DNA of 64,000 nucleotides from assembly GCA_032718475.1 (NCBI GenBank), contig JAUCBJ010001713.1:1-64000 (forward strand), written 5' to 3'. The stretch is from Nemertoderma westbladi. Its lineage: Eukaryota; Animalia; Xenacoelomorpha. Under the pieces are notes generated by a model. The model was not told the origin of the DNA, searched no databases, and saw nothing but the letters and a program-made list of their open reading frames with translations. Positions 1 to 64,000 of this stretch are shown piece after piece. The position numbers and the translations under genes are program-made. Every line of letters starts with the position of its first letter. Positions within the stretch are counted from its first letter, which is position 1.

Positions 1-450
1 AACATATAGTCAATAGCCGATAAAATTTATAAAATCATGCATAAAGAGGATATTGACAATTAAAGAATTACTATTAAATAACATCCCAGATCTGTATGCA
101 TGAGGATTGCCCTAATTCTACCGCTAGTTTTCCATAATGTCACCATGGCAACACCCACGCTAGAATTAGAAACAAGTTAAAGGACCAATAAAAGCTTGCC
201 CCATTGCGTAGCATAAGAGTATACATAGAGCACTATTAGTATCCAAGGATACATAGTAATAACGTGACATTCTGGAAGACACTGACTAACGGACAAATGG
301 CATGCATGTGTGTAGTAAGTAATGATTGTATGGAATTTGTGCGTTTATAGGTGAATGTTACTACTAAAGTGTGTTTACAGTAGCTAATCGCAATTGTAAA
401 ATAGCCCTAACTCTACCGAGATAACCTCAAGTGGATTCAAGCTTTTGGGA

Positions 451-591
451 CGGACAGTGGTGGGACTTGTGCCGGTTATCGTTGTCGTGCTGTGCTACAT
501 GTTGGCGTAAACACTGCGACAGCGGTACATCGGCGCTGAGAAACCCACTGTCCGGGGGCAAAGCCTAGTAGGCAGCGACGCCCGCTTGCCT
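451..591 (+). other. Long G-U-rich RNA-type hairpin (451-554) plus a second small hairpin (570-591) upstream of a decayed ORF
   Basis: Paired arms CGGACAGTGG/CCACTGTCCG, GTGCCGGT/ATCGGCGC and TATCGTTGTCGT/GCGACAGCGGTA with several G-U wobbles; second hairpin AGGCAGCG/CGCTTGCCT. Confidence 0.5.
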
Positions 592-635
592 AAAATATTA
601 ACTCATATTGATATTAATAAACTCAGATAACAGAT

Positions 636-1941
636 ATGACGGAATTGATAGAAGATGACCTTGGTATCAGGGAGCGATATACTCTACCTTTACAAGCGTT
701 TGTGGATAGCTTGATACGCGGTGAAGCCGATCCGACTATTACGGAGGACGATGGTCGTTTATTTATCGACTAACGATATCGAACCGCCGATGTCCCAAGA
801 GCAACTTACGCGTGAATTGGACTATCGAAAATTAACCGCTCGCTATACGCATCGTAATGGTACGTATATGGACTTCTTAACTACCGGCCATCCTATCGAT
901 TTACATGATACGGACGATGTAGACACCGAAAGGGAAATGGTTCTATTTAAATATCATACCCAGCGGCGTCGTAACGATAAACCGAGAATAGATCACGAAA
1001 ATTCTATTCGTAACAGACTGGGAAGACGAACCAATATGTCTGGAATCTGAAGAGATTCAGCCTATCGCGCTCGGAACAGCGACAACGATTACATCCTAGA
1101 ATGGTATCAAGGTCCACAGTGTCTCATTGCGTACGATTATCGCCATGCCAACTATGTTTCTCGGCAACGTTGTCGGTTATGCGCATCGAGAGACCATGTT
1201 ACGCCCATGGACACAAACGTCCGCTGTTCCTATTTCCACGAACAACCGGCGATGGAAATTTATTGCGCGTATTGCAGATTTAATAATTTGCATATTTTTG
1301 CGGTTTGCCCTCAATTTATGACTCAATGTCACCACTGTCAACTAAAGGGACACGCCAGTTTCGATTGCCCTTTTTAATCGCGATTTGGAAAGCGTAGATG
1401 AAATGATCACACTACGTTACATTAGAGCTTGGGAAGCGAACGCTGATTTACATCGTGATTCGCGCCATCGCTATTATCCTGGACGCGCTTACGAAGGAAT
1501 TTATGCGTTCCATCCTTATCTATTCGCTTCTGTCGAACAGAAATCACGCATATCGAGTTACAGGAAGTATATCGACGGCCTTACGAGTACCAAGCCCGCG
1601 AACGCGAGTTGGAAAGAACCATTAAACCAAGGAAGTTTCTAACTGCCTATGGTCCACCCACGGCCCTCATTCAGACCACTCGTAAAGGACCCGTAAGAGC
1701 GGCTGTCTTGAAACGAGCTCTCAAAGCCGTTAGACCCCTCTCCCCGGACGTTGATGTCAATCAACCCAGTACTTCGACCGGCGGATATACCGATCGCAAT
1801 CCCATACCTTCTGATGCAATCATATTGCACCCTTCACCCAGGAGTTATAGCCCTCCTCGTAAAGTGGCTCGCCCCAAAGAGAAAAGGACTCTTGTTAGCT
1901 TTAAAAAGCTGCGTAAACGTCGTCCGCGCAAGAAAGACTAA
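636..1941 (+). pseudogene. Decayed CpG-rich coding region of unknown identity, possibly the 3' internal ORF of an LTR retrotransposon
   Basis: ATG at 636 followed by a chain of frameshifted ORF pieces (721-1050, 1385-1642, 1609-1941) ending in a basic tail KKLRKRRPRKKD; no recognisable domain. Confidence 0.35.
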
Positions 1942-2019
1942 CTGTTTAGAGTATTTTTATATTTTAGAAACTGTGATTTGGTATATTTTATAGACTTAAA
2001 TCCCATTTTCTGGGAGCGG

Positions 2020-3600
2020 TGTAAAAGCTTTTGTGGGATAACTGATACGTTTGCCTTTGCTGGCCAGTTCTCCCCCAGGCGCTGGAATACTCTAAAAAGG
2101 TTTTCTAACTGTATATATATTCCCCTCGCCCGCAAGGTACCTTTACAGGTGTTTTAACGGACATAAAAATCATTCTGCTATATACGTGTTTTGGCGGACA
2201 TGGTAAGGCAAAAAACTTGTAATGCACCAACTACCTTTCACAGCTTAGCCGTGATGATTCATATTACGACATCTAGCAGCTGGTTGCTGACATGGAAACA
2301 GCCATTAGATGCAAGGTTCTTTGTTTGGCTTGAGCCAATCAGAGCGATTTTTCCTGTCGACGTGTAGCTTTTCTGCCGATCATAAGGAGAGTGTTCAGTC
2401 TTACTGTTTTACTTGTTACTTTGTTGTTATTGCTGTCTAAGCCAGAAACACCGGCCTTTTGGGAAGAACTCTAGTAAACTGCTTGAATTATCGAAAGTAT
2501 AAACTGTTACCGAAACAAATCTCAATTAATTAATCAATCAAATCGAAAGACAGCATTAACTCACTTAATTTAATTGCATTAATCATATTGTTTGTACTGT
2601 TATTTTACCGTCAGTTATTAATTGTACCTATTTGTTGATGGAAATATTGCTATTTGGATAATACGGATAAATCACCCAATTCCCAATTTTCTTGATAACA
2701 CTACAGGTTAGAGAGACCGGCTATACATAACAATTGCGATTTATATTAATGTGGTGTGTATTGAATCCAATGTTATTTAGCAGACCCTACGTGAGTCAAT
2801 TACTGCTCTCTTTATGTGTGATCAAATATACTGACTGTCGGCAGAATAGTGTGTATGATTGTGATTGGTAACAAAGTATTTCCTAAAGAATACGCTTTAT
2901 ACTTTAATCATAAGCAGTATCGTTGCGTTTAGTATAAGTCTTAGTTCTGTTTAAATAGATAAAGCGCCACGTCCTAAAGGAACTGTTAATATTTCCCGAA
3001 AGCCAATAATATCTGTCAGAGATTAATTATTAACGATCTATCGAATAATACATTAGGTATACACTGCAACCTTACACTGTAATAATACAATTCAAGCATC
3101 CGAATTCAGTCTCCCGGGTGTAGATCCATCGGGTGAATGATCGCGCATGGGCTGACTTCGGCTAATGTTTTGCGTATTAGCATAAATTATTGTCGTATGC
3201 TAAAGTGGTTTTAATTAACTAGAAGACATATAAATTTTGGCAGGTTAAACTGCTAAAGGTCTTCAAAAGCGCGAACACTGGCCGATCTATTCATTCCACT
3301 TCTATTGAACAGGCAGTCTTTATTTAGTTGCATATCCTATCTCTAAAAGCGGACCTACCGGCCTCAAATATGTTAGAGTGAAACAGGATGGAAGTACAAA
3401 TAAATAAATGGTCAGCTCGAGTATTGATTAATTAACATTAGCATGGTAATTATTACTTACTAATTAATTAAATTAATTAATAATAACTTAAATAATTACA
3501 AATAAATATATATTCAGTACGAGTATTGCTGGCTATGGTAATATTAATTAATTAAATAATTCAGTATAGTTCAGCCACTCTCTCCTGACATCCTTTTACA
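2020..3600 (+). mobile_element. Possible LTR
   Basis: Purine-rich GGGAGCGG directly before TGTAAAAG (2020) and the inverted CTTTTACA ending at 3600; no second LTR in the window to confirm. Confidence 0.25.
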
Positions 3601-4363
3601 CTAATATAATAACATAACTAATAAACTTATGTTTTATCATTTTAGATGGAGAAATACGGTGTAATACATGGCCGATATGCTCGGCGGGCATCACTCAAAG
3701 ATGTCACCGATAACCCGGCGGTGATGGAGGGGCACCATATGGCGGCCATGATTCTTAACGTAACCTGGGCCGGAAAGAAAATTAAACCGGAACTAACTTC
3801 TCAGTCACCAGCGAAGAAGGCCAAGACGTTCCCGATGTTGTTCATCCTACATGCCGATTCAGAGATGTTTTAAGAGAACGGGATCCACGTGGGGGACATT
3901 TATCGCCATCCTTGAGCCGGGGTCCCGTGGGGGGGGGGGGGGGGGGGGGGACTACACATCTTCCCGTGATTGTATCCCAGCTTAGTCCGGTGCCGGTGCA
4001 CCTTAGGGCAGCCCCCATCTACCCTCTGCGTCACTCTAGATTGGAGGAAGTCACGAAATCGCCAGAACTGGCGGGTTTCTGCCTTGAAATCCCGAGACTG
4101 ACTACATCCGGGGTTTGTGTTGTTGTTCATATTATTTAATATTTGTAAATAAAGATTAATAATAATTATTATTTTTGTAGATAAGTTTGTAAATTTATAC
4201 TACATATATTTTTATAACCACATTAAGCAGAATTGCTTTTATTACAAAAAAAATAATGACTTTCCTAAACAATAAGCAATATACATAATCAAAATAAATA
4301 ATGAATAAATAATAAATCTCATTTATAAATAGATATTATAACATTTAGATATATAATATTTAG

Positions 4364-4580
4364 ATGATATTGAAGGTATGTGGGGGCAACTTGTGCCAAG
4401 GTCTAAAGGGGGCGGCCTGCCCATGCTACCGGCGGGGGTTGAACCTGTCATGGTGTATTGAAGGGGAAATCCTCCTGCCAGAGATTTGCGATGCCGAGAA
4501 CAAGAATGTGCAGCCACACATATTTTCATTGCGGGATTTTACCGCGATGTTTCTAAATAGACAACAACAAGGGTACAAGT
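4364..4580 (+). pseudogene. Cys-rich (CXC-like) coding fragment, probably a transposase C-terminal remnant
   Basis: CGGNLCQGLKGAACPCYRRGLNLSWC...C resembles the Cys-rich tails of DNA-transposon proteins; GC-rich island in AT-rich DNA. Confidence 0.25.
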
Positions 4581-4879
4581 ACGTATTTTTAATATTCAAA
4601 TTGATAATAAAATTTGTTAATTAAAAAATATAGAAAACCTTAACTAATCATTTACATACAGTACTTACACTATTGCACTTTTTAATTAATTGATACTGTA
4701 GTTGAATAAATAAATGCTGTTAAAAGTTATTTCTCTATTACCAAATTCAGAATATCTGTCATTTTTTCATTCTTCATTGATTTTATTGAGCCGCTTAAGC
4801 ATTATTATACCATCACCTTGTTCAAGTTTGTACGGTTTGTATTCGGCCCCAAGGTTTGCATTCGGCAACTCGCTTTGTA

Positions 4880-5174
4880 TTCGGGTCCTCGGGTGGTTGA
4901 AAACTAAAGTGTTTATTTTGGCACCGGAAACCGAGGACTTTGCGTAGAATACAAACAAACCGAGGACCTTCATACTCAGAAACACATACACAGCAGTGTA
5001 GGAAAATGCATTCAAAACGAGGACCACAGCGGAATTCAATAAAAATACAGATCTGGGGTAATTTGGGGTTGCTGATTTCATTTCTGCCGTCACTGCGAAC
5101 CGAGGACGTCCTCGGTTCGTTACAAGTCCTCGGTTCGCGGGTAATGTACTACGCGAAAGTCCTCGGTTTACACC
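4880..5174. repeat. Cluster of direct and inverted AACCGAGGAC motifs (transposon subterminal repeats)
   Basis: At least 7 copies in both orientations, including the perfect palindrome CGAACCGAGGACGTCCTCGGTTCG at ~5096-5119. Confidence 0.6.
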
Positions 5175-5428
5175 ATATACGCGAGCAACGCACATACACA
5201 CACATATACATACAATATACAATAATATATAATAATATATAATACAATAATATACAATATACAATAAGTGTACAAACAGAAAGCACATATTATAAAACAA
5301 ATATCATAAAACAGATACAGTAAAATATAAATGAATAAACAACTACAGCGCACATACAACAACTACAACTCACATATACAGAATAATAATGTATAAACCC
5401 TAAACAGTAGGCCTACACATATATATAC

Positions 5429-6040
5429 AGGTTCGTGGGGACTTCGCGCAGCACGTAGTCGGCAAGCCTTGGCATACGGTTCATATAGAGCAAATGGGGC
5501 ATGTCTAGTTTGGACCCAATATCCCATGCTATAAATGTATTCATTCGATATACAATCATATGTTAATCCGCTAGGTGGTGTCAAATTGTTATTCTGCAAT
5601 TTCGTACTTACCAGTGCAGCACTGTACAGCAGTACCGTACCGGTAGGCCTATGTCATTACTTCTGAGTCTCTAGCGGATCCCCAATTAAATGTCTTAACT
5701 TTTCAATTTCGTAAAAGATAGACTTCATGATTCTCTACAGGCCACCAAAATTTCAGCTCAGGAAAATGAGGCCTTCCCGAGAAATTTAACATTTTCTAAA
5801 AACCACATAATCTGTCGTAGCTGACGTCAGACTGCATGATTTTTCACCAAACTTTACAAACTTTCTAAACTTTCTCTCTACTACTTACCTACTAAGTTTG
5901 GTTCAATTCCGAACGAGCGATGCCGAGAAATTCGCGTTCAAACATTTACCAGACAGACGGACGGACAGACAGACGGACATGCCCCATTTGCCCTATATGA
6001 ACCGTATGCCAAGGCTCGCCGACTACGTGTCTCGCCCCAC
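5429..6040. mobile_element. Non-autonomous element (HINE/DINE-like, unclassified), copy 1, inserted in the Penelope 3' UTR
   Basis: Ends GTTCGTGGGGACTTCGCGCAGCACG...CTCGCCCCAC, ~50-bp subterminal inverted repeats, CAGA/CGGA microsatellite; the empty site is visible in the inverted pLTR near 8065. Confidence 0.75.
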
Positions 6041-6207
6041 AAAGCACATACAGTATAATATAAATGAATAAACAGTACACAACTACAACGTACTTATACA
6101 GTAAAATAATAAAGTATAAACACTAAACAGTACACATATACGTATACGACGCACATACAGTATAAAATAAACAATACACAACAACTACAACTACAACGCA
6201 CATATAC

Positions 6208-6827
6208 ACGTTCGTGGGGACTTCGCGCAGCACGTAGTCGGCAAGCCTTGGCATACGGTTCATATAGAGCAAATGGGGCATGTCTAGTTTGGACCCCATA
6301 TCCCATGCTATAAATGTATTCATTCGATATACAATCATATGTTAATCCGCTAGGTGGTGTCAAATTGTTATTCTGCAATTTCGTACTTACCAGTACAGCA
6401 CTGTACAGCAGTACCGTACCGGTAGGCCTATGTCATTACTTCTGAGTCTCTAGCGGATCCCCAATTAAATGTCTTAACTTTTCAATTTCGTAAAAGATAG
6501 ACTACATGATTCTCTACAGGCCACCAAAATTTCAGCTCAGGAAAATGAGGCCTTCCCGAGAAATTTAACATTTTCTAAAAACCACATAATCTGTCGTAGC
6601 TGACGTCAGACTGCATGATTTTTCACCAAACTTTACAAACTTTCTAAACTTTCTCTCTACTACTTACCTACTAAGTTTGGTTCAATTCCGAACGAGCGAT
6701 GCCGAGAAATTCGCGTTCAAACATTTACCAGACAGACGGACAGACAGACAGACGGACAGACGGACATGCCCCATTTGCCCTATATGAACCGTATGCAAAG
6801 GCTCGCCGACTACGTGTCTCGCCCCAC
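6208..6827. mobile_element. Non-autonomous element (HINE/DINE-like, unclassified), copy 2
   Basis: Near-identical to 5429-6040 but inserted at a different TAC^A site of the same UTR. Confidence 0.75.
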
Positions 6828-7014
6828 AGTAAAATAATAAAGTATAAACACTAAACAGTACACATATAAGTATACGACGCACATACAGTATAAAATAAAC
6901 AATACACAATAACTACAACGCACATATACAGTAAAGTAATAAAGAATAAACACTAAACAGTACACATATACAACGCACATACAGTATAATATAGATGTAT
7001 AAACAGAGGCACAG

Positions 7015-7510
7015 TTAGGTAACCGATAGCGCGTTTAGGATCGCTGGAAGCCAGCAACCGGATAAAATGGTACCTGAGTTCCTATTGATTGAGTCATCGT
7101 TCGGGGACGAGATGATGGTCTCTCTTCGTCCATATGTTCTAATGAACGCAGACTCAACCAATAGTCGTGCTCTGGTATTGGGAACGTGGGCCAAGGTCTT
7201 GACATCACCAAAACCAGGGTTGCAGTTACCATGGGAACCGAAAGCTGAGTTCTGGGAACTGCGCTGCCATCCTTTGCGGTGTTGTTCTACTCTGTCACTT
7301 AGCTCTTGATCGATCGACCTACCCCCACAGGAGCACACAATGGAGTAAACAACACCAGACACTTGTTCTGGTGGAAGCAAGTGTTTGGTTTTGTTACAGA
7401 GAGACCGACCGAGGGTGTTAACGGGCTTAGATACTAAGTTAATGCCAATCTTTTTGGCTTCACGTTTAAGTACAAAGAAAAGGGGCCCAATGAAGGGTAT
7501 GGAAACATAA
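7015..7510 (-). pseudogene. Penelope-like GIY-YIG endonuclease C-terminal fragment with the YVGET motif deleted
   Basis: YVSIPFIG...KPVNTL...SGVVYSIVCSCGG..ELSDRVEQH..SAFGSH..RLLVESAFI...SINRNSG matches the PLE linker/endonuclease pattern. Confidence 0.8.
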
Positions 7511-8456
7511 CTGTGCCTCTGTTTATACATCTATATTATACTGTATGTGCGTTGTATATGTGTACTGTTTAGTGTTTATTCTTTATTACTTTACTGTATA
7601 TGTGCGTTGTAGTTGTTGTGTACTGTTTATTTTATACTGTATGTGCGTCGTATACGTATATGTGTACTGTTTAGTGTTTATACTTTATTATTTTACTGTA
7701 TATGTGCGTTGTAGTTGTTGTGTATTGTTTATATTATACTGTATGTGCGTCGTATACGTATATGTGTACTGTTTAGTGTTTATACTTTATTACTTTACTG
7801 TATATGTGCGTTGTAGTTGTTGTGTATTGTTTATATTATACTGTATGTGCGTCGTATATGTATATGTGTACTGTTTAGTGTTTATACTTTATTATTTTAC
7901 TGTATAAGTACGTTGTAGTTGTGTACTGTTTATTCATTTATATTATACTGTATGTGCTTTGTATATGTGTTCTGTATAAATCTTTATACAATATTATTTT
8001 ACTGTATATATGCGTTGCAGTTGTTGTGTACTGTGTATTCATTTATATTATACTGTATGTGCTTTGTATATATATGTGTAGGCCTACTGTTTAGGGTTTA
8101 TACATTATTATTCTGTATATGTGAGTTGTAGTTGTTGTATGTGCGCTGTAGTAGTCATTTATATTTTACTGTATCTGTTTTATCCATTTATACATTTCTA
8201 TTGTAATGTATAATATGTGCTTTCTGTTTGTACACTTATTGTATATTGTGTAATGTGTGTGTATTTGCGTTGTACGTAGAGTAGTGTGTAGTCTGTAGTG
8301 GTAGTTTATACATGTTTCATTATACTGTATAATTTTCCGTTAATAGAGTTGAATTTTACTGTATATGTGCTTTCTATTTTTTGTATACTGTATAGCATAT
8401 ACTGCTAGGCCTATATACCGGTAACTTTGCTGTCCAGTGCCCAATAATTAATACTT

Positions 8457-8501
8457 TTAACATTGATAAAGATAGCCATTGGCTTACGAAACGTCTGCTA
8501 A
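8457..8501 (+). ncRNA. Decayed minimal hammerhead ribozyme in the Penelope pLTR
   Basis: TTAACA-TTGATAA-AGATAGCCATTGGCTTAC-GAAACGTC-TGCTAA; the core CUGAUGA is mutated to UUGAUAA, while GAAACGUC and stems I/II are still recognisable. Confidence 0.45.
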
Positions 8502-8838
8502 GCCTAATTACCTACTATATTTTTTTCATACCTGTGGCTGACAGTCCTTCATTTGTTTTATCTTTTAATAAAGATAACACTCTCAATCAACAAGCTCAAA
8601 TCAGAGGAATGCAGAAATCAAGGAATGAGCTAATAGGGTAGATAACGTGTATTAAATATAAGCGTTAGCCCCAAGACATCCCATTGGTTGATTGTTGGGA
8701 ATTGGTTAAGTAAGCTAGGTATATCAGAGCATGTTCCAAAACGAATATTGCATAGTATGATGTCACGTTGTGATTGGATAATATTTTCCATAACGGTAAG
8801 CCTATACCTTAGGCTCAACAATATACAGGTTCTAAGCT

Positions 8839-8989
8839 TCTGTCACTTAGCTCTTGATCGGTCTCTCCCACATACCTACCCCCACAGGAGCACACAATGG
8901 AGTAAACAACACCAGACACTTGTTCTGGTGGAAGCAAGTGTTTGGTTTTGTTACAGAGAGACCGACCGAGGGTGTTAACGGGCTTAGAT
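8839..8989 (-). pseudogene. Second Penelope GIY-YIG fragment with the motif intact
   Basis: Near-identical to 7290-7431 and translates GVVYSIVCSCGGRYVGETDQELSDR. Confidence 0.8.
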
Positions 8990-11900
8990 CATTACCGATC
9001 CGGTAGGTCAGATCCCCGTAAACCTGCGCCGTCCCCAAATCCAAGACCCCGCCATGGCCGACGACCACCGCGCAGACAGAGGGAGTTGGAACGGAGTAAG
9101 GAAAACTGGAGGCGCCTCCGAACTCCACCCAAGACCCAGGCGAGGCCGCGTTCCCTCATGCTTTGCCGTCGCTAGACTAAGGTCTCGGCGAGTTGGCGAA
9201 TAAGGATTTCGGCCTCCTTGCACCACACACATTATTAATAAATAATTGAATAAAAATTTATACTGCAGTAACAAATTATTTGTTACTGCAGAAAAAGGCA
9301 ATTTTTTATTACTGCAGTAAGTTTAATTCTTACTTTCAGCAACAAATATTTATTACTGCAGTATTTTTTGGAGGCATCTTTATTGTTTCATAGAGGTTTT
9401 TATTACTTATATTTTACCCTATAGTTAAAGTCAATATACCCCATACCATAACCAGCTTCAGGCAGGCTGTATGAAATGACTGACAGTACTACTTTGAAAT
9501 CTTTTGGACCACTTTTAGATATTTGAGACACTTTTAGTTCTTTGAGAAAATCTCAAAGAACAGATGCACTTTGAGACCCCGACTGTATTTGCAATCAGAA
9601 AAACGAGGCGCATCTTTCTAGCCAAGTCTTAAGACGTAATTATGAAGTCCTAAGGAGTTACATTTTTGCCAAAACCGTCTATCTCAACATCTGTCAATAA
9701 TAGTAAATCCCAAAACCATCTATCTTTACTTAAATTGATTTGGGATTAAACACCAAGTTTGAATTTATGGTTTCCTTTATGCCGAAACCGTCTATCTGTG
9801 TATTCTGCCTACTTGTATTCCATTGGATTCAATATCTAATAATTAGTCATTTGTATTTGCCAAAACAGTCTATCTCTATAATCTACAATACAATAATGAC
9901 TCTAAACTTGCCTTATAGCCTACAATTATGCTTTTACTAGTACATTGTTTTACTAGTTTCCTAAAATTTAATGGGCTATCCAACATCGCAAATGCCATTT
10001 ATATAGCTACAGTATGTTAGTTTTCGTGCCATGGTACCTTTCTGACACCCATCTCCAGATTTTTCGTGCTAAAAGTTTCAAAAGTTTTTATGACTAACTA
10101 AAATAAATTTACTTGTGGTATATCGCGTTTTTTGGATGTTGATGACAATTGTAGAACTCAAATATAACATTCGAGAAAATTTGTAATTTTGAATGTGCCC
10201 CCCCACACGAAAAAACAAGTAGGCCTAATGATGATGAGTAATGACATGATAATGAAAAATCAGCATGAAATCAAGCCAATTTCATGACCTTTATTGAAAT
10301 TCTTTATTTTTTTTTGGAGTGCTGATCACGAATATGACACTGAAATATATCGTACCTTGTTGAAAATGGCATTTTTAGAAATGTGTCAATGTGCGGCTCG
10401 AAAAATATAAATGTACAGTAGAACAAATTTGATAATCAAAAATCATTACCAAATCAACCTTATTTCATGACTTATTGTTATTATGACTTATTTCATGATT
10501 AGGGGTTTTCTGAGAAGCTGATCACGAATATGAGACTCAACAATATCATATTATCCAACTAAATTCAATTTTTGGCATTTGTAAGTTTTATGCTACAGTT
10601 GCATTTTTCATCCCACCAGAGAAGCACTAAAAACGAAAGTTTCATTACCAGTAAAGATTTTTAATGAGTACCCTGCAAACCAGAAGTATCCGAGGATTAA
10701 TTTTGTATTGGAAATTTAATGCTGCTAAAAAGTTGTGCAATAGTGCAATGAGACAAATTATTTGAGAAAAACCCAAAATTGTACATTTTAATATTGAAGT
10801 AATCTAAAATAATATTTAAATACTAATATTAAAATTCAGATAGTGAAATGACATTCAGAATACATTCGAACAGCAATGTTTTTTATTTACACACTTATTC
10901 GCAACATAATATTTTGAATGATATTCTAATACTATATCCCATACTATTGATATTATAATCTATTTCCAATGTTATCGAAATATTCAAATCAGAATATTTT
11001 CTTTGGAAATGAATTTGCATTGGGAATGAATCATAGCATTGTTATAACAATGATACGAAAAGGTTATTCTAACGTTGTTTTTCGAATGTTGGCGGGTCAT
11101 ACTACAAAGGCTTTGAATAACAATATTATACTAATGTTATCCTAATGTTATCTTTATTAGGCCCTCTGTGGTACAGAACTTTGCACATGTATTTCCATTG
11201 TTTTCATTATCGTTATTGTCCAGTCCTTGCCAGTGCAGATTGTTGTTTAACACACCTACTCAGTGAGTGTCAACTAGGCCTCCATAACTGTAGGGTGTAC
11301 AACTATATAATTTTAATTATTTAATTTGCATCCACATGAACCAAATGTGTTCATGTTTTGGTTTTCCTGGACCGTAACTTACAGTACAGTATATGGATGT
11401 TTTTCAGTACGGTTCCATACAGCCATACCCACAGTAGGCCTACAGATATATCAGTTCCAATGTGCGCGGTTGTCACATAATACATACAGTAGAATGGCAG
11501 AACACCCTCCCCCCCCTAACAAATGAATGCAAAATTAACCTAGGTGGGTACATGTATTTCACAACCAGATAGAGGTGGGGGTGGGGGAGTGGCGCTTTGC
11601 ACAATTAAATGCATGGGCGGATTAACAATGAGACCAATAAGGCACGTGCCACAGAGACCACGCACGAGATCCGAAAGGCAGCTTGCGTTTTAGTTACAGT
11701 AAATAACTAAATATTGTTAAAAATTATCTGCACAATAAACAAACTTCGAGAGGGGGGTCAGGGTGGGTGTTTGCCTGTCATGCCCCCTCTACACAACATT
11801 GTTCACTCCTTGGAGGAAATAAAGGAGGAAGGAGGAGTTGAAGAGTGTCCAAGGAACTTTAAAAATAATGGAATGGATTCAAGGAGAGACTCTTCATTCA

Positions 11901-12625
11901 GAGGTCCTGTTCCCCGGTAGGTCCAGCCGGTAGGATACTCCTGAGGATGTAGCCAAATGGGAAAAGGCCCAAAAGGAGAATAATGCACTGGCAAAGTACA
12001 TATAAGGTGAGAATGATAATGGCATCTTTATCCTTTTATCCTATATGGGAAGTCGAAATTGACATTAAATTATTTAACAAATTGTGTAAAACAGAATCAG
12101 GAATTGTTGAAGATTACAATACCTTCGGGTAGTAGCTATCGAAAAAGGAGCCTTCTGGTCGCTTCCGGCTTCAGCCGACTCTTTGCTTTGCTTGATACGT
12201 TCTAGAAACGTATTCTTTTGATTTCATATTATTTATTATAGATCAGTAATTAATAATTTTTACTAATGTAATAATTGTTTATATATTTTAGCATTAAAAT
12301 GTTAGTAAGCGAAGAGTTTTTTCTAATCTTTGTAGATTGACGAATTCTCCAACTTCTCACAATCACTATCGGCTGCGAGTTTTGACATCTGTGCACGATG
12401 GATGGAAACACATTCGCCGAGAAATATGGAAAAACCGCTAGACATGCAATCGGGAAAATTAATCATTCTAAGATGTATTAAAGGGTAGACAATTTTTCAT
12501 TTTTGTTACATACCGATATGGAATTGTTACAGTACATATAGGCTACGCCGGCACACATACAGTACATTGACGCTAATGCAAGTTGGTATATGACATTTAT
12601 TTATTTATTTCTGACATTTATTGAC

Positions 12626-13324
12626 ACATTGTAGGGCCTTTGCGCAGCACGAAAGTCTATAAAAAAGTTACTAATCTCTATTAGATAAACGAAAACCGTC
12701 ATTTCCAAGATATCAATCAGTGATGCATAAACTAGTTGTAAAAAACAGAGGTCCATTTCAGTTTAACCTTACATGCTTTTTAACTATTTAACTTGACTTG
12801 AGTATTTAACCTGCCTTAACACGATTTATAGAAGATGGATACTTGTATCCACTACAAAACTTGTTGCGTTCGTCCTATACAACCTGGTCACCAAATATAT
12901 GCCTTAAAACATTCCTTTGGCAATATTGGATAAAATGTCAAACCGTCTAATATGCTAAACCAGGTTGTTTACGAGTTATTGTTAAAACACTCGTCTTCAT
13001 TACAACCCTCGTTGCACTCGTCCTGTACATCTGATCACCAAATAACTAGCATATGACATTCCACCACCGGTGCTATCAAATTGACATATCGTCCGATATT
13101 CTGTACTAAAGTTGCAAGTATAGTCAACATAATACTAGTCTCCTTCATCATTAGCTCATCCTGAAGGCCCCACGCAAATTCTATTTTGGAAAATTGATAA
13201 ACTTTTGCCAAACAACATGTGTACTAAGTTGGATTAGATTTCATAGAGAATTAGCCGAGTTATTCACATTTAAAAACACGGACCCACAGATCTAGAGAAC
13301 ACTTACTTTCATGGCTCGCCCCAC
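12626..13324. mobile_element. Diverged member of the same HINE-like family (a further left end at ~13462)
   Basis: GTAGGGCCTTTGCGCAGCACG start and GGCTCGCCCCAC end; ACGTCCGTGGGGCCTTCGCGCAGCACG at ~13462. Confidence 0.55.
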
Positions 13325-14844
13325 ATTCACGCAGTAGGATAATTTGGACATAATATTATTGTGTTTCATTTTATGTAAAGAAAGTAAAGTAAATAACTTT
13401 ATTCTGTACCCTAGGAAGAACTGCTATAGTTTGAAGCTCGTAACATAATAACCTAACGTAACACGTCCGTGGGGCCTTCGCGCAGCACGAGGCTCACTTA
13501 TGAGATACAAATTTCAATTAAATTTATTCTAGCTTTCTCACTGAACACTAGTCCTATGGTGTTGACGCGAAGGTGGAGAAAGTGATTACAAACTATTTTG
13601 TTCAAGTTGCGTGGCGCGATGGTGGATCTACTGAAAGAACATGTTAGTATAATTACAGTATATTACTGTATAATGTATAGATAATGATATATGTGTATAT
13701 ATAATGAAAGATTAGTTTTGTATTAGATAAATAATAGTGGTGAGGATTTGTGTGTTAAATATTATGTATGTGGGTTGGTTTAGATTTGAGTATTTATAAC
13801 ATAATTTTCTTAACGTATATGACGGAATACCATTTCGCTGTGAACTTAATATTATGGTAATCCAATAATGTAATCAATGTAATCTTAATTAATGTAATCT
13901 TAATTACTTTACAGTGCTAGAAAAGTTGGAGGAGCCGAGGAGTGTATCGCAATCGAAAAGATAGAAAACGAAATAGAGACTGGAATTTAACTTTTGATTT
14001 GACTTATAAGAACTTATACTGTATAGGCCTACATGTGCATAAAATAGGTCAACCTTTATTTATATCAAATTTTAATTGTTTGTATCTTGTAATATCTTTT
14101 CAATTAATAATAAAATTGTAATAGATTGTCCTATTAGGTATCGGAACGTTCTGTGTTTTTATACCTACGAGGTTAGCACTACATTGGGGATTAAACAGAC
14201 ATTCTGGTAAATTATTGTTGTTAGATATATTTGCTATAAGATAATAAGATAAAAGCATTGCGTCTTGGATTGGTGGGTTTCATTTCCATATTTTCAACGG
14301 GTGTACACTGTACAGTACACATAATGCTAATATTATTATTCATATTATGATTATAATATTAATAAATAGCGTTTTTACCCATTGTTATTCTGTATTATTA
14401 TAAAACAAACCGCACCAATTTTGTTCAGGTGTATTAAGTTATTGCATTTATAGAAATAACCGTGTTTATATGGAAACTCTATGTAGGCCTATTACGAAAT
14501 ACCATGCATTTAATAACATTAAAATCATAATGTTTTAGTATTGATGTACTAATGTTAGAATAATAATGAGAAAATAGTGAGAAACTAAATCAGGAATGCT
14601 ATGAGAATGCTATGAAATAATTCCAATATTAGCTTAATGTTAGAATAACATTAGAATGTTAAGGGTGGGAAACCCACTAACTATTAGAATTCCAATGTTA
14701 AAATAACACTGATTAATATTGGTTACCGAATACTGCCGAAAGTGCACTTTTATTGCACAGGGTCCGAGCGCTTTGCCAAAAAAATATTAAAACTGGCATT
14801 AGTTTAACATTTGAATTTTAATATTTTATCTATCTATCTATCTA

Positions 14845-16944
14845 TCTATACATATAAATATCCTCTGTCTGTCTGTGAGTCTGTGAGTCTGTGAGTCTAT
14901 GAGTCTGTGAGTCTGTCCAAGCTATACGCTCCGACACACATGCACCAATCTGAGCAAATGATACATCGATCGAAAGCTCTCGTCCTGAGCACGTAAACTA
15001 TCGCAATCTCGAGGCTAATTTTACGCGTTTGCTTGCGTGAATGCGTATTTTGTGTTCGTTCGGGCGAAATGTATCGAATTATTTCGGTTCTTCTATCGGT
15101 AATTAATTATTTAGAGGGGTAACATTTATCCCATCTGGTATCAAATTAACATGAGTAGATTCGCCATGTCCCATTCTCACAAAGTATTTATTTTATTCGA
15201 GTGTTTAATATAAATATGTATGATTATTTATTGATTAAAAATCAAATAGTGTATAAATATGTCATATTCGCCAAGCACGATCGAATTGGCCTATTCTTAG
15301 TGCTGTAGTGAATAGGGAAGGATTTTTTTCTGTATCATAGCAACGTTAAGGTAATTATTGAAATCGCAGCTAGCTGGCTGGGCACAGATAAGGAGCAAGC
15401 AGGCTGGAGTGTTGATTGGGGTGGGGTGGGTTTGGGTTGTCTGTTGCGAATTGCTCAGAGTAATTCTGCTTTCTCAATCATTGGCTGCATGGAAGGAGAG
15501 GTTTATAACATTTTTGTTTTACTGTTATGAATATTAAAAGTAAAATAATTATTTCTGTAGGCCTATACTTACTGTATTATTATTTTATCTAATATTATAC
15601 ATCTAATCTCGATGAAATCTCGCTTACTATAGCTCGTTAGATAGGTCTCGCCCTAACTCGTTGCAACGTAATACTCAGAGCCGTCTGAAGTTCCCCCATC
15701 TGCCGCTAGAGGGCGAATTGTCCGATAGTGAAAACCTGATCTCATTGGGTTGTTTTTAATGCTTTTAGCTGAAACTTGGTAGCTATATACTGCAGCATAG
15801 GCTGTATATTTCCGGAGTCACTGAGTTGTCCACAGTTCCCCAGTCTACCGTTAGAGGGCTAAATGTCTGAGAGTTAACATCTTCTCCAACTTTGTTATTT
15901 ATAATCCATTTAGACTGAACTTGGTAGGCATCTACTACAGCATAGGCTATATCTTTACTGAGTCGCGCAGAGTTGTCTACATTACCCGCGTCTGCCGCTA
16001 GAGGGCGAAATGTATGAAAGTTAACATCTCCTCCAACTTTGTTATTTACAATCCTTTTAGACTGAAACTTGGTAGGCATCTACTACAGCATAGGCTACCT
16101 TTACGGAGTTACAGAGTTGTATACAGTCCCCCCATCTGCCGCTAGAGGGCGACATATCTGATAGTGAACACCTCATCCCATTTGGTTCTTTTTAATCATT
16201 TTGAGCTGAAACTTGGTTGGTATCTACTACATCATAGGCTGTATCTTTACGGGGTTGCAGAATCCTATTCACTTCCCCAGTCTACCGCTAGAGGGTGAAA
16301 TGTCTGAAAGTTAACATCTTCTCCAACTTTGTTATTTACTAACGGTTTAGACTGAAACTTGGTAGGCATCTACTACAGCATAGGCTGTACCTTTACGGAG
16401 TCACAGAGTTGTATACAGCCCCCCCATCTGCCGCTAGAGGGCGACATATCTGATAGTGAACACCTCATCCCATTTGGTTCTTTTTAATCCTATTGAGCTG
16501 GAACTTGGCAAGAATCTACTACAGCATATTCTGTATCTTTACGGAGTCCCAGAGTCGTCCACAGTTCTTCAGTCTACCGCTAGAGGGTGAAATGTCTGAA
16601 TGTGAACATCTACATCAATTTTGTTATTGACAATCTGTTTAAGCTGAAACTTGAAAGGCAGGCATTTTACTTCACCATAAACCCCATCTTTACCAAACTG
16701 CAGCGCCGTCTGCATTTCACCAGTCCGCAGGTAGAGGGTGGATCTGAAAGTGATCATTTTCTGGAAATTTTGTTATTTACAATCTGCCTAAAGTTGAAAC
16801 TTGACAGTTATCTCTTATGGGGGTGGTGTTTTATTTAATGATGGTGTCTGTTCCGTATGCAGTTCTCAAATCTCCCACACATATTCATATATCATCTGCA
16901 CGTGCACTAGAAAGCTGTGGCCCGAAGGGCCACAGGCTTTCTAG
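14845..16944 (+). mobile_element. Non-autonomous Helitron with internal tandem repeats
   Basis: 5' TC (TCTATACATATAAATATCC plus TCTG/TGAG microsatellite), 3' GC-rich hairpin GTGGCCCGAAGGGCCAC then CTAG; ~120-bp subunits at 15690-16800. Confidence 0.85.
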
Positions 16945-18595
16945 TCTATCTATATAAATATCCTCTGTCTGTCTGTGAGTCTGTGAGTCTATGAGTCTGT
17001 GAGTCTGTCCAAGCTATACGCTCCGACACACGAGCACCAATCTGAGCGAATGATACATCGATCGAAAGCTCTCGTCCCGAGCACGTAAACTATCGCTATC
17101 TCGAGGCTTATTTTACGCGTATGCTTGCGTGAATGCGTATTTTGTATTCGCTGCAACATGTTGTGTGATAAAATCTCAAAGTGATTCGAATATTCCTTTT
17201 GGCAGTACAGGCCTGGCAAAGCTGAGAGTTAGTTAGCAAGGCAGCTAGCTACTTGCAGACCAATCATAGGTGGCCTGCAGCAGGCTGGGTTGGTTAAGTA
17301 GTAATCTCAATAAATAGGACCCAGCAGGAGAGTGGAGTGGATCTACTGTGATTGGTTCTTGACTTACATTGGTAAGAACAAGCAGTAAATCTTAGATTAG
17401 CTTTTTTTCAGTTCACATATTGTTTATAATCATAAACACAAAATGATTCAATTATTCATTTTTGCAATGTACCGGATGGGTGCTAGCGAGGTAGGCCTAG
17501 CAGGTCGTCAGTCCGTCATCCTACAAGTTGGATCTTGACTCTATCATGTGCGTGCACCTATATAATGCAGACCATCCTCAGCCCGTGAACATGAATTGTA
17601 AAGGCTATCTCGAGGCTGATTTTTTACACATTTACTTGATACTTGCATGAATGCGTCTTTGAGGTAAAATTGCATTATTCTGCAGTTGTTTTGTTATCGG
17701 AGAAATTACTGATCAGCAAGCAGGAAATTATAACAGCATCATCGTAACCACTCTGCTGACACTTTGCAGAATAAATTCTACCTGACCATAGCTGCGTGTT
17801 GGGAGGACGCCGACCAGTTTGCGGTTCTTCAGTCTGCCACTAGGAGGCGAAATGTCTGAAAGTGAAAATCTTATCCTATTTTGTTATTAATAATGATTTT
17901 TAGCTGATACTTAGGTCCTTTACACAATATGTTTATAATGTTTTTTGCTGATACCAAGCAGAGTATACTACACCGTAGGGTGTGTATTTGGGCTTGGGGA
18001 GACGATGACTAATCTACAGTTCCCCATTCTGCCGCTATTAGGTGATGAAATGTCTGAATGAGGAAACCTACAATTTTGTTATTTATGAATGCTTTTTTGC
18101 TGATACTTGGCACTTGGCAGAGGACTACTACACCATAGTCGTCATGTTTGGGGAGGACGCTAACCAGTGCATAATTATGCAGTCTGCCACTAGGGGGCGA
18201 AATGTATGAAATTAAAACCTTCCATTTTAATACGATAGAGTTGCTGCAGTGACCTACTGCACTATAGATTATGTTTGCGAGGACGCTAACCACTACTCTG
18301 CAGTTATACAGTTTTCCACTAAGGGGAAAATATTACACACAGTTTAAACCTTTTCACATTTTATTATTTGTAATCCATTGGAGGTGTTACTTGGAAGGTA
18401 TCTACTACAACATAAAGCCTTATGTTTATTATTGTATGTAGCTGCAACTAAAACGGGATCAGTCTGTTAGTCATATGTAAAGTTTTGTTAAGTTAATTAA
18501 TTAATTTATTTATGTTTGATATTGTCCATTGATTGATTGATTGTATAGAAGCTTGTGAACTAGAAAGCCGTGGCCGAAGGCCACGGGCTTTCTAG
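16945..18595 (+). mobile_element. Second non-autonomous Helitron, head-to-tail with the first
   Basis: Same ~200-bp 5' end begins immediately after CTAG; 3' end is CTAGAAAGCCGTGGCCGAAGGCCACGGGCTTTCTAG followed by T. Confidence 0.85.
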
Positions 18596-18622
18596 TTATT
18601 TGAATAAAGATGTTAATAAACA

Positions 18623-18900
18623 TTATTTTAATGTTGCTATGGTTTGCAGGGTACCATTAAATAGCAAATATACGGTGGAGTTACTGGCATATCGCCCAAT
18701 ACATAACAAACCCCTTAGGAGCCTCCTATAATGAATTTCCAGGATTTCAATCTGCGATTGGGATAGGGCACCAAGAAGGAATTTAAGTCTATATAAAATC
18801 AAGGGCACGCCTACAGCCTTCCACAATCTAACCACTGTCTTGCAGTCCAACCACTTAACAGTCCATGATTTCCTGCGGAAAATGGCATGGACCAATGGCA
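18623..18900 (-). pseudogene. Non-LTR retrotransposon ORF2 C-terminal remnant
   Basis: VRLWKAVGVPLILY...SQIEILEIHYRRLLRGLLCIGRYASNSTVY resembles the post-RT region of LINE ORF2. Confidence 0.55.
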
Positions 18901-19399
18901 TGGTTGTACGGGTATCACTAGTTCATTTCCAACCATGGCGGACGATTTATTATTAACCTCCATACATTCGGCGACAGACCAACCAACAGACAGACAGCAG
19001 TTGAAACACTGGTTGTATGCTAAGCTCGTAAACAATTTACTCTGCTCTGCTGCTGAAACTGCAGCACAATACTACAGTATGTAGGAGGCCTACAGGTAGG
19101 CCTACAGTAACTGTTGAACATAGTACGTATTGCAGAATACTGATTTACATGATTTGAGTGTTGTGCTGGCGAGTGTTCTCCCCACTCCCACATGTTTGAC
19201 TGTTTTCCTGTGACATGCCAGCGATATGTGGAGCCGCAGAATTACTTTTAGGACTGCGATTTAATGTTATTGAAATTGTTTGTGGCCATTTTTGACTGTG
19301 GTGTAGGCCTACTGTTTCACAGTTTTTAGGTGTTTTCACAAATTCCACCTATCATGAAGTTGCAACTTGCCAGCATTGGCTTACAGATACCATTACTTC

Positions 19400-19611
19400 T
19401 GTCGGTTGGTGTCTGTTTGTCTATGTATCGGTCTGCGTGTCTGTTTGTCTATCTATCGGTCTGCGTGTCTGTTTGTCTATCTATCGGTCTGCGTGTCTGT
19501 ATGTCTATCTATCGGTCTGTTTGTCTATCTATCGGTCTGCGTGTCTGTTTGTCTATCTATCGGTCTGTTTGTCTATCTATCGGTCTGCGTGTCTGTTTGT
19601 CTATCTATCTA
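19400..19611. repeat. Short array of the 28/20-bp satellite (CTGCGTGTCTGTTTGTCTATCTATCGGT)
   Basis: Tandem units directly visible. Confidence 0.95.
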
Positions 19612-20166
19612 TATTTTTATTTATATATCTATCTATATTAATAAACATAACATACAGCTAGTCATTATTCATTCAGACATACCGTATCTGTAGCATAGAC
19701 GTAGGACCACAGTACGTCGTATGTAATAAAGTAGAACGTAGTACATAAATACAAGGACTAGGCCTACTGATGTAGTCTTCAATATTCTTTCTATAATTCA
19801 TATTGTAACATTTGAGTAATTTCAAAAAATGTACACTTTACTTGACAACAAAAATTTACATGCAGTGTTTCTTAAGTAGTTGTTTCGTAATGTTACAGTT
19901 TTGGAATAAAACAACGTACCTACTGTAGTACAGTATTTACAGTATAAATAGTAAATAATTAATAAACTAATAACTTACTGTAGGACTATTGTACCTATTT
20001 TTACATTGCACACGGAGATGAGATTTAACTGCTGATTTAAAAGAATGTTGATTATCTAGGTTTTTAATTTCATTAGGCAGAGCGTTCCAATTTTTAATGC
20101 CGTTAAAAAAGAAAGCATCAGATTCAAAGGATTTACAATTCGGGAGGTAGAAGTTTGAAGCACTAG

Positions 20167-21114
20167 CTAGCTGGTACTGTAAGAGTGTGTATCGCGTACT
20201 CTGTTGAATTTTTGTTTTAGGTTATTATTGGGACATTTAACATTATACACTTTATGCACATGGTTAAGGCGTAGCTGCTTAACTCTACTATCTAAGTTAA
20301 GTAGTCCAGATTCAGAAAAGTCATCTGGAGTTAGGTGGTGCCTAGGTTTGTAGTCTTTAATAAATCGTACTACTTTATTCTGAGCTACTTGTAATTTACA
20401 TTTAAGCTGTTTGGTTAAGCCTTCATACCAAGAAGAGCACGCATAGTCCATGTGACACTGTATTAAAGAAGAGCAAAGTAACTTGCGGGAGTCGGTGTTC
20501 AAACTATTTTTATTTATGTATAGAAACCTAAGCCTACTGTTAACTTTCGAGAAAATATTTTTCACTGTACTTTCTCCTGATAAGCAGTTATCCAATGTGG
20601 CGCCTAAATATTTAACTTCCTTTTTATTTTCAATCTTATGTCCATTACTAGTGACTTCATCAAACTTAGTTACCTTCTTTAACTTTCTTTTGGAACCAAA
20701 CAAAATACTTTCAGTCTTACCGTAGTGAATGGATAGCTTATTTTCAACCAACCACTCATTACAGGATTCTAGAACTGCACTTAACTTTTGGGAAATATGG
20801 ATAGGATCTTTATGAGAGAAAATAAGAGCACTGTCGTCGGCATATAAAATGAGTTTAAAATCGGGATCTATACTACTTATCATATCATTTACATAACATA
20901 CAAAAAGCAGAGGACCTAATATACTACCTTGCAGTACACCACAGGTAATCTCTTGTACAGTAGACTGCGATTTGCTAATGACTACAGTTTGACCTCTGTC
21001 TGACAGGTAGGACTTGAACCAGTCTATAGAACCTACACCCATCAGGCCTAACTTACCGAGCAGAATTTCGTGATCTACAGTATCGAAAGCCTTTTGTAGG
21101 TCCAACATTACCAT
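20167..21114 (-). pseudogene. Reverse transcriptase domain of the L2/Crack LINE
   Basis: 315-aa ORF with canonical non-LTR RT motifs; part of a disrupted ORF2. Confidence 0.9.
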
Positions 21115-21312
21115 ACCAGTATATAAACCCTTTGCGTTATTACATCTAATTGTATCAGTTAAGTTAATAAGGCAGGTGTCTGTAGAATATGATTTTCGAA
21201 AACCGGACTGAAGTTCATAGATCAGATTTAGCCTACTAAGATGTGCCTCCAGCTGTAGATAAACAGAACGTTCTAGAATTTTAGATACAATACTTAAGAT
21301 ACTAACAGGTCT

Positions 21313-22959
21313 GTGGGGCGAGCCACGAAGTGAGTGAGCCTTAGCGTAGGGGTACCATTAATCAACCTGTGGGGCGAGCCACAAAGTGTGTGCGCCTTAG
21401 CGTAGGGGTACCATTAATCAACCTGTCGTTCTGTCGCGTTTTTTTTTCAGTATTTTATTTTAAACGTTAATAACTCGGCCAATCCTTGATGAAATCTATC
21501 CAAACTTGGTACACATGTTGTTTGGCAAAAGTTTGAAAATTTTCCAAGTAGAATTTGCGTGGGGCCTTCGTGCAGCATCAGTGTAACTGCTATCGCAGTT
21601 ATAATAAATTTATTTATCCAAATTTAAAATGCGTTAAATTATTATTACTGTAGGATAAATCAGCTGGGTTTCTGACAAATTTTGCAATACATTGGGGCTG
21701 TCTGCCAATCTGCATGTACCATGTGTACCGGTACTGTCAGGCTGTACTCAATCCCTGAATCGAGAATCCTGCAATCAGTCAATACTGCAATACTGGTCAG
21801 CCGGTATCATACACTGCAGACATGCCATATCATGTAATCTAATTAAACATGGCCCCGGCAACCCTTGCCGGGGCATTCATTATAGTTTAGGCCTAATTAG
21901 CCCAGTACGGGCACCGGTAATAATAATATAATAGTTTAGATAGTTACCGCTAATCATTCAGTCATTGGCACGGTACACCGTATTGCTGTACTGCCGTTGT
22001 AGTGCGCACCGTAGGTACCACCCTACTACCGGTACCGGCTGACCGGTGGCAACTAGCACTTGCACAGCAACAGCACTACCGGCGATACACAGGTTGGAAT
22101 TTATGTAGAGTTTGCTCAACAGTACAGATATAAAATAGTTATCTAAATTATATATATTACTATTGACAAGTATTGAAATATATACCGTTATTCGTGTTAT
22201 CAGTATTTGCAACATCTGACATTGGAGAGGTGAGAGAAGATGAATACCGGCACTCATCAAAACCAACGCTTATCACAGGTCGGTATGGTTACCGCGACTG
22301 TCCACTCGAATACAACTTCAAAACACAAACGCCAACAATAAACTGAAAGCGAATCGAACGTCTTCAGAAGAATCTGTCATTGGGACGAAGAAAAGGAAGC
22401 CGAAACCACGGGAATGGACCACAGCTAAGATTGAATGCTCCCATTGTCAGAGTTCCTGGACCGAAATTGAAACACCAATTGCCGATGGGCTTGATCTCTC
22501 AAACCAAAACTTCCTCTGCGGGGTTTGCGCGGCAGTGAAGATTGAAAGTCTGGAAGCTGGCATCCCTAGGTATTATTATTATAAAGAGCGTCAGCCTGCG
22601 TTTAATAAATATATTTTAATACAAAACAGGTCGAACGCAAAGAGGCTTATAATGAAGACGAGTACTGCATTGATTATATTCCTATAAACCACCTGGCTTT
22701 GCATATTGAACGTGCGTTTGGAAATAACTTCGTGCTACCCTTCCGTGAGTGGTAGATGTCGCGGTTATGTATTGGTACGGGTGGGGGGAGGGGGGGGGGG
22801 GGTGCAGATTAAAAGGGGTGAACACGTACTGTCCCCCTTTCTTTGATTAATTGGTGGTGTGGGTTAATCTCTCATAACCTGATTTTGTGATACAGTCGCA
22901 CAATTTTAATTTGTATCTCATAACTGGGCCTCGTGCTGCGCGGAGGCCTCACGAACGTG
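21313..22959. mobile_element. Large HINE-like element (same family, opposite orientation) inserted in the LINE ORF2
   Basis: Ends GTGGGGCGAGCC (21313, duplicated at ~21368) and CGTGCTGCGCGGAGGCCTCACGAACGT (~22959); its removal restores the NYRPVS reading frame. Confidence 0.75.
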
Positions 22960-23539
22960 TAATTACAGGGTTCTACTTTACTATTCTTTTTATACAGAGA
23001 AACAACCTTAGCTAATTTCAGTTCGTCTGGTACTACATTATCTACGATAGAGTAATTAATAATAAAAGTAATGGGCACTTTAAGTACTTCAGCACCATCC
23101 TTAAGAAAACGGGCAGGTATTAGGTCTAGACCGGTACTTTTTGAGGCTGATAGGCTAAGTAGATTTTGAAAAACGAAATCCTCAGAAACGGGTTTTAAAA
23201 ATAACTTTTCTGAATTTTGTAACTTTTCTAAATAAAAATTATTTAGAGTTTCGGACCCTATACTATATTTATTACTTGATAACGGTAACTTCTTAACTAA
23301 ATTAGAGGCAACATTAGTAAAATAATTATTAAATAAATTACTAACTAGAGTATGATCATGAATCAGCTCACCGTTATCTTGCAGAACAATATTCGATTTA
23401 GATTTAAGGTTTTTATAACCTAAAGATTTTAGGGTAGACCATAGACTTTTAGGATTATCTTTATTCTCACTTATTTTGTTCTACAAATATTCAGATTTAG
23501 CTTTTTTTATTTCCCGTTGGACAAGGTTTCTATATTTTG

Positions 23540-26421
23540 CCTGCGTGTCTGTTTGTCTAACTAGCGGTCTGCGTGTCTGTTTGTCTATCTATCGGTCTGT
23601 TTGTCTATCTATCGGTCTGCGTGTCTGTTTGTCTATCTATCGGTCTGTTTGTCTATCTATCGGTCTGCGTGTCTGTTTGTCTATCTATCTGTCTGCGTGT
23701 CTGTTTGTCTATCTATCGGTCTGCGTGTCTGTTTGTCTATCTATCGGTCTGTTTGTCTATCTATCGGTCTGCGTGTCTGTTTGTCTATCTATCGGTCTGT
23801 TTGTCTATCTATCGGTCTGCGTGTCTGTTTGTCTATCTATCGGTCTGTTTGTCTATCTATCGGTCTGTTTGTCTATCTATCGGTCTGTTTGTCTATCTAT
23901 CGGTCTGCGTGTCTGTTTGTCTATCTATCGGTCTGTTTGTCTATCTATCGGTCTGTTTGTCTATCTATCAGTCTGCGTGTCTGTTTGTCTATATCGGTCT
24001 GCGTGTCTGTTTGTCTATCTATCTGTCTGCGTGTCTGTTTGTCTATCTATCGGTCTGCGTGTCTGTTTGTCTATCTATCGGTCTGTTTGTCTATCTATCG
24101 GTCTGCGTGTCTGTTTGTCTATCTATCGGTCTGCGTGTCTGTTTGTCTATCTATCGGTCTGCGTGTCTGTTTGTCTATCTATCGGTCTGTTTGTCTATCT
24201 ATCGGTCTGCGTGTCTGTTTGTCTATCTATCGGTCTGCGTGTCTGTTTGTCTATCTATCGGTCTGCGTGTCTGTTTGTCTATCTATCGGTCTGTTTGTCT
24301 ATCTATCGGTCTGTTTGTCTATCTGTCGGTCTGCGTGTCTGTTTGTCTATCTATCGGTCTGTTTGTCTATCTATCGGTCTGCGTCTCTGTTTGTCTATCT
24401 AACGGTCTGCGTGACTGTTGGTCTATCTATCGGTCTGTTTGTCTATCTATTGGTCTGTTTGTCTATGTATCGGTCTGTTTGTCTATCTATCGGTCTGTTT
24501 GTCTATCTATCGGTCTGCGTGTCTGTTTGTCTATCTATCGGTCTGTTTGTCTATCTATCGGTCTGCGTGTCTGTTTGTCTATCTATCGGTGTGCGTGTCT
24601 ATTTGTCTATCTATCGGTCTGTTTGTCTATCTATTGGTCTGTTTGTCTATCTATCGGTCTGTTTGTCTATCTATCGGTCTGTTTGTCTATCTATCGGTCT
24701 GCGTGTCTGTTTGTCTATCTATCGGTCTGTTTGTCTATCTATCGGTCTGTGTGTCTGTTTGTCTATCTATCGGTCTGTTTGTCTATCTATCGGTCTGTTT
24801 GTCTATCTATCAGTCTGTTTGTCTATCTATCGGTCTGTTTGTCTATCTATCGGTCTGCGTCTCTGTTTGTCTATCTAACGGTCTGCGTGACTGTTTGTCT
24901 ATCTATCGGTCTGTTTGTCTATCTATCGGTCTGTTTGTCTATCTATCGGTCTGCGTGTCTGTTTGTCTATCTATCGGTCTGTTTGTCTATCTATCGGTCT
25001 GGTGTCTGTTTGTCTATCTAACGGTCTGCGTGTCTGTTTGTCTATCTATCGGTCTGTTTGTCTATCTATCGGTCTGCGTGTCTGTTTGTCTATCTCTCGG
25101 TCTGTTTGTCTATCTTTCGGTCTGTTTGTCTATCTATCGGTCTGCGTGTCTGTTTGTCTATCTATCGGTCTGCGTGTCTGTTTGTCTATCTATCGGTCTG
25201 TGTGTCTGTTTGTCTATCTATCGGTCTGCGTGTCTGTTTGTCTATCTATCGGTCTGTGTGTCTATCTATCGGTCTGCGTGTCTGTTTGTCTATCTATCGG
25301 TCTGCGTGTCTGTTTGTCTATCTATCGGTCTGCGTGTCCTTTTTGTCTATCTATCGGTCTGCGTGTCCTTTTTGTCTATCTATCGGTCTGTTTGTCTATC
25401 TATCGGTCTGTTTGTCTATCTATCGGTCTGTGTGTCTGTTTGTCTATCTATCGGTCTGCGTGTCTGTTTGTCTATCTATCGGTCTGCGTGTCTGTTTGTC
25501 TATCTATCTGTCTGCGTGTCTGTTTGTCTATCTATCGGTCTCCGTGTCTGTTTGTCTATCTATCGGTCTGTTTGTCTATCTATCGGTCTGCGTGTCTGTT
25601 TGTCTATCTATCTATCTATCGGTATGCGTGTCTGTTTGTCTATCTATCGGTGTGCGTGTCTATTTGTCTATCTATCGGTCTGTTTGTCTATCTATTGGTC
25701 TGTTTGTCTATCTATCGGTCTGTTTGTCTATCTATCGGTCTGCGTGTCTGTTTGTCCATCTATCGGTCTGCGTGTCTGTTTGTCTATCTATCGGTCTGTT
25801 TGTCTATCTATCGGTCTGTTTGTCTATCTATCGGTCTGTTTGTCTATCTATCGGTCTGCGTGTCTGTTTGTCTATCTATCGGTCTGCGTGTCTGTTTGTC
25901 TATCTATCGGTCTGCGTGTCTGTTTGTCTATCTATCGGTCTGCGTGTCTGTTTGTCTATCTATCGGTCTGTTTGTCTATCTATCGGTCTGCGTGTCTGTG
26001 TTTCTATCTATCGGTCTGCGTGTCTGTTTGTCTATCTATCGGTCTGCGTGTCTGTTTGTCTATCTATCGGTCTGTTTGTCCATCTATCGGTCTGAGTGTC
26101 TGTTTGTCTATCTATCGGTCTGCGTGTCTGTTTGTCTATCTATCGGTCGGTTTGTCTATCTATCGGTGTGCGTGTCTATTTGTCTATCTATCGATCTGTT
26201 TGTCTATCTATCGGTCTGCGTGTCTGTTTGTCTATCTATCGGTCTGCGTGTCTGTTTGTCTATCTATCGGTCTGCGTGTCTGTTTGTCTATATCGGTATG
26301 CGTGTCTGTTTATCTATCTATCTGTCTGCGTGTCTGTTTGTCTATCTATCGGTCTGCGTGTCTGTTTGTCTATCTCTCGGTCTGTTTGTCTATCTATCGG
26401 TCTGTTTGTCTATCTATCGGT
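23540..26421. repeat. Main 28/20-bp satellite array (~2.9 kb)
   Basis: Interspersed 28-mers and 20-mers (lacking GCGTGTCT); the long ORFs here are artefacts. Confidence 0.97.
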
Positions 26422-27806
26422 GTTCGCTAACGCCGCAAAGATACGCACTTATTTTTCTTTGTTTTTGAATATGATCATGTTTATGTACTATTCCGTCTTT
26501 ATTTCCTTTTACCCATTTATTATTATTATTACCGCACGTTTATTTGCTAATTATCTCTTTCGTATTTATCCCAGTATCACTTTCATTGATCTTTCATTTG
26601 TTCTATAATTGTTTACACTACTTTCGTATTACTTTGTTTCCGTTATTTCACATATTTTACCTTTACATAATCACTTTTACATACTTACCCTGACCCGTGC
26701 TTGTTCCGTCTCCCAGAAAGTAATTTTGTAAGTAATTCAAATAGTCCTTAATTAACAAACATTATAGTGATATTTTTTGATTTGAAAGCTGTCATTGATA
26801 AAACTTCAGTCTAGATTTGTTTCTTTTTGGAATATTTTACACCTTTGTACTATACCTTTCATTCTTGCTGATCTAAATGTTCGAACCTTTATTTGATTCT
26901 CGGCCAATTTAATAAATAATAGCGTAGATATCATCCCTTGACCCTGAGACGCTTGACGACGTCCGGCAGTCTTGTGGTTTTCATAAGTAGGCTGCCCGTG
27001 ATCCCCTTACAAGGCTCTCGGCGGGCTAGCTGACCATTATACAGTATATTAGTATCTCATCAATCATTTCTCAGTAGGCTGCCTGTGATCCCCTAACAAG
27101 GCTCTCGGCGGGTTGGCTGACCATATCACACATCAAATTAATATTTCATTTGGGCGAGAGTCAGATATTGGTTCGTGTACATTTCTGACAGCGAAGATCA
27201 CCCCCTCTCTATCCATCCACATTGTAAATTAATTAATACATCACTGCTCTAACCAATCAAAATAGAGATTCACTTCACACCTTTTCCAATGATAAACACA
27301 ATCTAGCTTTCCTGATTGACCTCTCAATTATCCCCATCCCAAGTAATTCAGCTTTCAATCTCTTTAAATATCAAATTGCTCTTCATTCTATGACTTTTTA
27401 TATTTCTGGGTGACGCACAAGATTTTTTACCGCTCTACAACCGTTCATCTCATTTATGTCGGTTATATATCCGTTCAATTTACCGCTCCACAACTTTGCT
27501 TTATTTCTTTTCGAATCTTCTTTACTTTTCCCCTATTTTTTGATCGTTTCCTTGATCGATTGTACATTATTATTCTCCAATGTCCTTTTGTTTATGCGTA
27601 TCATTTCGACGTTCAAAAACTATTTCAAATAGAAACAATACTGCAGTTTACGCCAAAATAATAAATTACATTTCATTTGCAACTATTTCTTTTTGTCTCA
27701 CTTCAAATACATTAATAAATAACCAGATTTATAATTCCTTCCTTTTTTTTGAGCGTGTTAATATAATGAAAATTTAGCGTCACCTTGAGTATTAGTACAC
27801 GCACAA

Positions 27807-28750
27807 TCGGTCTGCGTGTCTGTTTGTCTATCTATCGGTCTGCGTGTCTGTTTGTCTATCTATCGGTCTGCGTGTCTGTTTGTCTATTTATCGGTCTGCG
27901 TGTCTGTTTGTCTATCTATCGGTCTGCGTGTCTGTTTGTCTATCTATCGGTCTGCGTGTCTGTTTGTCTATTTATCGGTCTGCGTGTCTGTTTGTCTATC
28001 TATCGGTCTGCGTGTCTGTTTGTCTGTGTATCGATCTGCGTGTCTGTTTGTCTATCTATCGGTCTGCGTGTCTGTTTGTCTATCTATCGGTCTGTTTGTC
28101 TATCTATCGGTCTATCTATCTATCTATCGGTCTGCGTGTCTGTTTGTCTATCTATCGGTCTGCGTGTCTGTTTGTCTATGTATCGGTCTGCGTGTCTGTT
28201 TGTCTATCTATCGGTCTGCGTGTCTGTTTGTCTATCTATCGGTCTGCGTGTCTGTTTGTCCATGTATCGGTCTGCGTGTCTGTTTTTCTATCTATCGGTC
28301 TGCATGTCTGTTTGTCTATCTTTCGGTCTGTTTGACTATCTATCGGTCTGCGTGTCTGTTTGTCTATCTATCAGTCTGCGTGTCTGTTTGTCTATATCGG
28401 TATGCGTGTCTGTTTGTCTATCTATCGGTCTGCGTGTCTGTTTGTCTATCTATCGGTCTGCGTGTCTGTTTGTCTATCTATCAGTCTGCGTGTCTGTTTG
28501 TCTATCTATCAGTCTGCGTGTCTGTTTGTCTAACTATCGGTCTGCGTGTCTGTTTGTCTATCTATCGCTCTGCGTGTCTGTTTGTCTATCTATCGGTCTG
28601 TTTGTGTACACGGTCTGCGTGTCTGTTTGTCTATCTATCGGTCTGTTTGTCTATATATCGGTCTGCGTGTCTGTTTGTCTATCTATCGGTCTGTTTGTCT
28701 ATCTATCGGTCTGCGTGTCTGTTTGTCTATCTATCGGTCTGCGTGTCTGT
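27807..28750. repeat. 28/20-bp satellite array
   Basis: Tandem units directly visible. Confidence 0.97.
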
Positions 28751-31049
28751 TGGTCTCACTGTCGCATATTATTAATTCAAATTTAATATAATCAAATAAA
28801 TCCCTTAAAATAATAATATAAATTAATCCCTTCCATTATTGATATCTAAGAACACAGTTTCAAATCCAAATGCGATTTATAAACCAGTTTCTTGTCCATT
28901 GAAATTGAAAGCAAATTGAAGACTCATTGGTTCTGAAAAGGTTATTTAACAACCAATTAATTATATTAATATAAATTATACTATATTTAATACAAATATA
29001 TTTTTATAATAATATATAATAGTGAACTACATAATATAAACCCAATTAAAGTTAATCAAATATACAGTACACAAGCACAGAAGGACACAGATACAGAGCG
29101 TGCCAAATTAATATTATATATATTTATATAATGCTACAGGCGTCAACCTGCCAATCACCACATCCTCTGAGGATGAGTCACGGCGGTTCTACCACGCACA
29201 ACTACCCGTTAGTGGTTAGTAGTAGACCTAGTGGTGGGGTGAGGGGGGGGGGTGTTTAATGGTTAGTAGTAGAAGTATACGTAGATGTAGTGATAGATGG
29301 GGGGGGGGGGGGAGGGGGTTGTTTAACGCGGTTAGTACTGTAGTAGTAGACGTAGTGCGATAGAGGATGGGGAGGGGGTAATTTAATGGTTAGTAGTAGA
29401 CATAGTGATAGAGGGTGAGGGGTGGGGTTATTAACAGTTAGTAGTATAGGGGGGGGGGGGGGGGGGGGGTGTTTTGTTTAACAGTTAGTAGTAGAATAGT
29501 GATAGGGAGTGGGGGTGTTTGTTAATATGAGGCATGTTTTCTCTGATCGTAATGGTTGTTATCAGGTTAAATGTGTAACCTCTATCTCATATATTGCTCT
29601 CGTCATTATTGGTTCATTTTGTATAAGTTAGTGGGATAGTTGGTCTGTTGCCTGTAGGGGTTGACAGTATTTGATATTGATGACTCATATTCTGAAGGAC
29701 TAATAATGCTGCCAGGCTAATCCTAAGGTCGGTTATGAGTGTTTCATTAATATTGTAGGAATGGGAGCATTGCGTGGTGGTTGGAAGGTCTGTAATTCGA
29801 GAGTCACTGGTGTTTGTTTATTATAGTCCATTAGCTGGAGTCATAAATCAACAGTTGACATGTTTATTCGTTTTAAAAAATTTCCCATAGATGTTGTTGG
29901 TTTGTTCTTGGTGAATATTCAATATAACAGGGGTATAAATTTATCTCCATAATTCTATCTTATAACAGAGGTATAAAATCGCGCTTTATCAATAAGATGA
30001 TAGCAAATGGGGTATCTTTGGGTTGTTGATATCATTATAAATGTAATGAAAAGGCAGTGGTGGTGTGACATTGATTTTTGATGTGGTATAGTGAGATGTA
30101 TTGGTAATCTGTTAATTGGTAGGGGAATAGTGTTTAGATGGATTGTTTTGTTGTGTATTTAGGAGAGATATTGTCCGTTATCATTATAGGTATAGAACCT
30201 TTATTAAATAGTAATAGTATTTATTACTAACTAATCCAATTTTATTCTGTTTTTCTGAAGTTGGGACGGTAGTTTGAGCGTTTTAGAGAAAAAAGTGGAA
30301 GAATAGATTTAGTTGGAAATTTGTTAGTTGGGTAGTGCGCTATGCTGTATCTTACCCATAGGTGCCCAGCCCAACACCTACAGGGGGTATTTAAGGAATA
30401 CCCTACCCTGGGTTAGATGTCTCTAGTGTTGCCACTAAAAGTTGCGGAACCCTATACCGCATGGAAATTAAAATCCCTGAAAGTAAAAAAATTGGTAAAA
30501 TGGGATGAAAGGGCCTGAAAATATGTAAATTAATGAATTTGAAATATTTCTGAAAAATATACATGAAAAAGAAGTAAATATCAGCCATATTAATTGCCAA
30601 TTTGTTCGTTAGTTTATATCATGCTAGATGAATTACAATCCCAGTATTTGTTAGATTTGTACAGTACCAATTACTTTAATTTTTAACATGCATGAGTATG
30701 TAAGAGTATGTATTGACACTCGGCGAAATGATAGATGAGCATTGCAATTAATTTAGTAAAAGTTTTGAACAATATGTACAGTATTCCATTAAGTGAGATT
30801 ATGACTGATATTCTCAGTAAATCATGCATTCGTCTTGCAAGCTTACCGCTTTAGTTGTATGATTCAACTTATCCTGTTTTTTTTTGTATTGGGTACAATC
30901 TTTCAGATCGTAGGTGTGGGTGGGTGTCGCGGTGTGGGGTAGGGTAGTGGGTTGGTGTATGTTGATTTTATGTTCATTTTCGTCAGAGAGCGAGAGTGGG
31001 AGAGGTGATGAGTTGGGGCAGTTCCGCGGCAATATCCGTGTGCAATATC

Positions 31050-32331
31050 GGTGTATCGATCTGCGTGTCTGTTTGTCTATCTATCGGTGTGCGTGTCTAT
31101 TTGTCTATCTATCGATCTGTTTGTCTATCTATCGGTCTGCGTGTCTGTTTGTCTATCTATCGGTCTGCGTGTCTGTTTGTCTATCTATCGGTCTGCGTGT
31201 CTGTTTGTCTATATCGGTATGCGTGTCTGTTTATCTATCTATCTGTCTGCGTGTCTGTTTGTCTATCTATCGGTCTGCGTGTCTGTTTGTCTATCTCTCG
31301 GTCTGTTTGTCTATCTATCGGTCTGTTTGTCTATCTATCGGTCTGCGTGTCTGTTTGTCTATCTATCGGTCTGCGTGTCTGTTTGTCTATCTATCGGTCT
31401 GCGTGTCTGTTTGTCTATTTATCGGTCTGCGTGTCTGTTTGTCTATCTATCGGTCTGCGTGTCTGTTTGTCTATCTATCGGTCTGCGTGTCTGTTTGTCT
31501 GTGTATCGATCTGCGTGTCTGTTTGTCTATCTATCGGTCTGCGTGTCTGTTTGTCTATCTATCGGTCTGTTTGTATATCTATCGGTCTATCTATCTATCT
31601 ATCGGTCTGCGTGTCTGTTTGTCTATCTATCGGTCTGCGTGTCTGTTTGTCTATGTATCGGTCTGCGTGTCTGTTTGTCTATCTATCGGTCTGCGTGTCT
31701 GTTTGTCTATCTATCGGTCTGCGTGTCTGTTTGTCCATGTATCGGTCTGCGTGTCTGTTTTTCTATCTATCGGTCTGCATGTCTGTTTGTCTATCTTTCG
31801 GTCTGTTTGACTATCTATCGGTCTGCGTGTCTGTTTGTCTATCTATCAGTCTGCGTGTCTGTTTGTCTATATCGGTATGCGTGTCTGTTTGTCTATCTAT
31901 CGGTCTGCGTGTCTGTTTGTCTATATCGGTATGCGTGTCTGTTTGTCTATCTATCGGTCTGCGTGTCTGTTTGTCTATCTATCGGTCTGCGTGTCTGTTT
32001 GTCTATCTATCAGTCTGCGTGTCTGTTTGTCTATCTATCAGTCTGCGTGTCTGTTTGTCTAACTATCGGTCTGCGTGTCTGTTTGTCTATCTATCGCTCT
32101 GCGTGTCTGTTTGTCTATCTATCGGTCTGTTTGTGTACACGGTCTGCGTGTCTGTTTGTCTATCTATCGGTCTGTTTGTCTATATATCGGTCTGCGTGTC
32201 TGTTTGTCTATCTATCGGTCTGTTTGTCTATCTATCGGTCTGCGTGTCTGTTTGTCTATCTATCGGTCTGTTTGTCTATCTATCGGTCTGCGTGTCTGTT
32301 TGTCTATCTATCGGTCTGCGTGTCTGTTGGT
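31050..32331. repeat. 28/20-bp satellite array (chimeric)
   Basis: Tandem units; variant pattern matches 26160-26420 first and then 27807-28750. Confidence 0.95.
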
Positions 32332-35089
32332 CTCACTGTCGCATATTATTAATTCAAATTTAATATAATCAAATAAATCCCTTAAAATAATAATATAAAT
32401 TAATCCCTTCCATTATTGATATCTAAGAACACAGTTTCAAATCCAAATCCGATTTATAAACCAGTTTCTTGTCCATTGAAATTGAAAGCAAATTGAAGAC
32501 TCATTGGTTCTGAAAAGGTTATTTAACAACCAATTAATTATATTAATATAAATTATACTATATTTAATACAAATATATTTTTATAATAATATATAATAGT
32601 GAACTACATAATATAAACCCAATTAAAGTTAATCAAATATACAGTACACAAGCACAGAAGGACACAGATACAGAGCGTGCCAAATTAATATTATATATAT
32701 TTATATAATGCTACAGGCGTCAACCTGCCAATCACCACATCCTCTGAGGATGAGTCACGGCGGTTCTACCACGCACAACTACCCGTTAGTGGTTAGTAGT
32801 AGACCTAGTGGTGGGGTGAGGGGGGGGGGTGTTTAATGGTTAGTAGTAGAAGTATACGTAGATGTAGTGATAGATGGGGGGGGGAGGGGGTTGTTTAACG
32901 CGGTTAGTACTGTAGTAGTAGACGTAGTGCGATAGAGGATGGGGAGGGGGTAATTTAATGGTTAGTTGTAGACATAGTGATAGAGGGTGAGGGGTGGGGT
33001 TATTAACAGTTAGTAGTATAGGGGGGGGGGGGGGGGGGGGGGGTGTTTTGTTTAACAGTTAGTAGTAGAATAGTGATAGGGAGTGGGGGTGTTTGTTAAT
33101 ATGAGGCATGTTTTCTCTGATCGTAATGGTTGTTATCAGGTTAAATGTGTAACCTCTATCTCATATATTGCTCTCGTCATTATTGGTTCATTTTGTATAA
33201 GTTAGTGGGATAGTTGGTCTGTTGCCTGTAGGGGTTGACAGTATTTGATATTGATGACTCATATTCTGAAGGACTAATAATGCTGCCAGGCTAATCCTAA
33301 GGTCGGTTATGAGTGTTTCATTAATATTGTAGGAATGGGAGCATTGCGTGGTGGTTGGAAGGTCTGTAATTCGAGAGTCACTGGTGTTTGTTTATTATAG
33401 TCCATTAGCTGGAGTCATAAATCAACAGTTGGCATGTTTATTCGTTTTAAAAAATTTCCCATAGATGTTGTTGGTTTGTTCTTGGTGAATATTCAATATA
33501 ACAGGGGTATAAATTTATCTCCATAATTCTATCTTATAACAGAGGTATAAAATCGCGCTTTATCAATAAGATGATAGCAAATGGGGTATCTTTGGGTTGT
33601 TGATATCATTATAAATGTAATGAAAAGGCAGTGGTGGTGTGACATTGATTTTTGATGTGGTATAGTGAGATGTATTGGTAATCTGTTAATTGGTAGGGGA
33701 ATAGTGTTTAGATGGATTGTTTTGTTGTGTATTTAGGAGAGATATTGTCCGTTATCATTATAGGTATAGAACCTTTATTAAATAGTAATAGTATTTATTA
33801 CTAACTAATCCAATTTTATTCTGTTTTTCTGAAGTTGGGACGGTAGTTTGAGCGTTTTAGAGAAAAAAGTGGAAGAATAGATTTAGTTGGAAATTTGTTA
33901 GTTGGGTAGTGCGCTATGCTGTATCTTACCCATAGGTGCCCAGCCCAACACCTACAGGGGGTATTTAAGGAATACCCTACCCTGGGTTAGATGTCTCTAG
34001 TGTTGCCACTAAAAGTTGCGGAACCCTATACCGCATGGAAATTAAAATCCCTGAAAGTAAAAAAATTGGTAAAATGGGATGAAAGGGCCTGAAAATATGT
34101 AAATTAATGAATTTGAAATATTTCTGAAAAATATACATGAAAAAGAAGTAAATATCAGCCATATTAATTGCCAATTTGTTCGTTAGTTTATATCATGCTA
34201 GATGAATTACAATCCCAGTATTTGTTAGATTTGTACAGTACCAATTACTTTAATTTTTAACATGCATGAGTATGTAAGAGTATGTATTGACACTCGGCGA
34301 AATGATAGATGAGCATTGCAATTAATTTAGTAAAAGTTTTGAACAATATGTACAGTATTCCATTAAGTGAGATTATGACTGATATTCTCAGTAAATCATG
34401 CATTCGTCTTGCAAGCTTACCGCTTTAGTTGTATGATTCAACTTATCCTGTTTTTTTTTGTATTGGGTACAATCTTTCAGATCGTAGGTGTGGGTGGGTG
34501 TCGCGGTGTGGGGTAGGGTAGTGGGTTGGTGTATGTTGATTTTATGTTCATTTTCGTCAGAGAGCGAGAGTGGGAGAGGTGATGAGTTGGGGCAGTTCCG
34601 CGGCAATAATAATACTGCCTCTCAATAAAGAGACCCCCTTTACTGCTATCAGGGACGCGTTGTTCGACAGAGCCCCGTCAGCAAAAACAGCCAGTACCGC
34701 TAGTCGGTGGGGTTGACTTGTTGACGAGAGGCTATTTACAGGCGCATCGGTCAACCATTACTGACCGTGCCAAATTAATACTGAATGGTAATTATAACTT
34801 AGCAAGATAACAGTAATGTAAACAATGTACCTAAGTTAATTGGTAAGAATAAAAGTAAAAATAATGATTCAATATTATTGATACTAGTTAAAACAGATAT
34901 AACAGCAACAAATACACTTTAATAGTTATATTAACTTAGTCACATACTGTAAAGAAACTAAAGTACTGAGTTCAGCTTTATTGCGTGGCGATTTCGTGGC
35001 CACGCAGCCCGGAACTGCGTAACTGAACTACGTAATTAGTTAAACAATTTAAAAGCAATCTACCTCTAATAATGCAGCCACATAAATCA

Positions 35090-35316
35090 TTAATCACATG
35101 GCAATAATGGTTCCAATTGCGTTTTTTCATTATTGTTACCAAAAATTGTTGATCGAATGCGAATTGTAGTTTGTTTGACCAGATTTAACAAACCAAATAA
35201 TGCAAATAAGACTATCTTTAGTAACAATTCACAAATGTCAGCGAGTGTCATAATACTTGCACCGAGGAATAGTCCCATTGTTCCACCAATCGCGGGAATA
35301 ATGTCCGTAAATTGAC
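35090..35316 (-). CDS. DEG/ENaC (ASIC-like) channel, last coding exon (TM2 and C-terminus)
   Basis: tttcag acceptor, phase 1; QFTDIIPAIGGTMGLFLGASIMTLADICELL with the GAS selectivity filter; TAA stop. Confidence 0.92.
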
Positions 35317-35522
35317 CTGAAATGAAAAAAAAAGGTTAAACAATGCCATTCCGTTTCACTTCCCGTATTAACTGCACAGTGTACTGTATAGGCCTAATGA
35401 TGTAGTTACAGTAAAGTTAACGGAGGCGCCCAAACTGTGTTAGCGTGTAAGGCGCCACTTTAACTTAACTCGTATTAATGTTGAACCTCCTTAATCAGAA
35501 CACTCAAACTATACACAACCCT

Positions 35523-36068
35523 TTACTTTTCTCTCCCAGGCAATAATACAAGGTTCCAATTTCGATGCGTTGGAGCACCTGTCATGAAATTAGAACCGGT
35601 ACAATAGCTAGAGATGAAATAATTATTATATAACCCTATCCCCACTGACTGTTGTGATATTGTATAGGACCCATTTTCTGCTATGACATCCTCGTCATCT
35701 AGACGGCTAAATGTTATTAAACAATGTTTGATAATCGACCGAATTCCAATTTTCTTAACGCCAACAGCTAACACTATAACGGGTTTAGAGAACTCGGTAG
35801 CCGATGGTCGTCCAGGTGGAGTCGCTGCACGTCTTGCAGTTGTTGAAGTAAGTCGTCTGGCTGCTGGAACTCTCCTACCAGTACGCTCTCTAGTCGGTAT
35901 GTTATACGGTGCGAAAACGTTTGCAATTTCATCATGTAATCGGCCTGGATTGAACAAGCTAACTGAGTTCCCGCCACTGGTAGTCGTAGCTGAACTAGTT
36001 GATGCGGTATCATTACCGGAAGCACTCTGATGGTGGTGACAATTCGGGCATGGAGGAGGTTCACTCAT
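35523..36068 (-). CDS. Hypothetical 181-aa ORF inside the last channel intron, probably TE-derived or a pseudogene
   Basis: ATG start, CPNC motif, Ser/Thr-rich linker, RLHDEIANVFAPY; GC-richer than flanks; no domain recognised. Confidence 0.3.
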   Translation of the reverse strand: MSEPPPCPNCHHHQSASGNDTASTSSATTTSGGNSVSLFNPGRLHDEIANVFAPYNIPTRERTGRRVPAARRLTSTTARRAATPPGRPSATEFSKPVIVLAVGVKKIGIRSIIKHCLITFSRLDDEDVIAENGSYTISQQSVGIGLYNNYFISSYCTGSNFMTGAPTHRNWNLVLLPGREK

Positions 36069-36549
36069 AATACCAGGTCTACCCCTATACAGCTATATGC
36101 CTATATTCAGGGCAGGGCAGTAGTACAGTACATAAAGTGCACTAGCCTCTATAGCAAACAAACTGTATTACTGAATAAACTTCAAATAATGCATAAATAC
36201 TATAAATAACTACAAATAATAATGTTTAATAATAATTTATATTTTTATCGAATTAACTCAACAGTCAAAACAAACATTCGACATGGAACAATTCTGTAAT
36301 TGTGTTACTGCATCGAAATTACTGTAGTTGGAACTTTTAACAGTAAGTTTACCCAGTTGATTAATTACTGTTAGTAAACTGATAAATACAAAACATAGGA
36401 AGGCATACGGCAGTGCGGAAATTAAATATATTAATTACCACTGCAGCACGGGTACGGTAAAGTACAGCTGCAGTACCCAAATCTAGGCCTATTGCAGGAC
36501 ATAATTCAAATATCCCGCCTATTCATGGTATCATAGCAACAACAACAGC

Positions 36550-36872
36550 TATTAATTACGACGGTCGATCTGGTTCCAGTATTTAATTACGACGGTCGAT
36601 AATGTCAACATTAATAACGACGGTCGATCTGGTTCCAGAATTTAATTACGACGGTCGATAATGTCAACATTAATAACGACGGTCGATCTGGTTCCAGAAT
36701 TTAATTACGACGGTCGATAATGTCAACATTAATAACGACGGTCGATCTGATGGTTCCAGTATTTAATTACGACGCACGATAATTATCAGCATTTAATTAC
36801 GACGGTCGATAATTTACAGCATTTAATTACGACGGTCGATAATTTACAGTATTTAATTAGTGACGGTCGATG
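36550..36872. repeat. Minisatellite of ~30-bp units built on TTAATTACGACGGTCGAT
   Basis: About 11 copies with alternating CTGGTTCCAG / AATGTCAAC spacers. Confidence 0.9.
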
Positions 36873-37312
36873 TTGGTAGCTGTATCGGCCGTCATAAAAT
36901 TATATCGAATTAAAATACCAAAAGTATGCCATACCCAGGGCTCGCGCTATACAGGTGGCGGTGAACTTGTTTCACTTTCAGTATATACAGTATTTATACT
37001 CAGGTGGTAGAACAGTCAGTAAGTAGTGCTGGTAGCATGGCCTTGTAGGCCATGCTGGAAGTATAGTAGTACACATTGCAGTATAGGTAAGGTTACACTG
37101 CACGGGCTACTGCGGTGATATTCATTGTACACATACTGTACATACACGTTATTGTGTAGGGCCTACTAATGTTAAATGATTATATTACGTATGAGATGAG
37201 ATTATAGCCCCCGATATTATATCTCTGTTAGACGACTTATTCATCATATCACCACACCCACTATCTACTGTTTTTTGATTAGAACCATATTTAACGATGG
37301 TAATAGAACATA

Positions 37313-38308
37313 GGGTTGGTGCGCGAAAAAATTGTTGGGCTAGAAACAATCGAATAAGGGGTAACAAGGGCAATGAATCGAGTGGCGGGGTGTGTTTTTG
37401 TAAAAACACATGGAAACTGTCGAAATTGCGGGTATAAGTAAACGCGGGAAGCTAATTTTGAAAATCTGCTGTGATTGGCTGCTCTATATTTTTGACGTCA
37501 CCACGCAGTGCTCTGATAATTTCTTATACTGGTTTCTATGGAGGGTGATATTAGATTTTTTCAAATACACATTTAATCTAATCATTCCACACGTGGCTTA
37601 TATCAATTGAAAGCGGAGAGTCTTGCGCGTCTTTTGACACAACAATTAATTAAATTCATGGTGATGAATATGGATAAAATGAATCAATTCACAATAATAA
37701 ACTCGCAGATTGCCTGACCTATGCAAGTACTGTAGTACTGAACCACTCAGCCCTGACCACCTATTGCATTGCAGTATCGGAGTAGGCATTGCTGTATTGC
37801 AGCGGTAGAGTGGTACAGCGGTAGGTTTACTCCATCAATGAACGATGCCTACTCCGATACTGGAATGCAATACGGGATCAGGCAATCTACCGAGTTTCCA
37901 AAATTGCAAACTATATTTTATCAATGTTTATTATCATGAATTTAAGTAATTGTAGTATTAAAAGACGTGCAAGACTCTCTGCTTTCAATAAATTGATATA
38001 AGCCACGTGTGAAGTGATTGAGATAAAATGTGTATTTAAATCGATCGAATATCACCCTCCATAGAAAACAATAGGCCCCCCCAATAGGGCCCCTATAATA
38101 AATTATCTGAGCACTGCGTAGAGACGTCAAATATGTAGCAGCCAATTTTCAAAATTGGCTTCCCGGGCGCCGGGCTTACTTTTAAACCCGCCATTATGTC
38201 TGTATCCACGTGTTTTTACAAAAACACACCCCGCCACTCGATTCAGGGCACCCTTTTACCCCTTATTCAATTGTTTCTAGCCCAACAACTTTTTCCGCGC
38301 ACCAACCC
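37313..38308. mobile_element. MITE with long TIRs and TA target duplication (Tc1/mariner-like)
   Basis: TA|GGGTTGGTGCGCG...CGCGCACCAACCC|TA; inverted similarity extends about 350 bp. Confidence 0.85.
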
Positions 38309-38512
38309 TATTATTACTGTCGCGAGTTAGGAGCAGGACTGCGGACCATCAGCAAACGTTTATTATGTCCGTTTCCGAGATGTCTGTCAGTCGCAAGCAA
38401 TATAACATAGCAAATGTTCACTGAGATTGTATTCAGTTCTAATGTACAAACACCCAACTCGTCTTTAAATGCAGGGATTTATTTATATTGAGTATAATTT
38501 TGTGAATCTTAC

Positions 38513-38655
38513 CAAAAAGTAAATGTTCTTGAATCGATTGGTAGTTAATTGACTCCATGAAGATGTTTAGGAGGACGATATTCGATCGGTTTTGTCTCGA
38601 CGAGGAATTTCCCCAATAATCTGAAGCATCAAAGTCGAAATTGTTGATATTCTTC
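38513..38655 (-). CDS. DEG/ENaC channel exon (knuckle/palm, pre-TM2)
   Basis: catcag acceptor phase 2, GTAAGA donor phase 1; KNINNFDFDAS...SNIVLLNIFMESINYQSIQEHLLF; phases match both neighbouring exons. Confidence 0.88.
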
Positions 38656-39443
38656 CTGATGAAACAAATTTATTTAAAATATTCAAAATGATAAAAATAT
38701 TACTACGATTTAATGAAAATTACTCATATTGTTTATTTATATAGGAAGAAATATTCATGTTAACATCCACCGCTATAAAGAAAACGATGAAGAAACTATA
38801 AAGAAATAGAGAAAACTTTTCTAACTGGCACTAAAAATTCATCGACACTAATCCAACAAAATACAAAAACGGAACACATTCAAATCATTTACAGTATGAA
38901 TGAGTACTAATTATTTATTGATTATTGCGGTGATAAATAATATATTTTCACTATATTTACTGAACGTAACTAAGCTAATAAAAAGCGAGAGCATAGTGAA
39001 AATATGTTCCACGTTATGTAACTTTTCTTTTACTTTCTTGTATTTTCTTTAATATTGCTATTATTGTACCATACTGGTTATATTGTTCATTCAACCATGT
39101 AAATAATCATATTACTTTATAAACATTTCTCCAACACATGAGTTTTAATAGTAGAAAGAACAGGCAAGTGATTTTCAGTAATAACATTATATTATAAACT
39201 TGCATTTTACTATATAAAATAATATGAATTCATCTGAAGTCCAAATAATAACCGATAAGTCCTTTTAAACCTTATAAATTAATTAAACAATTAAAACGTC
39301 CATGTTTTCTTATAAATTACAGAGAATAATCTGTTTCACAGCTATGTAGGCTTCCGGGTCTCCTGTGGTATTCCCGGATGTCTTAAAGAGTTAAATGGAA
39401 TATCAATAAAATATTGACAGATGACCAACAACTCGCTATGTAC

Positions 39444-39897
39444 GGATACATGACCGAACGTAATCAGGATCGAATGTAACATAGTTATTACGTATCGAAC
39501 GTAACCGCAATTATGTTACATTGGATCCTATAACTATGTTACATTCGATCTACAAATTACTAAGCCCGAATGTAACATTGCTATTTACAGATTTAAAGGA
39601 GCAGGTTACAGAGGCGTGTTGGGGGAACCAAAACAATAAACGAAAGTTAACACATGTTACAAGATTATGCAGGTTACTTAATTGGGTCTTTGTTTTGTAC
39701 TCACCAACACCAAACTGTTTCTTCCTGTAAAGAAACGAAGCATTTCATCGGTTAACTCCTGAAATCAAAACACAACTGAAATAAATGTAACTTACATTCG
39801 AGCTTAGTAATTTGTAGATCCAATGTAACATAATTGAGGTTACGTTCGATTCGTAAAAACTATGTTACATTCGACCCTGATTACGTTCGGTCTGTCC
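39444..39897. mobile_element. Mutator-like MITE with ~130-bp TIRs and a 9-10 bp TSD
   Basis: CGCTATGTAC on both flanks; GACCGAACGTAATCAGG / CCTGATTACGTTCGGTC inverted ends. Confidence 0.75.
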
Positions 39898-40130
39898 CGC
39901 TATGTACGATACACCCCACCAATAGTCTACATGATGAATCTCCTGCAAGTTAACAGAGAACGTCTTCGCCAACAAAACTGGGATCGAGGAGTCTAAGTCT
40001 TACCACCAGCGACTGCAGGTCGGGGAATGTCGGCTTCCGTTTTGTGAGGATTACGAATCCCCAAGGATTGAATTCTACATTTTCTAAATTCGTCATTGTT
40101 TGTGATTTAGCGTTTAGGCTATGGATGGAG

Positions 40131-41315
40131 TTATACCTTTTTAGTTTTACATAGATATTTATGGTAACTCCAGGCCTTTGTCTGACATTGGCGGTTACAG
40201 TAGGGTTCTTTACAATTGCTGCAGCATTCCTTGACTCCCTTGCGCTTGCAGAGTTCGCAGATTGCATTCCGTGACTCGAAATCCGTCGAAAGCGACTGAT
40301 AATTGGTAAGGAGATTAAAATCGCTGAACTGTAGATTCCCGGAACTCTTGACAACACGCACGAATTCTGCGAACGTTGACGCAGTTTCTTCGAGAGGTTT
40401 CTTGAAGTTCTTCCCAAGTTCTTCAGCCAGTTTATATACACAATCAGTTTCTGATACTTTATATTCTTCCTGATCACTATTTATTCCCATTACCTGCGAT
40501 TTATTATCCTCCTGAGTATCCGCTTGAGACTCACAACTATTTAGTACCTCAGGTTTTATATCCAAACCAAAACGCTGAAATAACACCAACCAATCCGCTA
40601 CTTTGCGTGGTTTGTCGTTGGTGTTTTGGTACCAGTTGGCGGCTAGCAGTCGCCACCTGGCGTCTTTTTCACGTAAATCGTCATGAACCTCGGCAGTAAA
40701 AGCTTCTCTTAGCGCTTTCATCGCTCTGGCGTCAGTAGGCCAGCCACCTACAGACAACCCGTAGTCCCAAGCCCGAAGCATGTAGAACATCGACTTTCGA
40801 TAACTAACAGGACATCCGTTTCCAGTTAGGTACATAATCGCCAGCATGGAATAAGTACGGCCATCACGCCAGACATCAACCAGGGGGTCGGTAATCGCAA
40901 CTCTACACAAATGGAATGCTTTTATACTATCAGTATTAATAATATTATCAGTTGTTTCACGCAAACCAAAGTAGATTTCAGCCAGCGCGTAATTCGCAAT
41001 ACCAACACCGCCTGCGGCTGACTCCTGTATCAGACTAACCGTGTCCTTCCCGTATATGCAGTTATCCTCGTTGGTGTCCGTATCGGCCATCAACCACGAG
41101 GCCCTGGCTGCCATGGCGACAGGATGGCCGACTTTAGCGCCCTGTTTGAGATGACGATGAGTTGCTTCTAAGTCCCCATCCTTGTTCGCTTGGGCAGCGG
41201 AGATTAAAGACTGGTGTCCGGCTTGGTCGGGATTAAAGTTTATCTGCGTGAGGTATGTGGAATCATCTTCCGTAGTTTCTGACATGCCTGTAATATTCAA
41301 TAGGCCTTCTTCCAC
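40131..41315 (-). CDS. SEL1-like repeat / MYND zinc-finger protein, single ORF nested in the channel intron
   Basis: C-terminal CELC...CCSNCKEPYCNRQCQTKAWSYHKYLC is a zf-MYND; ANYALAEIYFG and LAIMYLTGNGCPVSYRKSMFY are SEL1-like; start uncertain (first in-frame ATG ~41286). Confidence 0.8.
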   Translation of the reverse strand: MEEGLLNITGMSETTEDDSTYLTQINFNPDQAGHQSLISAAQANKDGDLEATHRHLKQGAKVGHPVAMAARASWLMADTDTNEDNCIYGKDTVSLIQESAAGGVGIANYALAEIYFGLRETTDNIINTDSIKAFHLCRVAITDPLVDVWRDGRTYSMLAIMYLTGNGCPVSYRKSMFYMLRAWDYGLSVGGWPTDARAMKALREAFTAEVHDDLREKDARWRLLAANWYQNTNDKPRKVADWLVLFQRFGLDIKPEVLNSCESQADTQEDNKSQVMGINSDQEEYKVSETDCVYKLAEELGKNFKKPLEETASTFAEFVRVVKSSGNLQFSDFNLLTNYQSLSTDFESRNAICELCKRKGVKECCSNCKEPYCNRQCQTKAWSYHKYLCKTKKV

Positions 41316-41819
41316 AATGACACGATATATTAATTAATAAAAAACAAACAATTAAACCTATCTGTCCGTAGGCCACTTGATCAGTATACCAGTATACAGC
41401 GCTGTACCCACAATATATGCCTATCTGCACATTGCGCATTGCCTATCCTTATTTCGTCCATTTCATTTTAAAACAACCTAAATGACAAAATTGACCTTTC
41501 CTGTAAAATGGCATTTTTGAATCCATTAAATCCATTAAATGTAACGATTATAAACAAAAACAGTTATGGTATTGGAATTATGTAACATATTAGGTAGGAA
41601 ACTATGTAGAGGGATAGGTTGTTTAAAAAAAATATTACATTTTGAACAATGATTACTCAAAAAGCATTAAAACCCTAAGACAAATTCGATTATTAAGTTT
41701 TAAAAATATAAAACAAATCCCCCTCTATCATAATAAACAACAATAAATTCTAGCTCCTGATTCGTTGTTTCCAATTTTATATACTACTAGGATCGGCATG
41801 CTGCATTGCAGCTGCATTT

Positions 41820-44010
41820 TTAAGAATGCTGTGCCGGCTTGTCAACAAAATTGCACCGCCACAACTCCCTATCACCCATGACATTTGCTAGATCATCCGC
41901 ATCTTCAAGGCCAGTGTCCTTTAAGATGCGTCTCAAGAAAGTCATGGGCTGTCCACCATGCTTATTCACTCCATGAGACTGCCAAAGTACAAGATTATGC
42001 ACTGGCTGGTCCTCACGGCGAAAGCAATGTCCTGCAAAGCGGAGGCGATTTTGTTCTAGTGTCAAGCTTGGGGGAACCAATGAGACACCTCCAATGTTAT
42101 ATAGTGTCTGGTTGGAGATGTATGCATTGTACTTGACACAATGAACCCGGCGTAGCATTCTTGTGAATGTGCCATCCAGAGATTTGGTGTCCTCAGCAGT
42201 TAGAGCCCAGCATGGACTCCCGTAGAGGAGTACTGGAACTACTGCTGCTCTAAATAATCGGACCTTAAGTTTCCGATTAATTCTCGGTGACTTCCAAATC
42301 CTGGAAAGCCTATTCAAGGCTGCCCATGCCTTTCCCTTACGTATTCGAAGGTCCTCACTTGACTTCCGGATCCATGATCCCAGGTAACAGAAGTCGTCCA
42401 CATGCTCAAGCATACCATCCTTTGAGCTTATGCTCATCCGATCAGAGACTTGCTGAGGTCTTTCAAAGTTAACTGTCAAAATTTTGGTCTTTCTGGAGTT
42501 AATAAAAAGACCAACACTAGAAGCAGCATGTTCTAATGAGCTGAGGAGCCGTTGGGCTCCCTCTAATGATTCTGAGAGTACTCCTAAGTCATCAGCAAAG
42601 TCTAGATCAGTTAGGTACTTGGCAGGATTTCCTCGACTTCTGGACCCAGTAGGTGGAGTTATCATCACCCCATCATCATTATTATGATCTAAGGACATGC
42701 GTAGAACATAGTCAACCACAATAATGAACAAGAATGGTGCAAGTGTGTCTCCTTGGAGGACGCCCCATAACACTTCAAATGGTTCTGTGTCACCGTCAAC
42801 AGTAGATACAAATGTTGTCGAACCATCGTATACTGATCTGATTGCTGCAATAATTTCATCAGGAATCCCATATAATGAAAGTATGCTGAACATACATGAG
42901 CGAGAGACTGAATCAAAGGCCTTGAAGAAGTCAACAAAGATAACAGCCAGATGCCTGTCTTTCTTTTTTGATAATTCTTCAATTATCCTTCTAAGTGCCA
43001 AAATGGGCTCCATGGTCCCACGACCTTTACGGAACCCATTCTGATTTCCACGGAGCAGTCTCTCAATGGGATCCCTGATGCGATTTAATAGAATCCTATT
43101 GTATAGCTTTGCAGCAATCGAGATCAATGAGATTCCCCGAAAAGAACCATAGAATGTTAGGTTGCCCTTCTTGGGAACTGGCACCAACTTATTTGTTTTC
43201 ATTTCTTGTGGGACTCTTGTTGTTCGGTACATTTGTTTTCATTTCTTGTGGGACTCTTGTTGTTCGGTACATGTCTACTATGATGGGATAGATGAGCTTT
43301 AAACACTCAGGTATTTTAATGACCTCAGGGGGAACACCATCTACTCCACTGGCACGATTGGTCTTAATGCTCTTTGCAGCAGCCTTCACTTCTGCAAAGG
43401 AGATATCGCCAATGGGAATATCTGGGAGTACAGACTCAGACACTTTTACTTCTATAAAGTTATCAGGCAATACCCTGTCATTATTGAGGAGCTTTTCAAA
43501 GTGGGCTTTCCAACCATTGAGGCGATCGGCTGGTGATTCAGCCTTAACCTTGGTGGTTGGTTGGCTTTTCCGCCCAGTAAGCAAATTGATCGATTTCCAT
43601 GCCTGGGATGATTGCCTGCTGTCGTCAGCATCATTGATGGCATCAACCTGTTGGTTTATTACCTCCTGTAGATTAACAGAGTACTGCCTGTTCAGGGACC
43701 TAGATGCAGCCTTAACTGCATTCTTGGCCGCTGTAGTCTGTTTGAGTCGGGACTCTTTCTGCGCCTTATGAAGGTCATTTCGGCACTTCTGAATTTTGTT
43801 GTCAGTCCAGGGGGCCCTTTACCTGTTTCGAGGGTATACAGGAACTGTTTCTGCAGCTGCTAACTTAACTGCTTCTGTAAAGGCAGTATAGCCCTCACAG
43901 TGATCTGCCGCCTCAGAGGCAAGAGCCTCATACCTGTTGCTCAGCTGTAGTGTGAAGCTGGATCTCACACTTGGCTGTTGCAACAGAGAGGACCAGTCAT
44001 GCCGCGGCAA
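41820..44010 (-). mobile_element. RTE-clade LINE, 5'-truncated, frameshifted by a ~41-bp tandem duplication at 43190-43272
   Basis: FRGISLIS, QNGFRKGRG, FVDFFKAFDSV, GVLQGDTLAPFLF, DFADD, FCYLGS, RLRFAGHCFR motifs. Confidence 0.92.
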
Positions 44011-45402
44011 GGCAGATTTCGTTGTATAAATAAAATTTTAAAATTTTATATCAAATATATATTAGTATAAAATTTTATATAAACGTTTCCAGGGCTTACT
44101 CTATTTATAATAGTAAAATGTATTATATAGGTTGTTTTAAAATAAAATTTCTTTATCATGGAGTGTATGCAAAACTGGCATATAGGTGGTTTTAAAACGA
44201 TAAATATCTCAGTTATACGTGGGGCTCTTCTAAGTGAGTAATCGGAATCAGAATACATTTTAACATAAAGAAATGCAGCAATCTCCATTTCGGCCAAAAT
44301 GGCATATATGTGGTTTCAAAATGAAAGGGACTATTTGACAGTTTGAGTTAATTATATTTTTCTGTGGTTAATAATCCGTTCATACTTTCTTCGACTGTTC
44401 AATTCTAACTAAACACGGTAAACGACTTCATTTATCGAATGTAGGTCAAGAGAACAAGCTCTACAGTATGTATACCAGTGTAACTTTATAAGGCCAGTGA
44501 GAATACTTTATACGGTAGGTAAGAAACAAAGAAACCAAAAATGATCATAACATAGACCACGGCCCTCTAGGCCTGGCATAGGATCCAACCCCAACATGAG
44601 TTAGGGTTGGGCCAAACTGTAGGCTACTGTTACCGGTACGCGTATTCCCAAATCCTTACACTAGTAGGAACACATCTTGAATTGACGCTTGGGATTGGTT
44701 AATGAGCTAATATTTGATTGGACGTTGAAATCATGTAAGGAATGGAGAGAGTGGGTCGAACTAAGGAGTTTATACTCAGTTGGCTGGTAGAAAGTGTTCC
44801 AAACGCTGTAAGGAATGGATAAATTCGGTGAAATCATGTAAGGATTATCTGCCTATTAAACGGTTCATTGTCAGATAACAGTACAAATATATACGAATAA
44901 CAATATACAGTACATCTGTATATTCAGTGATAACGTTGTATAAGGAATCGTTTTACAGATCATTCTCCTTGATTTTTCCGATGAAAAGATTGTAGTAATA
45001 GAGTAGCTAGCTTTATTGATAGTATTTACTATTGAAATTTATTCATTTGATGTTCATATTTAAAAGCATTTCACAATTTGTAAAGATAAATATTCCAATG
45101 AAATAAACTCATAATTTTCAAATGATGTTTAGTATTTGTTCGATTTGCATTTATGTTCATCGACAGGTTTCTACAGCGCTTTTTAGCGCTTTGAGACATA
45201 TCAAGTACCATGAGGTCGGCCAGCAGGCATCCGCTTACTTCCTACTGTAAGAGCTACTCGTCTGCGCGCTTGTGTAGTTGGCTGCACACGAATAGCAAAT
45301 AGACTATTCCTAAGCAACCCTACAGTGTAACACTTAAACTCGTTGAAAAAAGCAATGTATCCCTAGACCCTAGTAGTCAACAATTTTCCAATTGTTTCAG
45401 CA

Positions 45403-46038
45403 CTAGCAAACCAGGCGCGCTTACGCGCGCCTGGGAGCCAACTAACAATATAATAATGTGTTCACAATAAATTATTAAAAAGGCAATTTTTCAAGCGCCC
45501 AACACTCCACATGTACACTACTGTATCTTGCAACTAAAAAGTCAATCAGGAGGCCAGAATTCCCAGGAACATATTGTAATAGATATTAAATTTCATTGAA
45601 TCCAGGGCAAGAGTTTGTGTTGTATTCTGTGAAAGGAGCTATCAGCTGGGTAAAATGTTATTTGCAAGAGAGATCCCAGTCTATAACTTGGCAATCACTC
45701 AAATCCATTCAGCTGAATCTCACAGTAGAGCATTGATTCTGGGTTACAACTAATAAGCAGTCAATGACAAATTTTCGTTGATTTGCACACCGACGTCTTA
45801 TAATTGGCTGAAGTGTGTTTGAGAGCAATGGATATTGAGCTCAACATGTTAAGATCTTACATATTCTTAATTAGCTCGAGAATTAATTAATTAGTTAACG
45901 TGTAACTTTCCTATTCCATGGCCGTTACACATATAAACCACCACACAAAGTCTCGTAACGATTCACCGGAGCGTTTAGGCGGAGATAGAGCAACGACATA
46001 CATACTGTACAACATTGACAATCTATTTGAATTATAGA
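45403..46038 (-). mobile_element. Non-autonomous Helitron
   Basis: Minus strand begins A|TCTATAATTCAAATAGATT..TATGTATGTC and ends GGCGCGCGTAAGCGCGCC-TGGTTTG-CTAG|T. Confidence 0.7.
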
Positions 46039-46391
46039 TACTAGAGCAACCCTATATAAACCATAACAACAATGCTAGTATAGGCCTACTGAATAGCTAA
46101 TGTCACCTGCTGCTGCTAGCATACTCTTCTCATACTGTTGGTATAATAACCCTTACATGATTTGACCCATTTTCTCCATTCCTTACAGCGTTTGGAACAC
46201 TTTGTATCTACCTGCTATCTACAGTAAGAGAAACAAAACGCTTACACTAGTTCGACCCCTATCTCCATTCCTTATATGATTTCAACGTCCAATCAAATAA
46301 TAGTTTATTAACCAATCCCATGCACCAATTCATGATGTGCTCCTACTGGTGTAAGGATTGGGAATACGCTACCGTACCGGTACAGTTTGGC

Positions 46392-47195
46392 CAGGGACGG
46401 ATTAAGGACATGACTGCCCGGGTGCACTTTTCCACTGCTGCCCCCCCCCCCCCACCCCTGTTGTATCTGTGTTATGCATTGCTTATTTTATAAAATTACT
46501 GTATTTTAGTATATTAATTGTTATTGATTTACACCTGTGTAAATAATACATTGGAACTTTACACTGCATTTTAATAATAACAATAATTACATAATTAATT
46601 AATTGGATATTATTACATGGGAATTACAATACATTGACTGAGTTTGAGTTAGATATTTATTATAATTCTCTGTATAATATTGAAAAAACAATCAAAGTTT
46701 ACTTGAAGTGCGCCTTTCTAGCCTTCCGACTAGCAAAGTCCGCCACAATTTCGCCGAACTCCATTTCGCGCAGCATGTGTCGCTCCATGCTCATCACTGC
46801 CAGCATATTGATCCGCGTCTAGCTCATAACTGACCGCAGCACTGAATTTAATATGCCCAGCTTTGAAAAGTTTCTACTTGTTTCTGCCACTACGTGCTGA
46901 CTGTTTCACCCCATGTTAAAGAAATAGATGTTCTGGAATGAATATTTTGAATATTTATGAGATGGGTGATGGGCTAGATATAAATAACGATAGATAATCG
47001 CATTATTGTTCCACGCCATATAGGTGATTTAATAACAAAATGGTTTGTAAGTGGCTTATTCCGTTAAAAATAATGTAGAAAATAATGTATTTTATACATT
47101 ATAAAATACCTGCGGCACCTTGGCAACAAAAGCACCTGGCGGCCCCTTGGCGGCGGCGGCCCGTGTGCACCTGCACCCCCCTTAATACGCCCCTG
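46392..47195 (-). mobile_element. Internally deleted hAT transposon with a dimerisation-domain remnant
   Basis: TIR CAGGGACGGATTAAG / CTTAATACGCCCCTG, 8-bp TSD AGTTTGGC/AGTTTGGG; FSKLGILNSVLRSVMS*TRINMLAVMSME...IVADFASRKARK at ~46700-46870. Confidence 0.85.
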
Positions 47196-50100
47196 AGTTT
47201 GGGCCGTGTCACAGATGAGCTTAAAACTTTCAAATACAATATTTTTTAGCCTACACATTATGTAGTAGGGGGCCAAGCCTATGGATATAAGTTCACTCAT
47301 AAACTGTCAACTTTTATCTTTCAACATGCAACTTTCTAATTTGAAAATGCACTACAGTAGTTCCATTTTCTAGCATACTTGAAAGTTGAAAACTAGCAAC
47401 TCTAGCATTGACAGCCAATCAGAGGTAAGAACTATTTATCAGCCTAGCCTCTATCTTGCAATAATATAATATGTATAGTTATCCAATATTTTCTTCTGAG
47501 CTTAAATTTAAATCTTGATTGTTTATGTGTGAATAGGGCGAGCGGGAAGTACTGTTTATGTGGTCGTTGAAATGACATGGTTTTTTTATTTTCACTAAAA
47601 TTCTAACAATTCTACTCTTTATTCTTTGTACTAATTACAGTTCGTGCTCTACCAGTCTCAACTTGTTTTAAAGACGCAATTAGTGTATGGTCTAGTAACA
47701 GTAATCATGTGCGTGTATTTTCGTAATCAACTGTTGTACAGTACCTGTGTAATCAGTGTACCTGGCTTACGTACCGTAAGTGTACCTGGTTGTTCTTTCT
47801 CCGGTGTAATAATTACATTATATTTTAAATATTGTTACTGTGAAATAATAATAATAATGTGATTTTAATTCATTTAATTAATTAGGGCCTACACAATTAT
47901 TCTGAAATAAATCATCCCCCTAGTGATTGGCTGAAAGAGGACGCGACTTTAATGATTGGATAAAACTGTGCTGAATTGAATTTATCTACCCCGGCTAGTG
48001 ATTGGATGATTTATTTTCAAACAGGGACTCTGGGTGTATTTGGATAAATCTTCCAATCGCTATTTCAGCCATTCGCTAGGGGGAGATAGTTTTCAGTTCA
48101 AAAGGTCCAAAAGAGTCGAAATGTGAGTCAGAGGGTCGGAGGACTAAAAACACTGCCAAACAATAAAAGGGAAAGGACAGAGAGCTTTCTCAGTAGACTA
48201 GGCCAAACAAAAACAAAAATGTTTGAGAATTTTCATATAAGTTAGTAGGACAATTGCCCCCGTGGACATTTGAACCCCCCCCCCCCCCCCCAAAGACTAT
48301 TGCCCACCCCCCCCCCCCCATATCTTATTTATAGTATATAGTGTTAAACCTTGAAATCCTTTGAATGATTTCCTATGGTTTTATGATTATTATATTATTA
48401 ACCTTGATCTCCTTAACTTAAAAAAATCAAATTTTAATATTTATGTGTTTTTCAAAATAGCCACGATTTTTTGACTAGAACAATTTGATTGATCTTATGC
48501 TAGCTTTTTGATGACATAATTTAAAGGTTTCAGTGCTTTAACAATATTTCTCAAACAATATTTTATTGTAATGAATTACTTCAGTTGGAAAATATCGGAA
48601 TTATTGAGCCCATAAATAAGCACGCAAGGATTATTTCAAATATAAAACGGACTTAGCTGTATAAAATTATTTCTTTGAATGTTGTTAACAAGTTAGGAAC
48701 GAACTTGACCAACTTGCTAGTTAGAAACCACCTTATTATTTTGAGGGTTTTCCTCGGGGGGAATTAATGTTTGGTGTGTTTAAGTGTTATTTGGGGACAA
48801 TAGTCTGGGGGCCTGGAACCTGGTCCTTTCATATGGCAGTTGGGAAATCTAATGCCCCATGGTTTTATTTTACCTTTAGGCAAGGGATTACGAACAAACT
48901 ACAAAGTCTGACGTCGTACTTCTAGTGTTGCCCGTTCCCGTCCACCCGTAACTATACTCCTCAGGGGGAAGTTGTCTCATTTAAAGGATCATTCATCTCT
49001 GGATCCAGAGATTCGAGGTAAGTGTTTTAAACCTCTACTTCAAGGCGGGACATGCAATACCTATGGCTGAGTACTGTAATAAAAAGTTCACTTTTTGAGA
49101 CATGTTTAATTCAAATATATATTATATAATAGTAACAAATTGCATTATTAGATGGCAGATATATTACAGATTTACAATTTAATTAACACACCTTGCTAAC
49201 TAAAAATACTAGACAATTACTATAACAATGATTAATATAATCAACTCTAACGATTATTGTAACGTAAATATCATTTCGCAAACAGTGAATGTAAATTAAA
49301 ATAAATCATGATATTTTAATTAATTCCATAGTTTGGTGTGCATACAATGTGTACAATATAACAATTTATTGAGTGCACCGTGATTGGTTAACTATCACTA
49401 AACTCAGCTCAGCTTATCCAGAGAGGTTTGTGAGGACGAAAATAATTAGTGAACATGAAGATAGGTGGATCTGAAAAGTAAAATTCCTTCCAACAATTTG
49501 TACTTTTTTTCTCCAAAATTCTAACATAACGACGATATCCCATTTTCAGAGTATTCTTAGATGTCACTACCATAGTTAATAACGTAGGCCATTTAAACAT
49601 GCTCCACACTCCAACTCAATTATGAATAAATACATATAGTATATAATGACTGGTACAACATATTTTGCACAATGTAAGGTAAATAAATGTTTACAGTATA
49701 AATTGTAATTGTATACGTACTACGTACCATGTATATAAAATGAAATGGCAAACGACTGAATACATTGTATATATATTATGTACACGCAAAAGGGCCAATG
49801 GCTAAGAGATTAACAACAAAATGACTAAAGAACAGAGATAGAAACAAAACACTTTTAAATTTCAATATAAAAGCAAAAATAATGATGGTATTGAATAAAT
49901 CGTAAAAAATAGGTATACATCTAGGCGACCTAACGCATTCAATCAGACAATATAATATTCGCTCTTTAAGTTTCACTAGAAACATAAATTATGATGAATT
50001 AATTAATTATATTATATATATAACCTACAAAAAATAAGATTAAATTTAAATATATATAATATGTATTAGGGTTCCCCTTAAAAAAATCAAATTTTAAATA

Positions 50101-50384
50101 CCAAACCCCTTAAACACAAACTGGTTTTGATTTTTAAAACAAAAATTTGATGTTTTAAAAAACTAGCTTTATTTTACTTTGAGAAACATTGATTTTTAGC
50201 GGTCGATCAAATCTTTACAACAAATTAAACCAAAGCGACCCTTGGTAACCTCGAAATATCAATATTTGAACAATTATCATCAAATGGAATCTCAATTTAA
50301 GGTTAAATAAGGGTTAAAATTCGCGGAAATGTTTTAAGACGAAATCTCGAGACTTCATAGACCTAGTTAACAGTAAAATATAAA

Positions 50385-52292
50385 GACAGTGGTTGAGTTG
50401 TGTGGTTAACTGAGGATGGAAGTGTCAGGGGACAGTGGTTGAGTTGTATGGTTAACTGAAATTGGAAGCGTCAGGGGACAGTGGTTGAGTTATGTGGTTA
50501 ACCGAGGAAGGAAGTGTCAGGGGACAGTGGTTGAGTTGTGTGGTTAACTGAGGAAGGAAGTGTGGGGGGACAGTGGTTGAGTTGTGTGGTTAACTGAGGA
50601 AGGAAGTGTCAGGGGACAGTGGTTGAGTTGTGTGGTTAACTGAAGATGGAAGTGTCAGGGGACAGTGGTTGAGTTGTGTGGTTAACTGAGGAAGGAAGTG
50701 TCAGGGGACAGTGGTTGAGTTGTGTGGTTAACTGAGGATGGAAGTGTCAGGGGACAGTGTTTGAGTTGTGTGGTTAACTGAGAATGGAAGTGTCAGGGGA
50801 CAGTGGTTGAGTTGTGTGGTTAACTGAGGAAGGAAGTGTCAGGGGACAGTGGTTGAGTTGTGTGGTTAACTGAAGATGGAAGTGTCAGGGGACAGTGGTT
50901 GAGTTGTGTGGTTAACTGAGGAAGGAAGTGTCAGGGGACAGTGGTTGAGTTGTGTGGTTAACTGAGGAAGGAAGTGTCAGGGGACAGTGGTTGAGTTGTG
51001 TGGTTAACTGAAGATGGAAGTGTCAGGGGACAGTGGTTGAGTTGTGTGGTTAACTGAGGAAGGAAGTGTCAGGGGACAGTGGTTGAGTTGTGTGGTTAAC
51101 TGAGGATGGAAGTGTCAGGGGACAGTGTTTGAGTTGTGTGGTTAACTGAGGATGGAAGTGTCAGGGGACAGTGGTTGAGTTGTGTGGTTAACTGAGGATG
51201 GAAGTGTCAGGGGACAGTGGTTGAGTTGTGTGGTTAACTCAGGAAGGAAGTGTCAGGGGACAGTAGTTGAGTTGTGTGGTTAACTGAGGATGGAAGTGTC
51301 AGGGGACAGTGGTTGTGTTGTGTGGTTAACTGAGGATGGAAGTGTCAGGGGACAGTGGTTGTGCTGTGTGGTTAACTGAGGATGGAAGTGTCAAGGGACA
51401 GTGGTTGAGTTGTGTGGTTAACTGGGGATGGAAGTGTGGGGGGACAGTGGTTGAGTTGTGTGGTTAACTGAGGATGGAAGTGTCAGGGGACAGTGTTTGA
51501 GTTGTGTTGTTAACTGGGGATGGAAGTGTCAGGGGACAGCGATTGAGTTGTGTGGTTAACTGAGGATGGAAGTGTCAGGGGACAGTGGTTGAGTTGTGTG
51601 GTTAACTGAGGATGGAAGTGTCAGGGGACAGTGGTTGAGTTGTGTGGTTAACTGAGGATGGAAGTGTCAGGGGACAGTGGTTGAGTTGTGTGGTTAACCC
51701 AGGAATGAAGTGTCAGGGGACAGTGGTTGAGTTGTGTGGTTAACTGAGGATGGAAGTGTCAGGGGACAGTGATTGAGTTGTGTGGTTAACTGAGGAAGGA
51801 AGTGTTAGGGGACAGGGGTTGAGTTGTGTGGTTAACTCAGGAAGGAAGTGTCAGGTGACAGTGGTTGAGTTGTGTGGTTAACTCAGGAAGGAAGTGTCGG
51901 GGGACAGTGGTTGAGTTGTGTGGTTAACAGAGGATGGAAGTGTCAGGGGACAGTGATTGAGTTGTGTGGTTAACTGAGGAAGGAAGTGTTAGGGGACAGT
52001 GGTTGAGTTGTGTGGTTAACTGAGGAAGGAAGTGTTAGGGGACAGTGGTTGAGTTGTGTGGTTAACTCAGGAAGGAAGTGTCGGGGGACAGTGGTTGAGT
52101 TGTGTGGTTAACTGAGGATGGAAGTGTCAGGGGACAGTGATTGAGTTGTGTGGTTAACTGAGGAAGGAAGTGTTAGGGGACAGTGGTTGAGTTGTGTGGT
52201 TAACTCAGGAAGGAAGTGTCAGGTGACAGTGGTTGAGTTGTGTGGTTAACTGAGGGTGGAAGTGTCAGGGGACAGTGATTGAGTTGTGTGGT
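50385..52292. repeat. 46-bp minisatellite, about 41 copies
   Basis: Unit GACAGTGGTTGAGTTGTGTGGTTAACTGAGGA(T/A)GGAAGTGTCAGGG. Confidence 0.97.
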
Positions 52293-52312
52293 CGCGGTCG
52301 ATATATACTGTA

Positions 52313-52368
52313 CTGAAGAGGCTTAACAGGTCGAAACGGTACCGAATACGGGTACCGTTGATTCAACC
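52313..52368 (+). ncRNA. Hammerhead ribozyme-like core (type I) lacking an adjacent stem I 5' arm
   Basis: CTGAAGA-GGCTT AAC AGGTC-GAAA-CGGTACC GAATACG GGTACCG-TT; core, stem II, stem III and a GUU triplet are present. Confidence 0.55.
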
Positions 52369-52732
52369 TCCAATGAGTCCTTCCACCTAAATTTTCCACT
52401 TCTGAACAAAATTAATATTCATAATATATAATTATTATATATAGCATATGCGAAGTAGAAATACAAACACTACAGCAATAATTGCACAAATTACATAACA
52501 TACAATATAAAACAAATCAAAACATGTGATTATCAAAGTTACATCCCAAATATTATACAAGCAAAGTTGAACTTCGCAGTTGAGATATAAATCGTAATAA
52601 TAGAAAAAGTTTATACAAGTCGTGCATAAGTTAAAAAATGCTCCTGAAGTTATATTAGAGACTTGTCTAGTGTTCAGCTATACCATACAGTTAGTTGTTA
52701 AAGGTTTACTGAAGTACCGTGCGGGTAGATAG

Positions 52733-54074
52733 TAGTGTTGAGAACTGTAACTGTAATTATACTGTAACTGCAACTGTAACTGAATGGTTTTGATGATTTT
52801 TTTGATACTGTAACTATAACTGTAACTGTAATTGCGAATTTTGAATACTGTAACTGTAACTGAAACTGTAATTACGAATTTTGAATACTGTAACTGTAAC
52901 TGAAACTGAAATTAACAAAATCCGATTCAGTTCTCAATCACACAATTAACATGAATGAGCATTTAAAACAGTATTGTAATAAAGTATAGAGTATAGTTTA
53001 ATAAATGAATAACAGTGGTTACCATAGGTATCATTTTTAAAACATTGTTATAAAAAAACAATCTAATTTTTTCCACTTCTGAACAAAACCATAATATTAC
53101 ACAATATAAAATCAAAGACCCATTGCCCACTTAGCTCAAATGTGATTTATTTGGCGAGTCAAGTAGTGAACGAAGATCTACAGTAGCATATAGTCTATGT
53201 TTATCTGTCTCAACTATTAGACTATTATCAGCCTTATCACCACTTTTGCTTCATATTAAATGTAAATGTTTTAGATAAACAAAGAAAAGTTAGGCCTAGT
53301 AGAGGGATATTAACGGATATATATTTTAAATTATTAATTATTAATGTTACCGGTACTATTAATATCACAATCACACTAGAGGCACAATGGAAATTAAATT
53401 TTGATCAAGTTTACCATTATAAATTACAAAATTAAACTTAAAAGTGAAAGGAGCAGCTTATCGAGGTGGGTCTAACCAAAACAATAAATATATGATTACT
53501 AAAACAAATTACGAATTAAGGAAAATGAGCAGGATTCAGAAGCATGGCTTTATAACCAAAACAATAAATGATAACAGTACTGTACAAGCACTGAAACAAC
53601 ATGTACAGTAAAATGTGGGTGCCTTAGTGTGATCTTGTGACGTGCCACTTTCATTACATACTATCAGTATATTAGTTACAAAATATTACCATAGAGTGGG
53701 TCCAACTTTCCTACAACAACTACCTATTAGCTCTAGAAAGAGGACGTTTCGTAATGAACATTATTATTAGCGTATATAATAGTAATATATTAAAGTGCCT
53801 CATTTTTAGTTTCAGATGACTGCTTACTACATGAGATCATATATATTGAATCTATAACTGAAACTGTAACTGAAACTGAAATGCTCAATTTTGCAATACT
53901 GAAACTGTAACTGTAACAGAAATGTTGCACTTTGTAATACTGAAACTGTAACTGTAACTGAAATGCAAAACTTTGAATACTGAAACTGTAACTGTAACTG
54001 AAATGCAAAACTTTGAATACTGAAACTGTAACTGTAACTGAAATTAGTCAAAATTGATTCAGTTCTCAACACTA
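52733..54074. mobile_element. Non-autonomous hAT element just 3' of the adipolin-like stop codon
   Basis: TIR TAGTGTTGAGAACTG / CAGTTCTCAACACTA, perfect 8-bp TSD GTAGATAG, subterminal ACTGTA/ACTGAA repeats. Confidence 0.9.
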
Positions 54075-54115
54075 GTAGATAGATAAAACGCCCTGTAGAT
54101 AATAAAGTCATCCAG

Positions 54116-55219
54116 TTAGATGCCCAACATTATCAGCATTAAACTGGATCCGGACAACACCTTGATTCGTGTTTTAGTTTTATTGTCGATATACATGCTG
54201 AGGACATCGCCTTTCAGTAGTTGGAGAACCCCATTTAAATTAATCGTAAACACGGCGCTGTTGGTCGAAACTCCAGCTATATTTTGCAGCGATGCCGTGT
54301 TTTCCCCTTCGCAACTCGAATTAACACACATTACCACGCGGACGTGATCCCTCGCTTTGTAATGCGACGCGTTTCTCTTGCGCACGTGAATCAACGCCGT
54401 TATCTGGTAGAAGGCGGTGCGCGGCGATGTAAATCTACCCGATTCCAAGTCCATAGAGGTACCCCGAAGGAAGGTGCCTCCGCCCAGACTCATCTGGTAG
54501 TTACGCACTTCCATAACGGACTTGCGATCAACGATCCTCGAGTTGTGCAACTGAACGTGAAATCCAGTGGATATTCTATGCGGCATAGAATCTTCCCAAA
54601 CAAATAGTTGTGGACTGGAGTGCATCACCTCCAAGTCGCAGGTGGGACAATGCTCATTAAGTAAATGAGTGGCTCTTCGTTCTGCGGCGTCAGCCACTAT
54701 CTCTTTAAACTGTTTCAACATATCATCAACGGTAACGGCACCACCTTTGGGTCCCGGGGGCCCAGCGGGGCCTTGTGGTCCAACCGGACCCGGAACGTGC
54801 AGAGTATTCCGACCCCCACCACGTCCTCCCCCTTTAGACTTCTTCCTGCCTTGTTTACCGCCATTCCTACGACGGCTATTTCCATTCCTCGTCGTCGCAT
54901 CATGCCGAACGAAGGTAAACCAACTGCTCTCTGGGTCTAAATTCTCATCGGTCCCCTGGAAATCGGCGGCAACATTTGTTTCGTGGTCATTTCTCAAAAT
55001 AGCATTATTGACCTTATCCGCCACACTCAGAATGTGTTCTTCATGGCTGCTATCCGAAATCTCTACGCTCCTTGGGCTATCCACATCAGGGGTTGGACCA
55101 CTCACACACGTAAACACCAACAATAATAAGAATACTGCTCTTTTTTGGATTAAACCAGAGATGGGAAAGACAAACCCTCCACCAATAATAGAAATATGTA
55201 AAACTATGAAAGCACTCAT
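54116..55219 (-). CDS. C1QTNF12: Adipolin/erythroferrone-like C1q/TNF-related protein (FAM132 family), single ORF nested in the channel intron
   Basis: Hydrophobic N-terminus, basic RKKSK site, short collagen GPVGPQGPAGPPGPKG, MLKQFKEIV..AAERR, and C1q/TNF domain motifs FLRG..SGRFTSP..YQ..HV..RDHVRVVMC...C..VFTI..GVLQL..YIDN; orthology to C1QTNF12 versus ERFE not resolved. Confidence 0.88.
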   Translation of the reverse strand: MSAFIVLHISIIGGGFVFPISGLIQKRAVFLLLLVFTCVSGPTPDVDSPRSVEISDSSHEEHILSVADKVNNAILRNDHETNVAADFQGTDENLDPESSWFTFVRHDATTRNGNSRRRNGGKQGRKKSKGGGRGGGRNTLHVPGPVGPQGPAGPPGPKGGAVTVDDMLKQFKEIVADAAERRATHLLNEHCPTCDLEVMHSSPQLFVWEDSMPHRISTGFHVQLHNSRIVDRKSVMEVRNYQMSLGGGTFLRGTSMDLESGRFTSPRTAFYQITALIHVRKRNASHYKARDHVRVVMCVNSSCEGENTASLQNIAGVSTNSAVFTINLNGVLQLLKGDVLSMYIDNKTKTRIKVLSGSSLMLIMLGI

Positions 55220-56570
55220 TTTTGCAACATATTAAATGATTTCGCTTAAATTAATCTAAATTACCGGTACCGGTCGGTAGTATAAAATTTGAAATATCCG
55301 GTGTAACAGAGAATTTTCACTCCCGATGCAATACACAAAAGCGCCCCCCAGCAACCGGTTAAAATTACCTAGCAGCCTAGTGCATTCTCTCTCCAGGGGT
55401 GTTTTTTCCCTAAGTGTATTTTTAACCTCCTCCGACAGGGCTGGCAAAGTACACCAAGCAGGTTTTTGTAAACCTAGGTTTTTGTTGATTTTTTTCAAAA
55501 ACCTAAAATTTGAAAAAGCCTAAAACTAGGTTTTTGACCACAAAAAAGAGCCAAATTGCTTGTTTTTTGAAAATTTCTGATGACAAAAATATTTTGGTTC
55601 CATGCATGAAACCCACAGACTAAAGAATTTTCAGTCTTTAACTAAGCCGACAATAAAACCTCACTGCTGGCAGCTGGACTGACTAATATTACACTATCCC
55701 TTTTTATAACAAAAATCAAGTTGATTATTTTAATATATTGTAGGCTTACAGGTATCTACTGATCTACCAGTCTGCCACTACCAGTGCTGTATAAAATATA
55801 ATCTTGAACAAATGCGGCACCATATAGGCCTAATTTATCTAACCATAACGAATGAACTGATGAACCAATCAAGCTCAGGCAGTAAGTGAGTAAGGTGAAT
55901 CTAATCAATCAATATTACAAATCAAGGCTCTTTCCGGTTTCAGGGGCACTGAATTTTTAACAACTGCAGTATTACTGTCAACTGTTATTTATTGTACCGG
56001 TTCAGCAGTATTGGTGTACACAGTACAGGTGTATAAACACAACCTGGCGCTGGCACCTGGCAACAGCTTCCATCAGTACATTAGATGTAGTCTCAGTCTC
56101 TCAGACCGCAGACCACACACTGACAGACTCAGTTGGCTGCAGTACCTGTAGCTGTAATAACTACTGCGGGAATTGTTACTTTGGGGACCGTCTGACCGTC
56201 CCTTAAAACACTTATCTGCTTGCTTATATATATATTTATATATAGGCTATACGGTACCGCTTGTATTTTATGAAACGCTTTTTACAATTTTTTTCATTAC
56301 AGCATTACCGGTAACCTTTTTTCTACCGACTGTCTGACCATATGGTTTCCCTCAATTAGTAAAGTGATTGTTTATTGTTTTGTTTAGAAAAGCCCGCATC
56401 TGTAACCTGCTCCTTTCCCTCAATTGGTACAGTCATCTCGCCGCAGATAATGTGCGGCGAGGTGTCTCACTATAAATGCCATTTCGCCGCAAATTATCGG
56501 ACACCTCGCCGCAAGTCAATATTAATCATTTATTTCTATATTTACAGGGAAGCCTACTAAGCCTAGTTAT

Positions 56571-57461
56571 GGCATTGGACATTATTATAAGAAGAAATAA
56601 AATAATACGGTAAGGTTTGTTGTTCTATTATAATTACTGTATTACATTATATTACATGTTATTATAGATACAGTAAGAGTATTTGAGTACCGGTAACGTA
56701 TTAGATTATAGTAAAATACGGTCATAAAGATTCATAGAGGACTATGAATGACATATAATGAGTATTCTGACATAGAGGTCAGATCAGAATACGGTCATTG
56801 AAGTTGTTTCCATGTCATTGATTACGGTACTTTGCAGCGTTTCACCAGAACGCTGTTAAGTTGACATAATGTCAAATGTAACAATAACTATTTACGTACA
56901 TGTACAATTGACTAAGTACGGAAACGGAAGTAAGGCAACATTATGTAATAAGGTTTATACAGTAATACTGTATGTCTATGTTAAATCTTAATTACAAATG
57001 TAATGTTCTAGTGGATTGATATACTTATATTTGTTGTCAGTCACTTTTTTTGTTAAGAGCAAAATTATCGTCGAATTACATTTCAAATTAATTTCCATGA
57101 CATTAATAATAATAATCAATAATATTGCATTAAATATTATAATTTTTTTTTAATTTCTTACATTACCTATTTTATTTATTGGTGTGGAATTAATATCGCA
57201 CTACCAAATCAACAGGACAAATTTAAGAAATTCCAACAAATAATTATTTATTACATGGGAAAAAAGTAGAACTTTTTTTCACTATTCTCGAGGCATTTTT
57301 AATACGTTACTCAAATACCGGTCAGCCGGTACCGTACTCTTGTAAACTTTATCTATAATAATACAGTAATACAGTAATTATAATAGAACAACAACTGAAC
57401 AAACCTTACCGTCTGACCGTATTATTTTATTTCTTCTTATAATACATAATGTCCAATGCCA
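56571..57461. repeat. Inverted-repeat pair (decayed MITE)
   Basis: GGCATTGGACATT..AAGAAGAAATAAAATAATACGG at 56571 is mirrored at 57340-57461. Confidence 0.65.
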
Positions 57462-57489
57462 TACTGCCAAAACTGGGTCCGACGAATTT

Positions 57490-58087
57490 GTACAAAAAAG
57501 TACAAAAAAATACAAAATAGTACAATACAGTACTGCAGTACAAAAGAGTACAATAAAGTGCAAAAATAGTACAAAAGAGTGCAAAAATAGTACAAACGAG
57601 TGAGAATCGCTCGCAAAACGTGTATCCAAGTGTAGTTAAAATCGTTTAGAGAAGCGCACATGATGTGCAAAATAAAACAAAGATTGTGGGGCGAGCCATG
57701 CATTGAGCGGGGGCTGATCTAGCTGTCTAGCAGTCAGAGAGTAGGCCCCTATTACAATACATCTTATGAGTTTTAATGCAGCCTTTTGTGTTAAAAAAAC
57801 ACAAAAAACGGTCCCAAGCCCGCAAAATTGCAGAGGGAGAACTCAATAAAGTTGCAGATAGTGGCATACATACAGACAGACAGACATACATAGCCTACAT
57901 AATGTACAGTCGCATACAGTCTAGAGTCGCATACGTATAGAGTATACGTAGTGTAGGCCTAGTTGGTAGTGTAGACTAAGGACTACACTGGTATACACGT
58001 TTTGTATGCGTTTCTCACTCGTGACTCGTTTGTACTCTTTTGTACTATTTTTGCACTCTTTTGTACTATTTTTGCACTTTATTGTAC
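57490..58087. repeat. Inverted arrays of GTACAAAA/GTGCAAAA enclosing a HINE-like end and a twister ribozyme
   Basis: 57538-57630 is the reverse complement of 57990-58087; GTGGGGCGAGCC terminus at 57686. Confidence 0.7.
57768..57844 (+). ncRNA. Twister ribozyme, type P1
   Basis: P1 GAGUUU/GAACUC; L1 UAA and GA; P2 UGCA/UGCA; T2 GC/GC; P3 UUUUGUGUU/AACACAAAA; conserved A; P4 CGG/CCG; L4 UCCCAAGC; T1 UCCC/GGGA. Confidence 0.9.
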
Positions 58088-58885
58088 GGGTAATTCCATC
58101 CAAATTCGACCAATCGCGGTGGCATGGGGTCATCAATTTCGTTTATTTTTGGATATATGGTCGGAAATGGTACAAAATGACACCTGATGAAATATTTCTG
58201 ATGATGGTGTATTGGTTTTCGAGATATTGCTGTTCAAAGTTTGCGATTTATTCGAACATATCCCCAATGAAACCTATAGAAAATCTTTCTGACTAGTGGG
58301 TGGAGTGTCATTTTATGTTTATTGTACACATAAATAGGTCTCATACACATTAAAACCATGAATAAATACCACCCACTTGTCAGACCAACTTTTCTATGTG
58401 GCCAAAGATTGGACTTTTCGACAAATTTTGTCTTTTTGAGGCTTGAATTAGAGTGGTCTGATTAGTGGGTAGCCCAAAACATTTAGTAAATAGTTAGATA
58501 TACCAAAGGGGGGTTCTGTGGTACAATTTTCATGTACCACCAGCAAGTCAGACTTCCATACCAACATCTGGAAAATTGAAACTTTCCAAAATTGCCATAC
58601 TTCGGAACATCACTGCAAGCGTCTGATAAAAGATGGGTGCTTGAAATGAATCATGAGTAGTAACATGGATAAGGGAAACATGCATGACAAGTTTCAGATC
58701 CCACCCATGCCTTCTTCAGTATATATTATTCAATTTAAAAGTTCAATTTTCAAAATTAATCGTCAGATTAAATACTTTAGAACCAAGGTCTGCTTATGAG
58801 GTTGCTCTCATAACCAGCACACATTAAGTATTTAAATGTTTTAGACACAATAAAGGCTGTTTTTTTCACCACCCACTTGTCAGAT
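58088..58885. mobile_element. DNA transposon end with CCACCCACTTGTCAGA subterminal repeats
   Basis: Starts GGGTAATTCC; the motif recurs in both orientations at ~58290, 58370, 58457 and 58870. Confidence 0.45.
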
Positions 58886-60165
58886 ATTTTATGTGTAACA
58901 AACAAAGGTAAATAATTTTAACATATTATTGACTAATTTCAATACCCAATGAGTTATATACCTCCTTCTGATACTATTAATTATTATATCATAATAGAAA
59001 GAAAAGCTGTTTGAAATTCATCTATATAATTCCCCAATCCCAGCCAAGCAGCCAAGGGCAGCAGGGAATGGAACGTAATACAGTATTGTTCATTATGATG
59101 AGGCAAGTCAGTGATAATTAATATAGTTATTATGGTAGAAAAGATAATAGATCAATTATTGAGTATAGCAGTATTGTAGATTATGCAATTCCTTTATGAA
59201 CAGTGATTGCAGACAGCTGCGTAAATCGACAATATTTATTGCACACATCGCACACCACCCAAATCTTATGATTTTTTTTGTATCACTGGCCCAAAGTTTT
59301 TTACACTTGTAGCAGATATTCTCCTCCTCATCTGTCTGATCAGTAGGAACATCAACACAAGGGACAACAGCAACCTTGCCTTGAACTGCCTTTACTTTCT
59401 TTGTTGTAGAAGATGATAAAGTACGGCATTCCAGCTTCCCATCAGCAGTAATATCATATCTAGCCATGGTATGACCGCGTCCCTGCCTCTGGTATCAAGA
59501 AGTGGTGTCACGTGTGGCAGGGACGCGGTAATACCATGGATATGATATTACTGCTGATGGGACTGTGGGAAGCTGGAATGCCGTACTTTATCATCTTCTA
59601 CAACAAAGAAAGTAAAGGCAGTTCAAGGCAAGGTTGTTGTTGTCCCTTGTGTTGATGTTCCTACTGATCAGACAGATGAGGAGGAGAATATCTGCTACAA
59701 GCTGACAAGTGTAAAAAACTTTGGGCCAGTGAACAAAAAAAATCAGAAGATTTGGGTGGTGTGCGATGTGTGCAATAAATATTGTCATGCACCAGCTAGC
59801 TGCCTGCCAGTTAATTTCGATTACGATGCAGAATTTGTCTGCAATCACTGTTCATAAAGGAATTGCATGATCTACAATACTGCTATACTCAATAATTGAT
59901 CTATTATCTTTTCTACCATAATAACTATATTAATTATCACTGACTTGCCTCATCATAATGAACATACTGTATTACGTTCCATTCCCTGCTGCCCTTGGCC
60001 GGGATTGGGGAATTATATAGATGAATTTCAAACAGCTTTTCTTTCTATTATGATATAATAATTAATAGTATCAGAAGGTATATAACTCAATTGGGTATTG
60101 AAATTAGTCAACAATATGTTAAAATTATTTACCTTTGTTTGTTACACATAAAATATCTGACAAGT
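58875..60165. repeat. 1.3-kb foldback palindrome containing a PHD-finger coding remnant
   Basis: Arms 58875-59487 and 59516-60165 with a 28-nt spacer; right arm encodes ICYK..WVVCDVCNKYCHAPASCLP....FVCNHC. Confidence 0.85.
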
Positions 60166-60539
60166 ACCGTACAAGTACAGTACTGTACATACTGTCATTT
60201 TACTATATTGAACTGTTCTACAGTATGTGCTATGTAAAACTAGATCTCGAAAACTAAAATAATGTAGAATCTCAATAAATATTATCAGAATGTGGATGTG
60301 AAGTGAAGGCTGCACACTGAAGTTTGAGCTTTCAGTTTGATCAGTAGGCCCTACCTATTACTTAATTAATTAAATACAGTAGTAACTACACATACTATAT
60401 ACACTATTATATATTATTTACCAGTTCCTTATTTTAGTGTTTAATATGTAAATTGTTTAATATTGTTAATCTGTTAATCTGGAAAAAAATATCAATCAAT
60501 CAATTAATCAACCTTGACTGCAACCAAGGTACTGTACTC

Positions 60540-61370
60540 CAATACTGAAACAATTTTGTTGAAATGGTTAAAAGGTTTTCGTGTAGCATGTGGGATACTG
60601 AAACAATCGGTTTGAAACGTTTAAGGTCTTTCGCGCAATACATTAGATACTCATTAACTCAAAACCACCTGTCTGACTTTTGAAACATTTAGTCTAAGGT
60701 CTTCGCGCAGCTCGTTAGATAATGTAAAAATCTGTTGAAACTGTTCAGGTGCCTTCTTGCAGGATGTGGCGTGGGATAGACTGGGATACTGAAACAATCT
60801 GTTGAAACGTTTAAGGTCTTCGCGCAGCACAATAGATAATGTAACAATCGGCTTTAAATGAATTGTTTTATTGCAATTCGTCAGTTTTACCGAGACTTTG
60901 TGCATTTTGTTATGAGGTACCAGAGGCGTTTAGTAAAACAAATAAGAAAAATTTTCAGTATATACTTTTCCAGTTCCAAATTCTTTGCTATATTATAACT
61001 TTGGGTTACTCATATGTATACTTTATAAATTTACAATATTTATGTAATGATATCGTGCTATCGTATTATGTGGACAAATAATAGATTTACGTTACGATTA
61101 TTATTGGTATTATTATTATCCATATCGTGTTATGGTATTACAGTATGTTATTGTTATTGTGCTCCGGAGTTTTTGTGTTGTTTATTATTATTCGTCAATA
61201 AATTATTATATATCTATCTAACAATCTGTTGAAACTGCTCAGGTGCTTTCGTGCGGCATGTGGGATAGATTGGTATACTGAAACAATATGTTGAAACGTT
61301 TAAGAGACCTTTGCGCAGTACGTGATATACTGAAACGATTTGTTGAAATGTTTAAAAGGTTTTCGCGCCC
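60540..61370. repeat. Diverged ~60-bp tandem repeat (TACTGAAACAATCTGTTGAAACGTTTAAGGTCTTCGCGCAG)
   Basis: Multiple degenerate units at 60540-60860 and 61220-61370. Confidence 0.7.
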
Positions 61371-61785
61371 TAATTCCGCATTCTGTGATTTCTTTAGTAA
61401 CAAAGCCATAATTATATTTGTTTTAAACTGTATCTGTGTGTTGTATAGTTTATGTCATTAAATTCCAAACTCTACAGTAGGGAGAATCACACTGCCGGAT
61501 CGGTCCGTTTAAACTCCCAAATCACAACTAAATCACACAAATTAACACACATAAAATCACACAAAATCACACATAAATTATAATTATTGGTCTTGGCTGC
61601 TACCTTTTACAGTAGGCCTACTGTATCTGATCTGCACTCGGATTGGTGAGATCGCCTGGAGGTCACCAGTTCAACGTCAATGCAAAACGAAAAAAAAATT
61701 ATAATGGCAGTAGAAATTGGAGAGTAATACTCTTGTACTGGACTAATAGGCTACATTCATTATGTATAATCACTGTACTGCCAAC

Positions 61786-62096
61786 CTGTATACGGTGTGA
61801 TGGCAAGGGAATTTGCATTGACTCTGACACACGTTGTTTTGTGTCGATCCATCTCGGTCATTCATGCGTGCGAGTACGCACACGGAGGTCTCAAAGGCGG
61901 TGCAGCGCCGACCAGCTTCGGGTCCAAGGCCGTACACAGAAGGAACGCAACCGCAGGCGTCTAGCGTTGTATTAGCGATGCATTCCAGAACGCAAGCCTG
62001 CCATGAGTACGGCGTATTGTATGTGAACCGCAGAGGGTTGTTGTAATCATTTATACATGGGGTATGTTCAGTATTCACTGATTTGTGTTCTTGGAG
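61786..62096 (-). CDS. DEG/ENaC channel exon (Cys-rich thumb)
   Basis: ttgcag acceptor phase 0, GT donor phase 2; PYSWQACVLECIANTTLDACGCVP...C....CV....CQSQCKFPCHHTVY. Confidence 0.92.
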
Positions 62097-62199
62097 CTGC
62101 AATAAAATTATTATAAAGAAATATTAAAATTACGTAATCCATTATTACGTCATGACCCCGTAATATTGTGTCATTTTCTGATGACACGGACACCTGTAC

Positions 62200-62456
62200 A
62201 AGGCTGAGATAACTCCCTCTTGAAATGACTCCCCATTCATCTCAGCCTAGGCTGAGAATACTCCTCAGTCGTCTCAGCCTAGGCTGAGAACACTCCCCAG
62301 TTATCTCACCCTAGGCTGAGAATACTCCTCAGTCGTCTCAGCCTAGGCTGAGAACACTCGCCAGTTATCTCAGCCTAGGCTGAGAACACTCCCCTTAGGC
62401 TGAGATGACTCCCCTTAGGCTGAGATGACTCCCCTTAGGCTGAGATGACTCCCCTA
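62200..62456. repeat. Short intronic repeat built on CTCAGCCTAGGCTGAG palindromes and 20-bp tandem units
   Basis: Repeated AGGCTGAGATGACTCCCC. Confidence 0.8.
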
Positions 62457-62779
62457 ATTGAGTTATAATTCATATCCGTACCTGTGTTATTTTCGTATAT
62501 TGCAAAAAAAATACTATAACTTATGTTATTGAGATTAATCCTTTAAACTTTTTATAAGCGTTTTAAAAAAATATATTTTGAGAAATAACACATTCACTAT
62601 CGTGGCCATTCTCCACATTACAGTAGTCCTAATATTTCATAATTTCACATCATTCGAAAGCTTTTGTTGCAAGGATTCCAATTGCACCAATTTCAGGTGC
62701 GTTTATTGCGTACATGCGTTTATTTCACCCAATACAATAAAATTATAACTGAACAATAATACAGTATATGGCGAATTAC

Positions 62780-62966
62780 CTCTAAACTTATGAATGAAGC
62801 TTTTTTATTTGTAACTAGAGTTGAGTCTTGTAGGCCGAAGACGCCCCTTGGGAATTGGTTTCCTTGGTGAATGACAACCAACAACGATGGGCCGAACAGA
62901 TGACCAATAAACGTAGCCGTAATAGGGGTCGGCGAGAACTCATCTGTTTCCAAGTCTAATATTATA
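62780..62966 (-). CDS. DEG/ENaC channel exon (palm/beta-ball)
   Basis: ctacag acceptor phase 2, GTAATT donor phase 0; IILDLETDEF...LLVVIHQGNQFP. Confidence 0.9.
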
Positions 62967-63231
62967 CTGTAGATAAATTGGAGTGGCAATTTGTAAAGTA
63001 AATCATAGGCCTACTGTACTTGTATCGGTAGGGACAATAGAGTATGGATACATAGCCCATATTATTATCTTTGCAATCTATAATGTTTAAAAATGGTAAA
63101 AAAGTATTTGGAGATTAAACCATGAAAATATACTACTTTATTAATCTCTAACGGTTTGAAGTGTCTGAACAATAGTAATAATCCATGGAATCATATTTTA
63201 TCAACTTGAAAGGGTCTACTGTATCACTTAC

Positions 63232-63388
63232 CTGAGACCTGTAAATGGACCAGCTGTAGTCACTAGTTTGCCAGGTAGTGTGTAACAATTACCCGTAAAA
63301 GTTACGTGTTTGGTAAAGTTACTGGGGTAGCACTTTTTGTTTTCGAAAGAACAATCAACTAGGTTATTTTCAGTTAATTGATGACCAC
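63232..63388 (-). CDS. DEG/ENaC channel exon
   Basis: tttcag acceptor phase 1, GTAAGT donor phase 2; GHQLTENNLVDCSFENKKCYPSNFTKHVTFTGNCYTL...GPFTGL. Confidence 0.92.
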
Positions 63389-63689
63389 CTGAAAGGCAAA
63401 GATAATAAACATTTTGATACTAGGTTTTCATACATACGTACATACTGTACAGTACGGTAGGTCAAATTTGACAGTGTAGATTATACTGTAATTGATCGTA
63501 ATCTGTTTATAACTCGTATTGTTGATATCTTTTTTTAGATGTTTATTGCGAATTCTGTTTCACATGGTAGGCCTACTATATATATGTAGTTTAAGATGTT
63601 CATTTATTTTCGGCCACACCTATTGACTCAATTACTACAGTATATAACAACTGCAGATACGTAGACATTGTAGGGTTGGTACAACTTAC

Positions 63690-63897
63690 CTTCCTTTATG
63701 ATGTCCATTAAAGGGTCGTTGTTGTGTCGAAACTCTTCTGGAAGAAAAGCTTCAATATCTTCTTTTGTAGCTGAACTCTGCATAATCTTACGAATATTTT
63801 CATTAGCTTCTTTGCCAAACGATTCTAGGAACGATTTTCTGAGGATATTGTTTACGCATATCGAAACACTCGGGAACAATAAACCCGTTTCGTTTAC
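63690..63897 (-). CDS. DEG/ENaC channel exon (post-TM1); upstream exons lie outside the window
   Basis: ttatag acceptor phase 0, GTAAGT donor phase 1; LLFPSVSICVNNILRKS matches the FPxVTICN motif. Confidence 0.9.
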
Positions 63898-64000
63898 CTA
63901 TAAAATAAATTAGATTTGTTTATAGAATCCTCTACATCGTTTTAGGTTCTCAAAGTTCTCAAAGCTGTTTGTACCGGGTTCTCATACGGCCTATCATTAT

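What the first reader, a model, noticed from the sequence alone, without database searches (positions are those of the whole stretch)
57768..57844. Intact type-P1 twister ribozyme inside a DNA-transposon-like cassette, antisense in the channel intron
Seen: every element of the twister consensus is present and pairs (P1, P2, P3, P4, pseudoknots T1 UCCC/GGGA and T2 GC/GC, L1 U^AA and GA). The predicted cut is between 57774 and 57775, and an AATAAA follows immediately. It starts ~80 bp inside a GTGGGGCGAGCC terminus of the TAC^A family, is followed by a CAGA microsatellite, and is enclosed by inverted GTACAAAA arrays. Known: eukaryotic twisters are mostly associated with retrotransposons. Inference: a self-cleaving RNA carried by a HINE-like element would be unusual, and its intactness suggests recent arrival or selection.
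Basis: partly seen in the sequence, partly recalled or inferred. Interest (0 to 1): 0.85.

Follow-up and report, generated by a model that had tools for sequence, protein, structure and literature searches.

The report
Twister ribozyme inside foldback-like transposon
A complete twister RNA motif, predicted to cut itself, sits in the middle of a repeated animal DNA element with long mirror-image ends, where it is likely cargo picked up from a retroelement and likely spread by DNA transposition; twisters in animal repeats have so far been tied to retroelements.

Summary
The twister is real: Rfam twister-P1 match at 57770-57841 (+), E 5e-10, 48.8 bits (below the gathering score, as were 17 of 19 phage twisters with the same core); all 28 pairs of P1-P4, T1 and T2 are standard; U^AA and the catalytic G are in place. 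It is antisense in an intron of an ASIC/ENaC-type gene. Contigs of four DNA runs show a multi-copy family. Its sharp shared edge is at 57475, the start of the left inverted arm, not at GTGGGGCGAGCC. Arm, motif and ribozyme are linked in other copies, and the bases upstream of the cut are fixed, so this is not a Perere-3/RTE-type 5' end. The anatomy is that of a non-autonomous foldback element with the ribozyme in its middle domain; HINE membership is not met. This copy has lost its right end. Selection on the ribozyme is not shown, and recent amplification explains intactness. Cleavage, expression, target duplication and transposase are untested. I found no twister in a class II element in print in my searches.

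The parts
57475..57489 (.). Left terminus (flanking domain) of the foldback-like element; may begin one base earlier
   Evidence: Loose ends with poorly agreeing flanks before 57475/57476 in 11, 9, 7 and 1 contigs of runs X1, X2, X3, X4
57490..57596 (+). Left arm, outer domain: tandem GTACAAAA-type repeats
   Evidence: TRF period 10 and 21; highest depth
57597..57636 (+). Left arm, inner non-repetitive domain
   Evidence: Aligns to the reverse complement of 57981-58023
57656..57668 (.). Short palindrome at the start of the middle domain
   Evidence: Read from the sequence
57685..57700 (+). 16 bases identical to the start of a HINE-like repeat copy at 13325 (-); internal here
   Evidence: no loose ends listed at this place (tables cut)
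57768..57844 (+). Type-P1 twister ribozyme motif; predicted cut between 57774 and 57775; predicted general base G57833
   Evidence: cut site and catalytic roles from PMC8501958 passages
57845..57850 (+). AATAAA directly after P1
   Evidence: 1.5 per kb on this strand; absent from one X4 copy
57865..57892 (+). CATA/CAGA microsatellite
   Evidence: (CATA)n in a subfamily (loose ends)
57924..57980 (.). Right part of the middle domain; other copies go on with different letters here
   Evidence: Loose ends behind 57923 and before 57981
57981..58087 (-). Right arm (inner and outer domain), cut short at 58087 by an unrelated repeat; the right terminus is missing
61770..62123 (-). ASC-family (ASIC/ENaC/degenerin) channel exon upstream of the host intron
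   Evidence: Pfam PF00858 E 5e-13, profile 264-372
35093..35335 (-). Last ASC-family channel exon (second membrane helix), downstream of the host intron
   Evidence: Pfam PF00858 E 3.9e-6, profile 427-455

Best explanation
The 77-base motif is a type-P1 twister, predicted to cleave itself, that sits at a fixed place in the middle of a multi-copy element with long inverted arms, and it is likely cargo captured once from a retroelement end and likely multiplied by cut-and-paste movement of a non-autonomous foldback-type transposon. Shown: the fold and catalytic letters; the repeat family; the shared left edge at 57475; linkage of arms, motif and ribozyme in other copies; antisense position relative to channel exons; loss of the right end in this copy. 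Inferred: any plus-strand transcript through the element would fold the ribozyme and be cut at U57774/A57775, with G57833 as base and A57775 as acid, leaving a 2',3'-cyclic phosphate and a 5'-OH AA end. The channel pre-mRNA carries the complement and would not be cut. A transposase supplied in trans would move the arm-to-arm unit as DNA, so the ribozyme would not be needed for movement and would decay copy by copy. This copy, lacking its right terminus, would be immobile.
For: Fold. Family: contigs 57682-57778 and 57761-57851 at depth 1571 and 1562 in X1, against 21-45 for low-depth contigs of the same run, about 35-75-fold (a rough guide only, the tool warns that depth is no copy number). Edge: 28 contigs in 4 runs (at most 3 samples) break off into unlike flanks at 57475/6. 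Linkage: X3 contig 57596-57774 (depth 157); one 639-base X4 contig holds 57584-57682 and 57771-57845; X3 joint 57846 to 58024 ties the ribozyme to a right arm. Anatomy matches the flanking/outer/inner/middle layout with a non-coding, variable middle described for Tetris (PMC4079207 passages). Decay: changes at 14 of 77 ribozyme positions against 16 of 121 neighbouring positions, counted by hand; they include P4 changes with no compensating partner listed and an insertion in loop 4. Known animal and plant twister hosts are retroelements (PMC8501958, PMC7761336, PMC11933835 passages).
Against: No target-site duplication, right terminus or transposase was seen, so DNA-type movement rests on anatomy. 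Diverged copies realign at 57765-57771, the 5' edge of the ribozyme, after 43-59 unlike bases, and one X4 copy stops matching at 57845, its 3' edge; this looks like constraint on the ribozyme across subfamilies. The common variants fall in the P3 loop (57793-94) or keep pairing (57813 C>T), and none is listed at 57775-76, 57816-17 or 57833-44. One copy (1496-base contig in X2, 501-base in X3) matches only 57768-57855 with long unlike sequence upstream, so some twisters may lie outside the arms. The retroelement donor was not found. Cleavage is untested, and pseudoknot-free folding gives P2 and P4 only about 0.2 pairing probability (that model cannot score T1/T2).
Confidence: 0.55

Rival explanations
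1. The foldback family keeps the twister for its own benefit. Cutting a read-through transcript between the arms, before the second arm is made, would limit long hairpin RNA and so small-RNA silencing, or would end transcription within the element.
For: The ribozyme lies between arms with a 48-base exact inverted stretch and ends 137 bases before the right arm. P1 and P3 are still predicted to form in the full-length RNA (0.87 and 0.96). Ribozyme-bounded similarity in diverged copies and common variants confined to tolerant positions. 8-base insertions are common or nearly fixed in the spacer (57681, 57718) but only at low depth in the ribozyme (57819-20).
Against: It works on one strand only; cut halves could still pair; no depletion of changes overall (14 of 77 against 16 of 121); p = 0.15 for the window copy.
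Confidence: 0.17
2. The twister belongs to an independent small retroelement, such as a solo LTR of about 171 bases (TG at 57685 to CA at 57855-56) of a retrozyme/TRIM type, a SINE or a Penelope-like tail, which is still mobile on its own and is nested in the arms in only some copies.
For: TG start, AATAAA shortly before a CA, and the same 4 bases on both sides with a one-base overlap; animal Helenus TRIMs make 4-base duplications (PMC10886601 passages); one copy without the left part; unreviewed notes on other genomes report twisters in LTRs and Naiad tails.
Against: The 4-base repeat is not above chance (2 hits among 1450 start/end pairs), and most family copies carry extra letters at the left side. 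No loose ends are listed at 57685 or the cut site, whereas 28 are at 57475/6 (tables cut). No tRNA gene is called; no second LTR; the bases upstream of the cut are fixed, unlike Perere-3.
Confidence: 0.18
3. One reading: a HINE/Helentron derivative carries the twister in place of its core and moves by rolling-circle transposition; the arms are a separate host element.
For: 16-base identity with a HINE-like terminus; a palindrome at 57656-68 and a microsatellite give a HINE-like order when read on the minus strand; contigs of another family join at 57865-68; an unreviewed note reports a Helitron-type transposase in this genome.
Against: No second subterminal repeat, no partner terminus and no core similarity; the shared edge is at the arm, not at the motif.
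Confidence: 0.07
4. The motif looks right but does not cleave, because of the AU-rich P3, the AA linker before P4 or misfolding.
For: Score below Rfam's gathering value; low predicted P2/P4 pairing without pseudoknots.
Against: All 28 pairs and the catalytic letters are present; the core is letter-identical to 62 phage loci, found with a pattern taken from this core, of which only 2 of 19 tested reach the gathering score.
Confidence: 0.05

Closest known systems
Type-P1 twister ribozyme (Rfam RF03160; features read in PMC8501958 passages)
   Same: P1-P4, T1, T2, U^AA cut site, conserved G; core identical to 62 IMG/VR loci (35 distinct)
   Different: AU-rich 9-bp P3 and 6-bp P1; 48.8 bits against 55-68 for 19 phage copies; activity untested; no flank similarity to the phage loci
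Foldback elements such as Tetris of Drosophila virilis (PMC4079207 passages; FB and sea-urchin TU named there, otherwise recalled)
   Same: Long inverted arms with flanking, tandem-repeat outer and inner domains around a non-coding variable middle; dispersed copies with a sharp end
   Different: Small (arm about 160 bases, 8-10-base units); the middle holds a ribozyme; target duplication and transposase unknown; right end lost in this copy
Twister T-variants at the 5' end of Perere-3/RTE (PMC8501958 passages; RTE statement in PMC7761336 passage)
   Same: Twister in a dispersed animal repeat, cut leaving a 5' AA
   Different: Here both P1 strands are part of the repeat, there is no target duplication at the cut and no RT frame downstream
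HINE / DINE-1 (Helentron derivatives; PMC4067079 passages)
   Same: A terminus-like motif shared with HINE-like copies in the window, a short palindrome, a tetranucleotide microsatellite
   Different: No pair of subterminal repeats, no partner terminus or core; the unit's edge lies 210 bases further out
Plant LTR retrozymes and animal Helenus TRIMs (PMC7761336, PMC10886601 passages)
   Same: Non-coding element with a ribozyme (retrozymes); TG...AATAAA...CA frame possible around the motif
   Different: Twister, not hammerhead; single unit; no tRNA-like promoter called; no convincing duplication; inverted arms outside

Membership tests
Type-P1 twister ribozyme | Helices P1-P4 with P1 open | tested here: met
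   22 of 22 standard pairs
Type-P1 twister ribozyme | Pseudoknots T1 and T2 | tested here: met
   6 of 6 standard pairs
Type-P1 twister ribozyme | U^AA in L1 and the conserved catalytic G | tested here: met
   57774-76 and G57833; definition from PMC8501958
Type-P1 twister ribozyme | Rfam RF03160 gathering score 67.2 | tested here: inconclusive
   48.8 bits, full model length, E 5.3e-10; 17 of 19 phage twisters with the same core also fall below
Type-P1 twister ribozyme | Self-cleavage | not testable with these tools
   Needs a bench assay; no RNA run was on offer
Foldback-type non-autonomous DNA transposon | Long inverted arms with tandem-repeat outer and unique inner domain | tested here: met
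Foldback-type non-autonomous DNA transposon | Dispersed copies sharing a sharp terminus | tested here: met
   28 contigs in 4 runs end at 57475/6 with unlike flanks
Foldback-type non-autonomous DNA transposon | Non-coding middle domain of variable content | tested here: met
   Stop-to-stop frames over the element are 108 residues or less and largely repeat-derived; unlike letters before 57981 in different copies
Foldback-type non-autonomous DNA transposon | Two matching termini with an 8-10-base target duplication | tested here: inconclusive
   Right terminus absent from the window; no whole copy could be read
Foldback-type non-autonomous DNA transposon | Autonomous partner (Mutator- or P-type transposase) with the same ends | not testable with these tools
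   No genome held
HINE / DINE-1 (Helentron derivative) | Pair of 12-15-base subterminal inverted repeats near both ends | tested here: not met
   Only one such motif in the element; partner terminus found 5 times elsewhere in the window, not here
HINE / DINE-1 (Helentron derivative) | Element begins 2-4 bases before the subterminal repeat, in a T-rich/TT site | tested here: not met
   Shared edge is at 57475; none listed at 57685 (loose-end tables cut by 247 and 41 rows)
HINE / DINE-1 (Helentron derivative) | Short 3' palindrome | tested here: inconclusive
   Palindrome at 57656-68 fits only a minus-strand reading whose 5' end was not found
Perere-3/RTE 5' twister variant | Target duplication next to the cut supplies the 5' strand of P1 and varies between copies | tested here: not met
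   Contigs at depth about 1560 span the cut with fixed upstream letters; no duplication beyond T-runs
Perere-3/RTE 5' twister variant | Endonuclease/RT frame downstream | tested here: not met
   None downstream in the window; the RTE-like frame at 41820-43818 is on the other strand, 14 kb away, with a different 3' end
LTR retrozyme / Helenus-type TRIM solo LTR | TG...CA ends with a 4-6-base target duplication | tested here: inconclusive
   TG at 57685, CA at 57855-56, 4-base repeat with one-base overlap, not above chance
LTR retrozyme / Helenus-type TRIM solo LTR | tRNA-like promoter in the LTR (Helenus) | tested here: not met
   ARAGORN finds none; degenerate A/B boxes would be missed
Penelope-like element pseudo-LTR | Ribozyme inside the direct or inverted terminal repeat | tested here: not met
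   The ribozyme lies between the arms, once; definition from PMC8557442 passages

The most novel reading that the evidence does not exclude
A DNA transposon family maintains a working twister ribozyme as part of its own life cycle: the ribozyme cuts read-through RNA between the two inverted arms and so limits hairpin RNA and host silencing, or marks an unrecognised RNA step in the movement of a foldback-like element.
Probability: 0.17. Interest if true: 0.8.

Novelty: new variant of a known kind. Interest (0 to 1): 0.42.

Why it matters
Twister ribozymes are common but their biological roles are mostly unknown; the roles described in the papers I read are at retroelement ends. A family of near-identical copies that carries a full twister between inverted arms widens the ways in which ribozymes spread in animal genomes. 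It also offers a clean test: the family tree can show whether a self-cleaving RNA is kept by selection in an element that should not need an RNA step. If it is only cargo, it is a curiosity and a warning that an intact ribozyme in a young repeat says little about function.

Tried and rejected
No RNA holder listed; this says nothing on expression. 57929-57980 had no cover in the runs laid; a filter may explain it. Run X4 shows far lower depth on all repeats here and holds 0.29 of the words; I did not use it for copy number. Family-specific patterns found nothing in metagenome contigs (0 and 0) or viral contigs (0 and 0). Earlier scan notes gave no look-alike sequence and no twister note for this genome. 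Horizontal transfer from phage was considered because 62 viral loci share the core, and rejected as unsupported: the pattern itself fixed the core, P1 and P3 differ, the loci shown are 55-66% G+C, and there were 0 hits outside the ribozyme. An empty site was sought with one loose end from X4 and not found in the window. The spacer 57685-57767 folds no better than shuffles (z -0.51). The bacterial promoter scan is not informative for an animal. Protein searches did not name the lineage. Literature: searches for twister + ribozyme + DNA transposon (7 papers), self-cleaving ribozyme + terminal inverted repeat (4), ribozyme + Helitron (35, 20 listed) and ribozyme + foldback + transposable element (3) showed no title or abstract start describing such a pairing; of these I read passages of only two (PMC11933835 and 10.64898/2026.07.22.740005). 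The library lacks most subscription papers and Repbase was not available; no supplements were read.

Full report
Rfam finds twister-P1 at 57770-57841 on the plus strand over the full model, 48.8 bits, E 5.3e-10, and it is the only strong RNA match in the window. It does not reach the gathering score of 67.2. That is weak evidence against it: of 19 phage loci with the same core, chosen from 62, only 2 reach that score (55-68 bits). Laid out base by base, P1 (6), P2 (4), P3 (9), P4 (3), T1 (4) and T2 (2) give 28 of 28 standard pairs, with U^AA at 57774-76 and GA at 57833-34. These are the defining features given in PMC8501958 (passages). A strict descriptor hits once in the window and never in 60 simulated windows. 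The 91-base region folds with z = -2.8. A pseudoknot-free model supports P1 and P3 (0.80-0.98) but not P2 and P4 (about 0.2) in every context tried; it cannot score T1 and T2.

Position. ASC-family exons lie on the minus strand at 63628-63897 (E 0.014), 61770-62123 (E 5e-13) and 35093-35335 (E 3.9e-6), in profile order. If they form one gene, the ribozyme is antisense in an intron and the pre-mRNA would not be cut. The organism is an animal by these genes; the lineage was not identified.

It is a repeat. No genome is held, so contigs of four DNA runs (at most three samples, three studies; one may be the window's source) were laid on the region. In X1, contigs covering 57682-57778 (no mismatch, one gap) and 57761-57851 (one mismatch) have depth 1571 and 1562, against 21-45 for low-depth contigs in that run: on the order of tens of near-identical copies, with the tool's warning that depth is no copy number. 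X2 and X3 show similar high depth; X4 holds three diverged copies at depth 13-27.

The unit. The best-supported loose ends, with poorly agreeing flanks, lie before 57475 or 57476 in 11, 9, 7 and 1 contigs of X1-X4. None is listed at the GTGGGGCGAGCC motif or at the cut site, though 247 and 41 rows were not shown. From that edge run 15 unique bases, a tandem GTACAAAA-type array (57490-57596) and a 40-base inner part, mirrored at 57981-58087 with a 48-base exact stretch. The right arm stops at 58087, where another repeat begins, and the right terminus is not in the window. Other copies tie the parts together: an X3 contig spans 57596-57774, one X4 contig holds both the inner arm and the ribozyme, and an X3 joint links 57846 to the right array. 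This is the flanking/outer/inner/middle layout of foldback elements as described for Tetris (PMC4079207 passages). Target duplication and transposase could not be tested, so I call it foldback-like.

Not a HINE, not a Perere-type end. The motif is real: 7 matches against 0.02 expected, one of which (1866-1877) lies in an unrelated frame, and 16 bases identical to the copy at 13325. But the family's other terminus occurs five times elsewhere and not here, its core has no counterpart beyond microsatellite and short matches, and the CAGA repeat points opposite to those copies. By the definition in PMC4067079 (passages) membership is not met. In Perere-3 the 5' strand of P1 comes from the target and varies (PMC8501958); here it is fixed in the high-depth contigs and no RT frame follows. 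A solo-LTR reading (TG at 57685, AATAAA, CA at 57855-56, 4-base flanking repeat with one-base overlap) is possible but not above chance, and most copies differ at the left flank. One copy, seen as a 1496-base contig in X2 and a 501-base contig in X3, matches only 57768-57855; it may be a broken member or a twister outside the arms.

Selection. For: diverged copies realign at 57765-57771 after 43-59 unlike bases, one ends at 57845, common variants sit in the P3 loop or keep pairing, and no change is listed at the L1 AA, the L4 AA or 57833-44. Against: 14 of 77 ribozyme positions carry a variant against 16 of 121 beside it (counted by hand; flanks below 80% identity are not counted, which biases this towards no difference), P4 changes show no listed compensation, and the window copy differs from the majority at 1 of 77 against 10 of 204 positions, p = 0.15 (one search left 15 rows unshown). 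The question is open, and youth of the family is enough to explain intactness.

Mechanism. Most likely (0.55) the twister came from a retroelement end, was fixed in the middle domain of a foldback-like element, and was multiplied as DNA cargo. It would cut any plus-strand read-through RNA at 57774/57775 but would not be needed for movement. Rivals are a still-independent small retroelement (0.18), a function for the foldback family such as limiting hairpin RNA (0.17), a HINE carrier (0.07) and an inactive motif (0.05).

What is known. Twisters are tied to RTE 5' ends (PMC8501958, PMC7761336; passages) and were enriched in Copia and Gypsy elements of plants (PMC11933835; one passage). The review PMC6765202 (passages) lists retroelement hosts for self-cleaving ribozymes. 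PMC8557442 (passages) and 10.64898/2026.07.22.740005 (passages; no mention of twister) cover Penelope-like hosts, and PMC10886601 (passages) covers Helenus. Four searches aimed at ribozymes in class II elements showed no such case in titles or abstract starts; most of those papers were seen as listings only. Unreviewed notes from this scan report twisters in LTRs and Naiad tails of other genomes and none with foldback or TIR wording; they were used as leads only.

Verdict. A real, known-type ribozyme in a setting I did not find described: fixed cargo of a young foldback-like family. Interest 0.42; 0.8 if the family is shown to keep it by selection.

Noticed in passing
window 57318-57760 and window-wide: 8-base indels that differ between repeat copies (57359, 57390, 57408, 57529, 57718) fall on 'five bases, CAG or CTG, same five bases' motifs, and the insertions listed at 57681 and 57747 would create such motifs; 25 occur in the repeat-masked window against 0-4 in 20 simulations. 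This agrees with the unreviewed note e1-10611558 on excision footprints.
   Followed up: partly
window 58874-60165: A 1.3-kb palindrome (87% alike) holding two inverted copies of a short cysteine-rich, PHD-like frame (59156-59494 -, 59558-59857 +); the PHD likeness is by eye, Pfam gave no good match.
   Followed up: partly
window 35093-63897 (-): The ASC-family channel gene appears to span at least 29 kb and to enclose, on the same strand, an intronless adipolin-like frame (54116-55231), a Sel1/MYND frame (40131-41333) and an RTE-like retroelement (41820-43818).
   Followed up: partly
window 5423-6828, 13163-13519, 21312-21569, 22902-22960: A HINE-like repeat family with two unlike termini, a GTCY-type microsatellite in two copies and a shared core; one copy sits in a satellite without a target duplication. 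The family name rests on recall and PMC4067079 passages.
   Followed up: partly
window 19398-32341: Large 28/48-base satellite arrays, with near-exact duplications 28757-29340/32334-32912 (99.0%) and 29521-31034/33095-34608 (99.9%) that may be very recent or an assembly duplicate.
   Followed up: no
window 56568-56681 and 57335-57463: Another inverted pair (74% alike) directly left of the twister element, itself repetitive in the runs; run X4 leaves the window sequence at 57334, a possible insertion polymorphism whose empty site was not found.
   Followed up: partly
L004, L035: Phage loci with clustered ribozymes: L004 has two twister-P1 and two twister-P5 matches within 2 kb; L035 has two twister-P1 and two hammerhead type II matches.
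   Followed up: no
window 715-1993: Frames with a weak zinc-knuckle match (E 0.005), possibly a gag-like remnant.
   Followed up: no
window 7015-7530, 8847-9155: Two related short frames that look by eye like the end of a Penelope-type GIY-YIG region; no Pfam support, label recalled.
   Followed up: no
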